Shown: positions 1-64,000, numbered from the stretch's first letter. The stretch: 64,000 nt of DNA from an uncultured delta proteobacterium (GCA_963782055.1 CAWAIF010000003.1:3008001-3072000); one strand, 5' to 3'. Notes: a model not told the origin generated them from the sequence alone. A program made the numbers and translations.

Positions 1-1581
1 GAGGTTCGCCTGCTGGACCTGCGCGGTGGCGATGAAGTTCTCGATGGAGCTGAAGCCCGCGCCGACCTGGAAGGTGCCCGTCGGCCGCTCGGCGATCTCG
101 AAGTTGATGACCACCTTGTCCGGCGCGGAGCCCTGCTCCGTCGTCACGTCCACCCGCTCGAAGTAGCCGAGCGCGGTGATGCGCTTCTTCGACTCCTCGA
201 CGCCGCTCTCCGAGTAAAGCTGCCCCTCCTGGATCTCCATCTCCCGGCGGAGCACCGAGTCGCGCGTCTTGGTGTTGCCCTTGATCTCGATGCGCTCGAT
301 GCGCACCGGCGGCCCGCGCTTGATGGGGATGACGATGTCCACCTGGGCGTGGACCGGGTCGATGTCGGTCTGCGGCTCCGCCTCCACGTCGTAGTAGCCC
401 GCGTCGCGGTAGAGCGTGCGCACCGCCTGGAGGTCCTTGACGACCTGCGCGCGGTTGAACCAGTCGCCCGACTGCGCGCGGATCATCTCGCGCAGCTTGC
501 GCCTGCCGCCGAGCGGCTCCACCTCGTTGCCGTCGGCGTCCTGCTCGAAGATCTTGAGCTGCCGGATCTTGTAGCGGGGGCCCTCGTGGATCGTGATGGT
601 GATCTCGATACCCTCGCGGTCGGTCGTGAGCATCACCCGCGGGGTGCCGATCTGCACGCCCATGTAGCCCTTGTCGTAATACAGGGCGTTGATCAGCAGG
701 ATGTCGCGCTCCAGCACGTCCTGGCGGTACGGGCCGCCGGAGCCGAAGTCGAAGATGCTCCCGTTGCCCGTCTGCATCACCTCCCGCAGCTCGCTCGAGG
801 GCACGTGCACGTTGCCGATGAAGGTCACGCGGCGGACGGTGACCTCCTGGTGCTCGACGATCTTGAAGCGGACGATGACCTCGTTGTCGCGCTGGGGCTC
901 GATCGACGAGTCCACGTTGGCGAGGAAGTAGCCCTTCTCCGCGTAGGCGTCCTTGATCTTCTGCACGCTGCGGCGCACCGCCGGCACGCTGAGGATGGTG
1001 TTGGGCTTGATCTCGATGGTCTCGGTGAGCTTGTCGTCGTCCAGCTCGTCGTTGCCGGAGAACTCGATGGCCTTGATGTTGGGCCGCTCCACCACCTTGA
1101 AGGTCAGGCGCACCCCGCGTGAGACCTGGGTGAGGTCCACCTGGATGTCCTCGAAGAAGCCGGAGTCCCACAGCGAGCGCACGTCGTTGGCGAGCGACTC
1201 CACCTTGAAGGTCTGCCCGGTGCGAAGGCGCATGTACGAGAGGACGTCGTCCTTGGCGATGCGCCCCTTGGGATCCTCGATCTCCACGCCCACGATGGGC
1301 AGGCCCTCGGCCTTCTCCGCCTCCGTCTGCGGCAGGCGGACGGCGGGGACCTCCATGGGGGCGGCGCCGGCGCCGGGCGTGGTGGCGGGGGGGGCGCCCG
1401 CGTCGGCGCCCGTCGCGAGGGGCGCTCCGCCATCCCTGGCGCCCTGGGCGGGGGCGGGGCGTACGCCGCCGTCGAGGGTCTGGGCCCACGCCACGCGCTG
1501 CCCACCGACCAGCAAGAGCGCGAGGGTCGCGAGGAGCCCGAGAACCAGGCGCAAGGCAGGACGACGGGGGTGGACGCTCAC
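1..1581 (-). CDS. bamA: Outer membrane protein assembly factor BamA, 5' part (signal peptide, POTRA domains, start of barrel); runs off the window edge
   Basis: Not in the ORF track. Manual minus-strand translation from GTG 1581 gives MSVHPRRPALRLVLGLLATLALLLVGG..., then POTRA motifs (IKGNTKTRDSVLRREM, LGYFERV) and ERPTGTFQVGAGFSSIENFIATAQVQQANL at the barrel start. Confidence 0.93.
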   Translation of the reverse strand, partial: MSVHPRRPALRLVLGLLATLALLLVGGQRVAWAQTLDGGVRPAPAQGARDGGAPLATGADAGAPPATTPGAGAAPMEVPAVRLPQTEAEKAEGLPIVGVEIEDPKGRIAKDDVLSYMRLRTGQTFKVESLANDVRSLWDSGFFEDIQVDLTQVSRGVRLTFKVVERPNIKAIEFSGNDELDDDKLTETIEIKPNTILSVPAVRRSVQKIKDAYAEKGYFLANVDSSIEPQRDNEVIVRFKIVEHQEVTVRRVTFIGNVHVPSSELREVMQTGNGSIFDFGSGGPYRQDVLERDILLINALYYDKGYMGVQIGTPRVMLTTDREGIEITITIHEGPRYKIRQLKIFEQDADGNEVEPLGGRRKLREMIRAQSGDWFNRAQVVKDLQAVRTLYRDAGYYDVEAEPQTDIDPVHAQVDIVIPIKRGPPVRIERIEIKGNTKTRDSVLRREMEIQEGQLYSESGVEESKKRITALGYFERVDVTTEQGSAPDKVVINFEIAERPTGTFQVGAGFSSIENFIATAQVQQANL

Positions 1582-1740
1582 AAGCGCGTACGCTCGTAGC
1601 GCACCCTCACGGGCACGGTCAACGACCGAATCGTGCCGCAAGACTGCACGATCGCGCCGAAATTCCGCCGGTCTCCCGCGTGCATGCCCGGCTCGGCAAC
1701 ACATCCGCCCCGCCTTCCATTCCTCGTCCCGGTGGGCTCT

Positions 1741-2988
1741 TTACGAAGTGGCGACCGCCGGCTCGCGGCGAGGGCGCACCAGCCACATGACGCCGCTCCC
1801 GGCGATGGCCAGGGGCAGCAGCAACATCCCGGTCTGCATCGTGGAGTGGTCGGCCACCGCCCCCACCATCGGCGGGCTCCAGAGGTCCCCGAGCAGGTGG
1901 ATGGAGAAGGTGGAGAGCGCCATCGCGCTGGCGCGGATCCCCGGCGGCACCGAGAGCAGGATGACGGCGTTGATGGGGGAGGTGGAGAGGAAGAGCGCGA
2001 TCTCGCACAGGAAGATGAGGGCGAAGAAGCCGAAGGCGCTGGGCGAGAGCAGGCAGGCGGCGGCCAGCGGCGCGCCCACGAAGCTGGCGATGGCGCACAC
2101 CCGCAGGTGCCCCGACGCCGCCGCCAGCCTGGAGGGCGCCGCCTCCGCCGGCCCGTCGACCCCCGCCCGGCGCTTGCGCGCCCACCGGTCTCCCCACGCC
2201 GAGCCCACCCCGGTGCCGATGGCCCCCGCCACGACGAGCAGCACGCCGAAGAGGTAGTTGGCGTGGTCCAGCTCCACCCCGTACTGCCCGTGGATGTACT
2301 TGGGCGCCCAGTGCGCGAACCCCCCCAGGGCGAAGGTGAAGAGGCAGTAGCCGAGCACCCCGCGCACGTAGAGCCGCTCGCGAAGCAGGGGCTTGATCAC
2401 CGAGAGGACAGGCTGCTTCTCACCCGGAAGGCGCGCCGGCTCGCGGATGAGCAGGCAGGCGAGGGCGAGCACCACGCCCGGACCGCCCACCAGCTCGAAG
2501 GCGACGCGCCAGCCGAGCTGCGCCTCGATGAAGCCGCCCACCAGGTAGCCGACCGCCGACCCCAGGGGGATGGCGAGGTAAAAGACGCCGAGCCAGCGGC
2601 CCTTGCGGTCGGAGGGGGCCATGTCGTCGATGATGGTGGGCGCCACCGCGGCGTAGCTCGCCTCGCCCACGCCGACCAGCGCGCGCGCGGCCAGCAGGGC
2701 GTGGAAGGAGTGCGCCTGCCCGGAGGCGTAGGTCGCCGCGCTCCAGACCAGCACGCCGAAGGCCATCAGCGCCTTGCGGCTGGTGCGATCCCCCAGCGCC
2801 CCGAAGATGGGGCTGGTGGCGAAGTAGCCGATGAGAAAGGCGGTCGCGAGCGCCCCTCCCTGGAAGTCGTCCAGGTGCAGGTCGTGCTGGACGCGCGGCA
2901 GGACGGCGGCCAGGACCGTCCGGTCGATGTAGTTGATGAAGTTGAGACCCGTGAGGATGCTGAGGATGAAGAGGGGCCGCTTGATCAT
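1741..2988 (-). CDS. MFS transporter (spinster-like)
   Basis: About 12 hydrophobic segments; NYIDR, GALGDRTSRK (MFS motif A) and ARALVGVGEASY motifs. Confidence 0.9.
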   Translation of the reverse strand: MIKRPLFILSILTGLNFINYIDRTVLAAVLPRVQHDLHLDDFQGGALATAFLIGYFATSPIFGALGDRTSRKALMAFGVLVWSAATYASGQAHSFHALLAARALVGVGEASYAAVAPTIIDDMAPSDRKGRWLGVFYLAIPLGSAVGYLVGGFIEAQLGWRVAFELVGGPGVVLALACLLIREPARLPGEKQPVLSVIKPLLRERLYVRGVLGYCLFTFALGGFAHWAPKYIHGQYGVELDHANYLFGVLLVVAGAIGTGVGSAWGDRWARKRRAGVDGPAEAAPSRLAAASGHLRVCAIASFVGAPLAAACLLSPSAFGFFALIFLCEIALFLSTSPINAVILLSVPPGIRASAMALSTFSIHLLGDLWSPPMVGAVADHSTMQTGMLLLPLAIAGSGVMWLVRPRREPAVATS

Positions 2989-3061
2989 CCGGGCGCGGAC
3001 GGTATCACCAACCCCGCCCCGGCCCGATAGGTCATCCCGGCCCTGCCGGCGCCATCCTTCC

Positions 3062-3091
3062 TTGACATCCGTTCACGTTGCACGGTACCTG
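3062..3091 (+). promoter_or_regulatory. Possible sigma70-type promoter of top6B-top6A
   Basis: Perfect TTGACA at 3062-3067; only a weak -10 (GTACCT/TACCTG) 17-18 bp downstream. Confidence 0.35.
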
Positions 3092-3099
3092 CGAAAACC

Positions 3100-5049
3100 A
3101 TGGCGACGAAGAAGCACTCGCCCCCGAAGAAGGCCGCCAGGACGGGGAAGGCCGCGCACGCGGGGAAGGCCCACGCGGGCAAGGCGGTCAAGGCCGTCAA
3201 GGCTGCGAAGGCGGCCCCGCCGCCCCGGCCCGCCGCCGCGATCGCCCCGCCGCCGCCGGTCGCCCCGCCCCCGTCGGAGCCGTCCGCCCCGCGCGTCGAC
3301 CGCAAGCCCGCCCGGCGCGCCACCGCCGAGACGATGGGCCAGCGCCAGCGGGAGATCTCGGTCTCCGAGTTCTTCACCAAGAACCGCCACCTCCTCGGCT
3401 TCGACAACCCCGCCAAGGCGCTGCTCACCACGGTCAAGGAGGCGGTCGACAACGCCCTCGACGCCTGCGAGGAGGCCGGCATCCTCCCCGAGCTCCTGGT
3501 GGAGATCACCGAGGCCCAGGGCGGCCGCTTCCGCGTCGCGGTGGAGGACAACGGCCCCGGCATCGTCAAGCCGCAGATCCCCAAGATCTTCGCCAAGCTC
3601 CTGTACGGCTCCAAGTTCCACCGCCTGCGGCAGTCGCGCGGGCAGCAGGGCATCGGCATCAGCGCCGCCGGCCTGTACGCGCAGCTCACCACCGGCAAGC
3701 CGGTGCAGATCACCTCCCGCACCGGGAAGGGGAGGCCCGCCTTCCGCATCGACCTGCGCATCGACACCAAGCGCAACCAGCCGGACGTGGTGCGCGACGA
3801 GACGGTGGAGTGGGACAAGGACCACGGCACCCGCGTCGAGATGGAGCTCGTCGCCGCCTACCGCGGCGGCCGCACCGGCGTGCAGGAGTACCTGGAGCAG
3901 ACGGTCGTCGCCAACCCGCACCTGGGCCTGGAGTACCGCCCGCCGAAGGGGGAGCCCTCCCTCTTCCCGCGCGTCTCCGACGAGCTGCCGCGCGAGCCGC
4001 ACGAGATCAAGCCGCACCCCCACGGCGTCGAGCTGGGGATGCTCATGAGCATGCTGCAGGACTCGCCGAAGAAGACGGTGAAGCAGGTGCTCACCGACGA
4101 CTTCTCCCGCGTGAGCTCGGCGGTGGCGGAGCAGATCTGCAAGCGCGCGGGCGTGACCTCCAAGGCGAGGGCCGGATCCATCCACGGCGAGGCGATCGAC
4201 CGGCTCCACAAGGCGATGGGCGAGGTGAAGATCATGGCGCCCCCGGCGTCGAGCGTCGTCCCCATCGGGGAGGAGCTGCTCATCGAGGGCCTCAAGCGTC
4301 GCTACCCCGCCGCCGAGTTCTTCTCGTCCACGACGCGCCCGCCGTCGGTCTACCGCGGCAACCCCTTCGTGGTGGAGGTCGGCCTCGCCTACGGCGGCGA
4401 TCTGCCCGCCGACGATCCGGCGGACATCCTGCGCCTCGCCAATCGCGTGCCGCTGCAGTACCAGCCGAAGGCCTGCGCGATCACCGAGTCGGTCTACCAG
4501 ACCAACTGGCGCGCCTACACGCTCTCGCAGCCGAAGGGCTCGCTGCCCATCGCGCCCATGGCGCTCGCCGTGCACCTGGCCAGCGTGTGGGTGCCCTTCA
4601 CCAGCGAGGCGAAGGAGGCGGTCGCCCACTACGACGAGCTGCTCAAGGAGATGAAGCTCGCCATCCAGGAGTGCGGCCGCAAGCTGGGCGCGCACCTGCG
4701 GGCGCGCGAGCGCGCGCTCGGCGAGCAGAAGCGCCTGACCCTCTTCCAGCGCTACATCCCGGAGGTCTCGCAGGCGATGGCCGACATCCTCGGGCTGAAC
4801 GCGGAGGAGATCGCCAAGCAGTTCCACAAGACCTTACCGAAGTTCGTGCACCTCGCGACGGAGGAGCCCGGCGGGTCCGTGCCCCCGCCGCCGCCGAGCA
4901 TGGCGCCGCCCCCGGGCGACGATGGCGCGGAGACTCCCTCGGTCCCGCCGCCGCCCCGCGGGCCGAAGGCGCGCGCCGCCGGCAAGGGCAAGGCGGGCGG
5001 CAAGAAGAAGGGCAAGGCCGGGCGGGGCGAGCAGCTCACGCTCATCTGA
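3100..5049 (+). CDS. top6B: DNA topoisomerase VI subunit B
   Basis: [23 protein letters not shown] motifs ([32 protein letters not shown]), transducer motifs [11 protein letters not shown] and [15 protein letters not shown]-rich tails. Confidence 0.96.
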
Positions 5050-5060
5050 GAGGATCGACC

Positions 5061-6191
5061 ATGGCCGCCAGGAAAGCAGCGCCGAAGAAGAAGAGCGCCT
5101 CGGACACCGACAAGAAGACCCTCGGCAAGCTGGACAAGCTCGCGGCGCGCGCGCTGGCCGCGGTGAGGGGGGGGAAGAACCCGGCGCTGGACATCCGCGT
5201 GCGCGCCCTCTCCAACGTCAACTTCAACGAGAAGCGGCGCATCATCGAGCTGGGCGACTACACCCAGTCGCGCGAGTTCTTCAACACCTCGATGGCTCGC
5301 AAGTTCATGCAGACGTTCCTGGTGGCGAGCAAGTGCAAGGATCTCGTCGAGCAGGACAAGACGGTCACCATCCGTCAGATGTTCTACCTCTGCAAGCACA
5401 CCCTCCGCGGCACGAGCGAGAACACCTTCGAGGAGCAGTCGGAGAGCGACCCCATCATCGAGGACCTGGAGGTCACGGTGGACGCCCTGCGCGAGGAGCT
5501 CCACCTCTTCGCCAACAAGAAGGGCCTCATCGCGGGCGAGCTGGTCGTCAACGACGCCGGCGACGAGATCGATCTGACCCGCATGGGTCGCGGCGGGTGG
5601 GGCATCCCCAGCATCTGCGAGCCCGACCAGCTCAAGTTCGTCCGTCACAAGGCGGAGTTCGTGCTGCTGGTGGAGAAGGCCGCCGTGTGGCAGCGCCTGA
5701 ACGAGGACGGCTTCTGGAAGAAGCACAAGTGCATCCTCATGACCAGCGAGGGCCAGGCCCCGCGCGGCGTGCGCCGCCTGCTCCAGCGCTTCGCCACCGA
5801 GATGAAGCTCCCCATCTACGTGCTCGTCGACAACAATCCGTGGGGGCTCTACATCTACTCCGTCCTCAAGCAGGGGAGCATCAACCTCGCCTACGAGTCG
5901 ATGCGCATGGCGGTCCCCAACGTGCGCTTCCTCGGGATGAGCGCCTTCGACTACGAGAAGTTCAAGCTGAGCAAGGCGGTCGAGATCAAGCTCTCGCAGA
6001 AGGACGTCGCGCGCGCCTCGCAGATGAAGGCGTACCCCTGGTTCGCCGACAAGAAGTGGCAGCGGGAGATCGACGCCACGGTGAAGCACGGCTTCAAGAT
6101 GGAGGTCGACTCCCTCCTGACCAAGTACGTCAGCTTCATCACCGAGGAGTACATCCCGAAGAAGCTGAAGGACCGCGACTGGCTGGTGTGA
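5061..6191 (+). CDS. top6A: DNA topoisomerase VI subunit A (Spo11-like)
   Basis: ATG 5061 after GAGAGGA; RQMFY catalytic-Tyr helix, EQSESDPIIEDLEV, TOPRIM VLLVEK and LVDNNPWG. The ORF track over-extends this frame to 3078. Confidence 0.94.
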   Translation: MAARKAAPKKKSASDTDKKTLGKLDKLAARALAAVRGGKNPALDIRVRALSNVNFNEKRRIIELGDYTQSREFFNTSMARKFMQTFLVASKCKDLVEQDKTVTIRQMFYLCKHTLRGTSENTFEEQSESDPIIEDLEVTVDALREELHLFANKKGLIAGELVVNDAGDEIDLTRMGRGGWGIPSICEPDQLKFVRHKAEFVLLVEKAAVWQRLNEDGFWKKHKCILMTSEGQAPRGVRRLLQRFATEMKLPIYVLVDNNPWGLYIYSVLKQGSINLAYESMRMAVPNVRFLGMSAFDYEKFKLSKAVEIKLSQKDVARASQMKAYPWFADKKWQREIDATVKHGFKMEVDSLLTKYVSFITEEYIPKKLKDRDWLV

Positions 6192-6423
6192 GCTGGCGGT
6201 CGCCACGGTCAGTCCGTCCTGGGCGTGCGCGAGCCAGGTGGGGGGCGGTCTTCCAGCTGCGCAGGTGGTGAAGGCAGGCGGAACGCGGTGGACACCTCCG
6301 GCGGTCGAGGGTATGGACCCGCGTTCGACCGGTGGATCGTGAGCGATCCAGTGTCGCTACCAAATTCCGCGGGCACGCGTGGAAACTTGGGCGTAATATG
6401 TGATGTTGCAGGATGTGGGATGG

Positions 6424-6439
6424 CGGCACGTGGCGTGCA
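6424..6439 (+). promoter_or_regulatory. Putative sigma54 (-24/-12) promoter of the lipoprotein pair
   Basis: CGGCACGTGGCGTGCA has GG(6425-6426)-N10-GC(6437-6438); palindrome TGGATCG-N4-CGATCCA upstream at 6333-6350. Confidence 0.5.
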
Positions 6440-6474
6440 CCTGCGAGGCGCCTACCCCTACTCGAGGTGACGTG

Positions 6475-7645
6475 ATGAGGCTTCGCTGGCTCCTTCCTTT
6501 GCTGGCCGTGTCGGTTGCTGCATGCAGCGGCGCGAAGGGCTCCGGTTTCGGCAACGGCTCGGGAGACGGCGGCGACCCCTTCCAGGACCCCGACTCCGGC
6601 GGTTTCAAGAGCGGCGAAGGCGGCACGACAGGCGGCGGCTGCAACCCCGACCCCGGCAACTTCGACATCCCCGGCAACAACTGCGACGACGACGGCGACG
6701 GCACCGTCGACAACCCGCCCAACTGCGACACCGGCCTCTCCATGACCGGCCCCGCGGCGGACTTCGCCAAGGCGATCGGCCTCTGCAAGACGTCCTCCGG
6801 CGGCTCGTGGGGCGTCGTCTCGGCGACCTACACGCAGGGCTACAAGAGCAACAAGGCGCCGGACGCCAACCAGCACGGCATCCTCACCAAGTTCGGCACC
6901 AAGATCAAACCGCGGCAGGGCAGCGCGCTCGGGGCGCTCAGCTCCGGCTACGCGCGCGACAAGGACAACTGCTCCACCAACTTCGGCGATCCGGGCGCCT
7001 TCAAGGGCGGCTGCGAGATGACCGGCGGCGGCGCGGCGCCCCCCGGCTTCCCCAAGGACTCGCCGAGCTGCCCGCAGGGCCAGATCTCGCAGACCGTCAA
7101 CGACGTGGCGGACCTGAAGCTCGTCGTGAAGGTGCCGAACAACGCCAAGGGCTTCTCCTTCGACTTCGACTTCTGGTCGGGCGAGTGGCCGGAGTTCGTG
7201 TGCACCGAGTTCAACGACTCCTTCATCGCCTACCTGACGAGCAAGGCGTTCAACGGCGGGGCGGCGGACAACATCTCCTTCGACTCCAACAAGAACCCCG
7301 TCAGCGTCAACAACGGCTTCTTCGACCGCTGCTCGCCCGGCTCCGGCCTGGGCTGCGGGAACTTCCCCGCCAACTACAAGTACTGCGGCAGCGGCAACTC
7401 GGAGCTGCAGGGCACCGGCTTCTACGACCCGGGCGATCACTGCTTCAGCGGCAACAACGACTCCGGCGGCGGCGCCACCGGCTGGCTCACCACCAGCGCC
7501 CCGGTGCAGCAGGGGGAGACCATCACCCTCGAGTTCATGGTCTGGGACACCGGCGATCAGAATCTACGACTCCACCGTCCTGCTCGACAACTGGCAGTGG
7601 CAGGCCGGCGACACCGTCGTGGGCACCGGCCGCCCGCCGAATTGA
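6475..7645 (+). CDS. Cys/Gly-rich lipoprotein, choice-of-anchor-L-like, with an apparent +1 frameshift near 7561
   Basis: RBS GAGGTG, lipobox VAAC, PGNNCDDDGDGTVDN motif, FDFDFWSGEWPEFVCTEFNDSF. Removing one A at 7561 restores GDQIYDSTVLLDNWQWQAGDTVVGTGRPPN*, collinear with the downstream paralogue. Confidence 0.8.
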
Positions 7646-7685
7646 GACGTTCCTTTCTTCCCAAAACGACGCGAGGTGAATCCCC

Positions 7686-8882
7686 ATGAGCAGAACGGTT
7701 GCAATCTCCGCCCTGGCGGTTCTCCTCGCGGCGTGCAGCAGCAAGCCATCGAGCGGCTTCGGTGACGCCGGCCCCAACGGGGGCGGGGACAGCGGGACCG
7801 TCGGCGACGACGGCGGGGGGCTGAGTCAGGACGACGGCGGCTTCAACTTCGGTGACGCTCAGACCGGCGACGGCGCGGTGCCGACGTGCAACCCCAGCCC
7901 GGGCAACTACGACATCCCGGGCAACAACTGCGACGACGACGGCGACGGCCAGACCGACAACGCCCCCAACTGCGACACCAACCTGCCGGCCACCGGCGAC
8001 GCCATGGCCTTCGCCAAGGCCATCGGCCTCTGCCAGACGGCCTCCGGGCCGAACGACACCAAGTGGGGCGTCATCTCCGCCGTCTACGCCAACGGCTACC
8101 AGAGCAACGCCGCGCCGGTCGCCGCGCAGCACGGCATCCTCAAGAAGTTCGGCAACAAGCTGAAGGCGCGGCAAGGCGGCCAGTTCGGCGTGCTCAGCTC
8201 CGGCTACGCGCAGGAGTACGACCAGTGCTACGGGCAGGGGCCCTTCAAGGGCGGGTGCGGCATGGGCGGGTCCTCCGCAGGCGCGCCCCCCGGCTACCCC
8301 AAGGCGGCGGGCAGCTGCACAGTCAGCAACGTCGTCAACGACGTCGCCACCGTGCGCCTGAAGATCAAGGTGCCCAACAACGCCAAGGGCATCGGGTTCG
8401 ACTTCAACTTCGGCTCGGGGGAGTGGCCGGAGTTCGTCTGCACCACCTTCAACGACTCGTACATCGCCTGGTACCAGAGCTCCGCCTTCAACGGCGGCAA
8501 GCCGGAGAACATCTCCTACCAGCTCGTCGGCAAGCAGCAGTATCCGATCAACGTCAACAGCGGCTTCTTCGACCGCTGCTCGCCCAGCTCCGGTCTGGGC
8601 GGCTGCCAGCTCCCCAGCCAGTACTGCGCGGGCGGCGACTCCGAGCTGCAGGGCACCGGCTTCTACAATCCGGGCAGCCACTGCGGCGGGGCGACGGACT
8701 CCGGCGGCGGCATGACCGGGTGGCTCACCACGCAGGCGCCCGCCAAGCCGGGCGAGGTCATCACCATCGAGTTCATGGTGTGGGACACCGGCGATGACAT
8801 CTACGACTCCAGCGTCCTCATCGACAACTGGCAGTGGCAGGCCGGGGACACCACCGTCGGCACGGTCCGACCCCCGAACTGA
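7686..8882 (+). CDS. Cys/Gly-rich lipoprotein, choice-of-anchor-L-like; tandem paralogue of 6475-7645
   Basis: Lipobox LAAC; shares PGNNCDDDGDG, GEWPEFVCT.FNDS, GGG.TGWLTT and EFMVWDTGD motifs. Confidence 0.85.
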   Translation: MSRTVAISALAVLLAACSSKPSSGFGDAGPNGGGDSGTVGDDGGGLSQDDGGFNFGDAQTGDGAVPTCNPSPGNYDIPGNNCDDDGDGQTDNAPNCDTNLPATGDAMAFAKAIGLCQTASGPNDTKWGVISAVYANGYQSNAAPVAAQHGILKKFGNKLKARQGGQFGVLSSGYAQEYDQCYGQGPFKGGCGMGGSSAGAPPGYPKAAGSCTVSNVVNDVATVRLKIKVPNNAKGIGFDFNFGSGEWPEFVCTTFNDSYIAWYQSSAFNGGKPENISYQLVGKQQYPINVNSGFFDRCSPSSGLGGCQLPSQYCAGGDSELQGTGFYNPGSHCGGATDSGGGMTGWLTTQAPAKPGEVITIEFMVWDTGDDIYDSSVLIDNWQWQAGDTTVGTVRPPN

Positions 8883-8967
8883 GCCTCACCCCCCCCGGCC
8901 CCCCTGTCCCTGCGAGGGAGAGGGGGAAGAACACAGAGGGCCCAGACCGAGGGGGGGCCGAGGGGGG
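8883..8967. repeat. REP-like palindromic extragenic element, with a partial inverted second copy
   Basis: GCCTCACCCCCCCCGGCCCCCCTGTCCCTGCGAGGGAGAGGGGGA starts right after the stop codon; near-identical copy at 24627; AGGGGGGGCCGAGGGGGG (8950-8967) is complementary to the left arm. Confidence 0.7.
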
Positions 8968-9010
8968 CTTTGGGCATGGACTCTGCGGACAGGCCTGGTA
9001 ACAGGTCGGC

Positions 9011-10411
9011 ATGTTCAAGAAGGTCCTCATCGCGAACCGGGGGGAGATCGCGCGGCGGGTGATCCGCACGTGCAAGCGTCTGGGCATCGCCACCGTCGCC
9101 GTCTACTCCGAGGCGGACGCCGACGCGCCGCACGTCTCCGACGCCGACGAGGCGGTGCTCCTCGGGCCCGCGCCGGCGAAGGAGTCGTACCTCAACATCG
9201 ACGCGCTGGTGGCCGCCGTCCGCAAGACGGGCGCGGACGCGGTGCACCCGGGCTACGGCTTCCTCAGCGAGAAGCCGGCCTTCGCGCGCGCGGTGGCGGA
9301 GGCGGGGGTGACCTTCGTCGGCCCGCCGCCCGCCGTGCTCGAGGCCTTCGGCGACAAGATGAAGGCGCGCCACGTGGCCGTCGCCGCCGGCACCTCCCCG
9401 GTGCCCGGCACCGACGCGCCCATCCCCATCGACACCCCCGAGGACCTCGCGCGCGCCCACGAGGAGGCGCGGCGCGTCGGCTTCCCCATCGTCGTCAAGG
9501 CCGTCGGCGGCGGCGGCGGCATCGGCATGCAGATCGTCAAGGACGAGGCGCAGCTCGATCGCGCCCTCAAGAGCTGCTCCGACCGCGGCAAGGCCAGCTT
9601 CGCCGACGCGCGCGTGTACCTGGAGCGGTACGCGAGCGAGCCGCGCCACATCGAGGTGCAGATCTTCTCCGACACCCACGGCGCCTTCTACGCGCTGGGC
9701 GAGCGCGAGTGCAGCATGCAGCGGCGCCACCAGAAGATCGTCGAGGAGACGCCCTCGGCGGCGGCCTTCTTCACCGGCGAGGCCGGCGAGAAGCGCCGGC
9801 GCGATCTGCACGAGGCCGCGCTGCGCGTGGTGCGGCAGGTCGGCTACGTGGGCGCCGGCACCTGCGAGTTCATCGCCGACGCCGAGGGCAACCTGTACTT
9901 CCTGGAGGTGAACGCGCGCCTGCAGGTGGAGCACCCGGTGACCGAGATGGTGACCGGCCTGGATCTCGTCGAGCTGCAGCTCCGCGTCGCGGCGGGGGAG
10001 AAGCTGCCCGACCTCTCCACCGTCGCGCGCAAGGGCCACGCCATCGAGGCGCGCGTCTACGCCGAGGACCCCAGCAAGAACTTCATCCCCAAGCCTGGCG
10101 CCATCGACGAGCTCGTCTGGGCGGGCGAGGCCGGCGAGGCGCAGGGTCCGTCGCTGCGCGTGGAGTCCGGAGTGCGCGCCGGCAACAAGGTGACGCCCTA
10201 CTACGACCCGATGGTCGCCAAGGTGGTCGCCTGGGGCGAGACGCGCGAGGCCGCGATCGCCGGCCTGGACGCGGCGCTGGAGAAGACCAAGATCGCGCCG
10301 CTGGTGACCAACGTGCCCTTCGTGCGCAGGCTGCTCGCGACCGAGGAGTTCCGCTCAGGCCACTACGACACGACCACGGCGGAGGCCGTGGCGAAGCGCC
10401 CGGCGAACTGA
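9011..10411 (+). CDS. accC: Biotin carboxylase subunit of an acyl-CoA carboxylase (no BCCP domain)
   Basis: MFKKVLIANRGEIA, HPGYGFLSE, GGGGGIGM, RECSMQRRHQK, FLEVNARLQVEHPVTE, YYDPMVAK. Confidence 0.9.
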   Translation: MFKKVLIANRGEIARRVIRTCKRLGIATVAVYSEADADAPHVSDADEAVLLGPAPAKESYLNIDALVAAVRKTGADAVHPGYGFLSEKPAFARAVAEAGVTFVGPPPAVLEAFGDKMKARHVAVAAGTSPVPGTDAPIPIDTPEDLARAHEEARRVGFPIVVKAVGGGGGIGMQIVKDEAQLDRALKSCSDRGKASFADARVYLERYASEPRHIEVQIFSDTHGAFYALGERECSMQRRHQKIVEETPSAAAFFTGEAGEKRRRDLHEAALRVVRQVGYVGAGTCEFIADAEGNLYFLEVNARLQVEHPVTEMVTGLDLVELQLRVAAGEKLPDLSTVARKGHAIEARVYAEDPSKNFIPKPGAIDELVWAGEAGEAQGPSLRVESGVRAGNKVTPYYDPMVAKVVAWGETREAAIAGLDAALEKTKIAPLVTNVPFVRRLLATEEFRSGHYDTTTAEAVAKRPAN

Positions 10412-10585
10412 GAGCGAGCTCTCCGCCATAGGGGCGCAGGAGGCTCCTCGACGCGGCGCACAAGCGGCGCGCATGTACTACAGAAATGCGTCTGCGCCCG
10501 CGGACGATCCACATGACAGTCGGCGAAGGACTACCCCGGCGGAGCGATCTGCACCCCCGGCGACTTCCCGTGACGTCCGGCGCCC

Positions 10586-11926
10586 TCACTCCTGATCGAA
10601 CGGGAATACCTCGGTCTCCGCCAGGTCCCCGATGCTCGCGCGCACGCCGTCCAGGATGTCCTTGGCGGTGCCCACCACGGTGACGAGCAGGTTGCCGGGG
10701 GACAGCCGCCTCTTCAGCGCGGCGTTGGCGTCCTCCACGGTGATCGCCGCCACCTTGTCCAGCCACCCGGAGTAGTAGTCGCCCGGCAGGCCGAGCAGCG
10801 CCACGTCCAGCTCGTGGCCCACGCGCTTGTGCGCGGTGTCGATCTCGAAGGCCCAGGAGCGGGTGAGGTAGCGCTTGATGAAGGACAGCTCGCGCGGGGT
10901 GACGCCCTCGTCGACCAGCTTGCGCAAGAGGTCCAGCTCCAGCGTGATGCACGGCGCCGCGTCCGTCGCCGCGGGGAAGGTCCACATGACGAAGGAGTGG
11001 CGGTGCCGCTCCACCCCCAGCCGCGAGGACGCCCCGTAGGACCAGCCACGCTTGCCACGCACCTCGCGGGTGAGGCGCGAGGTGAAGGTGCCGCCGAAGA
11101 TGGAGTTGGCCACCGAGAGCGCGGCGTGGTCCTCGTCGTGTGGGGAGGTGCCCAGCGACCCGATGAGGATCTGCGTCTGGGTGCGCTCCGGCTTGTCGAC
11201 GAAGACCAGGCGCCGGTTCTCGACGGGCGGCGGCTCCCCCAGCGTGTCGCCGGCGGCCGGTCCCTCCGGCAGCGCGCCGGCGAGGGTCTTCCCGAAGCGC
11301 TCGGCCTCGTCCAGGTCCACGTCGCCGGAGATGGCGACGACCAGGTTGCCGCGCACGAAGGTGGCGGCGTGGTGGCGGCGCACCCCCGCCACGTCGATCC
11401 GTCCGAGCGACTGCGTGCTGCCGCGGATGGACCGGCCGTAGCCATGCCCGGCGAAGAGGGCGCGGCGGAAGAAGCGGTCGGCCAGGGCGCGGTCGTTGTC
11501 CCGCGCCTCCACGATCTCCGCGCGTGTCTCGCGCAGCAGGCGGGCCAGCTCGTCCTCGGGGAAGGTCGGCGTGCCCAGGATGCGCGCGAGCAGCTCGACG
11601 AAGGCGCCGGCGTTGCGCGAGATGACCTGCCCGTAGAGGCTCGTGGTCGAGGGCGTCACCTCCGCCGAGAGCTCGGCGCCCAGGCGGTCGATGGCGTTCT
11701 CCGTCTCGGTGCCGGTCAGCCCCTTCGACCCGCGGCGCAGCAGGCGCGTGGTGATCCGCGCGAGGCCCTCGGTGCCGGGCGGGTCGATCGCCGAGCCGCT
11801 GCGGAAGGACACGGCGACCGACACCAGCGGCAGGGCGCGGGAGGGCAGGGCGAGCAGCAGGGCCCCACCGCCAAGATCGCGGTGGGCGACGGTCTCGGCG
11901 GCGGTCGGGCGCGCGCGCGGGCTCAC
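10586..11926 (-). CDS. M16 family peptidase, non-catalytic subunit
   Basis: GTG 11926 overlaps the upstream stop (GTGA); GS..DPPGTEGLA without HxxEH; GGTFTSRLTREVRGKRGWSYGA. Confidence 0.88.
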   Translation of the reverse strand: MSPRARPTAAETVAHRDLGGGALLLALPSRALPLVSVAVSFRSGSAIDPPGTEGLARITTRLLRRGSKGLTGTETENAIDRLGAELSAEVTPSTTSLYGQVISRNAGAFVELLARILGTPTFPEDELARLLRETRAEIVEARDNDRALADRFFRRALFAGHGYGRSIRGSTQSLGRIDVAGVRRHHAATFVRGNLVVAISGDVDLDEAERFGKTLAGALPEGPAAGDTLGEPPPVENRRLVFVDKPERTQTQILIGSLGTSPHDEDHAALSVANSIFGGTFTSRLTREVRGKRGWSYGASSRLGVERHRHSFVMWTFPAATDAAPCITLELDLLRKLVDEGVTPRELSFIKRYLTRSWAFEIDTAHKRVGHELDVALLGLPGDYYSGWLDKVAAITVEDANAALKRRLSPGNLLVTVVGTAKDILDGVRASIGDLAETEVFPFDQE

Positions 11927-13281
11927 TGCGCGGCCTCCGCGGTCCTCGCCTCGGGCATCACGTGCACGATGGTGCGGCACTGCCGCAGCAGGTAGCGCCG
12001 CGCCGCGCTGCGCACCTCGCCCGAGGTCACGCGGCGGTACGCCTCCAGCCGGCGGAAGGCGCCCGCCGGCTCCCCCAGCACCGTGTCGTAGAAGCCCATC
12101 TGCTCCGCCTTGCCGCTCGCGGTGTCCAGCGACTGCAGCAGGCCCAGCTCCAGGCGCGCCTTGGCGCGCACCAGCTCGTCGTCGGTCACCACGTCGGCGT
12201 GGAGGTTCCCGATCTCGCGGTCCAGCACCCGCAGCAGGTCGTCCTTCGTCTTGCCGGGCCGCGCGGTGAGGTAGACCTCGAAGAGGCCGGGATCGCGGAA
12301 GGTGGAGACCCACCCGCGCAGGTCGGTGGCGATCTCCTCGTCGATGAGCATGGCGCGGTAGAGGCGCGAGGCGCGCCCGCCGAAGAGGATCTCGCAGAGC
12401 ACCGCGAGGGCGGGGTGGTCGGCGTCGCCCAGCGCCGGGCCGCGGTAGCCCATCACCAGCTTCTCGGTCGGCGTGGGTCGCGTGATGCTCACCGTCCGCT
12501 CCTCGGCCTGCGGCGGCTCGGGGTGGGTGTCCTCCGGCGGGATGACCGCCGCCGGCAGCGCGCCGTACGCCGCGCGCAGGCGCGCCAGCACGTCCGCCTC
12601 CTTCACGTCGCCCACCACCACCACCACCGCGTTGTTGGGCGCGTAGAAGGTCTTGTAGAAGGCCTCGCAGTCGGAGGGCTGAAACCCCTGGATGTCCTGC
12701 ATCCACCCGATGGTGGGCCAGTGGTACGGGTGCACGGTGAAGGCGGTCTTGTAGAGCAGCTCCCCGGCGATGCCCTCCACGTCGTCGTCGACGCGGTAGC
12801 GCCGCTCGTTGGCGACGACCTCCTTCTCGCTCTTCACCTGCGGCTCGCGCAGCACCAGGTGCGCCATGCGGTCGCTCTCCAGCTGGATGACCAGGCCGAT
12901 GCGGTCGCGCGGGACGGCCTCGTAGTAGAAGGTCCAGTCCAGCCAGGTGGCGGCGTTGGTGTCGGCGCCGCTCTCCTCCATCTTGCGGTCGAAGTGGCCG
13001 CCCTTCAGGTTCTCCGTCTCGTTGAACATCAGGTGCTCGAAGAGGTGCGCCAGGCCGGTCTTGCCTTCCTTCTCGTGGCGCGACCCCACCCGGAACCAGG
13101 TCGCGTAGGCGACCACCGGCGCGCTGCGGTCGACGAGCAGCAGCACCCGCAGCCCGTTGTCCAGGCGCAGCACCTGCACCTCGCTCCCGCCGAAGGGGAT
13201 GGCCCCCTCGTGGCGCACCAGGCCAGCGCCCTGCACCGGGCGCGCGTTCACCTTCTCCAGCACCTTCGCGATGGCGGTCAC
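11923..13281 (-). CDS. M16 family zinc peptidase, catalytic subunit
   Basis: VGSRHEKEGKTGLAHLFEHLMF (HxxEH), NAATWLDWTFY, HPYHWPTIGW, FYAPNNA. Confidence 0.93.
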   Translation of the reverse strand: MTAIAKVLEKVNARPVQGAGLVRHEGAIPFGGSEVQVLRLDNGLRVLLLVDRSAPVVAYATWFRVGSRHEKEGKTGLAHLFEHLMFNETENLKGGHFDRKMEESGADTNAATWLDWTFYYEAVPRDRIGLVIQLESDRMAHLVLREPQVKSEKEVVANERRYRVDDDVEGIAGELLYKTAFTVHPYHWPTIGWMQDIQGFQPSDCEAFYKTFYAPNNAVVVVVGDVKEADVLARLRAAYGALPAAVIPPEDTHPEPPQAEERTVSITRPTPTEKLVMGYRGPALGDADHPALAVLCEILFGGRASRLYRAMLIDEEIATDLRGWVSTFRDPGLFEVYLTARPGKTKDDLLRVLDREIGNLHADVVTDDELVRAKARLELGLLQSLDTASGKAEQMGFYDTVLGEPAGAFRRLEAYRRVTSGEVRSAARRYLLRQCRTIVHVMPEARTAEAAQ

Positions 13282-13291
13282 GTGTTCTCCT

Positions 13292-15115
13292 TCACCAGCT
13301 CCGCATGTCCAGCACGCTCATCGCTCCGTTCTGCCACACCCACGCGTGGGGGCCGCAGAGGACGGCGATGCCGAGATCTTTGCCGCCCGCAGCCGGCCCG
13401 CCCAGGCGCGCCAGCCGTGCGGGCTCACCGGTGCCGGGCGCGGCGTAAAACACCGGATCGCCCGAGCCCACCACCACCACCCCGCCGTCGCTCGCCAGCA
13501 GGGCGCCGCCGTCGACGCCGCGGATGGCGTGGACCGGCCGCAGGCCGCCCGCCTCGGTGCGGAAGGCCTCCTGCCGGATATCCCAGAGCACCGGCCGCGG
13601 CGGCGCCCCCGCCTCCACGCGGAAGATGCGCCCGTCCTTCTCCAGCACCACCGCGACCTCGCGCCACACGTCCAGGTCGATGGGCAGGCCGTCGATGACG
13701 TCGTCCTCCGAGATCTCCGCCCAGTCGTGCCCGCCGAAGCGCGCCACCGCGCCGACGCTCTCCCCGCACACCAGCATCGACAGCCCGCGTGGCGCTCCGG
13801 CGAGCGCGACCACGCTCTCGGAGGGCTCCAGGTTGGCGTCCGGATGGAAGGGGACGAAGCTGGTGCCGTCGAACTCCAGCAGCGCGCCGGCGCCCCATGC
13901 CACCACGCGGCCCGCCGCGCTCCCGATGCCGTACCACCACGCGCGCCCCTTGCCCGCGCGCTGCAGCGGGAAGGCGCGCGCGCTGCCGGCCGCGAACTGG
14001 ATGGCGACGCCCGTCGGTACCAGCCCCCAGAGCGTACCGTCCTGGGCGACGTGGACGTCACTCAGCGGCTCGTCGATGGCGTGCGCGGTGGTCACGGCCC
14101 CGCCGACGACGTGCAAGAGCAGGCTGGAGGCGTGCTGCGAGGTAGAGGCGGTGCGGCCGAGCAGGTAGAAGTCGGACGCCGACGGCCCGCTCGCCGCGCG
14201 GAAGGAGTGCCGGAGCGCCGGGAGCGCGGAGACGGTGACCACGCCGCGCAGCACCAGCGGCGGCTCGCGCGGGGCGCGGCGCAGGTCGCGCGCGTGGTCG
14301 GGGTGCGACGGTTGCTTGGGCGCGTCGCCGAAGAAGTTCTCGTCGCGGAACCAGCGCAGCCACCGGAACACGTCCTCCGCCGAGAAGACGAAGATGCCGG
14401 TGCGCAGCGAGGCGGCGAGGGAGAACTCGTCCAGGTTGAGGGTGAGCGACGCCTTGCCGCTGGAGTCGAAGAGGCGGTTGTGCGGCCCGCGCACCTTGTC
14501 GGCGATCTCCGGTCCGATGAGCTCCTCCACCGCGGGTACGTCGCCGGTCTCCAGGCGCCCGACGATGGGGTCGTCGAAGACGAAGCCGAGGTGCAGCAGG
14601 AGCGAGCGCAGCGAAGCGGGGATGTCGGCGGCGGTCGCGAGCTGCTCCTCCAGCCTGTCGGCCACGCCGTCCAGCCACTCGGCGAAGGTGTCCGCGACGG
14701 GCTCCGCCTTGCCCTCGTGCCAGGCGAGCACCGGCAGCTCGCCGCCCGCGCCCTCCTTCTTGCGGTCGAAGCAGTAGATGCGGTCCTCGTCGCGCGACTC
14801 GGCGAAGGGGATGAGCGCGGTGCTCTCGATGAAGCGCCGCTTCTCGGTCATCCCCTGCGCGTCCAGCAGCACGTCGCGCCCGCCGAAGCCGGCGGCGCGC
14901 TGCATCACCGCCCGGTAGCTCGGCGGGAGCGGCTTGCGCAGCATCCGCTCGCGGTCGTCCAGCTCCTGGTCGCCGGCCGGGGGCGCCAGCGCCTTGCCCT
15001 TGCGCTCCACGACGCCGCGGATGCGCTCCAGGCTCGCCACGGCAAGGCGCGTGGCGTCCACGCGCGGGCGCGCGCGGGACGTGCGGGAGGTTCTCTTCGG
15101 GCTCGTTCGCTTCAT
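13292..15115 (-). CDS. SMI1/KNR4 (SUKH)-domain protein with a C-terminal beta-rich region
   Basis: LPPSYRAVM...LIPFAES...YCFDR...PVLAWHEG...[10 protein letters not shown] is the SUKH pattern; the C-terminal half has short beta-strand repeats. Start placed at ATG 15115. Confidence 0.72.
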
Positions 15116-15270
15116 CGCCACCGCAGGACCCCCGAGCCTACACGAAACGCTGGCTCGCGATCGGAGGACACCCACGGCTCACCCCGAACGTCGCAGCGGG
15201 CAGGAGGCTCAGCGCCAGGGCACGCCGTTCTACTCCCTGGGGAGTATGGACCGATGAGGTAGATGGAGGG

Positions 15271-18200
15271 ATGCTTGCGGCTGCGTGGGGCGCCAGCGGG
15301 GCGCGCGCGATCGGAGGGTGTGGCGATGATCTTGCGCAGGGCAGGGCAGGGCAGGGCAGGGCAGGGCAGGGCAGGGCAGGGCAGGGCAGGGCAGGGCAGG
15401 CACTTCGTGTTGCCTCCGTGCTCTTCGCGCTCGGAATGGTGATGCTGGCGGCGTGCTCATCGCAGCGCGCCAGTGAGGATGTGGGCACGCAGGGCGAGCG
15501 CATCGTCGCCGGATACACGGACTCGGAGGATCTGTATCGCAACGCGAGCGTGAGGATCGGGGGTTGCAGCGGCACGCTGATCACCCCGATCCATGTGGTC
15601 ACCGCGAACCACTGCGTGACGGGGTTCGGGAGCCCTGGCGGATGGGGTCTCAACGGCAGCCCGATCGTGGGCTTCGGCACGTCCCCTGGGTCGACGTGGC
15701 TGGGCTCGGCCGCGCGCCAGATCCAGGTCGCTGCAAACGCGGTCCTGCATACCAGCCCGATCCAGAACGGCGCCGAGAAGACGGACCTCGCGATCGTCAC
15801 GCTCCAAGCCGCTCCGCGGCTGGGCTCCGCCGCAGGGACGTGGAACGTCAATCCGGTCCACCCGCTGGACCCGAACTACCCGTGTGCCACGACGATCAAC
15901 CCGCTGATCTCCGGGTTCGGGTGGACGAGCTGGCCCTGCGGCGCGAGTCCGGTGAACCGGCAGGCCAACGACCTCTTCGGCGTGAGCTGCCCCACGAACG
16001 ACATGTGCACGGCGAATTTCGGCGGTGGAGCGTACGCCGGCACACTCTTCGGCGACTCGGGCGGACCGCTGTTCATGCCTACGGGCAACCCGAACCAGCC
16101 CTACGTGCTCTGCGGTGCCACTGAAGGCGGCGACGCGACAGGCTGCGGGGTGACCCCGGTCCAGCAGCCCACGAGGTGCTATTGGACGCCGATGACGTAC
16201 ACGGACGGCACGTACGACAACGCCGCGTTCATCAAGAACGTCGCTTGGGATTTCAAGCACAACGGCTGGTACGGCGAGTGCGGCGGCCCCGACACCGATG
16301 GCGATGGCGTGGCCGACGCGTGCGACAACTGCCCCACCATCCGTAACGGGGCGCAGACCGACACCGACGACGACGGAGTGGGCGATGCGTGCGACAACTG
16401 CCCCCTGATTCCCGACGGCATCGAGCCAGACTCCAACTACCAGGCGGAGCTCGCCATCAATCCCCTGGGCAAGGACTGGCAGCCCACCGACGGGCGCGAG
16501 CGCGGCGACTCGTGGCTGACGGCGAACTACTCGGGCGACCGGTGCGATCTCCAGCCGCTGACGACGGCAGAGCCGACCGGGATGGACTACGCCTCCGGGC
16601 GTACCGTCCAGACCCTCCAGACCGAGTGCGGCCACACCGACCCTGTGCAGAGCGACGTGTCGCGCGGCAACGCCCTGGACGAAGAGAGCCATGTGGGCAA
16701 CCCGCTCTACTCCTACGAGACCGGCTGGACGCGTCCGATGCGCTGCCAGTGCCCGGCGGGCACGCCGCAAGCTCAGTGCGAACAGTTCTCCGGCTGTGGC
16801 CGCAACAACCTGGTGCAGAACCTCGATGTCGGTTGGCGCCCGATGGCCCTGGACGATTCGGCCGCGCACAGCACCATCTCGCAGAACTTCGTCATCGCAG
16901 GGCAGAATCAAACGGGTGTGGAGACGCAGTACTGGTCCATCAACGATCCCAAGCAGGCCGCCAAGCACCGGGGTTGGGGCTGGAAGTACTGGCTGGAGTC
17001 GGACATCTCGCTGCTGCCGCCGGCGTACGGCACGGTGCCCGTCTTCGACGGACTGGTCTGGAGCTGGGTGAAGACCTTCGCGCCGCTCGGGGGCCCTCCG
17101 GCCCCCTTCACCGATCCGCCGACCGGCACGACGAACGAGGAGATCCTCCGGCAGTACGTGGCCGCCAACCGACTCACCGTCACCGAGCAGGGCGAGACGT
17201 CGCGCACAATCCCCTGCAACGTCGGCTACGCGCCGCAGCTCTGGCCCTTCGACGGGAGCTGCCCCATGTGCGGGATGGCCTACTACGCGGTGGATCCCTC
17301 GGACCCCAACCCCGCCGCCACGGCGACCTTCCGCTACGCCGGCTTCGCGCCGAGCGATGCCTCGTCGAAGGTGGGCTCCGACGTCACAGCCGCATTGCTC
17401 AATCCGTCGCAGCGAGTGGTGATGGCGAGCGACGCTCCGGGGGTGTGGAAGGGCCTGGTCGCCGGCGTGGTCATCGACGCGTCCACACACCAGACGCTCG
17501 ACCGGGTACAGGTGGGCGCGAACGGGGGGGTCTCGCTGGTCCCGGCCTCCGACGTGACCGGTGCGGGCCCGCTGATCACCGCGGTCAGCGGCGTCCACCA
17601 GGAGGTCGCCTTCTTCGGAGAGACGAATCCGACGTCGGGCCAGCCGCTCAACTCGGTTCGTCTCTACGACTTCGACACGAACTCGTCGCGCACGGCCTCG
17701 CTGCTGGGGAGCGTGAAGCTGGCGAGCCCACAGGCGGCGACCTACCGCGTCGACGACGACAGCTACTACGTGCTCGACGCCACGACGTTCGGCGCTTTCA
17801 CCATCGCCAACGGCGACCTCGAGGCGGGCACGCTGTCCGGCTGGGCGCCGAGCGGCGCGTCGGCGACGATCACGTCGTCGGACGAGCACTCCGGCCGCTA
17901 CGCTGCGATGCTCGGCAGCACGTCGCCCACCAGCGGTGACAGCACGATCACCCAGACGTTCGACGCGCCGACGGGGGTCACGGGCATCTCCTTCTGGTAC
18001 AAGATGTACTGCCCGGACACGATCTACTACGACTGGGCCACCGCCACGCTCACCGACAACACTACGGGCGGCACAGTCTCCACGCTGCTCCCGAAGATCT
18101 GCACCACGGGCGGCTGGACGCAGGTGAGTGGTTCCGTCACCGCAGGCCACCACTACACGCTCGCCCTGACAAGCCATGACGACAACTGGCCGGGCGACGC

Positions 18201-18663
18201 GACGTACACCCTCTTCGACGACGTCGCGCTCACCGGCCCGGCCAGTATGCGGCTGGTTCGCATTTCCCGTGGGATGGTGGGAGAGATCCTGGGCGAGTGG
18301 CCGCGAAGCGGCGCCTTTTACACCTTCGGTCTAACGACAGGTGCCAACGGGAGCGTGGTGGTGTCCTGCTCCAACACGGGCACGCACGGCGTGGGGGAGC
18401 TCCTGCTCGACGCCTTCGACCCCCTGCACCCCATCACCGACTTCGTCGACGAGTCCCCCGCTCCCGGGCAGACCATCCCTCCGCGCGTGTTGCATCTACG
18501 GAGCTTCACCACCGGGTCGATGCCCCTGCTGGCACCTGCGCAGCGCACGCTGCGGGGACTGGAGGACTGGCCGCAGGGGGCGAGCGCACCGGAGCTGATC
18601 GCCTACGGGAGCGCTCCGGATCCGGCGGACCAGCCGCTCGGTGACCTCGCCGGGTGCTTCTGA
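15271..18663 (+). CDS. Large secreted/lipoprotein S1 (trypsin-like) protease with TSP3-type Ca-binding repeats and a carbohydrate-binding-like insert; start uncertain
   Basis: Triad motifs [44 protein letters not shown] repeat twice; lipobox-like LAAC. Confidence 0.85.
15336..15400 (+). repeat. Simple sequence repeat (GCAGG)13
   Basis: 65 nt of perfect pentanucleotide repeat in the 5' end of the protease gene. Confidence 0.97.
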
Positions 18664-20054
18664 TGCGCCGGCGGGGCTGGCTGCTCGCGGCGGGCTTGTC
18701 GATGCTGCCGCTCGGGGCGTGCTCGGCGTGCTCCCCCGCGACGACGGCGACGCCGGACGACGCGGGCCCCACCGGCAGCACGCGGCGCGACGCAGGTCTG
18801 CCGGATGGGGACGCGGGCCCGGCTCCGTTGCCCGACGCGTCGGACTTCGATGCAGGGTTCGACCCGTTCGTGGGCAACTGGGGCCCGATGCCCGGCGCGA
18901 GCTGCATCAAGATGGACTACGAGCCGGCGAAGGACATCACGCCCTTCACGTGGGACGCCTGCGCCAGCGCGCGGCCGGGGTGCGGGCGGCTCAAGGTCGA
19001 CTGGACGACCCAGCTCGGCGTGCAGCTGACATTCCCTCCCACCCATGTCGCCCGCGCCTTTTCGACGGGCACGTTCATCGCCTACGAGCGGCGGTTTCCG
19101 CGGCTGGGGAATCCCAATTTCAACGCCGCGACCATCAGCCTTGCCTCGGACATGGAGGGTCACGCGGCCTTTGCCCTTGGGTGGTTCGAGGATGATCCGT
19201 CCAAGTGCGGAGGTCGGGCTGCGGTGTCTGCCGCGCATGCGACGTTCGCCGGAGTGTCTTACGACAGTAGTATTGCATTCGGGGTGGCACCCTACTCCGC
19301 TCCCTCGAACGTGGTCGCACACTGGAAGACCCAGCAAGACCTCGGGATCGCGACCGGACCCTCCGGAGGTACGGTGCAGCGCTTCGTCACTAGCGGGACG
19401 GACATCGTCGCCGAGACGAGCGATCCCTTCAGCCTCGTCATCTACGATCCGTTGAAGGATCTCCTCACCCAGGTCATGGAAGGTCAGGGCCGGAGCCCCG
19501 CTGTCGACCCGGTGGGCGTGCAGGGCGGCGTGTTCGCCCTCGACTCGAGCAATACGCGCGGCCTCTACTACGTGGCGCTGGATGGAAGCAGCAGCAAGAT
19601 CTACGTCCCGGGTGCGGGCGATCACACTTTCTCCCTGGACGCCGACAACGCGAGCGGCGACAGCCTGGTGTGGCTCCAGGGCCAGGAGACCGGCTTCGAC
19701 TACCTCGACGTGAGCCTCTGGACGGCGCCCTTCGCCACGACGCCCGGCGCCCTTACGCCCCGCCGGGTCACGGGGATCCCCAGCATGTACAACTACGGCA
19801 GCTTCATGGTGGCCAACGCCGGGATGGCGCTGCTGGTGAGCAGCGCGACCACCGCGGAGCTGGTACGCCTGTCCGACGGTTGGGCCTGGTCCATTCCCGC
19901 CGAGGCGGGCGACACCTTCACCCGCGCGCTCTGGGTGGATGACACGGAGGTCTGGCTGGCGGTGGGGCTCACCAAGTACGGCGGATATCTGGGCAACAGC
20001 ATCCTGAAGCTCTCGCTCGCCGGCCTGGGTGCGCCAACCATCCCGCCGAGCTGA
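18663..20054 (+). CDS. Hypothetical lipoprotein, beta-rich
   Basis: ATG overlaps the upstream stop (TGATG); [20 protein letters not shown] signal/lipobox; DAG-rich linker. Confidence 0.75.
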   Translation: MRRRGWLLAAGLSMLPLGACSACSPATTATPDDAGPTGSTRRDAGLPDGDAGPAPLPDASDFDAGFDPFVGNWGPMPGASCIKMDYEPAKDITPFTWDACASARPGCGRLKVDWTTQLGVQLTFPPTHVARAFSTGTFIAYERRFPRLGNPNFNAATISLASDMEGHAAFALGWFEDDPSKCGGRAAVSAAHATFAGVSYDSSIAFGVAPYSAPSNVVAHWKTQQDLGIATGPSGGTVQRFVTSGTDIVAETSDPFSLVIYDPLKDLLTQVMEGQGRSPAVDPVGVQGGVFALDSSNTRGLYYVALDGSSSKIYVPGAGDHTFSLDADNASGDSLVWLQGQETGFDYLDVSLWTAPFATTPGALTPRRVTGIPSMYNYGSFMVANAGMALLVSSATTAELVRLSDGWAWSIPAEAGDTFTRALWVDDTEVWLAVGLTKYGGYLGNSILKLSLAGLGAPTIPPS

Positions 20055-20064
20055 GGAGACGAGG

Positions 20065-20556
20065 ATGGCTGCGGGCATGAAGCACGTCCGAGCAAGAAGC
20101 GCGCGAGGTGGCGGCTGGCTGCTGCTCTCCGCGGCGACGTCATTGCTCGCGACCGCCTGCAGCAACGGCTCCTCCCGGTGCAGCGACGCGCCGCCCGCGA
20201 CGTACGGGCTGCAGGTGCAGTCGGGCTTCCCGGCTTCGCTTGACCCCGACGGCGGGGCGTCCGTGCCGCTCGACATCCACGGTGGTGGTGGGGGCTGCGG
20301 CGGAAGTATTTCCACTGCGCTGACGGCGGAGGGAGGGCTCTTCACCTCGCCGAGCCGCGGCTCCTCCATCACCATCCTGCTCACCGAGGGCGGCGACTAC
20401 AACACTGAATTTCTGGGCACGGCGACGCTGTTCGTACCCGATGGCGCCGAGGTCACGGTGCGCGCGGTCGCCGGGGACGCCGGGGCGTGCACCGTGTTCT
20501 CCATCCGGCCGGACGCGGGCCCTCCCCCCGAGGTCGTGGACCGACCCTGCCTGTAA
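20065..20556 (+). CDS. Small hypothetical lipoprotein
   Basis: GAGGAG RBS before ATG 20065; WLLLSAATSLLATAC lipobox-like segment. Confidence 0.6.
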   Translation: MAAGMKHVRARSARGGGWLLLSAATSLLATACSNGSSRCSDAPPATYGLQVQSGFPASLDPDGGASVPLDIHGGGGGCGGSISTALTAEGGLFTSPSRGSSITILLTEGGDYNTEFLGTATLFVPDGAEVTVRAVAGDAGACTVFSIRPDAGPPPEVVDRPCL

Positions 20557-20616
20557 CGCCCGCTAGCCTCGATCTCCGTGCGCCCTTCGGGCTGTCGGCC
20601 GGCCTGCGGCCGGACC

Positions 20617-22449
<1,833 letters not shown>

Positions 22450-22494
22450 GCACCCAATGTCTCCGTCCCGGACGCGGGCCCAGGGCGGGCTTCT

Positions 22495-22773
22495 TTACTT
22501 CTTGGCGCCCTCGGCTGCCAGTACGGGTCCGCTCCGGTCGCGGCGCTCCTCCTTCGAGGAGCGCGACCCCGAGCCAGAGGTCTCCACGCTGGGGGGCTCC
22601 GGCGTCAGGGGGAGCTGACCGGGCAGCAGGTGGGCGTAGTGGCGCAGGACCAGGTCGATGCCCTCCCGGATGTAGACCGCCACCGGCACCTTGGTACGCT
22701 CGTGCAGGAGCTTGAGCTTGTCGCTCTGCTCCGGGGTCACGTAGATGGTCGTCGAGATTTTCTTTCGAGACAT
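22495..22773 (-). CDS. Ribbon-helix-helix DNA-binding protein
   Basis: MSRKKISTTIYVTPEQSDKLKLLHERTKVPVAVYIREGIDLVL shows the strand-helix-helix pattern. Confidence 0.85.
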   Translation of the reverse strand: MSRKKISTTIYVTPEQSDKLKLLHERTKVPVAVYIREGIDLVLRHYAHLLPGQLPLTPEPPSVETSGSGSRSSKEERRDRSGPVLAAEGAKK

Positions 22774-22897
22774 CGCCGCGATTCCCTGCTGCGCTCCGCG
22801 TTCGCCCGGTGCCGCCCCCAGGACCGTGCGGGTCCTCGTAGTCGACTCCGTCAGGTTTGGATAGCGCGTCGCGACCCGCCGCGGGGAGCGCAACCGC

Positions 22898-23022
22898 TAT
22901 CGATATACACTACATGGACATACGTGCGCTTTCAAGCCGAGGAATTTGATAATTTCGCAATATATTACGTATACTTACGTAGCATTTAGGACAGGGGCAA
23001 TATGCCCCGGCACGGCCCGTTC
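22898..23022. promoter_or_regulatory. AT-rich divergent promoter region with tandem TTACGTA boxes
   Basis: Sharp AT-rich stretch between divergent genes; TTACGTA at 22965-22971 and 22975-22981. Confidence 0.55.
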
Positions 23023-23097
23023 GCGCGGCTTGCTCCCCGGCGCCCGCCGTGGGTATCGTGGCGGCGGAAGTCGTCTTCCCACGAGGGCTTGGACGTC

Positions 23098-23865
23098 ATG
23101 AAATCTCGCTTCTTTCCCAGGCTTCCCCCCACCGCGCGCACACTCGGACTGTGTCTGTGCGCGGCTGGCCTGGCAGCCGCCGCCGCGTGCAGCGGCGGTG
23201 GGGACCAGACGGGGGCAGACCAGCCCAAGATTCCCAGCGCGGTGGACGACACCATCAAGCACGAGAGCTGCGACGAGTCCTCCGGTCGGGTGGAGTCCCT
23301 GGACACCAACAACGACGGCAAGCCGGACATCAAGCGCGTCTACAACAAGAGCACCGGGCGCGAGGTGTGCCGCATCGTCGACCTGGATCACGACGGCAAG
23401 CCGGACATGTTCGAGTACTACGACCCGAGCGGGCAGCTTCGCCGCCGGGAGGCCGCCTACGACCCCACCGGCGCCATCACGATGGTGGAGGGCTACCAGG
23501 GCGGCAAGCTGGTCTCGCGCGAGCTCGATACCAGCGGGGACCACCGCATCGACACCTGGGACACCTTCGACCCGGCGAGCGGCCAGCGCACCAAGCGCGT
23601 GCGCGATACCAACGCCGACGGCAAGATCGACCAGTGGTGGACGTGGAACGGCACGCAGCTCTCCATCGCCATCGACAAGGACGGCGACGGCAAGCCGGAC
23701 CCGGAGGCGACAATCACCTCCGGCGGCCCGCCGCCCGGCACCCCGGACGCGGGGGCCAAGGCCTCGACGGACGCCGGCGGACCTCCTCCGCCCCCGCCCC
23801 CGCCCGTGCTGATGCCCACCGACGACGCCGGTCCGGATGCTGCGGACGCGGGAGGTAAGTCATGA
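23098..23865 (+). CDS. Lipoprotein with repeated D-x-[N/D]-x-D-G (EF-hand-like/Ca-binding) loops
   Basis: AAAC lipobox; DTNNDGKPD, DLDHDGKPD, DTNADGKID, DKDGDGKPD. Confidence 0.8.
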   Translation: MKSRFFPRLPPTARTLGLCLCAAGLAAAAACSGGGDQTGADQPKIPSAVDDTIKHESCDESSGRVESLDTNNDGKPDIKRVYNKSTGREVCRIVDLDHDGKPDMFEYYDPSGQLRRREAAYDPTGAITMVEGYQGGKLVSRELDTSGDHRIDTWDTFDPASGQRTKRVRDTNADGKIDQWWTWNGTQLSIAIDKDGDGKPDPEATITSGGPPPGTPDAGAKASTDAGGPPPPPPPPVLMPTDDAGPDAADAGGKS

Positions 23866-24626
23866 GGCGGCTCGTGCTGGGTCTCGGGGCGTTCGGAGTG
23901 CTCGCGGTGGTCGGCTTCGCCTGTGGAGGGGCCGCCACGCCGCCTCCGGTGACGGCGAAGACCGCCCCGGGCGGCACCAAGGATCAGGCCAACTGGCCGG
24001 ACGACGACAAGTCCATGTGCGGCTGGCGCAACCACCCCGAGCTGGAGGTCAGCGAGACGGCCGGCCCGGGCGCCATCCGCCCCAACATCCGCCGCGTCTA
24101 CAAGACGGTGGGGGAGGGCGACAGCCGCCGGCAGACCCTCGTCTGCCGGGAGGTGGACACCAACCTGGACGGCATCAAGGACGTCATGCGCACCTTCAAC
24201 GCGAAGGGCGAGCCGGTGAAGGAGGAGTCCGACACCAACTACGACGGAAAGATCGACGTCTGGACGTCCTTCGACCACGGCCGGGTGGTGGAGGAGAACA
24301 TCGACACCAACAAGGACGGGCGGCCGGACGTGTGGAAGGTGTACGTCGACGGCAAGCTCTCGCGCGTGAAGCGCGACCGCGACTTCAACGGCAAGCCCGA
24401 CGTGTGGGAGATCTACACCAAGGGCCGCCTGGAGCGCATGGGCATGGACGAGACGGGCGACGGCCACGTCAATCGCTGGGACCGTGACGGCATCCTGCTC
24501 AAGCAGCAGGAGGCCGAGGAGGAGAAGGCGGACGAGGACGGCGGCACCGACGGCGGCGACACGGGCGACGCCGGGGACGCCGGGGACGCGGGCCCGAAGG
24601 GCAAGCGGCAGGAGAGCCGGGAGTAG
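23862..24626 (+). CDS. Paralogous lipoprotein with D-x-N-x-D-G repeats
   Basis: ATGA overlap; GFAC lipobox; DTNLDGIKD, DTNYDGKID, DTNKDGRPD, DRDFNGKPD. Confidence 0.82.
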   Translation: MRRLVLGLGAFGVLAVVGFACGGAATPPPVTAKTAPGGTKDQANWPDDDKSMCGWRNHPELEVSETAGPGAIRPNIRRVYKTVGEGDSRRQTLVCREVDTNLDGIKDVMRTFNAKGEPVKEESDTNYDGKIDVWTSFDHGRVVEENIDTNKDGRPDVWKVYVDGKLSRVKRDRDFNGKPDVWEIYTKGRLERMGMDETGDGHVNRWDRDGILLKQQEAEEEKADEDGGTDGGDTGDAGDAGDAGPKGKRQESRE

Positions 24627-24669
24627 GCCTCACCCCCCGGCCCCCTCCCCCTACGAGGGAGAGGGGGAG
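24627..24669. repeat. REP-like palindromic element, second copy
   Basis: GCCTCACCCCCCGGCCCCCTCCCCCTACGAGGGAGAGGGGGAG directly after the stop codon; matches the 8883 copy. Confidence 0.7.
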
Positions 24670-24704
24670 GAGAGGGCGACCGCTAGCTTGCTTGCGGTGG
24701 GGAG

Positions 24705-25058
24705 CTAGGGATCGGTCGTGCCTTTGCGGCCGTAGGCGTCTTCCAGGCGGACGACGTCGTCCAGCTCTGGCGTGGAGGTCTCCAGGACGTCGACATCGGT
24801 GACGGCGATCATGCGGTGCACGGTGCGCGGGGTGCAGTGATACGCGTCTCCCGCGCGCATGCGCTGCGCGCGGGTGCCCGGCCCCTCCCCGAGCTCGAGG
24901 TCCATCTCGCCGGAGTACACGTAGAAGCTCTCGTCCTTCTTCTCGTGGTACTGGCGAGACAGCTTGTGCCCGGCCGCGATGTGGAGGATCTTGCCGACGT
25001 ACCTCTCGGTCTCGGCCCATACGATCTCGTAGCCCCAGGGCTTTTCGACGCGACGCAT
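24705..25058 (-). CDS. Cupin-domain protein (resembles the mannose-6-phosphate isomerase type II C-terminal domain)
   Basis: MRRVEKPWGYEIVWA, LSRQYHEKKDES, VHRMIA, STPELDDVVRLEDAYGR. Confidence 0.88.
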   Translation of the reverse strand: MRRVEKPWGYEIVWAETERYVGKILHIAAGHKLSRQYHEKKDESFYVYSGEMDLELGEGPGTRAQRMRAGDAYHCTPRTVHRMIAVTDVDVLETSTPELDDVVRLEDAYGRKGTTDP

Positions 25059-26631
25059 GAAGTCAACGAAGCATACAACGGGCCAAGGGGAGCGATTGCA
25101 GAAGATCCTGGCGCGGGGCGGGATCGCGTCGCGCCGCCACGCCGAGGAGCTCATCGCCGCCGGGCGCGTGCGCGTCAACGGCAAGGTGGTGCGCGAGCCG
25201 GGCACGCGAGCGGACCCGCGTCGCGACAAGGTGGAGGTGGACGGCAAGCGGGTGGTCGCCGAGGCGCCGGTCTACGTGGTGCTGAACAAGGCGCGCGGGG
25301 TGGTGACGACGGCGCGCGATCCGCAGGGCCGCCCGACAGTGGCGGAGTCTCTCACCGGGGCCGGAGCGCGCGTCTACCCCGTCGGCCGGCTGGACTTCGC
25401 CACCAGCGGCGTGCTGCTGGCCACCAACGACGGCGATTTCTCCAACGGTCTGCTGCACCCGCGGAAGTCGGTACCCAAGACCTACGTCGTCAAGGTGGCC
25501 GGCCACATGGAGGACCGCGATCTGGAGCGCTGGCGCACGGGGGTGATGCTGGAGGACGGCAAGACCCTGCCCGCGGACGTGTCCTTGATCCGCTACGAGA
25601 AGGGGGAGCCCTCCGCCGGACGGGAGAGCGCGCGGGACAAGACGTGGCTGGAGCTCACCATCCGTGAGGGGCGCAACCAGCAGATCCGGCGCATGGGGGA
25701 CGCGACGGGGTTCCCGGTGATGCGGCTGTCGCGCACCTCGTTCGCCGGGATCGACGCCGCGGGGCTGCGCCCCGGGGCGTGGCGATACTTGACGCGTCAA
25801 GAGCTGGTGGAGCTGAAGAAGGTCTACGGGGTGCCCGGCTCGGTGCCTGCCGTGCCCGCGCCGCCGGCGCGCGGTCGGAAGGGGATGGTGCCTCCTCGCA
25901 AGGGAGCGACGGCGGGGGAGCGTGGGGGAGCGCGTGCGGGGGAGCGGGAGCGTGCGGGGGAGCGGGAGCGTGGGGGAGCGCGTGCGGGGGAGCGGGAGCG
26001 TGGGGGAGCGCGAGGGCGAGAGCGTGCGGGGGAGCGGGAGCGTGGGGGAGCGCGTGCGGGGGAGCGTGCGGGAGCGCGTGCGGGGGAGCGTGGGGGAGCG
26101 CGTGCGGGGGAGCGTGGGGGAGCGCGTGCGGGGGAGCGTGGGGGAGCGCGTGCGGGGGAGCGTGGGGGAGCGCGTGCGGGGGAGCGTGGGGGAGCGCGTG
26201 CGGGGGAGCGTGGGGGAGCGCGTGCGGGGGAGCGTGGGGGAGCGCGTGCGGGGGAGCGTGGGGGAGCGCGTGCGGGGGAGCGTGGGGGAGCGCGCGTGGA
26301 GGAGCGGGCGGGGGTGAAGGCGGGGCGGGGCGGACACGATCGCCACGAGGGATGGCGCCGCCGCCAGGCGGAGGGGGACGCCGGCGGCGATCAGACGCCG
26401 CGCTACGGCATGGGCGCGCCGGGCCGTCGCGGCTACGACGTGCGGCAGGATTACGGCGGCGGCACCGGCCGCGGGTCGAGCGGGACGCGTGAGGAGGGCG
26501 GCGGTTCGCGCGGCCCAACCGGCCGCGCGCGCGCGACGCGCACCACCGGCACCGGCGGCGGGGCCGGCGCCGGAGAAGGCAGCTACCGCATGCGCGGCGG
26601 CCGCGGCCGTGGCGGGCGTCACGGCAGGTAG
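25057..26631 (+). CDS. rluB: rRNA pseudouridine synthase (RsuA/RluB family) with a long repetitive R/G-rich C-terminal tail; start could instead be TTG 25096
   Basis: ERLQKILARGGIASRR (S4 domain), YPVGRLDFATSG (catalytic Asp), EGRNQQIRRM. Confidence 0.88.
   Translation: MKSTKHTTGQGERLQKILARGGIASRRHAEELIAAGRVRVNGKVVREPGTRADPRRDKVEVDGKRVVAEAPVYVVLNKARGVVTTARDPQGRPTVAESLTGAGARVYPVGRLDFATSGVLLATNDGDFSNGLLHPRKSVPKTYVVKVAGHMEDRDLERWRTGVMLEDGKTLPADVSLIRYEKGEPSAGRESARDKTWLELTIREGRNQQIRRMGDATGFPVMRLSRTSFAGIDAAGLRPGAWRYLTRQELVELKKVYGVPGSVPAVPAPPARGRKGMVPPRKGATAGERGGARAGERERAGERERGGARAGERERGGARGRERAGERERGGARAGERAGARAGERGGARAGERGGARAGERGGARAGERGGARAGERGGARAGERGGARAGERGGARAGERGGARAGERGGARVEERAGVKAGRGGHDRHEGWRRRQAEGDAGGDQTPRYGMGAPGRRGYDVRQDYGGGTGRGSSGTREEGGGSRGPTGRARATRTTGTGGGAGAGEGSYRMRGGRGRGGRHGR
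25912..26295 (+). repeat. 24-bp coding tandem repeat (GCGGGGGAGCGTGGGGGAGCGCGT = AGERGGAR)
   Basis: Nine contiguous, essentially perfect units at 26080-26295, preceded by degenerate units from 25912. Confidence 0.95.
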
Positions 26632-29600
26632 GGCGTCGCGTCGTACTCCGACTTCGCGGCGGGGCGCGGCTTCTTCGCCATGGGGTCGTCCATCGTCGCG
26701 GGAAGCGACCAGTCGTTCCGGAAGAAGCCGGCCGCCTGCACCTGCCCGGCCGACAGGAGCATCTGCCCGCGGGCCGGGGCGACGCGCTGGTCGTAGACGA
26801 CGAAGTCGGGCAGCAGGTTGGGCAGGGAGAGCGACCGCCAGGTGCCCAGCGCGCCTGTGCCCTCCACCACCACCAGGTAGCGGTCGGGGCGCCTCGGGTT
26901 GGGACGCACGAAGGCGGTGCCGAGCTGGTCGCCGGTGAAGCGCCGGGTGCCGACGACGACCGCGTCGCCCTCCACCTTGATCGGCAGCTCCGGCTCGAGC
27001 GCACGCACCAGGCTGTTGGAGCGCGCGTTGCCCACCAGGAACAAGGCGTGGTCGCCGTCCAGCGTGTAGCCGCGCGAGGCGAACTCGGTGTCGCTCACCA
27101 CCGGGTAGTCGACGGTCATGCCGTGGCGGATGGCGGCGAAGCGGCGGGCGACCTCCTCGTTGGCGCGCGCCTGCGCCGGGTCGGAGGCGCCGTAGACGAA
27201 AAGGAGCGGCTGGTGGAAGGCGTCGCGGATGGGGCCGGTGATCTCGCCGCGCTTGTAGGGGCCCTGGTGCAACGCCGGCCCCGGCTTCCACTTCGTACCC
27301 TCACGGTGCATCACGACCGGGCCGCCCGCGGGGAAGGTGAGCTTCTGGCCGTCGGCGGTGACGGTGAGCGGCTCGCCGGGGTCCACCAGCTTCGCGTCCT
27401 CGTCCAGCCGCAGCTCCGCCACGCCGGTGGTGGTGGCGCGCAGGGCGTGGCGGCCGAGCACGCGCGCGTCCACCTGACCCCAGGCGTCCGGCCTCGCCAG
27501 CTCGGTCACGTGCACCCAGTAGCTCGTGCCGTTGCGCGGGCGGATGGTGCGGAAGCGCACGCGGGCGGGGTGCGGATCGCGCACGTGCTGGAGCAGCCAC
27601 TTGGCGCCCTTGAAGTCGGCGTAGGTGGTGCGCCACACGTTGTGACCGAGGTCGGGGTGCTCGTCGATGATGGAGTAGTGGAGCTTGTGGTACTCGTCGA
27701 TGAGCACGCCGCTGTTGGTCTGCGGCCAGTCCTTCTTGCCCTGCACCACGTACAGCGGGATCCCCCAGCCGTTGTAGGCCCACTCCGAGTTGGAGCGCTC
27801 GGCGGCCACCACGTGCTCCCACGGGCGGATGGGGCGGCCGATGAAATCGCGCCGGACGAAGTAGCTGTGGTAGCCGCACAGGGGCTCGGCGGCGGCGAAG
27901 CGGTCGGGGTAGCGGAAGGGGATCGCCGCGGCGCCGATGCCGCCCATGGAGGCGCCGGTCATGGTGACGCGGTCGGGATCGATGGGGTAGCGCGCCATCA
28001 CGCGGTCCATGACGCGCACCACGTCGTCCTCGCCCAGATCGCGGTACATGGAGTTGCCGTACGCGGTGGGCGAGACGACGAAGGCGTCCAGCTCGGGCAG
28101 GCTCTCGACGTGGCGGTCTTCCCACGCGGAGGGCTTGCCCGCCACGTCGCCGCCGAAGAACCACCGCAGCATGGCCATCCCCTTGCCGTTGAGGCCGTGG
28201 AGGGTGACGACGAGCGGGTAGCGACGGGAGGTGCCCGGCTTGTACGAGGGCGGGACGTAAAGGGCGTACTCGGAGAGCCCCCCGTCGGTCGGGGAGCGGT
28301 AGGCCATCCGCAGGGGGCCGGTGCGGTCGACGAAGGGGTCGTGGCCCTTCTTCAGCATGCTCGCGTCGGAGAGCAGCTCCCGCGCCTCGAGGAGGGTGGC
28401 GCCCAGGTCCGGATCGCCCCGGTCGACGAAGTGCACGATGCGGTCGCGTGTATTCTGCACGCTCTCCAGGGTGTCCTGCCCGAGCCACGCCGGGGGCGCC
28501 TTGCGCAGCTCGCGCAGGGCCTCGTCGGCGCGCTGGACGGCGACGCGGAAGAAGCTGCGGGTGTAGAGGTGGGCCTCCACGTCGCGGCCGGCGACCTGCA
28601 CCTTGAAGTCGCTCGCGTGGTGCTCGACCTCGAGCAGATCCTTGCCGGAGAGGCGGGGGAGGGCGACGACCAGCTCGCTCGCGGCGCGCGGCACCTCCCC
28701 GGCGTCCACGTCGAAGAGGGTGGACTTGCCGGACTCCAGCCGCGCCCGCACGCGCAGCGGGACGCCGAGTGGCAACCCCTCCGGGAAGCGGACGCGCAGG
28801 CGGGGGGCGTAGCCGGTGTCGGTCATGCCGCGATCGACGGAGACCCACGACATCTCGGCGGCGAGGGCCCGGGCGAGATCGGGGCCCGCGCCGGGCAGCG
28901 AGAGGTACTCGCCGGGCGGGGGATCGAGGCTCGTCGTCTCCAGGATGCGGAGACGGAAGCTCCACGCGCCGTCGCGCTGGTGCAGCTTCAGGCGCACCGG
29001 GTGGTCGCCGGCGGCGAGGTCCAGCGGGATCGTGTCGTCGTCGTCGCGCTGCGGGCGGGCCTCCTCGCGCGTGAGCACCACCTTGCCGTCGACGGTCACC
29101 CGCACGCCGTCGTCGGAGCCGAGGAGCAGGTAGACCTTGGCCGCGCGGGCCAGGTGGAGCGTCCCGGCGGCGTAGGCGACGAGATCCTTGTCTCTGGGGG
29201 AGGTGGACCTCCTGCTGCGGCGCGGGGGCGGGGGGGCGCCGTCGGGCAGGACGCCGCCGTGCTCCAGCGCGTGCCTGACGTCGATGGCGCCCTCGCCGCT
29301 CGCCGCCAGGATCCAGTGTGGGGTGTCGTCGCCGCGCTGCGTGGGGCCGGCGGCGCCGAGGGAGGGCGTCAGCGCGGCCTCGTCGACGTCCGGTGGTGGC
29401 GTGGCGAGGGCGCTGGGCGCGTGGTGGCGGACGCCGTGCGACGCCGAGCGGTACGGCCCGAGCAGCAGCCACGCGCCCAGGTGTCCGTCAGCGGAGGGCC
29501 CGATCCGGACGGCGGGCGGGGTGGGGACCGCGGGCGGTGTGGCCGGCGTCGCCGCCGGGGTGTCCGCCGCGCTCAGCCCGGGGATCAGCGCCAGGGCCAG

Positions 29601-29642
29601 GAGGCCGCACGCGGCGGCCCTGACGGCGCCCGTCGCCCTCAC
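26619..29642 (-). CDS. Large secreted alpha/beta-hydrolase (esterase/S9-like) with an N-terminal beta-sandwich (PA14-like) region
   Basis: Signal peptide; LGSDDGVRVTVDG; YPLVVTLHG; DPDRVTMTGASMGG nucleophile elbow; GKKD; HPDLGHNVW. Confidence 0.82.
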   Translation of the reverse strand: MRATGAVRAAACGLLALALIPGLSAADTPAATPATPPAVPTPPAVRIGPSADGHLGAWLLLGPYRSASHGVRHHAPSALATPPPDVDEAALTPSLGAAGPTQRGDDTPHWILAASGEGAIDVRHALEHGGVLPDGAPPPPRRSRRSTSPRDKDLVAYAAGTLHLARAAKVYLLLGSDDGVRVTVDGKVVLTREEARPQRDDDDTIPLDLAAGDHPVRLKLHQRDGAWSFRLRILETTSLDPPPGEYLSLPGAGPDLARALAAEMSWVSVDRGMTDTGYAPRLRVRFPEGLPLGVPLRVRARLESGKSTLFDVDAGEVPRAASELVVALPRLSGKDLLEVEHHASDFKVQVAGRDVEAHLYTRSFFRVAVQRADEALRELRKAPPAWLGQDTLESVQNTRDRIVHFVDRGDPDLGATLLEARELLSDASMLKKGHDPFVDRTGPLRMAYRSPTDGGLSEYALYVPPSYKPGTSRRYPLVVTLHGLNGKGMAMLRWFFGGDVAGKPSAWEDRHVESLPELDAFVVSPTAYGNSMYRDLGEDDVVRVMDRVMARYPIDPDRVTMTGASMGGIGAAAIPFRYPDRFAAAEPLCGYHSYFVRRDFIGRPIRPWEHVVAAERSNSEWAYNGWGIPLYVVQGKKDWPQTNSGVLIDEYHKLHYSIIDEHPDLGHNVWRTTYADFKGAKWLLQHVRDPHPARVRFRTIRPRNGTSYWVHVTELARPDAWGQVDARVLGRHALRATTTGVAELRLDEDAKLVDPGEPLTVTADGQKLTFPAGGPVVMHREGTKWKPGPALHQGPYKRGEITGPIRDAFHQPLLFVYGASDPAQARANEEVARRFAAIRHGMTVDYPVVSDTEFASRGYTLDGDHALFLVGNARSNSLVRALEPELPIKVEGDAVVVGTRRFTGDQLGTAFVRPNPRRPDRYLVVVEGTGALGTWRSLSLPNLLPDFVVYDQRVAPARGQMLLSAGQVQAAGFFRNDWSLPATMDDPMAKKPRPAAKSEYDATPYLP

Positions 29643-29700
29643 GCCCCGACTTTCAGGCGAGGGTCCTCCTCCGGGCCAGCGACCGCGACCCGCATCTCCC

Positions 29701-30156
29701 TCAGCTCAGGTCCTGGGCCAGGGTGCGCGTCTCGTCCTGGAAGAGCACCTCCACCTTGTGCGGGTCGATCACGCGGGTGACGACGCCGTCGCCGAACTTG
29801 GTGTGCTTGACCAGATCGCCCACGTTGAAGATGCCGCGCACGTTGTACCGGACGAACTCGTTGAGGGCGCGGCCGTTGACCGCGCGCGCCCAGGACTGCT
29901 CGCGCTCCCGGCGCGCCTGCTCCACCCGCGTGAGGCTGTGCGCACGCGGCGAGGCGGAGCGCGTGGTGGTGCGGCCACCTGCCGTCGTCTTGGTGCCGGG
30001 CGCGCCCGGGCGGTAGTTGTGCTGCGAGCCGCACGTCTGGCACTCCACGCGCGCCGGCTTGGTGCCGACCATGGCGACGATGCGGTGAGTGAGAACGAGC
30101 CGGCACTTGGTGCACCAGCTATCGACATCACGGCCTGCGGACAGAGGCTTGGGCAC
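29701..30156 (-). CDS. Small protein with a Zn-ribbon and a Tudor-like C-terminal domain
   Basis: CTKC...CQTC...H and FNVGDLVKHTKFGDGVV...KVEVLF. Confidence 0.75.
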   Translation of the reverse strand: MPKPLSAGRDVDSWCTKCRLVLTHRIVAMVGTKPARVECQTCGSQHNYRPGAPGTKTTAGGRTTTRSASPRAHSLTRVEQARREREQSWARAVNGRALNEFVRYNVRGIFNVGDLVKHTKFGDGVVTRVIDPHKVEVLFQDETRTLAQDLS

Positions 30157-30630
30157 TCAGCTCTCCTTGTTCTTCTTGCGCTCGCGGCGTACGCCGCCGC
30201 CACGCCGGGTGAAGACGTCCATCTTCACCTCGGGCAGCTTTGTGGTGGGCTTCTCCCCCTCGCCTTCGGCGCCCTCGCCCTCGTCTTTGCCGTCGTTCGG
30301 CGTGAAGCGGATCGTCGTGTTGACCTCGAACTGCACCGTCGTGAGGATCTTCTGCATCTCCCCGGCGAAGTTGGTGTGCTCGAGGAAATCGCGCATCTCC
30401 TTCGCCACGACGCGGAAGAGGCCGTTCTTGGTCTCCTCCACCTGCGAAAAGATGTAGCCGGCCAGCTCCTTCGGGAGCTTCAGGTCCCCCACGAACTGCT
30501 TGATGGACTCCGGCGCCTCGGACGCCTTCTCGACGCCGAGTTCCACCGCGCGCTTGAGGATGTCGGGGATGACGCCCTCGAGCCGCCGGCGACGCCGCGG
30601 ATCGTGCTCTTTCTCGTCGTCCTCGTCCAT
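30157..30630 (-). CDS. Hypothetical protein
   Basis: Typical GC3-rich codon usage, RBS-like GAAGGA, stop abuts the next start. Confidence 0.75.
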   Translation of the reverse strand: MDEDDEKEHDPRRRRRLEGVIPDILKRAVELGVEKASEAPESIKQFVGDLKLPKELAGYIFSQVEETKNGLFRVVAKEMRDFLEHTNFAGEMQKILTTVQFEVNTTIRFTPNDGKDEGEGAEGEGEKPTTKLPEVKMDVFTRRGGGVRRERKKNKES

Positions 30631-30720
30631 CTCGCTGTCCTTCCAGACCCCCGTCTGGAGTAGCCGTCCCCAGGGCTCGGGTCAACGGCCGTACCGCAAC
30701 TGGTGTGCTACGGTGCGGGC

Positions 30721-31322
<602 letters not shown>

Positions 31323-31326
<4 letters not shown>

Positions 31327-32138
31327 GCGTCCTGAGAGTCGGGGTGGTGCAGGTGAACGCGCAGTCGGACGTGGCGCGCAACCTGGAGCGGGTGGCGGCG
31401 CTCGCCGGCGAGGCGGCCGCGCGCGGCGCCAAGCTCGTCGCGCTGCCGGAGAACTTCGCCTTCATGGGGGAGAGCGACGAGCAGAAGCGCGGCGCGGCCG
31501 AGGAGATCCCCGGGCGAGGTCCCATCTTCCAGGCCGTGTCCACGGCGGCGCGCGAGCTGCGCGTCCACGTCGTCGCCGGCGGCATGCCGGAGAGGAGCGA
31601 CGACCCGCAGCGCCCCTACAACACCTCGATCCTCTTCGGCCCGGACGGCGACGTCGTCGCGCGCTACCGCAAGATCCACCTCTTCGACGTGGACCTGCCC
31701 GACGGCACGCGCCTGATGGAATCGGCGGCGACGAAGGCGGGCACCGAGCCGTGCGTGACGAAGGTGGACGATGTCCCGCTGGGCATGACGGTCTGCTACG
31801 ACGTCCGCTTCCCCGAGCTCTACCGGCGTCTGGTGGACGGCGGGGCGCGCGTGGTGACGGTGCCCGCCGCCTTCACGCTGACGACGGGCAAGGATCACTG
31901 GCACGCCCTGCTGCGGGCCCGGGCGATCGAGGACCAGGTCTTCGTGCTCGCCCCCGCGCAGACGGGCAAGCACCCGCGCGGGCGCCAGACCTACGGCAAG
32001 AGCCTCATCGTCGACCCCTGGGGAGACGTGCTCGCGCAGTGCGGGGAAGGGGAGGGCGTCGCCGTCGCCGACCTGGACTTCGCCTACCAGGACAGGGTCC
32101 GCGCCGCGCTGCCGTCCTTGAAGCACCGCGTGCTGTAG
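31323..32138 (+). CDS. Carbon-nitrogen hydrolase (Nit1-like amidase)
   Basis: Glu-Lys-Cys triad: LPENF, YRKIHLFD, VCYDVRFPE; also ARAIEDQ and VDPWG. Confidence 0.92.
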
Positions 32139-32154
32139 ATGCGGCGGGGGCGGC

Positions 32155-33243
32155 TCAGTCCCAGTTGCTGGTGAGCCACATCGACCAGTCCTTCACCGTG
32201 CCGGTCTCGCCGGTCACCGTGTCGGTGACCTCCAGGGTCCAGGTGCCGTTGACCATGTTGTCGCCCTCGATCCCGGGCGGGTTGGTGATGGTGGTGGGCG
32301 GGTTGGCCTGGTGGTCCCAGAGCACGGCGTAGGCGCCGCCCGGCTGGTGGAGGCCGACGACGAGATCCTGCGGGCGCGGGTGGTCGATGTGGAGGGTGAC
32401 GACGACGTCCAGCGGTACGGTGGCCTGGCCGCTCACCAGGATGTCGCTGGTGACGGGCGTCCCGTCGTCCGGGATGGCGAGCGCGCCGCTCGACTGGAAG
32501 GTGCCCTGCATCCACGACTCCAGGCAGAAGCCCTCCGCCCAGAGCGTCAGGCCGCCGCAGAGGCCGCTCTGGCACTCCGCGCTGGCGGTGCACTGGTCGC
32601 CGGTCACCTTGGTGCCGCCGTGCGTCTTGGGGTACTCGCGCAGCTTGAGCATCGCCGAGTGGCCGACGTAGTAGAGGCCGGAGAGCTGGAGCACGCTGGC
32701 GATGGGCCGGGCGGCGAGGATGGAGTCCACGGCGCGGCTGTCGAGCCCTGCGTCGACGTCGAGCGTGTCGTGGGAGGCGGCGTTGACGAAGTCGAGCGTC
32801 GCGTTCGCCTCGTCCACGGTGAAGGCGACGCTGTCGTAGACGCCGAGCACGTCCCCGCCGCTCGGCACGTAGCCGTGCGCCTCGGCGTAGGCGAGCAGGG
32901 CGGACATCGCCGCCGGGCCCACCCACGGGACGTCGTCCACCTCCGTCATGTCGTCGAAGGGATCGTCGTCGCCGGTGCCGCGGACGCCATCGGCGCCGTC
33001 GCGGTGGGCGATCAGGTTCTGCGCCGCGCGCTTGTCGAGCGGGACGTCATCGTCCAGGACGGCGACCGTCGTCTCCTTGGCGTCCAGGAAGGCGAGCACG
33101 CCGACGGCCTCGGGCGTGCCGTCCTCGATGGCGCTCTGCCCGGTGCCCGTCTGCTCCGGAGGGCTGCCCGGAGTCACCGCGCAGCCCGCGGCGAAGAGGG
33201 CGGCGGTAACGAGGAGGCGGCCGGGGTGGCTCAGGTAGCTCAT
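32155..33243 (-). CDS. Lipoprotein with two helix-hairpin-helix (ComEA-like) repeats and a C-terminal proprotein-convertase P-domain
   Basis: AAGC lipobox; LDKRAAQNLIAHR...VPWVGPA and LDSRAVDSILAAR...LYYVGHSA; IDHPRPQDLVVGL...NGTWTLEVTD. Confidence 0.75.
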   Translation of the reverse strand: MSYLSHPGRLLVTAALFAAGCAVTPGSPPEQTGTGQSAIEDGTPEAVGVLAFLDAKETTVAVLDDDVPLDKRAAQNLIAHRDGADGVRGTGDDDPFDDMTEVDDVPWVGPAAMSALLAYAEAHGYVPSGGDVLGVYDSVAFTVDEANATLDFVNAASHDTLDVDAGLDSRAVDSILAARPIASVLQLSGLYYVGHSAMLKLREYPKTHGGTKVTGDQCTASAECQSGLCGGLTLWAEGFCLESWMQGTFQSSGALAIPDDGTPVTSDILVSGQATVPLDVVVTLHIDHPRPQDLVVGLHQPGGAYAVLWDHQANPPTTITNPPGIEGDNMVNGTWTLEVTDTVTGETGTVKDWSMWLTSNWD

Positions 33244-33451
33244 GAGGGTATAGTTACCACATGAGCCCACATCATACGACCCATAAGAAATGAATGATAT
33301 CAATCGTTTGCCAAAACACCGAGGGCGGAACGCCTCACCCTCCTCCCATCGGTCCCAGCCCCAGGCGTCGGATTGCTAGCATGCTTGCACTCCGACGAAT
33401 GAGCCGGAGACCGTTGGCCCCTCCCCCCCCACGCTCGCCGGCCGGGCGGCC

Positions 33452-34459
33452 TCAGAGGTGCTTGCGGGCGATGTCCGCCCAGGTGCCGTGCGGCTCGAGC
33501 TCCAGGTAGCGGCGCCAGTGCACGCGCGCCTTGCCGCGCTCCTCCAGCTGCTCGTACGCCATCGCCAGGTTGAAGTGGGCGTCGGCGAAGCGCGGGTCGC
33601 GGGAGAGGGCGTTCTCGAAGTGCTCGGCGGCGCCGGCGGCGTCGCCGCGCTCCAGCATCACGTAGCCCAGGTTGTAGTGGGCCTCCGGCTGGTGCTCGTC
33701 GATGGAGATGGCCTTGCGGTACGCCGCCTCGGCCCCGCGGTCGTCCCCGCGGCGGAAGAGGATGTTGCCCAGGTTGGTGTGCGCGATGGAGAGCTGCGGG
33801 TCGAGCTCCACCGACTTGCGGTACAGGGCCTCCGCCTCGTCGTAGGTGGAGGGGTCCTCGTCCAGCGTGCTGGCCCGCACGTACAGCTCGTAGGCGGTGC
33901 GCGCCTGGGCGGACGGGGTGTCCGGTCGCAGGACGCGCACGACGTCGCTGCGCAGCGCGCCCACGTCGAAGTCCATCACGAGCTGACCTGTCAACGGCTC
34001 GAACGCGCCCTCCTGGGCGCGCACCACCACGCGGCGGCCGTCGCTGACGATGCGCAGCTCGTGGAGCGGGCGCGTCACGCGGGGCAGCGTCTGCCGCAGG
34101 GCGCCGATGGCCCGCGCGACGTCGCGGATGCCCACGTCCTTGGACAGCATGAGCGTCGCGCGCAGGGCGATGAGATCCTGGAAGGTGTAGGCGCGGCGGC
34201 CGCTCTTCTCCCCCGACGGCGAGACGATCGCCTTGCGGTCGAGGGTCCGCAGCCGCGCCTCGGTCAGGCCGAGGAGCTTGGCCACCTCCCGGGCGGAGAA
34301 GAGGTCGGTCACCGGCTCGCGGGAGAGGGGCTCCGCCTCCGGCGCCGAATCGGGCGGGGGCGGCAGCCGGCCGCCGCCGGGGCCGAAGTGGACGTGGATG
34401 ACGTTGTCGTCTCCGCGCCCCTTGCGTTTGCTTTGCTTGGGCGTGCGCTTCTGGTTCAT
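33452..34459 (-). CDS. MerR-type HTH plus TPR-repeat protein
   Basis: FSAREVAKLLGLTEARLR...YTFQDLIALR; TPR motifs AHTNLGN, EAHYNLG, DAHFNLA. Confidence 0.87.
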   Translation of the reverse strand: MNQKRTPKQSKRKGRGDDNVIHVHFGPGGGRLPPPPDSAPEAEPLSREPVTDLFSAREVAKLLGLTEARLRTLDRKAIVSPSGEKSGRRAYTFQDLIALRATLMLSKDVGIRDVARAIGALRQTLPRVTRPLHELRIVSDGRRVVVRAQEGAFEPLTGQLVMDFDVGALRSDVVRVLRPDTPSAQARTAYELYVRASTLDEDPSTYDEAEALYRKSVELDPQLSIAHTNLGNILFRRGDDRGAEAAYRKAISIDEHQPEAHYNLGYVMLERGDAAGAAEHFENALSRDPRFADAHFNLAMAYEQLEERGKARVHWRRYLELEPHGTWADIARKHL

Positions 34460-34481
34460 CAGGAGAGGGGGGGCGCCGGCT

Positions 34482-34967
34482 TCAGGGACTGGACCGGGCG
34501 CGACGCCTCTCTATCAAAGGCGCCTGCACGTCGACGTCAATCCTCAACCCCTCCGGCGCCGGGAGGAAGCGCAGCTCGCAGGAAACGCGGCCCAGCGCGC
34601 GGGGTGCCCGGAGGCTCGCCTCGCGGTGCGCGAGACGGACCACCCGCGCGCGCACGTGCAGGTCGTGTCGGGCGACGGCGCAGAAGCGGGTGCGCTCCTC
34701 CTCCGGCACGCCGCCCAGGCGCAGGATGACGCTGGTGGAGCCGTACCAGACCCAGCCCGCGGCCTCCTGGAGAGCCTTGCCCTCCGTCATGACGTCGGCG
34801 CGCTCGAGCAGCTCGCGCAGGCGGCCGTCGACCGCGCGCGCGACCTGAAGGCGACGCGCCTGCACGAGCGGCGGGCGAGGTGCCTTGCGCAACCCCGGTC
34901 GCGCGCGGGCGGGGGCTGTGGACAAACCGGGGCTCTCGGGGGGAGGGCCCCCGGTCTTGGCGCTCAT
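34482..34967 (-). CDS. Hypothetical protein
   Basis: Fills the gap co-oriented with the MerR-TPR gene; folded-looking C-terminal part (WYGSTSVIL...LRIDVDVQAPLIE). Confidence 0.55.
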   Translation of the reverse strand: MSAKTGGPPPESPGLSTAPARARPGLRKAPRPPLVQARRLQVARAVDGRLRELLERADVMTEGKALQEAAGWVWYGSTSVILRLGGVPEEERTRFCAVARHDLHVRARVVRLAHREASLRAPRALGRVSCELRFLPAPEGLRIDVDVQAPLIERRRARSSP

Positions 34968-35046
34968 GCGAAGGTGATCGTGCCTGGGTTCGGGACGCGG
35001 GCGCAAGTTTCGGCGATCGGATACGCTCGCCGGCGCGAGGTGCGTC

Positions 35047-35697
35047 ATGGCGTCGAAGAAGAAGAGCGCGAAGGCCGCGGCAAAGAAGGGGGCGACGAAG
35101 AGCCCGAGGGCGAGCGTCAGCGCGCGCGCGAAGGGGAAGGCGAAGACGAAGCCGAGCACGAAGAAGCGCGCGGTCGCGAAGAAGCCGAGCACGAAGAAGC
35201 GCGCGGTCGCGAAGAAGCCGAGCGCGAAGAAGCCGAGCGCGAGCGCGGCGAAGGCGGCGGCGCCGGCGCCGGTGAGGAAGGCGCCGGGGCTGGAGCTCGC
35301 CACCATCGTGCAGGAGGAGACGTTCGACGCGCCCCCCGACCTCATCTACGCGGTCTACGTCGACGGACAGAAGCACGAGGAGTTCACCGGTTCGCCGGCG
35401 ACGAGCGAGCCGTACGAGGGCGGGCGCTTCACGGCGTGGGAGGGCTACATCGAGGGGACGCACGAGAAGCTGGTGCCCGGGCGGCGCATCGTGCAGGCCT
35501 GGCGGGCTTCGGACTTCCCGCCCGGCCATCCGGCGTCGCGGCTGGAGCTGGAGCTGGAGCCGCAGGCGGGCAACCCCAACCGCACGCGGCTGCGGCTGAC
35601 GCACAGCGGGGTGCCGAAGCGCCAGGCGAAGGAGTACGAGGCGGGGTGGGTGGAATACTACTGGGAGCCCCTGCGCGAGTTCCTGCGCCGCCGCTGA
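35047..35697 (+). CDS. SRPBCC/AHSA1-domain protein with a histone H1-like K/A-rich N-terminus
   Basis: GGRFTAWEGYIEG, LVPGRRIVQAWR, LTHSGVP, GWVEYYWEPL; KKPSTKKRAVA repeats. Confidence 0.85.
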   Translation: MASKKKSAKAAAKKGATKSPRASVSARAKGKAKTKPSTKKRAVAKKPSTKKRAVAKKPSAKKPSASAAKAAAPAPVRKAPGLELATIVQEETFDAPPDLIYAVYVDGQKHEEFTGSPATSEPYEGGRFTAWEGYIEGTHEKLVPGRRIVQAWRASDFPPGHPASRLELELEPQAGNPNRTRLRLTHSGVPKRQAKEYEAGWVEYYWEPLREFLRRR

Positions 35698-35723
35698 CCA
35701 AACCCGACGCTACCCTCGGGCGT

Positions 35724-36407
35724 TCACATCGCTCGCAGCGGCACGAGGATGGGCTCCACCATGAGGCCGCTGGGAGTGCTCTCGATCCAGGTGGCGTGAG
35801 CGACCTTCGGCGCGTCGCGCGGGTTCTCCAGGCCGTCCGGGGCCTCGCCCACGCTGCCCACGTTGATGATCCGGACGTCGGCCACCTCGCGGTCGAAGGG
35901 GGTGTGGCTCATGCCGCAGACCACCACGTCCGCCGGGTCGTCGGCCATCAGGGCGAGGAGCTCCTCGTCGGTCATGTCGAAGGTCATCGCCTCGGAGGGA
36001 TCGGCGGGAGAGCCGTGGACGAGCACCAGCTCGCCGCCATCCTCCAGCGGGATGCGCACCTGCGGCGGAAGGCGGCGCAGCCGCTCGATGACCAGCTCCC
36101 CCAGCTCGGTGGAGACCGTCTTCATCCGCTCCACCATGGTGCGCTCGTGCTCGCTGGACACCGCGATGTGCTCCGGCTCCAGCGTGGCCAGCGCGCGGTC
36201 GGTCACGCCCTGCACCATGACCGCGCCCGCGGCGGTGAGACGCCGCCAGACCTCCAGCGGCCTGGCCGCGCTGGCGTCGGCCGCGCCGGGGAAGACGATG
36301 TCTCCGGCGACGAGCAGCTTGTTGAAGGATCGCTTCTCCGCCGTGGCGAGGACGGCGGTGAGCGCGTCCAGGTTGCCGTGTACGTCGGAGAGGCAGAGCA
36401 TTCGCAT
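35724..36407 (-). CDS. Metallophosphoesterase-fold protein with degenerate motifs
   Basis: SDVHGN, AGDIV, VHGSP and INVGSVG are present; GNHD reads GVTD and GHTH reads GMSH. Confidence 0.82.
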   Translation of the reverse strand: MRMLCLSDVHGNLDALTAVLATAEKRSFNKLLVAGDIVFPGAADASAARPLEVWRRLTAAGAVMVQGVTDRALATLEPEHIAVSSEHERTMVERMKTVSTELGELVIERLRRLPPQVRIPLEDGGELVLVHGSPADPSEAMTFDMTDEELLALMADDPADVVVCGMSHTPFDREVADVRIINVGSVGEAPDGLENPRDAPKVAHATWIESTPSGLMVEPILVPLRAM

Positions 36408-36418
36408 GGGTGCGCAGC

Positions 36419-37252
36419 CTACCTCACTCGGTCCGCGTGTGCCGCCGCGTCGACGCCCTCGCGCAGCTCACGGACGAGCCGGGTCACCGCCGCCACGCGC
36501 GCCGTCAGAGTGGTTGCATTCTGCACGCATCGCACCAGGGCCGTCCCCACGATGACGCCGTCGGCGTGCGCGGCGGCCGCGCGCGCCCGCTCCCGCCCGT
36601 CGACGCCGAAGCCCACCAGCACCGGCGCGCCCAGCGCCTCGCGCAGCTCCCCCGCCCGGGCGCTCGCCGCCGCCAGCGGGGCCGCCGCGCTGCCCGTCAC
36701 GCCCGTCAGCGACACGTAGTAGACGAAGCCGGGGTCGCACGCGGCGATGGCCTCGCGCGTCCGCTCCACCCGCGGCGCGGCGCTCGTCGGGGTCAGCAGC
36801 GGCAACACGGAGAGCCCGTCCTCCTTCGCCAGCGCGCGCAGGGGCCCCGCCTCCTCCACCGGCAGGTCCACCACCAGCAGGCCGTCCACGCCGGCGCGCT
36901 TCGCCTCCGCCACCACGCGCGCCTCGCCGTGGACGAAGATGGGGTTGTAGTAGCCGAACAAGACGATGGGCGTGTCGGTCCGCGCGCGCACCGCCGCCGC
37001 CGCCCGCAGCGTCGCCGCGAGGCCGCCGCCGCGCTCCAGCGCGCGCTGGCTCGCGGCGGCGATGACCGGGCCGTCGGCCGTGGGATCGCTGAAGGGCACG
37101 CCGAGCTCCAGCACGTCAGCGCCCGCCGCCGCGCAGGCCAGCGCGAACTCCGCCGACTCCTCCACGCTCGGGTCCCCCACGCACAGGTACGCGACCAGCG
37201 CCTTCTTCTTCGCCGCGCGGAGCGCCGCCAGCTTCTCGTCAAGGCGCGACAC
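36419..37252 (-). CDS. trpA: Tryptophan synthase alpha chain
   Basis: [44 protein letters not shown]. Confidence 0.97.
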
Positions 37253-38462
37253 GGCTCGCCTCGCGCAGGTAGGTGTCCAGGTCCTTGTCGCCGCGGCCGG
37301 AGAGACAGAGCGCGACGTGCACCGCGCGCCCGCGCCGCTCCGCTTCTCGCGCGGCGACGTCCGCCACCCGCGCGAAGGCGTGGGCCGTCTCCAGCGCCGG
37401 GAGGATGCCCTCGGTGCGGGCGCAGAGCACGCCGGCCCGGAGGGCCTCCTCGTCGGTCGCCGAGAGGTACGTCGCGCGGCCGGACTCCTTGAGGAAGGCG
37501 TGCTCCGGGCCGACGCCGGGGTAGTCCAGGCCGGCGCTGATGGAGTGCGCCTCCTGGATCTGCCCGCCCTCGTCGCACAGGACGTACGAGCGCGATCCGT
37601 GGAGCACGCCCACGCGCCCTGCGCCGAGGGTGGCGGCGTGCTTGCCCGTCGCGATGCCTGCGCCCGCGGCCTCCACGCCGTAGAGCGCCACCTCCGGGTC
37701 GCCGAGGAAGGCGCGGAACATGCCGATGGCGTTGGAGCCGCCGCCCACGCAGGCGACGACCGCGTCGGGCAGGGCGCCGTGCGAGGCGAGGAGCTGGGCG
37801 CGCGCCTCGTCGCCGATGACGCGCTGGAGCGTGGCGACGAGCTCGGGGTACGGGTCCGGCCCGGCGGCGCTCCCCAGGCAGTAGTAGGTGGTCGCGACGT
37901 TCGTCACCCAGGCGCGCAGCGCCTCGTTCATCGCGTCCTTCAGGGTGCGCGAGCCGCTCGTCACCGGGATCACCTTCGCCCCGAGCAGGCGCATGCGGCC
38001 GACGTTGGGCGCCTGCCTCGCCAGGTCCAGCTCGCCCATGTACACCTCGCACGGCAGGCCGAGCAGCGCGCACGCGGTGGCCGTGGCCACGCCGTGCTGA
38101 CCCGCGCCCGTCTCGGCGATGACGCGCGCCTTGCCCATCTTCTTCGCCAGCAGCGCCTGGCCGAGGGCGTTGTTGATCTTGTGCGCGCCGGTGTGGTTGA
38201 GGTCCTCCCGCTTCAGCCACAGCGACGCGAGCGTAGCGCGTGACGCGTCGATCGCCGCGGCCAGGCGCCCGGCGCGGGAGAGCGCCGACGGCCGCCCGAC
38301 GTAGCTCGTTAGCAGGCCCCGCCACTCCTGCTGGAAGGCCTCCCCCAGGACAATCTCCCGGTGCGCCGCCGCCAGCTCCTCCAGCGCGGGCACCAGCGTC
38401 TCGCTGACGAAGCGCCCGCCGAAGGCGCCGAAGTAGCCGGGCCGTGAAGCGCGCTCCTGCAT
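37239..38462 (-). CDS. trpB: Tryptophan synthase beta chain
   Basis: [54 protein letters not shown]. Confidence 0.98.
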
Positions 38463-38467
38463 GGCGA

Positions 38468-39490
38468 CTACTTCTTGGGATGCGCGGTGAAGAAGTCCAG
38501 CACTTCCTGCCCCCACACGAAGGCCGTCGGGGGCTTGCAGGCGAGCTGGTCCCACACGGTGCTGGTGGCCGGCGTCGCGCCCGGCACGCAGTGCCCGGCG
38601 TTCGCCGCGAGCGCGCCCTGCGGGTCGGTGGTGTAGTCCTCGGTGAAGAAGTCGAGGGTCGTGCCGTCGCCCGCGGTGTAGCGATCGTGCGTGTAGTGAC
38701 CGTCACCGGCGATGGTCTGCTTGCTGGAGAGCGCCCACGCGGCGACGACCGCGTCGCGCTCGGCGGTGGAGCACGCGTAGGGCACCAGGGCGTCCTTCTG
38801 CGCGGCGAGGTAGAGCAGCGGCAGCTCGCGCGAGGGCTCGCCCTGCGCCGTGAAGGGGCAGCTCCCGTTGAAGTTGCCGTTCGGACACTTGTCGCTGCCG
38901 GCGAGCGCGGGCGCTGCGGAGGCGAAGAGGTCGGCGTGCTCGCACACCAGCCGCCAGGTCATGTACCCGCCCTGCGAGAGGCCGGTCACGTGGACGCGCG
39001 CGGTGTCGGCGCCCCAGACCTTCACCACCTGCATGAGCGCGTCGTAGACGGCGGCGTCGTCGGAGTCCTCCCACATCGGCCCGTAGGGCGAGCGGTCAGC
39101 CGGCGCGGTGGGCTGCACGACGACGTAGCCGGCCGCGCCGCCCTTCGCGCGCAGGTCGGTCATCGCGTCCTCCAGGTCGGCGTTCATGTACAGGCCGTGG
39201 ATGTCCAAAATGACGCCGCAGGCCGTCGTCGCGCACGCCGCCGGCGCGCTCACCGTGACCGAGACGCCCGGGCACGCGTAGGTGTGCGTCCCGGTCTCCC
39301 TCGCGGTGATGCACGAGGCGGTCGAGCCGTCGACGCCGGACTCGCCGGTGGTGCCCCCGTCGGCGGTCTGCGACGCGTCCCCACCGGCCGAGCCGTCCGG
39401 CCCGCCCCCCGTCGCGGGGGAGCTCCCGCACGCGGCGAGGACGAGGGCGCAGGCGATCGGCGGCGAGGCGTACTTCAAGGCGGACAGCAT
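38468..39490 (-). CDS. Lipoprotein esterase, LpqC/PHB-depolymerase-like alpha/beta hydrolase
   Basis: LAAC lipobox; [40 protein letters not shown]. Confidence 0.75.
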
Positions 39491-39553
39491 GGATCACATC
39501 CCTCTCGGGGTTGAATGGCCCGGCCCGCGGGGGCACCGGATGAGAGCGAACCG

Positions 39554-40012
39554 ATGAGACTTTCCCTCGTGCTCGCCGCGTCTCTCGTCCTGGCGCTGCC
39601 GGCCCTCGCCCGGGCCGACGGCGATCTGCGCGCCCGGACGGGCGCGACGCTCGCCACGATGAAGGGCGACGCCCAGCGCATCGCCTCCATGCTGGCGCAG
39701 GCGCGCCGCGGCGGCACGCCGGAGCAGCGCCGGTGCCTCGACCTCGCGCTCAGCGAGGCGGACGCCGCGGTGCGCACCGGGAGCGACGACGTGACGGCCG
39801 CGCGCGCCGCGGCGAAGGCCCGCGACAAGGCCGCCGCCTCCCGGGCGATGGCGAGCCTCGCGGTGAAGCGCGCCGCCGCTCGCGCGGCGGTCTTCGCCGC
39901 CGACGCCTGCGTCGCGCCGCCGGGCGCCGTCGTGGGGCCGCGCGACGCGACGGTGGTGCGCGTCTTCGTGGACCCGAACCTCCCGCCCGACTCCGCCCTC
40001 TTCGGTCACTGA
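39554..40012 (+). CDS. Secreted helical hypothetical protein
   Basis: MRLSLVLAASLVLALPALARA signal peptide; Ala-rich helices with two Cys. Confidence 0.6.
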   Translation: MRLSLVLAASLVLALPALARADGDLRARTGATLATMKGDAQRIASMLAQARRGGTPEQRRCLDLALSEADAAVRTGSDDVTAARAAAKARDKAAASRAMASLAVKRAAARAAVFAADACVAPPGAVVGPRDATVVRVFVDPNLPPDSALFGH

Positions 40013-40090
40013 CGGCTCCTGTCGATTCTCGCCCACCGCGACCTCGGTCGGCTTGGTGATGTCGACAATCGCCACGCCCCGCCTCCTGCC

Positions 40091-40651
40091 TCAGCGCCCG
40101 CCGGAGCGGCGCGCGCGCTTCTTGCCGCCCTCGACGCTCTTCTTCAGCTCGGCCAGCTCGCGCCGCAGCTCGGCGATGTCCGACTGCGACGAGGGCGCGT
40201 CCGGCACGGGGGAGGGAGGCGGCTGCGGGTTCCACGGCACCGGCGCGCGATCCACCCCGGACGACCCGAGCAGCAGCCGCGCGAGCGCGCCGCCCACGTC
40301 GAAGGGCATCTGCGCGAAGGGGCTCACGCTCGCCGCGCGCTGCTTGACGGCGAAGTACACCTCCAGCGCCCAGGTCATGTAGCGGCCGTAGAACTCGGCC
40401 AGCGCGTCGTCCCCCATCCGCACGAGCTGCAGCAGGAGCGGCACCGGCAGGAGGTGGGCGCGGTTGCCCTCGATGAGGAGCTGCACCAGCGTCGGCTGGG
40501 TGAGGTCGTCCTCCGTCTTGGCGTCCAGCACGCGCACGTCGCGGCCGCCGCGCACGCGCTCGGCGAGCTCCTCCATGGTGATGTACCGGCTCTCCTCCGT
40601 GTCGTAGAGGCGGCGGTTCGGGTATTTCTTGACGGTCAGAACGGGGCCCAC
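40091..40651 (-). CDS. phaR: Polyhydroxyalkanoate synthesis repressor, PhaR-like
   Basis: VKKYPNRRLYDTEESRYIT...DAKTEDDLT..TL.Q DNA-binding domain; LPVPLLLQLVR; GTG 40651 after an AAGGA RBS. Confidence 0.9.
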   Translation of the reverse strand: MGPVLTVKKYPNRRLYDTEESRYITMEELAERVRGGRDVRVLDAKTEDDLTQPTLVQLLIEGNRAHLLPVPLLLQLVRMGDDALAEFYGRYMTWALEVYFAVKQRAASVSPFAQMPFDVGGALARLLLGSSGVDRAPVPWNPQPPPSPVPDAPSSQSDIAELRRELAELKKSVEGGKKRARRSGGR

Positions 40652-40674
40652 GGCGGTCCTTGTAGCGCGCGGCT

Positions 40675-40747
40675 GGTTGCACTGCAACAAATCCTATGTT
40701 GCGCCGCACCAATTTTCCTTGACGACCTCCGGGGCCGCGGGTAGGTT
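40675..40747. promoter_or_regulatory. Two PhaR-type boxes plus the sigma70 promoter of the PHA operon
   Basis: GGTTGCACTGCAACA 40675-40689; TGTTGCGCCGCACCA 40697-40711; TTGACG(40719-40724)-N17-TAGGTT(40742-40747). Confidence 0.8.
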
Positions 40748-40795
40748 CCGCGTCGCCTCGCGGGCGGTGCCGCGTCCGGGGGCGGAGGAGTCGTC

Positions 40796-41746
40796 ATGCA
40801 ACACGCGCGGATGGGGGCCTTGGTCGCGGTGCTCGGCGCCGCATGCGTGGTCGCCGCGGGGTGCTCCAGCGCGCCGGCGGTCACGTGCAACGCGGGCGCG
40901 GACTGCGCGTCCGGCGTCTGCAACTCCGACGGCCGGTGCGCCCCGGTCACGAGCCCGGGCGACGACGCAGGCAACCCTGGCGACGACGGTGGCGCCGGGG
41001 ACGCCTCGCCGGGCGGCGACGCCGCGTCGGACGCGAAGGTCCCCGGCTGCACGCCCAACCAGGACGGCACCATCGAGGCCGCGGAGGTCCCGCTCCAGGC
41101 CGGGCTGCACGCGACCTTCCGCACCGCCACCAGCGCCACGGTGGACACCGCCGGCAAGGCGGGGCAGGGCGGCGCGCGCGACTGGGACTTCTCCGGCGCG
41201 CTGTCCGGCGATCAGGACGTCGGCGTGGATACCCTCTCCCCCGGTGGCGCGTGGTACGCGCAGAGCTTTTCCGGCGCGACGTACGCGGCCCGCCTCTCGT
41301 CGACCTCCGACCTGCTCGGCGTCTTTCGCGTGGGCGGCAACCAGCTCGCCCTGCAGGGCGTCGTCTCCCCGGCGAGCGGCGTGACCCAGACCAACGTGGC
41401 CTACCAGCCGGAGGCCGTGGCGATGCAGTTCCCCCTCAAGATGGGCAGCGCGTGGAACAGCACGTCCACCGTCTCCGGCACGGCGAACGGCGTCGCCGTC
41501 TACTACACCGAGGCGTACGACTCGCAGGTCGACGCCCACGGCAGCCTGAAGGTCCCCTTTGGCACCTTCCAGGTGCTGCGCGTGCGCACGGTGCTCACGC
41601 GCACGGTCGGCGTGGTGGCCACCGTCGCGCGCACCTTCGCCTTCGTCACCGAGTGCTTCGGCACCGTGGCCACCGTCACCTCGCAGCCCAACGAGCCCAA
41701 CGTGGAGTTCACGAGCGCCGCGGAGATCCAGCGGCTCGCGCCATGA
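40796..41746 (+). CDS. Beta-rich lipoprotein (paralogue of 44297-45145)
   Basis: GGAGGAG RBS; AAGC lipobox; CTPNQDGTI, WDFSG, WYAQSFSGAT, F..ECFG, FTSAAEIQRL. Confidence 0.82.
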   Translation: MQHARMGALVAVLGAACVVAAGCSSAPAVTCNAGADCASGVCNSDGRCAPVTSPGDDAGNPGDDGGAGDASPGGDAASDAKVPGCTPNQDGTIEAAEVPLQAGLHATFRTATSATVDTAGKAGQGGARDWDFSGALSGDQDVGVDTLSPGGAWYAQSFSGATYAARLSSTSDLLGVFRVGGNQLALQGVVSPASGVTQTNVAYQPEAVAMQFPLKMGSAWNSTSTVSGTANGVAVYYTEAYDSQVDAHGSLKVPFGTFQVLRVRTVLTRTVGVVATVARTFAFVTECFGTVATVTSQPNEPNVEFTSAAEIQRLAP

Positions 41747-42747
41747 TCCGCGGCAGGCTCCTGCTCATCCTCATCATGCTGATGCCGCTCCTCGCAGGCT
41801 GCTTCTCCTTCCACACCGGCGCGATGCCCGGCGAACCGAAGGACGCCACCTTCGCGCGCGTCCACGGCGTGCGCGTCCGCTACGTCGACCGCGGCACCGG
41901 CCCCGCGGTCGTGCTCGTCCACGGCTTCGCCTCCTCGCTCGACGCGTGGAAGGACCTGATGCCGGTGCTGGAGGCGAAGGGCTTCCGCGTCATCGCGCTC
42001 GACCTCAAGGGCTTCGGCTGGACCGACAGGCCCCAGGGCGACTACTCCCCGGTGGCCCAGGCGCGCCTGGTCTTCGGGTTGCTCGACCAGCGGGGCGTCC
42101 GGCGCGCGGCGGTGGTCGCGCACTCCTGGGGCTCCTCGGTCGCCCTCGCTGCTGCACTGCAACATCCGGAGCGCATCACGCGCCTCGCCCTCTACGACGC
42201 GTGGGTCTACGAGGAGCAGCTCCCCACCTTCTTCCACTGGGCGCGCGCCGATGGCCTGGGCGAGATGATGTTCGCCCTCTGGTACAAGGAGCGCCCGGGC
42301 GACAAGATGGCGCAGGCCTTCTACGATCCGAGCCTCATCACCGAGGCGTTCGTCGAGCAGGTGGAGGCCGCCCTCGACCGGCCGGGCACCGTCGCCGCGG
42401 CGCTCGCGGCGGTGCGCGGGCAGCGCTACGCCGAGGTCCAGCGGCGCTACCACACCATCAAGCAGCCGACGCTGCTGCTCTGGGGGCGAGAGGACCGCGT
42501 CACCTCCCTGCGCTACGGCGAGCGGCTGGAGAGCGAGCTGCCCGACGCGCACCTCGTCGTCTACCCGCGCTGCGGCCACTTCCCGATGATCGAGGCGAAG
42601 GCGGCGTCGACGCGCGACGTGGTGGACTTCCTCGCCGCCGACCTGCCGGCGCGGACCGCCGCGGCGTCTCCGCCGCCCGCGCCTCCCCCGCCCGCGGCGA
42701 CGGGTGCGGCCGCCTCCCCGACCGCCGGCGCGACGGACGGCGAGTGA
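41743..42747 (+). CDS. Lipoprotein alpha/beta hydrolase (lipase/esterase)
   Basis: ATGA overlap; LAGC lipobox; VHGF, DLKGFG, AHSWGS (Ser), WGRED (Asp), GHFP (His). Confidence 0.88.
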   Translation: MIRGRLLLILIMLMPLLAGCFSFHTGAMPGEPKDATFARVHGVRVRYVDRGTGPAVVLVHGFASSLDAWKDLMPVLEAKGFRVIALDLKGFGWTDRPQGDYSPVAQARLVFGLLDQRGVRRAAVVAHSWGSSVALAAALQHPERITRLALYDAWVYEEQLPTFFHWARADGLGEMMFALWYKERPGDKMAQAFYDPSLITEAFVEQVEAALDRPGTVAAALAAVRGQRYAEVQRRYHTIKQPTLLLWGREDRVTSLRYGERLESELPDAHLVVYPRCGHFPMIEAKAASTRDVVDFLAADLPARTAAASPPPAPPPPAATGAAASPTAGATDGE

Positions 42748-44297
42748 AGCGCGCGGTCGTGCTCCTCGGCGCCATGGTGGCGATCGCCTCCGCGATCGTC
42801 CCGGCGGAGGCGCGCGCCACCGGCTTCACCGACATCGGCCAGGACATCACCCCCCGCGACAAGTTCGAGGCGAAGCTGGACGGCTACCTGCGCGCGCGCG
42901 GGGAGGGCCTCTACAACCTGGACCTGGACCGGGGGCTGCTGCCCGACGGTCAGCCGCTGTTCCCGGTGCCCCTCGGCAACCCGAAGGGGCAGTGGCTCAC
43001 CCACGCCGACATGCGCCTCCGCACCGACCTCTCGGTGTACGCGCCGGGCGGCGGCGTCGCGGTGAAGGTGCGGCTGGACACGCTGGACAACGAGGCGCTC
43101 GGCTCCATGCCGGAGGGCCTGCCGTACGCCTCGCTCACGCAGCGGCCGGAGGGCGCCCTCTTCTCCCTGCGCCGCGCGTACGGCGAGGCGCTCACGCCCT
43201 TCGGCCTCATCGCCGTCGGCCGGATGGGCAACGACTGGGGCCTGGGCATGTACGAGAACGGAGGCGACTGCATCGACTGCGACGCCGGCGACTCGGTCGA
43301 CCGCGTGGCCTTCCTCACGCCGCTCTTCGGTCACGTCTTCGCGGTGGCCTACGACTACTCCGCGACGCTCGCGCTGGCGCCGCGCGCCGACAACCGCACC
43401 ATCTCCATCGCGCCCTTCTCCAACGTGCGCTCGGTCACCTTCGCCGGGCTGCACTTCGAGACCGACCTGGCGCGGGAGCGGCGCCGGAAGGCGGGCAAGA
43501 CGACGCTGGAGTACGGGCTGCTCGGGTCGTACCGCTGGCAGGACGGCGACGTGCCGGCCGCGTACCTGCCCACCCCGGCGAACGGCCCGGTGGCCCTGGA
43601 CCCCGCGCAGGTCATGGGGCGCGGCGCGAAGGGCTGGGTGGTCGATGGATGGGCGCGCCTGACGCACCCTGCGTTTCACGTGGCCGCGGAGGCGGCGTAC
43701 GCGGGCGGCCAGGTCGACGACGCGTCGCTCGTCCCCGGCGTCCTCTCGCGGCGGCCCATCCGGTCGACCCAGCTCGGCCTCGCGCTGGAGTCGGAGGTGG
43801 GCGGGCCGACCTCGCCCTTCGGCGTCGGCCTGGACGCCGGCTACGCCTCCGGCGACCCGGGCGCGACCCTCGGCGCGGTGCCGGTGCCGCCCCCCGGCGA
43901 TCGCATCGACTCCTTCCGCTTCCACCCCGACTATCACATCGACCGCATCCTCTTCCGGGAGATCGTGGGCACCGTCACCGGCGCCTTCTACCTCCGGCCG
44001 CACGCGCGCGCGCGGCTCTTCAAGGTCGCGACCGGCGAGCTGCGCGCCGACGTGGCGGTCGTCGCCTCCTTCGCCGCCGCGGACGACTGGTCCCCCAGCG
44101 GTGACCGCGGCCTGGGCGTGGAGGTGGACCCCGGCCTCACCTACCACAGCCGCGACGGCTTCTTCGTCGCCCTGGACTACGGCGTGCTCTTCCCGCTCTC
44201 CGGCATGGATAACCCGGCCGCCGGGCTGAAGGCGCAGCTCGCCGAGTCCATCCGCCTGCGCCTCGCCTTCCTCTTCGGCGGGGGGAGGAGCTCCTGA
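42744..44297 (+). CDS. Outer-membrane beta-barrel protein, TIGR04551-like
   Basis: GTGA overlap; signal peptide; GYLRAR, GRMGNDWGLGM...GDCIDCD.GD.VDR, FRFHPDYHIDRILFREI; alternating strands ending LRLAFLF. Confidence 0.78.
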   Translation: MKRAVVLLGAMVAIASAIVPAEARATGFTDIGQDITPRDKFEAKLDGYLRARGEGLYNLDLDRGLLPDGQPLFPVPLGNPKGQWLTHADMRLRTDLSVYAPGGGVAVKVRLDTLDNEALGSMPEGLPYASLTQRPEGALFSLRRAYGEALTPFGLIAVGRMGNDWGLGMYENGGDCIDCDAGDSVDRVAFLTPLFGHVFAVAYDYSATLALAPRADNRTISIAPFSNVRSVTFAGLHFETDLARERRRKAGKTTLEYGLLGSYRWQDGDVPAAYLPTPANGPVALDPAQVMGRGAKGWVVDGWARLTHPAFHVAAEAAYAGGQVDDASLVPGVLSRRPIRSTQLGLALESEVGGPTSPFGVGLDAGYASGDPGATLGAVPVPPPGDRIDSFRFHPDYHIDRILFREIVGTVTGAFYLRPHARARLFKVATGELRADVAVVASFAAADDWSPSGDRGLGVEVDPGLTYHSRDGFFVALDYGVLFPLSGMDNPAAGLKAQLAESIRLRLAFLFGGGRSS

Positions 44298-45145
44298 TGT
44301 TGCATCGCACCATTGCGCTCGCGCTGCTCGCCCTGGCTGGCGTCGCCGTCGGCTGCGGGGACAACCGCACGCCGCAGCCGACACACCCCGACTACGACGC
44401 CGGCGGCCTGCCGCAGCTCTCCTGCATCCCCAACCTGGACGGCCGCATCGACGCCGACGAGCTCGGCCCGGCGCTCGGCGTGCCGGTGCACTACCTGGTG
44501 TCGCCCTCCGGCAAGACGCGCGCGGTGGACCTCGCGGGGAGCGTCGACGCCCAGGGGCACACGGTGTGGGACTTCGGCGCGGACTACGCCGACAATCAGG
44601 TGGCGACGATCGAGGCCTCCTCGGTCTCCGGCAAGTGGTACGCGGGCAGCTTCCCCGGGGCGACCTTCGTCGCGCCGGTGGACGCGGGCGACACCCTCGA
44701 GGGCGCCTACACCTACTCGCAGGCGGGGGTCACCCTGCGCGGCATCGCCTCGCGCGATCCCGACGGCCCCGGCGGCAAGACGCTCCTCGTCTACGACCAG
44801 CCGGTCACCGTCTACCGCTTCCCCATCGTGGTCGGCGACTCCTACGTCTCGGTGGGCAACGTCACCGGCGGCACGCTACGAGGTCTGCCCTACGCCGGCA
44901 AGGACACCTACCAGGTCTCGGTGGACGGCTCCGGCGAGGTGACCCTCCACGACTACGACTTCACCCAGGCGCTGCGCGTGCGCACCACCGCGACGGTCGA
45001 GCCCTCCGCGGGCGCGGCCGTCGTCACGCGGCAGACGTCCTTCCTCTTCGAGTGCTTCGGCGAGATCGTCCGCGCGACGAGCCAGCCGGGGGAGACGAGC
45101 GACGACTTCACCACCGCCGCCGAGCTGCGGCGGCTGGGGCAGTGA
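44297..45145 (+). CDS. Beta-rich lipoprotein (paralogue of 40796-41746)
   Basis: TGATG overlap; AVGC lipobox; [41 protein letters not shown]. Confidence 0.82.
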
Positions 45146-45168
45146 CCAGGCAGTGGACGGAGGCAGCC

Positions 45169-45441
45169 ATGTTCGATCAGTTCAAGAAGGGGTTCGACGC
45201 GTGGGAGATCGCCACGGCCAAGGTCGTGGAGGCGTGGATGAAGAGCCCGCTGGTGCTCAAGCCGTCCGGCGCCATGCTGACGAGCCTGATGCGCATGAAG
45301 GCGGCGAGCGACAGCGCCGCGGCGATGTGGTGGGCCTCGCTCGGCCTGCCCACCAAGCGCGATCAGGAGCGCACGCTCCACGCGCTGCACAAGCTGGAGA
45401 GCCGGCTCAACAATCTCGAGGACAAGCTCGAGGACAGGTGA
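45169..45441 (+). CDS. phaE: Miniature PhaE-like PHA synthase accessory subunit (90 aa)
   Basis: [35 protein letters not shown] matches the PhaE C-terminal LPT coiled-coil pattern; lies in the phaC operon. Confidence 0.7.
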
Positions 45442-45467
45442 CCCGCGCGCGGGTGGGAGAAGAGAAG

Positions 45468-47171
45468 ATGGACGTCTCCAGGTACATGGATCTCCAGATC
45501 GCGCCGCGCGCGGTCTTCGACGCGCTCGAGGAGCGCAAGGACCGGCCGCGCTTCTTCCTGCGCGACGCCGGAGGCAGGTGGTCGCCGGTCACGTGGCAGG
45601 ACTTCGCCGACCAGGTGCGCGACGCCGCGCTCTTGCTGGCGAGCGCCGGGCTGAAGAGCGGCGACCGCGCCGCGGTCTTCGCGCCCAACCGGGTGGAGTG
45701 GGCCGCCGCCGCGCTCGGCATCCAGGCCGCCGGCGGCGTGATGGTGCCCGTCTATGCGGCGAGCACCGCCGAGCAGCTCGCCTACGTGCTCGGCCACTCC
45801 GACGCGCGCGTCCTCTTCGTCGACACGCCGGCGCTCCTCTCCCGCGTGCTGGAGGCGTGGCCGGGGCTGCCGTCGCTGGAGCGCGTGGTCGTGCTGTCCG
45901 ACGGCGTGGACCCGAAGCGCGTCGCGCAGAAGCTCCGGGAGGCGGGCAAGCCCGCGCCCGCCGACGCGCAGATCGAGGAGCGCGTGCTCGGCTGGTCCGC
46001 CGCGCGCGCCATCGGCGCCGCGCGCCACGCCGCCGACCCCGGCGAGCTCGCGCGCCGGATGGACGCGGTGACGCTCGATCAGATCGGCCTGATGCTCTAC
46101 ACGAGCGGCACCACCGGCAACCCGAAGGGCGTGCCGCTGTCGCACGCCAACGTGGCGCACAACGGTCGGGACTGGCTGACGTGCAACGCGCCGCTCCTGG
46201 AGGAGGGCGCGGTGGACGTGCTCTGGCTGCCCATGAGCCACATCTTCGGCTTCGGAGAGATGTGTCTGGGCAACACGCTGGGGTGGGTCTCCTACATGAG
46301 CGACCCCCGCGAGGTGCTCGATCGCCTGCCGGAGGTGCGGCCGCAGGTCTTCATGAGCGTGCCCTCGCACTGGGAGAAGATCGCCTCCGGCGCGCTCGGC
46401 GAGCCCGACGCGAGCAAGCGCAAGGCCGCCATCACCGAGGCGACCGGCGGCCGCCTGCGCTTCTGCCTCTCCGGCGGCGCGGGCCTCAAGCGCCAGGTGA
46501 AGGAGGTCTTCCACGAGAGCGGCGTGCTCATCATCGAGGGCTACGGGCTGACCGAGACGTCCCCCACGCTCACCCTCAACCGCCCCGACGCCTACCGCTT
46601 CGACAGCGTGGGCAAGCCGCTCCCCAGCGTGGAGCTGAAGCTCGCCGAGGACGGGGAGATCCTCGCCCGCGGCCCCAACGTCTTCGGCGGGTACCACAAG
46701 GACGAGGCGGCGACGCGCGAGATCTTCACCGCCGACGGCTGGCTGAAGACGGGCGACGTCGGCCGGTGGACGGAGGACGGCTTTTTGCAGATCGTCGACC
46801 GCAAGAAGGACATCCTGGTCACCGCCGGCGGCAAGAACGTGCCGCCCGCCAACATCGAGATGCGCTTCGCCGGGGACCCGCTCATCGCTCACGTGGTGGT
46901 CTACGGCGACGGGGAGAAGTACCTGGTCGCCGGCCTCTGGCCGAACGAGGACGCCGCCCGCGCGATGAGCGAGGACGAGGTGAAGAAGGCCCTCGGCGAG
47001 CGGGTGGAGCGCGTCAACCGCGAGCTGCCCAGCTACGAGACCATCAAGCGCTTCGCCGTCGTGCGCACGCCGCTCAGCGTGGAGGCGGGCACGCTGACCG
47101 CGTCGCTCAAGGTGCGCCGCAAGAAGATCTACGAGACCTTCCGCGACGTCTTCCGCGGCCTGTACGCGTGA
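45468..47171 (+). CDS. Long-chain fatty acid-CoA ligase (FadD/ACSL-like)
   Basis: [49 protein letters not shown]. Confidence 0.93.
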
Positions 47172-47176
47172 GCGCG

Positions 47177-48241
47177 ATGGAAGCGCGGCGCGGCATCAAG
47201 CGGCTCTTCAACCTGGCGGCGCTCCCGGCGCGCGGCAAGCCGCTCGTCGGGCGGACGCCGGCGGACGTCGTCTTCTCGGAGAACAAGTGGCGCCTGCTCC
47301 GCTACCGCGCGCGGGCGGAGGGGCTCGCCCACCCGCTGCCGGTGCTGCTGGTGCCCTCCCTCATCAACCGCCACTACGTCCTCGACCTCATGCCGGGCAA
47401 GAGCTTCGTGCAATCCCTGGTCGCGCAGGGCTACGACGTCTACTGCATCGACTGGGGCACGCCGGGGGACGAGGACCGCTACGTCACCTTCGACGACGTG
47501 TGCGACGGCGTCATCGGCCGCGCCATCCGCCGGGCGGCGCGCACCTCCGGCGCGCCCAAGGTGCACCTGCTCGGCTACTGCCTGGGCGGGACGCTCACCG
47601 CCATCCATGCTGCGGTGCACGAGGAGCGCATCGCCTCGATGGTCGTGCTCGCGGCGCCGGTGCGCTTCGACCAGGACGGCCTGCTGGAGGCCTGGACGCG
47701 CACCCCCACCTTCGACGTGCGCGCGCTCGTGCGCGGGGCGGGCAACGTGCCGTGGCAGCTCATGCAGGGCGCCTTCCAGATGCTGCGCCCGACGCTCGGC
47801 CTGTCGAAGGCGGTGCACATGGTGGACCGCGCGTGGGACGACGAGTTCCTGGACGGCTTCTTCGCGCTGGAGACGTGGGGCAACGACAACGTGTCCTTCC
47901 CCGGTGAGTGCTACGTCCGCTACATCGAGGAGCTGTACCGCGGCGACGCGCTGGCGAAGGGGACCTTCACCCTGAGCGGCAAGCCGGCGCGGCTGGAGAA
48001 CCTCACCTGCCCGCTGCTGGTGGTGTCCTTCCAGCACGACAACATCGTGCCGGAGGGCGCGGCGGCGGCGCTGGTGGAGATGGCCGGGTCGAAGGACAAG
48101 CGGCACCTGCGACTGCCCGGTGGGCACGTGGGGGCGGTGGTGTCGCGGTCGGCGAGCCAGCGGCTCTGGCCGGTGATCGAGGGGTTCTTCGCGGAGCACG
48201 AGGGGGCGCGGGGTTGCGTCCCGAACGCCACCTCCTCATGA
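47177..48241 (+). CDS. phaC: Class III-like PHA synthase PhaC (alternative start GTG 47168)
   Basis: GRTPADVV, PVLLVPSLINRHYVLDL, IDWG, GYCLGG (catalytic Cys), HDNIV (Asp), GGHVG (His); about 355 aa. Confidence 0.9.
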   Translation: MEARRGIKRLFNLAALPARGKPLVGRTPADVVFSENKWRLLRYRARAEGLAHPLPVLLVPSLINRHYVLDLMPGKSFVQSLVAQGYDVYCIDWGTPGDEDRYVTFDDVCDGVIGRAIRRAARTSGAPKVHLLGYCLGGTLTAIHAAVHEERIASMVVLAAPVRFDQDGLLEAWTRTPTFDVRALVRGAGNVPWQLMQGAFQMLRPTLGLSKAVHMVDRAWDDEFLDGFFALETWGNDNVSFPGECYVRYIEELYRGDALAKGTFTLSGKPARLENLTCPLLVVSFQHDNIVPEGAAAALVEMAGSKDKRHLRLPGGHVGAVVSRSASQRLWPVIEGFFAEHEGARGCVPNATSS

Positions 48242-48248
48242 TGCCCGG

Positions 48249-49526
48249 GTGCTGCTCCGCGTCGTGCTGGTGATCCCTCTCTGCGCCTGCCTCGCGGGTT
48301 GCCCGAAGCATTCGCTGGCTGCCGCGAAGACGGACGGCGGCGGCCTCGCAGACGCGGGGATGGACGCGCCGACGGGGTCCGCACGAGCCGCCGCATCGAG
48401 CGCAGAGAGCTCGCCCCGGCCGAAGGCCCCGACCGTTGCGAAGGCCCCGCTGTCGCCGGCCGAGCGCAAGGCCGTGCTCGCGGCGCTCGGCGCCGGCCGC
48501 AAGAAGTCACTGGCGAAGGACTACGAGGGGGCGCTCGTCGCCTACGACCGCGCGCTCGCGATCGCGCCCGACGACGCGACGGTGCTGGCCGAGGTCGGCT
48601 GGGCCGCCCTTCAATCGGGTGACCTGGCGCGCGCCGAGGACGCCAACAGACGCGCCCTCCTCCACGCGCTCGACCCGAAGCTGCGCGCGCAGATCCTCTA
48701 CAACGCGGGTCGCGTCGCCGAGGCGAAGTCCGACCCGGCGGCGGCGCGGACGGCCTACGCCGCGTCGCTCGCGCTGCGCGAGAACGCGGCGGTCCGGCGG
48801 CGCCTCGCGGCCGTGTCGGCGTCGAAGACCGGGTCGGGCGAGGCATCGCCGTCCCTTCCGTGTGCGGCCGGGGCCGCCACGTCGAAGGCGCTCTGCGACT
48901 GCTTGATGGCGAAAAAGGATGATCTCGAGGCGATGACCCGCCTTCCGGGGGACGCGCCGACGTGCACCACCGTCCCCGCGTCCCTCGGGACCCCGCGGCT
49001 CGCGGTGATTCGCTGGGGCGCAGCGAGCGGCGGCGAGAGCCGCTACCTCCTCGCGGCGCGCGATGGCTCGACGCTCCGACCCGTCGCCGATCTCGGCAGG
49101 GACTACGAGCCGGGTGTGTTCGGCGTCACCGACACGGCGACGATCGAGGGCGGCGTGACGCGCACGCTCGGCGCCCGCACGGTGCATGTCGTCCACTCCG
49201 CGCAGCACGACGTCGACACCAACATGGCCGGCCTGGAGGCGTGCTTCCACGACGTCGAGCGCGAGACGGTCTGCGCGCTCGCGGGCGCCGGCGGCACGAC
49301 GCGCTGCCAGACGGTCGACGTGAAGACGACGTCCGGCTGCGGGCCGGGCGTCGTCGACCCCGACCTCGACCCCGACACGAAGGCCGCCCTCGACGAGAGG
49401 AAGAAGGACTGGGGCACCAAGACCTCCGGGCGCGCGTGGTCGCTCGACGCCGACGGGGCCCTCGTGGTCAAGGAGGCCGGAGCTGGAGGCAAGACCGTGT
49501 CGAAGACCCCGCTCTTCGATCGGTAG
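48249..49526 (+). CDS. TPR-containing Cys-rich lipoprotein
   Basis: LAGC lipobox; TPR helices (AEVGWAALQSGD, ILYNAGRVAE). Confidence 0.72.
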   Translation: MLLRVVLVIPLCACLAGCPKHSLAAAKTDGGGLADAGMDAPTGSARAAASSAESSPRPKAPTVAKAPLSPAERKAVLAALGAGRKKSLAKDYEGALVAYDRALAIAPDDATVLAEVGWAALQSGDLARAEDANRRALLHALDPKLRAQILYNAGRVAEAKSDPAAARTAYAASLALRENAAVRRRLAAVSASKTGSGEASPSLPCAAGAATSKALCDCLMAKKDDLEAMTRLPGDAPTCTTVPASLGTPRLAVIRWGAASGGESRYLLAARDGSTLRPVADLGRDYEPGVFGVTDTATIEGGVTRTLGARTVHVVHSAQHDVDTNMAGLEACFHDVERETVCALAGAGGTTRCQTVDVKTTSGCGPGVVDPDLDPDTKAALDERKKDWGTKTSGRAWSLDADGALVVKEAGAGGKTVSKTPLFDR

Positions 49527-49575
49527 CGTGGACACGACGCGCTGCCCGATACGCGTCGGCTCGTTGCCCGCGCCC

Positions 49576-49604
49576 CGCTCCTCTCTCCACCAGAGAGAGG
49601 AGCG
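49576..49604. terminator. Hairpin between convergent genes (possible bidirectional terminator or REP-like element)
   Basis: CGCTCCTCTCTC-N5-GAGAGAGGAGCG forms a perfect 12-bp stem; no U-tract. Confidence 0.5.
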
Positions 49605-49620
49605 CCCGGGGGCGTGAGCC

Positions 49621-49869
49621 TCAGCCTGCCTTCTTCATCGCCTCCATCGTCAGCTTGCGCCACTCGGCGGCGAGCTGGCCGGCGTAGGCGAAGGACTCGC
49701 GGGTGAGCCTGGAGACCTCGTCGACCATGGTCGCGGCCTGCTCCACGCCCTGGCCCTCCAGCCTGGCCCACTCCTCGGTGGCTGCCTGGAAGCGAGTCAT
49801 GTTGTCCTCGGTCGCCTTCTTCCAGAAGTCGATCCACTGTTGCGGTGCAGCAAAGACCTGGTTGGACAT
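49621..49869 (-). CDS. phaP: Small phasin-like PHA granule protein
   Basis: 82-aa amphipathic helical protein, AGGAGG RBS, PhaR-type boxes upstream and inside, next to phaC. Confidence 0.7.
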   Translation of the reverse strand: MSNQVFAAPQQWIDFWKKATEDNMTRFQAATEEWARLEGQGVEQAATMVDEVSRLTRESFAYAGQLAAEWRKLTMEAMKKAG

Positions 49870-49891
49870 GGTGTCCTCCTTTTCTCGCCGG

Positions 49892-49941
49892 AAGATAAGC
49901 TCGGCGGCGGAGGCGTCAAGGGATTTTGTTGCGTTGCAACA
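49892..49941 (-). promoter_or_regulatory. Phasin promoter with a PhaR-type box
   Basis: Minus strand TTGACG(49919-49914)-N16-TATCTT(49897-49892); palindrome TGTTGC-GTT-GCAACA at 49927-49941. Confidence 0.78.
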
Positions 49942-49962
49942 TGGGCGGCGCGGGGGGCGGGG

Positions 49963-50733
49963 TCACTCCCGGCGCCAGGCGGGCTTGCGGCGCGCGAAGT
50001 AGGCCTCCACCGCCTCCACGTGGTCGGGGCTCGACCAGGTCCGCACGAAGGCCTCCCGCTCCAGCGGGCGGACGGCGGCGTAGAGGGCCTGGCCCGCGGC
50101 GCGCAGCAGCGCCTTGGTCTCCCGGACGGCGTCGGGGGCGCCGGCGGCGATCTCGGCGCACCATGCGAGCGCCGTGACCATGGCCTCGCCGGGCGCGGTG
50201 CACAGATCCACCAGGCCGAGGGTCCGCGCCTCGGCGCCGGCCACCTCCGCGGCGGTGTAGAGGAGGCGCGCCGCGGCCGACGGGCCGACCAGCGCGACCA
50301 GCCGCGGCAGCAATCCCCACGCCGTCGTCACCCCCATCCGCGCCTGCTTGAAGCTGATGCGCGCCGTCTCGTCGGCCACGCGCAGGTCGCACGCGAGGGC
50401 GAGCTCGGCGCCGCCGCCGAAGGCGACGCCGCAGACCACCGCCACGACGGGGAAGGGGAGCTCGCCCAGCCGGCGGCAGACGTGCTCCCCGGCGTCGGAG
50501 AGGGCCGCGGCGTCGTCGGGGGAGTGGCGGCCGCGCAGCTCGCGCAGGTCCCCGCCGGAGGCGAAGTCGCCGCCCGCGCCGGTGAGGATCGCCGCGCGCA
50601 CGCCGGGGTCGTCCGCGGCGGCATCCATGGCGGCGTTCAGCGCGCCGAGCGTCGCGGCGTCGAGCGCGTTCTTCGTCGCCGGACGGTCGAGCGTCCAGAC
50701 GGCGACGGCGCCGTCACGCTCCTCGCGCAGCAT
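49963..50733 (-). CDS. Enoyl-CoA hydratase/isomerase (crotonase) family protein
   Basis: LDRPATKNAL, FASGGDL, AFGGGAELALACDLR. Confidence 0.9.
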   Translation of the reverse strand: MLREERDGAVAVWTLDRPATKNALDAATLGALNAAMDAAADDPGVRAAILTGAGGDFASGGDLRELRGRHSPDDAAALSDAGEHVCRRLGELPFPVVAVVCGVAFGGGAELALACDLRVADETARISFKQARMGVTTAWGLLPRLVALVGPSAAARLLYTAAEVAGAEARTLGLVDLCTAPGEAMVTALAWCAEIAAGAPDAVRETKALLRAAGQALYAAVRPLEREAFVRTWSSPDHVEAVEAYFARRKPAWRRE

Positions 50734-51688
50734 GGCGCTTTCCGACAGGGAGCCGGCGCGCGCGGCGCTCCGCCTCCAGCACGGGGTCCTTCTTCTGCTG
50801 GCGCCGCCGCCGCCGGCGCAACATCCGCTCGGTGTGGGCGATGATCGCGCCGGCGACGTCCACGCCGCTGGTGCGCTCGATGCCCTCCAGGCCCGGGGAG
50901 CTGTTGATCTCCAGGATCTTCGGGCCGTCCTTGGCCTCCAGCATGTCCACGCCGGCGACCTCCAGGCCCATGACCTTGGCCGCGGCCACCGCCGCCGCCG
51001 CGTAGCGCGTGTCCAGCTTGACGCGGACGCCGGCGCCGCCGCGGTGGAGGTTGGAGCGGAACTCCCCAGCGCGCGCCTGCCGCCGCATCGCCGCGATGAC
51101 GCGGCTGCCCACCACGATGGCGCGCAGGTCGCGCCCGCGCGACTCGGCGATGTACTCCTGCAGGATGATGTCCTGGCCCATGGCCCACAGCGTCTCGAGC
51201 AGGGAGCTCACCGCCTGCGGCGTCTCGGCGATCATGGTGCCGATGCCCTGCGTGCCCTGCTGCAGCTTGACGATGGCGGGCGTGCCGCCCACGAGGCTCA
51301 GCGCGAACTCCACCGCGTCGGGCGTGCGGGCGCAGACGGTGGTGGGCACGTCGATGTCCTTGCGCGTGAGGAGCTGCATCGCGCGGAGCTTGTCGCGCGA
51401 GCGGGCGATGGCGACGGCGGTGTTGAGCACCGGCACGCCCATCATGTCGAACTGCCGCACCACCACCAGGCCATAGTTGGTGATGGAGGCGCCGATGCGC
51501 GGGATGACCATGTCCACCTCCGGCCTGGGCTGATCGCCGAGGTAGAGGGAGGGCCGCCCGCGCGAGACGACGACGTGGAAGTCCAGCGGGTCGGCGACCA
51601 TCACCTCGTGACCGCGCGCCCGCGCGGCCAGCACGAGACGGCTGGTGGAGTAGAGCGTGGCGTTGCGGGAGAGGACGAGGAGTCGCAT
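50714..51688 (-). CDS. rimK: RimK family ATP-grasp alpha-L-glutamate ligase
   Basis: LYSTSRL, IPRIGASIT, SRDKLR, GTQGIG, QEYIAES.GRDLR, EFRSNLHRGG, EINSSPGLEGIE. Confidence 0.93.
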   Translation of the reverse strand: MRLLVLSRNATLYSTSRLVLAARARGHEVMVADPLDFHVVVSRGRPSLYLGDQPRPEVDMVIPRIGASITNYGLVVVRQFDMMGVPVLNTAVAIARSRDKLRAMQLLTRKDIDVPTTVCARTPDAVEFALSLVGGTPAIVKLQQGTQGIGTMIAETPQAVSSLLETLWAMGQDIILQEYIAESRGRDLRAIVVGSRVIAAMRRQARAGEFRSNLHRGGAGVRVKLDTRYAAAAVAAAKVMGLEVAGVDMLEAKDGPKILEINSSPGLEGIERTSGVDVAGAIIAHTERMLRRRRRRQQKKDPVLEAERRARRLPVGKRHAARGA

Positions 51689-51747
51689 CGCGCGGAGGGT
51701 GCAACGTACGGGGCCCGCGTCCCGGGAGCAATCCCCACGCCCACACC

Positions 51748-52512
51748 TCAACCTTGCGGCTTCGGCTGCCCCCACCGGGCGGGCCAGTACGGCGGCTCGC
51801 GGTCGGGCACCTCGGTGGAGCCAGCGCGCTTGCGGCCGCCCTGGATCATCTCGAACACGCGCGTCGCGCCCACCGGCTTGCCGTTGCGTCCGACCACGCC
51901 CATGTCGCGGAGCGCCTCGACAATCTCGCGGATCTTGCGGCCGCTCTGGCGCATGGCGCGCACCACCGCGATGACGTCCTGCTCGCGCTCGTCGGGGACG
52001 AGCGTCTTCTTGTCCTCGCCCAGGCGGTAGCCCCAGGGGCAGCGGCCGGCGGCCTCCCCGCGGGCGCGCTTCATCGCCACCGCGGCGCGGCTGCGCAGGC
52101 GCGCGGCGGCGCGCTCGAACTCGGCGAAGGCGCCGACAAGCTTCGCCGCTTCCTCGGGCGTCTCGCGATCGCCTCGAGCCCACTGCAGCCGCGCGCCGTG
52201 CCTGGCCGCGAGGTGCGCGATGAGCGCGAGGGTCACCGGCGTCCGCGCCAGCCTGTCCCGGGAGGCGACCACCAGCACCGGCGCCTGCTTCGTCTTGAGG
52301 GCGAGCACCGCGGCGAGCAGTCCCTTGCGCTCGTCGACGGGCGCCGCGTCGTCCTGCCCGTCGTCCAGGTGCCACGCCACGATGCGCGCGCCGGTCGTCC
52401 TGGCCCAGCCGCGGATCGCCTCCCGCTGAGCCTCGGAGGAGGGGGAGCGCTCGCCCTTTCCGGTCCTCAGGTAGGCGATGGCCGGGGTGGCGGTGAGCTC
52501 GGGCGCGGGCAC
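51748..52512 (-). CDS. Serine recombinase (resolvase)-like protein lacking the canonical catalytic Ser
   Basis: AIAYLRTG in place of YxRVS; DRLAR; AFAEFER; GRCPWGYR; PDEREQDVI. Confidence 0.8.
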   Translation of the reverse strand: MPAPELTATPAIAYLRTGKGERSPSSEAQREAIRGWARTTGARIVAWHLDDGQDDAAPVDERKGLLAAVLALKTKQAPVLVVASRDRLARTPVTLALIAHLAARHGARLQWARGDRETPEEAAKLVGAFAEFERAAARLRSRAAVAMKRARGEAAGRCPWGYRLGEDKKTLVPDEREQDVIAVVRAMRQSGRKIREIVEALRDMGVVGRNGKPVGATRVFEMIQGGRKRAGSTEVPDREPPYWPARWGQPKPQG

Positions 52513-52553
52513 GGCTCATTGTACGAGCCGCCGGCTGCGCTAGGCTAGCGCCA

Positions 52554-53579
52554 ATGGTCGCCGCGCCGGAGGTCGAGGAAGAGCTGCTGCTGCCGCCGGC
52601 GGACGGCGACGAAGACGACAACGAAGCGCTCGGCGACGCCGAGGACGCCGACGACGTCACCGTCCCGGGCGACGCGCACGACCCCTACGACGATGCCCTC
52701 GCCGACGAGAGCGCCTTCGCCGACCCGATCGACGTCGTGGAGGAGGCGAGCGCGCTGGGCGACGACGAGACGGGCGTCGGTGACGACGCGGGGGACGCGG
52801 TCGCCGCGCGCGAGGAGACCGGCCTGCTCGGCGATGACGACCCGCTCGGCGTGGAGGGCGAGGACTTCGGCCTGGAGGAGGACCCGCGCGACGGCGAGAA
52901 GGACTCCGGCGAGGAGGGCTTCGAGGAGGCGGAGGAGGAGCTGCGCGCCGAGGACCTGCCCGACCTGGACGCCGACGAGGAGGGCGAGGCGGAGGACGAC
53001 CTCTTCTTCGAGGACCTGCCGCGGGAGGGCGAGGGTCTACCGTGGGACGACCGCGGGTGGGACGTCGCCTTCGCCGGCGCCATCGGCAACGTGACGCGCC
53101 TGCGCGTGCACGCCGCCGTGGAGGCGTGGCTCGCCGACGGGCGGATGCTCCGGCTGCGCGACGCGACCGCCACCTTCACCACGGCCGACGATCAGGAGCC
53201 CGAGCCCCACGACGATGCGCTGGTGGTCAAGGGCCGCGTCCGGGCGATGCTCCGGGAGGGCACCGGCGTGCTGCGCGCGCTCGGTGAGGGCCCGCTCGTG
53301 CCGCTCGCGGGCACCGCGGAGGCGACGGGCTTCGACCTGCGCGGCAACGACGGCGAGGTGGTCGCGGCGGTGCCCGCGCCGGAGGGCCGCGTGCTGCTCA
53401 TCCTGATCAGCGCGGAGGGCGACACGCGCGTCGTGGCGGACGTGAGCGCCACCGCCGACGCCGCGGGGGAGGACGCTCGCGTGGCGGCGGTCGCGGCGGA
53501 CGCCCGCGGCAAGGTGTGGGTCGGCGGCCCCTTCGGCGTGCTGGCCTTCGTGCCTCGCCCGCGTCGCGCGCCGCAGTAA
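52554..53579 (+). CDS. Hypothetical protein with a very acidic N-terminal half
   Basis: D/E-rich first half, beta-rich C-terminus (GKVWVGGPFG); GC3-rich codons. Confidence 0.7.
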   Translation: MVAAPEVEEELLLPPADGDEDDNEALGDAEDADDVTVPGDAHDPYDDALADESAFADPIDVVEEASALGDDETGVGDDAGDAVAAREETGLLGDDDPLGVEGEDFGLEEDPRDGEKDSGEEGFEEAEEELRAEDLPDLDADEEGEAEDDLFFEDLPREGEGLPWDDRGWDVAFAGAIGNVTRLRVHAAVEAWLADGRMLRLRDATATFTTADDQEPEPHDDALVVKGRVRAMLREGTGVLRALGEGPLVPLAGTAEATGFDLRGNDGEVVAAVPAPEGRVLLILISAEGDTRVVADVSATADAAGEDARVAAVAADARGKVWVGGPFGVLAFVPRPRRAPQ

Positions 53580-53618
53580 GTTGTTCCTGCTCGCCCGGGC
53601 GTGATACCGCGTCGTCCC

Positions 53619-54806
53619 ATGGCCATCATCGTCCAGAAATACGGGGGATCGTCGGTGGCGGACGTCGAGAAGCTCGGCCAGGTCGCCGACAAGGTGGTCG
53701 CCACGCGTCGCGCCGGCTTCGACGTCGTCGTGGTGGTCAGCGCGATGGGCAAGACCACCGACGAGCTCATCGCCCTCGCGCGTCGCGTGTCGAAGGACCC
53801 GCCGCGGCGCGAGCTGGACATGCTGGTGACCACCGGCGAGCGCGTCTCGATGGCCCTGCTCGCCACCGCCATCCACGCCCGCGGCGAGGCGGCCATCAGC
53901 TTCACCGGCAGCCAGTCGGGGATCATCACGAGCGATCGCCACTTCGACGCGCGCATCATCGAGGTGCGCCCCCACCGGATCGAGGACGAGCTCGACCGCG
54001 GCAAGGTGGTCATCGTCGCCGGCTACCAGGGCATGAGCTACAAGCGCGAGATCACCACGCTCGGCCGCGGCGGCTCCGACACCACCGCCGTGGCCCTCGC
54101 CGCGGCGCTGGGGGCCGAGCGCTGCGAGATCTACAGCGACGTGGACGGCGTCTACTCCGCGGACCCGCGCGTGGTGGCGGAGGCGAAGCACCTGCCGGAG
54201 GTGGACCTCGCCATGCTGCAGGAGATGGCGGAGGCCGGCGCCAAGGTGCTCAACGCGCAGGCGGTGGAGTGGGCGCGCCGCGCGAAGGTGGCGCTCTTCG
54301 CGCGCAGGACGGCGGACATGATCGGGCCGAGCGGCCACCCGGCGAAGCAGACGGTCGCGCGGGAGATCGCCCCGCCGAAGGACCACCTGGCGCGCGCGGT
54401 CGTCGGCATGGACCGCGTCGTGCGGATCACCTGCGCGACCCTCCACCTCGCGCGCTTCGCCGAGGCCGCCGCCGCGCTCGAGCTTCCCCTCCTCGACGTG
54501 AGCGCCGCCGGCGCGGAGGCGACGGCCCTCGTCCCCCTCCTCAACGTGCCCGACTGGGACCACCGCCGCGCGCGGCTGGAGCAGGAGCTGGGCAAGACGG
54601 TGGCGCTGCAGGAGGGCTGCGCGGTCGCGAGCGTGGTGGGAAACGGCCTCACCGCCGGCGGCGGGCTGGGCCGCTTCCTGGCCGTGCTGGAAGGCGCCGG
54701 CGCGCCGTGCTCCTCCGTCTTCGCCGGCCCGCTGCGCCTCGCCGCCACCATCCCCTCCGAGAAGCTCGGCGACGTCCAGCGCGCCCTCCACGCCGCCTTC
54801 GTCTGA
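53619..54806 (+). CDS. lysC: Aspartate kinase
   Basis: [48 protein letters not shown]. Confidence 0.95.
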
Positions 54807-54901
54807 TCCGGGCTCTTTCTCGGCCTCCGCTGCGTCCGCGGAGGGGGCGCGGGGGGTGGTCCTTGCGCGGGGTGTCGGGCCGCGGTAACACGCCCGAGCC
54901 C

Positions 54902-55816
54902 GTGGCCGAAGCCCCCCTCAAGAAGAAGAAGAAGCGCAGCGCGGCCGCCGTCCAGAAGGAGCTGCGCGAGCTCTCCAAGCCGTCCGATCGCCCGCCGGTC
55001 GACCTGAAGAAGCTCTACGTCCGCGTCGGCGCGGGGATCGTGGTGGGCTGGATCATCGCCATCGGCCTCTGGTCGTGGCTGCGCAGCGGCTGGCCGCTCA
55101 TCGTCGCCGCGGCGGCGACCGCCGGCGTGATCGGCGTGGGCATCTGGCTCGTCCGCTACACCAAGAAGAGCGAGGCGCTCGGCGCCATCCTGCGCTCCGC
55201 CGAGACGGACGAGGGCCGCAAGGAGGCGCTCAAGCGCCTGGAGACCGACTTCAAGAAGGGCGACACGCAGGCCACCATCGCCCGCGCGCAGCTCGAGATG
55301 CAGGACGACCCCCGCAAGGCGCTGGAGACGCTCGAGGGCATCAACCTGGACAAGATCATGACGCCCATGGCGGACCAGGTGCGCGCGCTCCGCGCGATGA
55401 TCCACCTCACCGTGGGCGAGACCGCCAAGGCGCGCGCCCTGGCCGATCAGCTCGAGCTGGGCAAGCAGCAGGAGCCGAAGACACGCGCCATGTTCGCGAC
55501 CGTGGCGGGTGAGGCGTGGGCCCGCACCGGGGCGGCGAAGAAGGCGGTGGAGACGCTGGAGCTCTTCAACCCGGAGGACCCGGGCAACGAGGAGATGCGC
55601 ATCCAGATGTGGCGCGCCCGCGCGTTCGCCTACGCGGCCAACGGGGACATGAAGGCCGCCGAGCGCGCCCTCAAGAAGCTCGCGGAGGCGAACCCGCACC
55701 TGCTCGCCATGTTCGTGGGCAACAAGAAGGTGCACCCGCTGCTGGAGCGCGCCGCCAAGCAAATCCTCATGCGCAGCGGCGCCGTCCCGCGCAAGATGGT
55801 CCGCCAGCGGATGTAG
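54902..55816 (+). CDS. Membrane-anchored TPR-like protein
   Basis: Two transmembrane segments followed by helical repeats; the ORF track frame is over-extended upstream. Confidence 0.75.
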   Translation: MAEAPLKKKKKRSAAAVQKELRELSKPSDRPPVDLKKLYVRVGAGIVVGWIIAIGLWSWLRSGWPLIVAAAATAGVIGVGIWLVRYTKKSEALGAILRSAETDEGRKEALKRLETDFKKGDTQATIARAQLEMQDDPRKALETLEGINLDKIMTPMADQVRALRAMIHLTVGETAKARALADQLELGKQQEPKTRAMFATVAGEAWARTGAAKKAVETLELFNPEDPGNEEMRIQMWRARAFAYAANGDMKAAERALKKLAEANPHLLAMFVGNKKVHPLLERAAKQILMRSGAVPRKMVRQRM

Positions 55817-55978
55817 TCACCCGCGCTCGCGCGCGGTCGGCACGCGACGCCGCGGCAGCGCCCCGGCGAGGAGCGTGACGGCGCGGGCGATCTCCTGCTC
55901 GTCGAGCGGCGCGAAGCCCAGGCGCAGGTACGGCTTCGGGCGCCCGTCGAAGGTGAAGCGGCTCGCCGCGTGCACGAG
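55817..55978 (-). pseudogene. 3' remnant of a MocR/GntR-PLP (aminotransferase-domain) regulator
   Basis: Manual translation LVHAASRFTFDGRPKPYLRLGFAPLDEQEIARAVTLLAGAL...* shows the class I PLP-fold C-terminal RLGF motif; no upstream continuation. Confidence 0.72.
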
Positions 55979-55986
55979 GTCGCGAG

Positions 55987-56843
55987 GTGGTGGTCTCCGC
56001 CGAGGAGGTCGTCGCCCCCATCCCGAGCTACTTCGTCGATCCCCGCCGCGCCTGCCCGGCCACGACGCTGTACCGCTCGGTGCAGGTGCACGGCGTGCTG
56101 CGGGAGGTGACGGGCGGCCCCGCGAAGGCGGCCGCCCTGCGCGCCCTTCTCGCGAAGCACCAGCCGGAGGGCGGCTTCGTCCCGGTGCACGAGGAGGACC
56201 CGCTCTACGCGAAGACCATCGCCGGCCTGCTGGTGCTCGCGGTCTCTCTCGAGCGGCTGGACGGCAAGCGGAAGCTCGGCCACAACCGCACGCCTCCGGA
56301 GCGCGCGCGGATGGTCGAGCACATGTGGCGGCGCGGCGCGCCGGGGGACGCGCGGGCGATCGACCTGGTCCTGGACGCGTGCGACGACACCCCGCTCCCC
56401 GCCTTCCTGCGCGGACCCGACGGCGTACGCCTGCGATGCGCCCTCCGACCAGAGGACGCGGGCGAGACCGCCGCGCTGCTGGAGGGTGCGTACTGGAACA
56501 ATCGCTTCACCCGCGCCGAGCTCGCGCGTGCCCAGTCGGGGTCGGTCGCGTGGGTCGGCGCGCGCGACGCGACCGGCGCGCTGATCGCGTCGGCGCGCGC
56601 CATCTCCGACGGCGCCAAGCACGCCTGGTCTACGACGTGATCGTCGCTCCGTCGTGGCGTGGCCGGCGTCTGGGCGACGCGGTGCTGCGTCTGCTCCTCG
56701 ACCACCCCGCCGTCCGCGGCTGCCGCTTCGTGCACCTGGGCACCCGCGACGCCCAGGGGTTCTACGCGCGCCTCGGCTTCCGCCCGCGCGACGAGCTGCC
56801 TCCGCGCCTCTACCCGACGACGACGATGACCCTGGTGCGATAG
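55987..56843 (+). pseudogene. 5'-truncated FMN-binding split-barrel (PaiB/PNPOx-like)-GNAT fusion, frameshifted at about 56628
   Basis: IPSYF...ACPATTLYRSVQVHG...DGKRKLGHNR; GNAT part ARAISDGAKHAW|VYDVIVAPSWRGRRLG...AQGFYARLGF split over two frames. Confidence 0.78.
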
Positions 56844-56895
56844 GCCGCACAACGCTCCTCCACCCCGGGCCGAAGGGCGGGGCAGGAGGTATCCC

Positions 56896-57708
56896 ATGAG
56901 CAACGTTTCCGGAGTGCGGCAGGCCAACGCGTACGGCGATCAGGACATCGACGGGATCGCGGGCAACGAGCAGGTGTCCACCAACACCGCCATCAACAGC
57001 ATCGCCAACCACGCCGGCGTCGGTCGCGATGTGAGCGTCCGCGGCGACGACAGGTCGGAGCGAGAGATCCACGCCGAGCACAAGCGGGAGCAGGGCAAGG
57101 ACGGCGCCGAGGAGCTGGCGGCGCATGGCGTATACGAGTACGGGGTCACCCCCCTGGTCGGGCACGTCCTGGGCGCCGTGGCCGAGGGGGCGCTGTTGCC
57201 CGCCGGCCTCGTCGTGGCCGGCGCGATGATGATGATGAACGTGGGCGAGGACGGCCAGGTCGGCGCGGAGCGCGCCAACGCCAACGTGCGCGATCAGATG
57301 CACGTGATGATCCTCGGCACCCTGAACGGCCTGCCGCAGGCCTACGTCGACAAGGAGATGGGCCGCTACACCGCCGACCAGAAGAACAGCAGCTTCGTCG
57401 GCCGGATGAACGCCGACCTCGGCAAGAACGTCGCCGACCAGCAGGCGATGGCGGTCATCCAGCTCCATGGCGATCAGGGGATGAACGCCGCCCGGCAGAT
57501 GTGCGACGCCAGGACGGACAAGGATGCCTACATGAAGGCGCACCCCGACGTGGCCAAGCGCTACGCCCAGGACGCAGCCTTCCGCTACGGCTTCGACGGC
57601 GTGGTCTTCGCCCAGCAGCAGGGGCCTGACGCCTACAAGGACGTGATCGTCGGCCTCCAGGCTCGCGACGCGCGCTACACCGCGCACCACGTGGCGGTGC
57701 AGGGATGA
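56896..57708 (+). CDS. Hypothetical protein with a central hydrophobic Gly/Ala-rich segment
   Basis: AGGAGGT RBS; no signal peptide; VTPLVGHVLGAVAEGALLPAGLVVAGAMMMM. Confidence 0.8.
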   Translation: MSNVSGVRQANAYGDQDIDGIAGNEQVSTNTAINSIANHAGVGRDVSVRGDDRSEREIHAEHKREQGKDGAEELAAHGVYEYGVTPLVGHVLGAVAEGALLPAGLVVAGAMMMMNVGEDGQVGAERANANVRDQMHVMILGTLNGLPQAYVDKEMGRYTADQKNSSFVGRMNADLGKNVADQQAMAVIQLHGDQGMNAARQMCDARTDKDAYMKAHPDVAKRYAQDAAFRYGFDGVVFAQQQGPDAYKDVIVGLQARDARYTAHHVAVQG

Positions 57709-57980
57709 CCTCCGCGCAGCCCTGGCTGGGTCCGAAGATGCGACGTCTGGGCCGCAGCCTGCTCGTCGGCAGCGCCCTGTACATCTGGGCCGAAAGGTCC
57801 TGGTGGATGGTTGCCGTCTGCGGAATCGTCGCTGCAGCCTACGCCGTGCTTGCGGTGTTCTCCCCCGCGATGGCGTCGGACTGGGCGCCGGGGCGCGCGT
57901 GGCTCCGGTGGCGCGAGCGCCGGCTGGCGCTGAAGGTGGCGGCGATGGAGCGCCGGCTCACCACGCTGGAGGTGCGGTGA
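57705..57980 (+). CDS. Small membrane protein
   Basis: ATGA overlap; two hydrophobic segments, then GRAWLRWRER. Confidence 0.62.
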   Translation: MTSAQPWLGPKMRRLGRSLLVGSALYIWAERSWWMVAVCGIVAAAYAVLAVFSPAMASDWAPGRAWLRWRERRLALKVAAMERRLTTLEVR

Positions 57981-58390
57981 TGGTCGACACAGTCGTCGTC
58001 GGCTGGCTCATGCGCCACGGCTGGTCGGAGCGCTGGCATGTCTGGTCACTCGACCACGCCGGGCTGATGGTGCTCGCGTCGGTGGGGTGCTTGCTCGTGT
58101 CGATGATCCTGCACCTCCTCCTGTCGCCGCCGCTCGTGCGGCGAACGTGGCTCGGCCGCGCGTGGCTCCGGTGGGAGCGCGAGCGAGTCGGGGCGGAGGC
58201 GCTCGCCCTCGAGCAATCGGTGATCGGGGTTCGGGTGCCGGCGATCCCCGGCAGCTCCGGCTCGGTGTACCGCACACCCTCGGTGCCCGCCGACGCCATG
58301 CTCCCGCCGGCCCCGCCGGGCGCTCCTCACCCGGCGTGGCGCGCGCGCCGTCACGCACAGACGCGCGCGCTGCTGAACCGGGGGCGCTAG
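57980..58390 (+). CDS. Small membrane protein related to 57705-57980
   Basis: TGATG overlap and GGAGG RBS; transmembrane segment, then GRAWLRWERER. Confidence 0.6.
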   Translation: MVDTVVVGWLMRHGWSERWHVWSLDHAGLMVLASVGCLLVSMILHLLLSPPLVRRTWLGRAWLRWERERVGAEALALEQSVIGVRVPAIPGSSGSVYRTPSVPADAMLPPAPPGAPHPAWRARRHAQTRALLNRGR

Positions 58391-58400
58391 CCCGCGCGGG

Positions 58401-60383
58401 TCAGCCGATGCCGGCCAGGTTCGCGCGGGCGAGCGGGCGCAGCGCGACCTCCGGGAGCAGCTCGGCGAAGCTCACCACCGTCAGCTCGGGCATCTCGGCG
58501 TCCACCAGCTTGCGCACGAAGCGCCGGATGTCCGGCTGCGTCAGCACCACCGCCGCGCCCCGCTCGCTCTCCGCGCGCGCCTCGGTCACCGCGCGTCGCA
58601 CCGAGGCGATGACGTCGCGCGCCGCCGCCGGCGCCAGCGTGAGGAAGGCGCCGTTGGGCGTGCGGGTGATCGCGCGCCGTACCGTGTCCTCGATGGTCGG
58701 GTCGATGAGGATGACGCCCAGGTGGTCCGAGCCGCGCGTCAGCTTGAAGGTGATGGCGCGCCGGAGCTGCGCGCGCACGAACTCGGCGAGGTTGAGCGGG
58801 TCCTTCTCGCTCCCGGCGACGACCGAGAGCGCCTCCAGGATGGCGCGCAGATCGCGCACGCTCACGCGCTCCTCCACCAGCCGGCGAAGCACGTCGGCCA
58901 GCAGCGTGAGGGAGACCGGCTTGGGCACGACGTTGCGCACGACGGCCGGAGTGTACTGCTCCAGCTCGTCCAGCAGCCGCTGCGTCTCGTTGAGGCCGAG
59001 GAAGTCCGCGGCGCGCGCGCGCAGGAGCCCCGCGACGTGGTCGGCGACGACGCCGGGCACCTCCTCGTCGGGCACCTCGTCGGGGATGGGCAGGAGCTTC
59101 GCCGGGACCTCGTGCAGCGAGACGACGACGTGGCGCGCGGGCAGGCCGCTCACCGCGCGCACGCGCGGGGCGGGCAGGGGGACGCCCAGCTCGCCGAAGA
59201 CGCTCTCGCGCAGGGTGAGCACGCGCCCCCGGATCCCCGGGGCCTCGCCCTCGCTGGTGCTCACCGGCTCCAGCAGGGCGACCAGGTCCTCGCTCACCTC
59301 CACGCTCCACGGCACCACCACCGGGACGAACTGCGGGCCGCGCCGCGTCTGCGGCTGGGGTGTCGGCTCGGTGGCGGCGCGCTGCGCCTCCCGCGCGAGC
59401 TGCTTCGTCCGGCTGCGCGCGATGAGGAAGAGGATGACGGCGAGGAGCAGGAAGGGCGCCGTGGGCAGCCCGGGGACGATCGCCAGGCCCAGCACGAAGA
59501 AGGAGGCGACGCGGATGGCCTTGGGGGTACCGAAGAGCTGGCGCGAGAGCTCCTCGCCGAGCGGGGTGTCCGGCTCTTCGCTCGCCGTGCGCGTCACGAG
59601 CACCCCCGCGGCCGTGGAGAGCACCAGCGCGGGGATCTGCGAGACCAGGCCGTCGCCGATGGTCAGCAGGCCGTAGCGCTTGAGGGCGAAGACGGCGGAG
59701 AGGTCCTTCTGCCCGACGCCGATGGCGAGGCCGGCCAGGATGTTGATGACGGTGATGACGAGCGACGCGATGACGTCGCCCTTGACGAACTTCATCGCCC
59801 CGTCCATCGACCCGTAGAACTGGCTCTCGCGAGCGAGCAGGCGGCGGCGGCGGCGCGCCTCGTTGCCGTCGATGGAGCCGCTGCGCAGCTCTGCGTCGAT
59901 GGCCATCTGCTTGCCGGGCATGGCGTCCAGCACGAAGCGCGCCCCCACCTCGGCCACCCGCTCGCCGCCCTTGGCGATGACGACGAACTGGATGACGGTG
60001 AGCACCAAGAAGACGACGGCGCCCACGACGTAGTTGCCCCGCACCACGAAGTTGCCGAACGCGCGGATGACCTCCCCGGCGTTGGCCTGCAGGAGGATGA
60101 GCCGGCACGATGAGACGTTCAGCCCCAGCCGGAAGAGGGTGGTGAGCAGCAGGACCGTGGGGAAGGTCGCGATGGCGATGGCGTCCGGCACGTAGAGAAC
60201 GACCAGCAGGATGGCGACCGACATGGAGAGGTTGGTCGCGATGAGAATGTCCAGCAGCCACGTGGGCAGCGGCACGATCATCATGGCCACGACGGCGATG
60301 ACGAGGACCGCCAGGGCCACGTCCGCCATTCCGAGACCCTTGCCCCCGCGGGAGAGGAGCGCCATCCTGCTGGATTTCGCCAC
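58401..60383 (-). CDS. sctV: Type III export gate protein (FHIPEP family, SctV/FlhA); start GTG 60383 or ATG 60365
   Basis: FPTVLLLTTLFRLGLNVSS, ERVAEVGARFVLDAMPGKQMAIDAEL, FYGSMDGAMKFVKGD, LTIGDGLVSQIPAL, LVEERVSVRDLR. Confidence 0.93.
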   Translation of the reverse strand: MAKSSRMALLSRGGKGLGMADVALAVLVIAVVAMMIVPLPTWLLDILIATNLSMSVAILLVVLYVPDAIAIATFPTVLLLTTLFRLGLNVSSCRLILLQANAGEVIRAFGNFVVRGNYVVGAVVFLVLTVIQFVVIAKGGERVAEVGARFVLDAMPGKQMAIDAELRSGSIDGNEARRRRRLLARESQFYGSMDGAMKFVKGDVIASLVITVINILAGLAIGVGQKDLSAVFALKRYGLLTIGDGLVSQIPALVLSTAAGVLVTRTASEEPDTPLGEELSRQLFGTPKAIRVASFFVLGLAIVPGLPTAPFLLLAVILFLIARSRTKQLAREAQRAATEPTPQPQTRRGPQFVPVVVPWSVEVSEDLVALLEPVSTSEGEAPGIRGRVLTLRESVFGELGVPLPAPRVRAVSGLPARHVVVSLHEVPAKLLPIPDEVPDEEVPGVVADHVAGLLRARAADFLGLNETQRLLDELEQYTPAVVRNVVPKPVSLTLLADVLRRLVEERVSVRDLRAILEALSVVAGSEKDPLNLAEFVRAQLRRAITFKLTRGSDHLGVILIDPTIEDTVRRAITRTPNGAFLTLAPAAARDVIASVRRAVTEARAESERGAAVVLTQPDIRRFVRKLVDAEMPELTVVSFAELLPEVALRPLARANLAGIG

Positions 60384-60503
60384 GGCCGACCAAGGTAGCT
60401 GGGCTTGGGTACGGAGCCAAGCTCGGGTGAAAGTCACGAGCTCGGGGCGTTCTTGGCTATACTGGACCTTCGCATGACCGTCCGGCGCCGATCGAGCCAG
60501 CGC

Positions 60504-61280
60504 ATGCCACAGGTGCGCGCTCCGCTCTTCCAGTGGACCTCGTTCGGCGGGACCGACGTGGGGCGCAAGCGTGCGAGCAACGAGGACGCCTTCTTCGTCG
60601 ACGACAAGATGGGCCTCTTCGTCGTGGCCGACGGCATGGGCGGACACGCCGCCGGTGAGGTCGCCAGCCAGGAGGCGGTCGACACCGTCTACGGCATGGT
60701 CAAGCGAGGCGTGGCGGACCTGCGCGAGCTGTACGACCCGCTGGACGACGACGAGGTGCGGAAGGCCTGCCGCCTGATGGAGAGCGCGGTGCAGGCGGCG
60801 ACGTACATGGTCTACTCCATGGCCGAGCTCGACCGCGGCAAGAGCGGAATGGGCACCACCATCAGCGCGATGCTGCTGCGCGGGGCGTACGCGATCACCG
60901 CGCAGGTGGGCGACAGCCGCATCTACCGCGTCGTGGGCGACCAGGTGGAGCAGCTCACCGAGGACCACACCCTCATCGCGTGGCAGCTCAAGCAGGGGCT
61001 CATCACGCCGGCGGAGGCGAAGACGTCGCCGCACCGCAACGTGATCACGCGGGCGGTGGGCAACCGCGAGTACGTGGAGGTCGACACGCGCCTCATCGCC
61101 CTCGAGAAGGGGGACCGCTTCCTGCTGTGCAGCGACGGCCTGCACGGCTACCTGCGCGACGTGGACGTGGCGCCCATCGTGAAGCTGGGGGGGCAGGACG
61201 CGGTGAAGCGCTTCATCGAGCTGGCCAACGAGCGAGGCGGCAAGGACAACATCACCGCGGTGCTGGTGGAGCTGGACTAG
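60504..61280 (+). CDS. PP2C-type Ser/Thr phosphatase (Stp1-like); alternative start 60474
   Basis: TDVGRKRASNED, VADGMGGHAAGEVAS, QVGDSR, LTEDH, CSDGL, GGKDNIT. Confidence 0.94.
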   Translation: MPQVRAPLFQWTSFGGTDVGRKRASNEDAFFVDDKMGLFVVADGMGGHAAGEVASQEAVDTVYGMVKRGVADLRELYDPLDDDEVRKACRLMESAVQAATYMVYSMAELDRGKSGMGTTISAMLLRGAYAITAQVGDSRIYRVVGDQVEQLTEDHTLIAWQLKQGLITPAEAKTSPHRNVITRAVGNREYVEVDTRLIALEKGDRFLLCSDGLHGYLRDVDVAPIVKLGGQDAVKRFIELANERGGKDNITAVLVELD

Positions 61281-61509
61281 GGGCGCGGCCGCGCGTGCCG
61301 CCCCCGGAGAGCGGCCCCCGAAAAGTTGTATGCGTGTTGGCCGGCCTGCTAGGGGGTGATGCCAGAGTGCGTCGAACTTTCCTCTCCGCGGGCGCGAGGG
61401 CGCAGGGGCGTGGTCTTTGGGACACGTCACCGGCGGCGCCGGGGGCGGAAAGATGCGGTTTTTTGCCGGGCGCGCGGCGTGCAACGGCACGGCCCAGCGA
61501 GGAGAGACG

Positions 61510-62523
61510 ATGAGCGGACGTCGAGTCGGGGTCATCATGGGTGGGCTGAGCGCGGAGCGGGACGTGTCGCTCCGCACGGGCGAGGGTGTGGCGAAGGCGC
61601 TGGAGGAGCGCGGCCACGACGTCGTGCGCGTCGTCTTCGGTCCGCAGACGGCAGGCATCGACGAGCTGGTGCGGCAGGCCCGCATCGACGTCGCCTTCCT
61701 GGCGCTGCACGGGCGCGGGGGCGAGGACGGGTGCGTGCAGGGCCTGCTCGAGCTGCTCGGCGTGCCGTACACCGGCTCCAGCGTGCTCGGCTCCGCCCTG
61801 GCGATGGACAAGCTGAAGGCGAAGGAGATGTTCCGCCTCCACAACGTCCCGACGCCGCCGTACTACGTCGCGGGCGAGGAGGACCTGGCCGATCTGGAGG
61901 AGCTGCACGGCAGCTTCGGCTTCCCGGTGGTGGTCAAGCCGCGCGGGGAGGGGTCGAGCGTCGGGATGAGCAAGGCGGGCAGCCTCTCCGAGCTGGCGCT
62001 CGCCATCGAGAAGGCGCTGGAGCACGACGACTCGGTGCTCGTCGAGCGCTTCATCAAGGCGACCGAGGTGCACGTGGGCATCCTGGACGGCCGCGTGCTC
62101 GGGGCGATCGAGGTGGTGCCGAAGAGCGGCCTGTACGACTACCACTCCAAGTACACGGCGGGGGCGACCGAGTACATCAGCCCGCCGCGTATCCCGGGGA
62201 CGCGCGCGCGCGGCGTGATGATGCTGGCGGAGCGCGCGGCGCGTGCGATCGGGTGCACCGGCGCGTGCCGCGTGGACGTGCTCGTGACCGAGGGGGAAAA
62301 CGAGTACGTGCTGGAGGTCAACACCCTGCCCGGGATGACGCCGACGTCGCTCTTGCCGAAGATCGCCGCGTCCGCGGGCATCGACTACGGCGCCCTGTGC
62401 GAGACCATCCTCGCCGGCGCGCGCCTGCACGCGGGGCTTCGCCCCAAGGCGGCCCCGTCGTCGGCGTCGAGACCGGCGCTCCCGGAGGAGACGCCCGCGG
62501 AGCTCCGCCGCGTCGCGAGCTGA
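61510..62523 (+). CDS. ddl: D-alanine--D-alanine ligase
   Basis: GGLSAERDVSL, ALHGRGGEDG, GSSVG, YDYHSKY, LEVNTLPGMTPTSLLP. Confidence 0.96.
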   Translation: MSGRRVGVIMGGLSAERDVSLRTGEGVAKALEERGHDVVRVVFGPQTAGIDELVRQARIDVAFLALHGRGGEDGCVQGLLELLGVPYTGSSVLGSALAMDKLKAKEMFRLHNVPTPPYYVAGEEDLADLEELHGSFGFPVVVKPRGEGSSVGMSKAGSLSELALAIEKALEHDDSVLVERFIKATEVHVGILDGRVLGAIEVVPKSGLYDYHSKYTAGATEYISPPRIPGTRARGVMMLAERAARAIGCTGACRVDVLVTEGENEYVLEVNTLPGMTPTSLLPKIAASAGIDYGALCETILAGARLHAGLRPKAAPSSASRPALPEETPAELRRVAS

Positions 62524-62575
62524 GGAGAAGAGGAGGGAAGCCCCGCACCCCGAACCAGGAGGGGCCACGCCTTCT

Positions 62576-62782
62576 TCAGTCCCTGTGGAGCAGCTTGTTC
62601 AGCTCCTGAAACCGGGCCTCCTCCTCGTCGTCCCGCGCGTCCTCGCCCTTCTCCTCCAGCGCCCGCTGCTCCGTGTCCGCCGCCTCGAAGGCCGCTGCGT
62701 CGATCGGCTTGCCGCCCTTCGCGCCGAAGTAGGCGTGGAGCTCGCGGTAGTGGAGGAAGCGCTTGTGCACCTTGGGGTCCAT
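62576..62782 (-). CDS. Small hypothetical protein (68 aa)
   Basis: MDPKVHKRFLHYRELHAYFG...RDDEEEARFQEL; GC3-rich codons; -10-like TAGGAT 7 nt before the ATG. Confidence 0.65.
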   Translation of the reverse strand: MDPKVHKRFLHYRELHAYFGAKGGKPIDAAAFEAADTEQRALEEKGEDARDDEEEARFQELNKLLHRD

Positions 62783-62787
62783 CGCCC

Positions 62788-62810
62788 GCATCCTACACGG
62801 TGTAGGATGC
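62788..62810. promoter_or_regulatory. Perfect palindrome carrying -10-like TAGGAT on both strands
   Basis: GCATCCTACAC-G-GTGTAGGATGC inside a 34-bp gap between divergent starts. Confidence 0.65.
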
Positions 62811-62816
62811 CGCGCC

Positions 62817-64000
62817 GTGCGGGCGCTCTGGGTGGTCCTCCTGTCGTGGGTCGCGGTCGCGGTCCTCGCCGGGACGGCCTGGGCCGCCGGGGAGGTCCGG
62901 CCGCCGGTGGTGAAGACGCCGGCCACCCCCGTGTACCCGGACGCGACAGCCGGGCTGACCCGCGAGGTCGACGTCGTGGTGACGATCGATGTGCAGGGGC
63001 GGGTGCAGGACGCGGCGCTGGTGGCGCCGTCGGGCGACGCGCTGGACGCGGTCGCGCTGGACACCGCGCGCCGGTACGTCTTCGAGCCTGCCACGGAGGA
63101 CGGCAAGCCGGTGGCGAGTCGGATCAAGCTGCGCCTCGCGCTGCGCGGCCCGCCGGCGGAGATCGTGGACGCGGGCGCGCCGGCCGCCGACGCGGCGCCG
63201 CCCGACGCGGCGGTGCAGGTCGCCAGCGCCCCCGACGCCGGCGTGACGCACGCGGCCGCCCCCGACGCAGGCGCGCCGGCCCCCGCTCCGGCCCCCGAGG
63301 AGGTGCGCGTCCGCGGACGGCGCCCTGACGAGAGCCCCACACGACGCACGCTGGACCGCCGGGAGATCGAGGACGTCCCGGGGACCGGCGGGGACGCGCT
63401 CCGGTCCATCGAGACGCTCCCCGGCGTGGCGCGCGCGCCCGCCTACAGCGGCCTCGTCATCCTGCGCGGGTCCTCCCCGCAGGACTCGCAGGTCTTCATC
63501 GACCGCGCCGCGGTGCCGCTCGCCTTTCACTTCGGCGGGTTCGCCGCCGTCGTCCCCACCGAGCTCATCGACACCATCGACGTCTACCCGGGCAACTACG
63601 ACGTGCAGTACGGGCGAGGCATCGGCGGCATCGTGGACGTGCGGCTGCGCAGCCCGCCGCGCGACCGCATCCACGCCATCGCCAAGATGAACCTGATCGA
63701 CGGGCGCGCCATCGTGGAGGGGCCGCTGCCCTTCGACGAGCACACCCGCTTCTTCGTCGGCGCGCGGCGGAGCTGGATCGACGCGTGGTTCCCGACGGTC
63801 GCCGACCTGGTGTCCCTCGGCGTCACCGCGTCGCCCGTCTACTACGACTACCAGGCGATGCTGGAGCGCGACTTCGGCGAGCACACCACCCTCCGGCTGA
63901 CCTTCCTCGGCTCCGACAATCGCGTGTCGGTCTACCTGCCGCCGTCCACCTCCACCGACCCCGCGTACTCCGGGGATCTCTCCAGCGCGACCGACTTCTG
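62817..64000 (+). CDS. TonB C-terminal domain / TonB-dependent receptor fusion; partial, runs off the window
   Basis: Not in the ORF track. From GTG 62817: signal peptide MRALWVVLLSWVAVAVLAGTAWA; TonB-C (PVYP...VTIDVQGRV...FEPATEDGKPV); plug (VPGTGGDALRSIETLPGV, LRGSSPQDS, FHFGG, YGRGIGGIV). Confidence 0.88.
   Translation, partial: MRALWVVLLSWVAVAVLAGTAWAAGEVRPPVVKTPATPVYPDATAGLTREVDVVVTIDVQGRVQDAALVAPSGDALDAVALDTARRYVFEPATEDGKPVASRIKLRLALRGPPAEIVDAGAPAADAAPPDAAVQVASAPDAGVTHAAAPDAGAPAPAPAPEEVRVRGRRPDESPTRRTLDRREIEDVPGTGGDALRSIETLPGVARAPAYSGLVILRGSSPQDSQVFIDRAAVPLAFHFGGFAAVVPTELIDTIDVYPGNYDVQYGRGIGGIVDVRLRSPPRDRIHAIAKMNLIDGRAIVEGPLPFDEHTRFFVGARRSWIDAWFPTVADLVSLGVTASPVYYDYQAMLERDFGEHTTLRLTFLGSDNRVSVYLPPSTSTDPAYSGDLSSATDF

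Follow-up and report, generated by a model that had tools for sequence, protein, structure and literature searches.

Why would genes for an outer-membrane barrel, two lipoproteins and a lipid-anchored hydrolase share an operon with a PHA synthase? This question is raised by a locus in the window, a stretch of 64,000 nucleotides of DNA from an uncultured delta proteobacterium. A sequence-only reading had proposed that the operon scavenges external polyester for storage. Here, we compared the locus with its homologues, modelled two of its envelope proteins and weighed the possible functions of the operon.

The envelope and PHA genes form a conserved operon

Gene calls placed seven co-directional genes on the + strand, with phaR divergent from them (Table 1). 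The first four genes have overlapping stop and start codons (ATGA, GTGA and TGATG), the gaps around the mini-PhaE, ligase and PhaC genes are all shorter than 30 bp, and the lipoproteins LipA and LipB are paralogous (33% identity, E 2e-31), all as the sequence-only reading had described.

Table 1. Genes and regulatory features of the locus (positions in the window)
Feature	Position	Strand	Remark
PhaR-like regulator	40091-40651	-	divergent from operon
Two PhaR-type palindromes (TGTTGC-N3-GCAACA type)	40674-40690 and 40696-40712		box scan
Putative operon promoter TTGACG-17-TAGGTT	40719-40747	+	read from sequence; 6 nt after second box
LipA	40796-41746	+	first gene of seven-gene run
Hydrolase	41743-42747	+	overlaps LipA and barrel genes
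Internal PhaR-type box	42149		within hydrolase gene
Barrel	42744-44297	+	third gene of run
LipB	44297-45145	+	fourth gene of run
PhaR-type box	44297-44313		overlaps LipB start codon
Mini-PhaE	45169-45441	+	gap of 23 bp after LipB
Ligase	45468-47171	+	gap of 26 bp after mini-PhaE
PhaC	47177-48241	+	gap of 5 bp after ligase
TPR lipoprotein, 425 aa	48249-49526	+	7 bp after phaC, between phaC and phasin-like gene
Phasin-like 82-aa helical protein	49621-49869	-	assigned by context
Internal PhaR-type box	49837		within phasin-like gene
Promoter of phasin-like gene TTGACG-16-TATCTT	49919-49892	-	after perfect box
Perfect PhaR-type box	49926-49942	-	for phasin-like gene

Conservation was evaluated in 45 homologous loci with at least 6 kb on either side of the barrel gene, a count independent of how the loci were picked. 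The hydrolase and the lipoproteins were present in all 45, PhaC in 44, the ligase in 43 and phaR in 40, which bears out the claim that barrel and lipoproteins co-occur with phaC in relatives. In one locus of this set, L074, which has the window's type of module (type-1), the sole PhaC-like gene is very distant and the ligase is missing. Synteny was also seen in rearranged loci at 30–45% identity. At the genome level, a PhaC-like gene was found in 75 of the 76 genomes with the lipoprotein family, compared with 155 of 301 overall; related genomes in these counts are not independent, and the co-occurrence is above chance. We conclude that the operon is real and conserved.

The flanking genes for a TPR lipoprotein, a crotonase, a 165-aa secreted protein and a lipoprotein esterase were not conserved (1–2 of 70 loci); the esterase (38468-39490), which scored 66/150 bits as a PHA depolymerase, was common to one of the 70. 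A phasin had been placed after the operon. We found a phasin-like gene there, 28 homologues of which adjoin phaR or phaC, but the assignment is based only on its size, its position and its PhaR-type box: it lies on the opposite strand behind the TPR lipoprotein gene and matches no phasin family, and only one of 21 homologues matched Phasin_2 (E 0.046).

PhaR-type boxes mark the operon

The PhaR-like regulator contains the PHB_acc_N DNA-binding domain (PF07879, 85.4 bits, above the cut-off of 25 bits) and scored 89 bits, below the cut-off, against TIGR01848; its GTG start codon is preceded by AAGGA. Palindromes of the GC-N3-GC form, which are predicted PhaR sites, are present at the phaR and phasin-like promoters. 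The genome (7.58 Mb) has about 3,100 TGC-N3-GCA sites; both boxes upstream of LipA ranked among the top six of them, and the perfect box of the phasin-like gene was one of the two top-scoring boxes in the genome. Together with its promoter, the latter was the sole promoter-like site found by a scan of 39400-50100, where 0.1 were expected. The density of PhaR-type boxes was 111 per Mb in homologous loci versus 3 per Mb in this genome, and a TTGAC-like hexamer followed 52 of the 137 boxes in homologous loci after 5–7 nt. The boxes here match the phaP1 boxes of B. diazoefficiens (PMC10888616) and flank the -35 element, as in S. meliloti (PMC12542648). Adjoining -35 elements, these putative PhaR boxes would couple the operon to intracellular PHA. 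Two further top-scoring boxes of the genome, C3:5297454 (at an efflux gene) and C3:3256702 (inside a nuo gene), look unrelated.

The envelope proteins include a predicted 18-stranded barrel and a lipoprotein hydrolase

The AF2 model of the barrel (pLDDT 89) has 18 long strands, and its best fold matches were AlgE (Z 25.8, rmsd 4.9, 362 aligned), MOMP (25.3) and OccK2 (23.6), so that the exporter AlgE outscored the Occ importers by some 2 Z units. A profile search against PDB sequences returned nothing useful. The barrel shares the 18-stranded architecture of the AlgE and OprD/Occ channels (Z 22–26), but it is 10–13% identical to them, has no polysaccharide genes nearby and is fused to the hydrolase in many genomes. 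It had been called TIGR04551-like, and its similarity to that family is full-length, but its score (277.8 bits) is below the cut-off of 300; a member above the cut-off (533 bits) is encoded elsewhere in the genome, adjoining a response regulator. The barrel is a sub-cut-off TIGR04551 paralogue and, according to the model, an AlgE/MOMP/Occ-like outer-membrane barrel. An electropositive, carboxylate-selective pore is a feature of AlgE/Occ channels; in the alignment of this barrel, the columns with at least 90% conservation hold a balanced 17 Arg and 18 Asp. No mention of TIGR04551 was found in the literature searched.

LipA has the lipobox VAAGC and a Cys-rich N-terminal segment, and matched nothing in Pfam or NCBIfam; in some of the divergent loci it carries three domains of this kind. 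The LipB model (AF2 pLDDT 93.5) shows an open beta-sheet fold. Its top fold match was BDI_3050 (4fvs; Z 9.4, rmsd 4.2, 174 aligned); YmcC, a capsule-export lipoprotein (GfcB), matched at Z 7.1, and LolA/vitellogenin weakly at Z of about 5–6. Foldseek gave no LipB match at E ≤ 0.001, a LipB profile search against PDB returned nothing useful beyond an EF-hand-like match to lanmodulin (E 0.02), and 125 LipB homologues scanned against Pfam had no family in common. The predicted barrel–LipB complex scored 0.56 against 0.00 for the best control, on a scale on which passes at 0.60 or below were obtained for 18 of 157 complexes of solved structure and for both of the mismatched pairs that passed; the pLDDT of the partners was at least 83, and at least 70% of contacts agreed between runs. 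This prediction lends weak support to binding of LipB to the barrel.

The operon hydrolase is a lipoprotein of the alpha/beta serine hydrolase fold (lipobox LAGC; PF00561, E 2e-34) with a Ser-Asp-His triad and a lipase box; its HSWG, Asp and His motifs are conserved across loci. No close relative was found among solved structures, the best matches being meta-cleavage hydrolases (E ~1e-25), and all scores against PhaZ families were below the cut-off (best NF050089, 69/300 bits; TIGR02240, 36/251 bits). The hydrolase gene is fused to the barrel gene in 18 of 29 loci, and also in L049, L052 and L065. Because the protein is lipid-anchored and fused to the barrel's N-terminus, which normally faces the periplasm, it is probably periplasmic, and the proposal that it acts at the cell surface found no support.

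A CoA ligase is placed between the synthase subunits

PhaC scored 265.6 bits against TIGR01836, below the cut-off of 365.3, and this was still its best family. Its catalytic residues C135/D288/H317 are intact and were invariant in 19 aligned sequences, and it is the only full PhaC-like gene of the genome at E < 1e-40. Mini-PhaE (90 aa) matches PhaE in its C-terminal quarter alone (PF09712, E 2e-4, profile positions 232–310 of 311, 21 bits versus a cut-off of 25.7) and is replaced in some divergent loci by a long N-terminal extension on PhaC. By sequence, PhaC appears to be a class III-like PHA synthase. As in class III loci, a synthase of ~350 aa with an intact Cys-Asp-His triad has a PhaE-related partner, and the DNA-binding domain of the regulator and the GC-N3-GC boxes adjoining the -35 recall class III loci with PhaR. 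Unlike in those loci, PhaE is shortened to 90 aa and a CoA ligase gene separates phaE from phaC; the operon also includes four envelope genes, phaA and phaB are missing from the locus, and every NCBIfam score is below its cut-off.

The ligase (PF00501, E 1.7e-71) is long-chain/FadD11-like; FadD11 was its best NCBIfam match (253 bits, below the cut-off), and its best PDB matches were A domains of carboxylic acid reductases, with no characterised close relative. The ligase gene lies between mini-phaE and phaC in most type-1 loci. In divergent loci it is of the PRK06187/PRK06839 type instead (about 30% identity), so the subfamily is exchanged between loci, yet a ligase is retained. A possible link between the PRK06839/PRK06840 pair and Bacillus phaZ was set aside, as that gene context is absent from PMC4908106.

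The sequence-only reading had also noted the lack of phaA, phaB and phaJ. Comparison of 41 of the window's 57 called ORFs with Pfam, the others being judged by eye, recognised none of these genes, but this argument is weak because the genome encodes candidates elsewhere: a thiolase with a MaoC hydratase next to it, a fusion of SDR and MaoC, and an orthologue, 70% identical, of the reductase adjoining phaC in 17 of 70 related loci. Since that reductase, or a MaoC hydratase (next to the phaC region in 3 of 70 loci, there after the ligase), is often beside phaC, a conventional monomer supply exists.

A second module and depolymerases occur in the same context

A module with the same composition (barrel, lipoprotein, hydrolase, ligase and PhaC) but unrelated in sequence, here termed type-2, occupies the same slot in 39 of the 301 Myxococcota genomes; the type-1 module is present in 76, and only four have both. 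PhaC was found in 109 of the resulting 111 module genomes. The two barrels are unrelated by sequence (hhalign probability 0.4%), and in a tree of 58 hydrolases made by a quick method the type-1 and type-2 enzymes formed separate clades, with no sister relation resolved.

A surface hydrolase with a MYXO-CTERM tail, lipase/PhaZ7-like, was restricted to module genomes (49 of 49 occurrences, 0 of 190 other genomes) and lies within 16 of 24 type-2 loci and four to five type-1 loci. Its similarity to Bacillus lipase A (E 1e-13) exceeds that to PhaZ7 (E ~1e-4), and against NF050060 it gave 13 weak matches among 20, the best with 28/450 bits, below the cut-off. Among five type-2 genomes without it, three (G105, G110 and G115) encode an extracellular PHB depolymerase immediately upstream of the barrel gene (278.6, 262.3 and 185.1 bits against NF050058, type 1 scl; cut-off 150), and two metagenome loci also have a PHB depolymerase in this slot. 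Depolymerases above the cut-off were found in 21 of the 57 type-1 genomes without the surface hydrolase, versus 24 of 190 module-free genomes. A lipoprotein of L173, suspected to be PhaZ7-like, had no PDB match and was discarded. The locus studied here has neither surface hydrolase nor symporter, and this hydrolase family is absent from the genome. Most of the depolymerase evidence is from type-2 loci and would carry over to this window by analogy only.

Transporters of the SSF or MFS type are present in 21 of 71 type-1 loci, often after a PhaR-type box, and one type-1 operon contains a 4-hydroxybutyryl-CoA dehydratase (1u8v, E 2.8e-167). Type-2 loci of Bacteroidales have no phaC in the locus; they contain a thiolase, a reductase, a symporter, and a 4-hydroxybutyrate CoA-transferase-family enzyme or a ligase. 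A KASIII-like gene recurs in type-2 loci, and we speculate that its product might split oligomer-CoA thiolytically.

A proposed route from external polyester to storage

The best reading, to which we give a probability of about 0.58, is the import of hydroxybutyrate oligomers, followed by periplasmic hydrolysis, CoA activation and re-polymerisation. A depolymerase, secreted or at the surface, would cut extracellular PHA originating from lysed prey, from dead cells or from siblings into oligomers; many relatives encode this enzyme inside the operon, and this genome would have to encode it elsewhere. The oligomers would cross the 18-stranded barrel with the help of the lipoproteins and be cleaved to (hydroxy)acids by the barrel-tethered, probably periplasmic hydrolase; an inner-membrane symporter would then take these into the cell, where the ligase would form CoA thioesters for PhaC and mini-PhaE to re-polymerise. 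The order and conservation of the genes, the fusion, the folds, the intact catalytic motifs, the boxes and the partner genes of relatives are what the analysis showed; we infer localisation, transport direction, substrate, ligase specificity, direct re-polymerisation and prey as the source. The scavenging direction proposed earlier and a PHA-type substrate receive comparative support from synteny, the hydrolase–barrel fusion, the shared boxes, the surface hydrolases, PHB depolymerases and symporters of relatives, the hydroxybutyrate-CoA enzymes in two loci and the synthase-free Bacteroidales versions. Observations against this best reading include the long-chain fatty-acid character of the ligase, an exporter as the barrel's top fold match, the absence of surface hydrolase and symporter from this locus, the presence of depolymerases above the cut-off in only 21 of the 57 type-1 genomes lacking the surface hydrolase, the closer resemblance of the surface hydrolase to a lipase, and the existence of a conventional monomer supply.

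Lipid scavenging is an alternative. Surface and periplasmic lipases would free fatty acids of prey lipids, the barrel and lipid-cup lipoproteins would import them, the long-chain ligase would activate them, and beta-oxidation with a MaoC hydratase or a FabG-like reductase would supply (R)-3-hydroxyacyl-CoA to PhaC. The ligase best matches long-chain fatty-acid ligases, lipases are the best solved relatives of the surface hydrolase, and LipB has its weak LolA/vitellogenin-like matches; MaoC follows the ligase in three loci, an SDR adjoins a second phaC in 16–17, and both are encoded elsewhere in this genome. Against this, the surface slot is occupied by true PHB depolymerases in three genomes and in two loci from metagenomes, two operons contain enzymes for C4 hydroxyacids, and the barrel's top fold matches are 18-stranded AlgE/Occ channels and not FadL; we regard lipid scavenging as unlikely.

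It is more doubtful still that the imported hydroxybutyrate is catabolised via acetoacetyl-CoA or crotonyl-CoA, with phaC in the operon only through shared PhaR control. Mini-phaE, ligase and phaC are contiguous (5–26 bp gaps), with the ligase commonly between the synthase subunits, and many genomes keep a second phaC beside a reductase, as if the operon phaC had a separate feed. Export of a short polyester, made by PhaC and released through the barrel while the tethered hydrolase trims it, in the manner of synthase-dependent secretion of polysaccharides, would fit AlgE as the top fold match and the resemblance of LipB to YmcC; we consider it very improbable, given that the operon lacks an inner-membrane translocase, PhaC has no signal peptide in its sequence, surface depolymerases accompany the module, and some loci of the analogous module have lost or never had a synthase yet contain symporters and catabolic enzymes. 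Finally, L074 is what would be expected if the envelope genes were an unrelated module merely adjoining PHA genes, the least credible explanation, since the linkage persists through rearrangement and 30–45% divergence, boxes lie at the envelope module's own promoter and inside its genes, and two unrelated modules share the same PHA linkage.

Relation to known systems and implications

The overall logic of the module, with a surface hydrolase, an outer-membrane channel with a lipoprotein, a periplasmic hydrolase, an inner-membrane symporter and activation, is like that of Sus/PUL and of FadL-FadD vectorial acylation, but it appears to be polyester-directed and to end in re-polymerisation, and nothing in the operon matched a TonB-dependent SusC/SusD pair or FadL in Pfam or NCBIfam. 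Extracellular PHA degradation is known from type-1 scl depolymerases, PhaZ7 and PhaZBd of Bdellovibrio, and relatives place such enzymes or their distant homologues beside the barrel. According to PMC4834554, Bdellovibrio, a predator, hydrolyses prey PHA to oligomers and made no PHA under the conditions used there. The literature searched contained no dedicated outer-membrane channel or linked synthase for extracellular PHA degradation, and no paper uniting PHA synthase, beta-barrel, lipoprotein and gene cluster in myxobacteria. Passage of PHA breakdown products across the outer membrane appears to be undescribed, and the module probably represents a previously undescribed means of taking up degraded external polyester for renewed storage.

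The modules offer candidates for the channel, lipoprotein, hydrolase and ligase families in over one-third of the Myxococcota genomes sampled (111 of 301), as well as in Bacteroidales. Tentatively, and at somewhat less than even odds, this is a dedicated polyester-utilisation locus of predatory myxobacteria that arose on two or more occasions from barrels and lipoproteins unrelated to each other. By this locus, PHA of lysed prey would be stripped at the surface, passed as oligomers through the barrel with its tethered hydrolase and re-polymerised in granules of the predator itself for the price of a single ligation. If the proposed route is true, it would give a TIGR04551-related barrel its first function, add a family of surface-anchored polyester hydrolases, and represent direct monomer-to-polymer recycling of relevance to bioplastic upcycling. 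Storage carbon would then move from prey to predator up the food chain, in soils and in activated sludge.

Gene content and conservation of the operon

The proposed run of seven co-directional genes, with its overlapping stop and start codons and short gaps, is borne out by the gene coordinates in the window. Family scans assigned phaR to PHB_acc_N, the operon hydrolase to Abhydrolase_1 and the ligase to AMP-binding; the barrel matched TIGR04551 and the synthase class III PhaC, both with scores below cut-off, and the catalytic triad of the synthase is intact. Only the C-terminal quarter of PhaE was matched in the 90-aa mini-PhaE, and these scans matched no family in either LipA or LipB. The sequence-only reading also placed a phasin after phaC. 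A phasin-like gene, a phasin by context only, is indeed there, but it does not follow directly, as it is convergent and lies behind an unconserved TPR lipoprotein gene.

Features of the window and loci of the type-2 module
Feature	Location	Strand	Remark
Topoisomerase VI B and A subunits	window 3100-6188	+	archaeal-type type IIB topoisomerase
SUKH/SMI1-domain protein	window 13295-15061	-	upstream of trypsin-domain gene
Large secreted trypsin-domain protein (1081 aa) and downstream lipoprotein	window 15418-20051	+	
Lipoprotein esterase	window 38468-39490	-	weak extracellular scl-PHA depolymerase match (66 of 150 bits); 600 bp from phaR
phaR	window 40091-40651	-	
LipA	window 40796-41746	+	
Hydrolase	window 41743-42747	+	
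Barrel	window 42744-44297	+	
LipB	window 44297-45145	+	
mini-PhaE	window 45169-45441	+	
Ligase	window 45468-47171	+	
PhaC	window 47177-48241	+	
TPR lipoprotein	window 48249-49526	+	7 bp after phaC; unconserved in related loci
Phasin-like gene	window 49621-49869	-	
Crotonase	window 49963-50733	-	upstream of phasin-like gene; unconserved in related loci
Type-2 module	L077, L081, L083, L084, L087-L106, L107-L170		PHA operons of other Myxococcota; tandem PhaC pair often

Homologous loci were chosen by similarity of the barrel or lipoprotein, without regard to phaC. After removal of two barrel-only distant matches and one duplicate, with redundancy otherwise kept, there were 70 barrel-bearing loci, 45 of them with at least 6 kb on either side. 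All 45 carry the hydrolase and the lipoproteins, 43 the ligase and 40 phaR; PhaC is present in 44, upholding the expected co-occurrence of barrel and lipoproteins with phaC in relatives. This linkage persists through rearrangement and at 30-45% identity, and where the ligase subfamily has been swapped for another, a ligase is retained. The lipoprotein family occurs in 76 of 301 Myxococcota genomes, usually in two copies, and a PhaC-like gene in 75 of these versus 155 of 301 overall, kin not being independent. The operon is real: a genuine, conserved, PhaR-linked set of envelope genes plus synthase.

Hydrolase and barrel are fused in frame in 18 of 29 loci, mainly in Kofleriaceae (also in L049, L052 and L065), through a Gly/Pro/Ser linker and with no second signal peptide. 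The N-termini of porins lie on the periplasmic side; because the fusion is to the barrel N-terminus, the operon hydrolase probably acts at the inner mouth of the barrel. In L037, L038, L040 and L043 the LipA homologue reaches 875-980 aa and has repeated lipoprotein domains. In many relatives (L004, L008, L012, L020, L055-L069) another intact PhaC (40-47% identical) is encoded behind the phasin-like gene. The PRK08217-like SDR that comes after it may stand in for PhaB, unrecognised as such.

Predicted structures

The barrel was modelled with 18 strands (pLDDT 89) and resembles AlgE (Z 25.8), Campylobacter MOMP (25.3) and Occ carboxylate importers (22-24) at 9-13% identity, a predicted fold from which transport direction cannot be told. 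LipB was modelled as an open beta-sheet (pLDDT 93.5), the best match being an uncharacterised Parabacteroides lipoprotein (Z 9.4), then YmcC (7.1) and LolA-like folds (~5). The barrel-LipB prediction scored 0.56 against 0.00 for the best control, within the band up to 0.60 that held 18 of 157 solved complexes and both mismatches that passed, which weakly suggests that the two may form a complex.

PhaR-type boxes

Four of the genome's six best copies of the palindrome TGTTGC-N3-GCAACA lie within the locus, a partly circular count because the scoring was derived from the locus's own sites. Box density is 111 per Mb in 71 homologous loci versus 3 per Mb in the window's genome, and boxes in these loci lie mostly <150 bp from the starts of phaR, phasin, lipA or transporter genes. 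A TTGAC-like -35 is placed 5-7 nt after the box in 52 of 137 copies, a layout common to the window's operon and phasin promoters. The box core agrees with that of the boxes described for B. diazoefficiens phaP1 (PMC10888616). S. meliloti PhaR is reported to repress phasins and depolymerases and to be sequestered by PHB, and its boxes to flank the -35 (PMC12542648). Given this behaviour and the boxes at the operon promoter, the presence of PHA in the cell probably induces the envelope genes.

Boxes also occur inside the hydrolase gene (42149), inside LipB signal-peptide codons (MLHRT; 44297-44313) and, in Kofleriaceae, inside LipA signal-peptide codons (LHCS/LQCS; lipA 5' ends of L011-L034). 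A second PHB_acc_N-domain regulator (G000:C3:46167-46835; 45% over 66 aa) adjoins an ECF sigma/anti-sigma pair and has no boxes nearby.

A second envelope module

Reading the PhaC loci of genomes without the window's lipoprotein family revealed a second module (type-2; the window's kind is type-1). It comprises a ligase, a small lipoprotein, a barrel-like protein (490-540 aa) and a lipoprotein hydrolase, and adjoins phaE-phaC, phaR and a phasin-like gene, with the same boxes at 51 per Mb. Its assignment as barrel-like is based on sequence pattern, on an Atlas cluster in which 17% of members match Alginate_exp, and on PF13372 matches in 5 of 120 listed homologues. Profile comparison with the window's barrel found no similarity (probability 0.4%; 4-sequence profile), and the hydrolases of the two types form separate clades. 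Type-2 occurs in 39 of 301 genomes, four of which also match the window's lipoprotein profile (two weakly). PhaC is present in 109 of 111 genomes carrying either module. At the level of loci it was seen in 14 of the 24 type-2 loci read from genomes and in 20 of the 31 metagenome loci that span 10 kb or more.

Surface hydrolases, depolymerases and transporters

The last gene of 16 of 24 type-2 loci encodes a GxSxG hydrolase of 550-620 aa with a MYXO-CTERM-like tail, a signal described as targeting the cell surface (PMC11980579); such hydrolases also lie inside four to five type-1 loci. The tail was HMM-recognised in 6 of 20 and otherwise judged by eye. All 49 genomes with this family bear a module (34 type-2, 15 type-1 only), and it is absent from 190 module-free Myxococcota genomes. 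The family groups with Lipase_2 enzymes and is closer to Bacillus lipases (E 1e-13) than to PhaZ7 (E ~1e-4), so it is not diagnostic of a PHA substrate. This affinity, together with an operon ligase resembling a long-chain enzyme, which counts against salvage of PHA oligomers, would suit scavenging of lipids. That main rival is unlikely: of the five type-2 genomes lacking the surface hydrolase, G105, G110 and G115 have an over-cutoff extracellular scl-PHA depolymerase encoded immediately upstream of the barrel. Two metagenome loci carry similar genes: that of L131 is barely over cut-off and lies downstream of the module, and that of L163, on the opposite strand, was picked up by BLAST alone.

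SSF or MFS (SHS- and ACS-like) transporters occur in 21 of 71 type-1 loci, and in L066 the type-1 operon brings together a 4-hydroxybutyryl-CoA dehydratase, a ligase, an MFS transporter and a PhaC-like gene. Type-2 loci of low GC, with barrel homologues named as Bacteroidales, lack phaC in the stretch read. Four (L129, L133, L149, L155) encode thiolase, PhaB/FabG-like reductase, SSF symporter, one or two KASIII-like proteins (one of which passes the PRK06840 cut-off), lipoprotein, barrel and hydrolase, with a ligase or else a 4-hydroxybutyrate CoA-transferase-family enzyme, and are candidate hydroxybutyrate-oligomer catabolic loci. Import followed by catabolism, the other main rival, is improbable for the operon. 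Taken together, the surface hydrolases, depolymerases, transporters, C4 enzymes and synthase-free loci point to uptake of hydroxybutyrate esters, not export.

A separate cluster in a type-1 genome (G244; L173:6062-13840) groups a pair of strong extracellular PHB depolymerases, both with a MYXO-CTERM-like tail, with a KASIII-like protein, an unknown lipoprotein hydrolase and a third barrel-like protein, unrelated to the other two.

Counter-evidence and overall reading

The window's genome lacks the surface hydrolase and the type-2 genes. Its one over-cutoff depolymerase-family lipoprotein (160 bits) lies away from the locus without a box, and the lipoprotein esterase near phaR is shared with just one related locus. 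Over-cutoff depolymerases occur in 21 of 57 type-1 genomes without and 3 of 19 with the surface hydrolase, 9 of 39 type-2 and 24 of 190 module-free genomes: an enrichment, no rule. The argument from the absence of phaA, phaB and phaJ in the window proved weak. No PhaB gene over cut-off was found in the genome, which encodes elsewhere MaoC adjoining a thiolase, a fusion of SDR with MaoC, and a PRK08217-like reductase orthologous to the phaC-linked one, so de novo monomer supply is possible.

That most sludge Myxococcota carry PHA genes was presented as a new observation in 2024 (PMC11821767), and predicted PHA depolymerases are reported for the phylum (10.1101/2020.05.08.085522). A Bdellovibrio study, for which a strain-identity correction exists, describes degradation of prey PHA to oligomers and no PHA production under the conditions tested (PMC4834554). 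Lipase annotation is reported not to predict PHA activity either way (PMC13101487). Our literature searches, mostly of the main text of open papers, found no description of the barrel family or gene cluster.

We consider salvage of PHA oligomers the most likely reading, with a probability of about 0.58. The operon would then combine the workings of a polymer-utilisation locus with those of vectorial acylation, while belonging to neither family.
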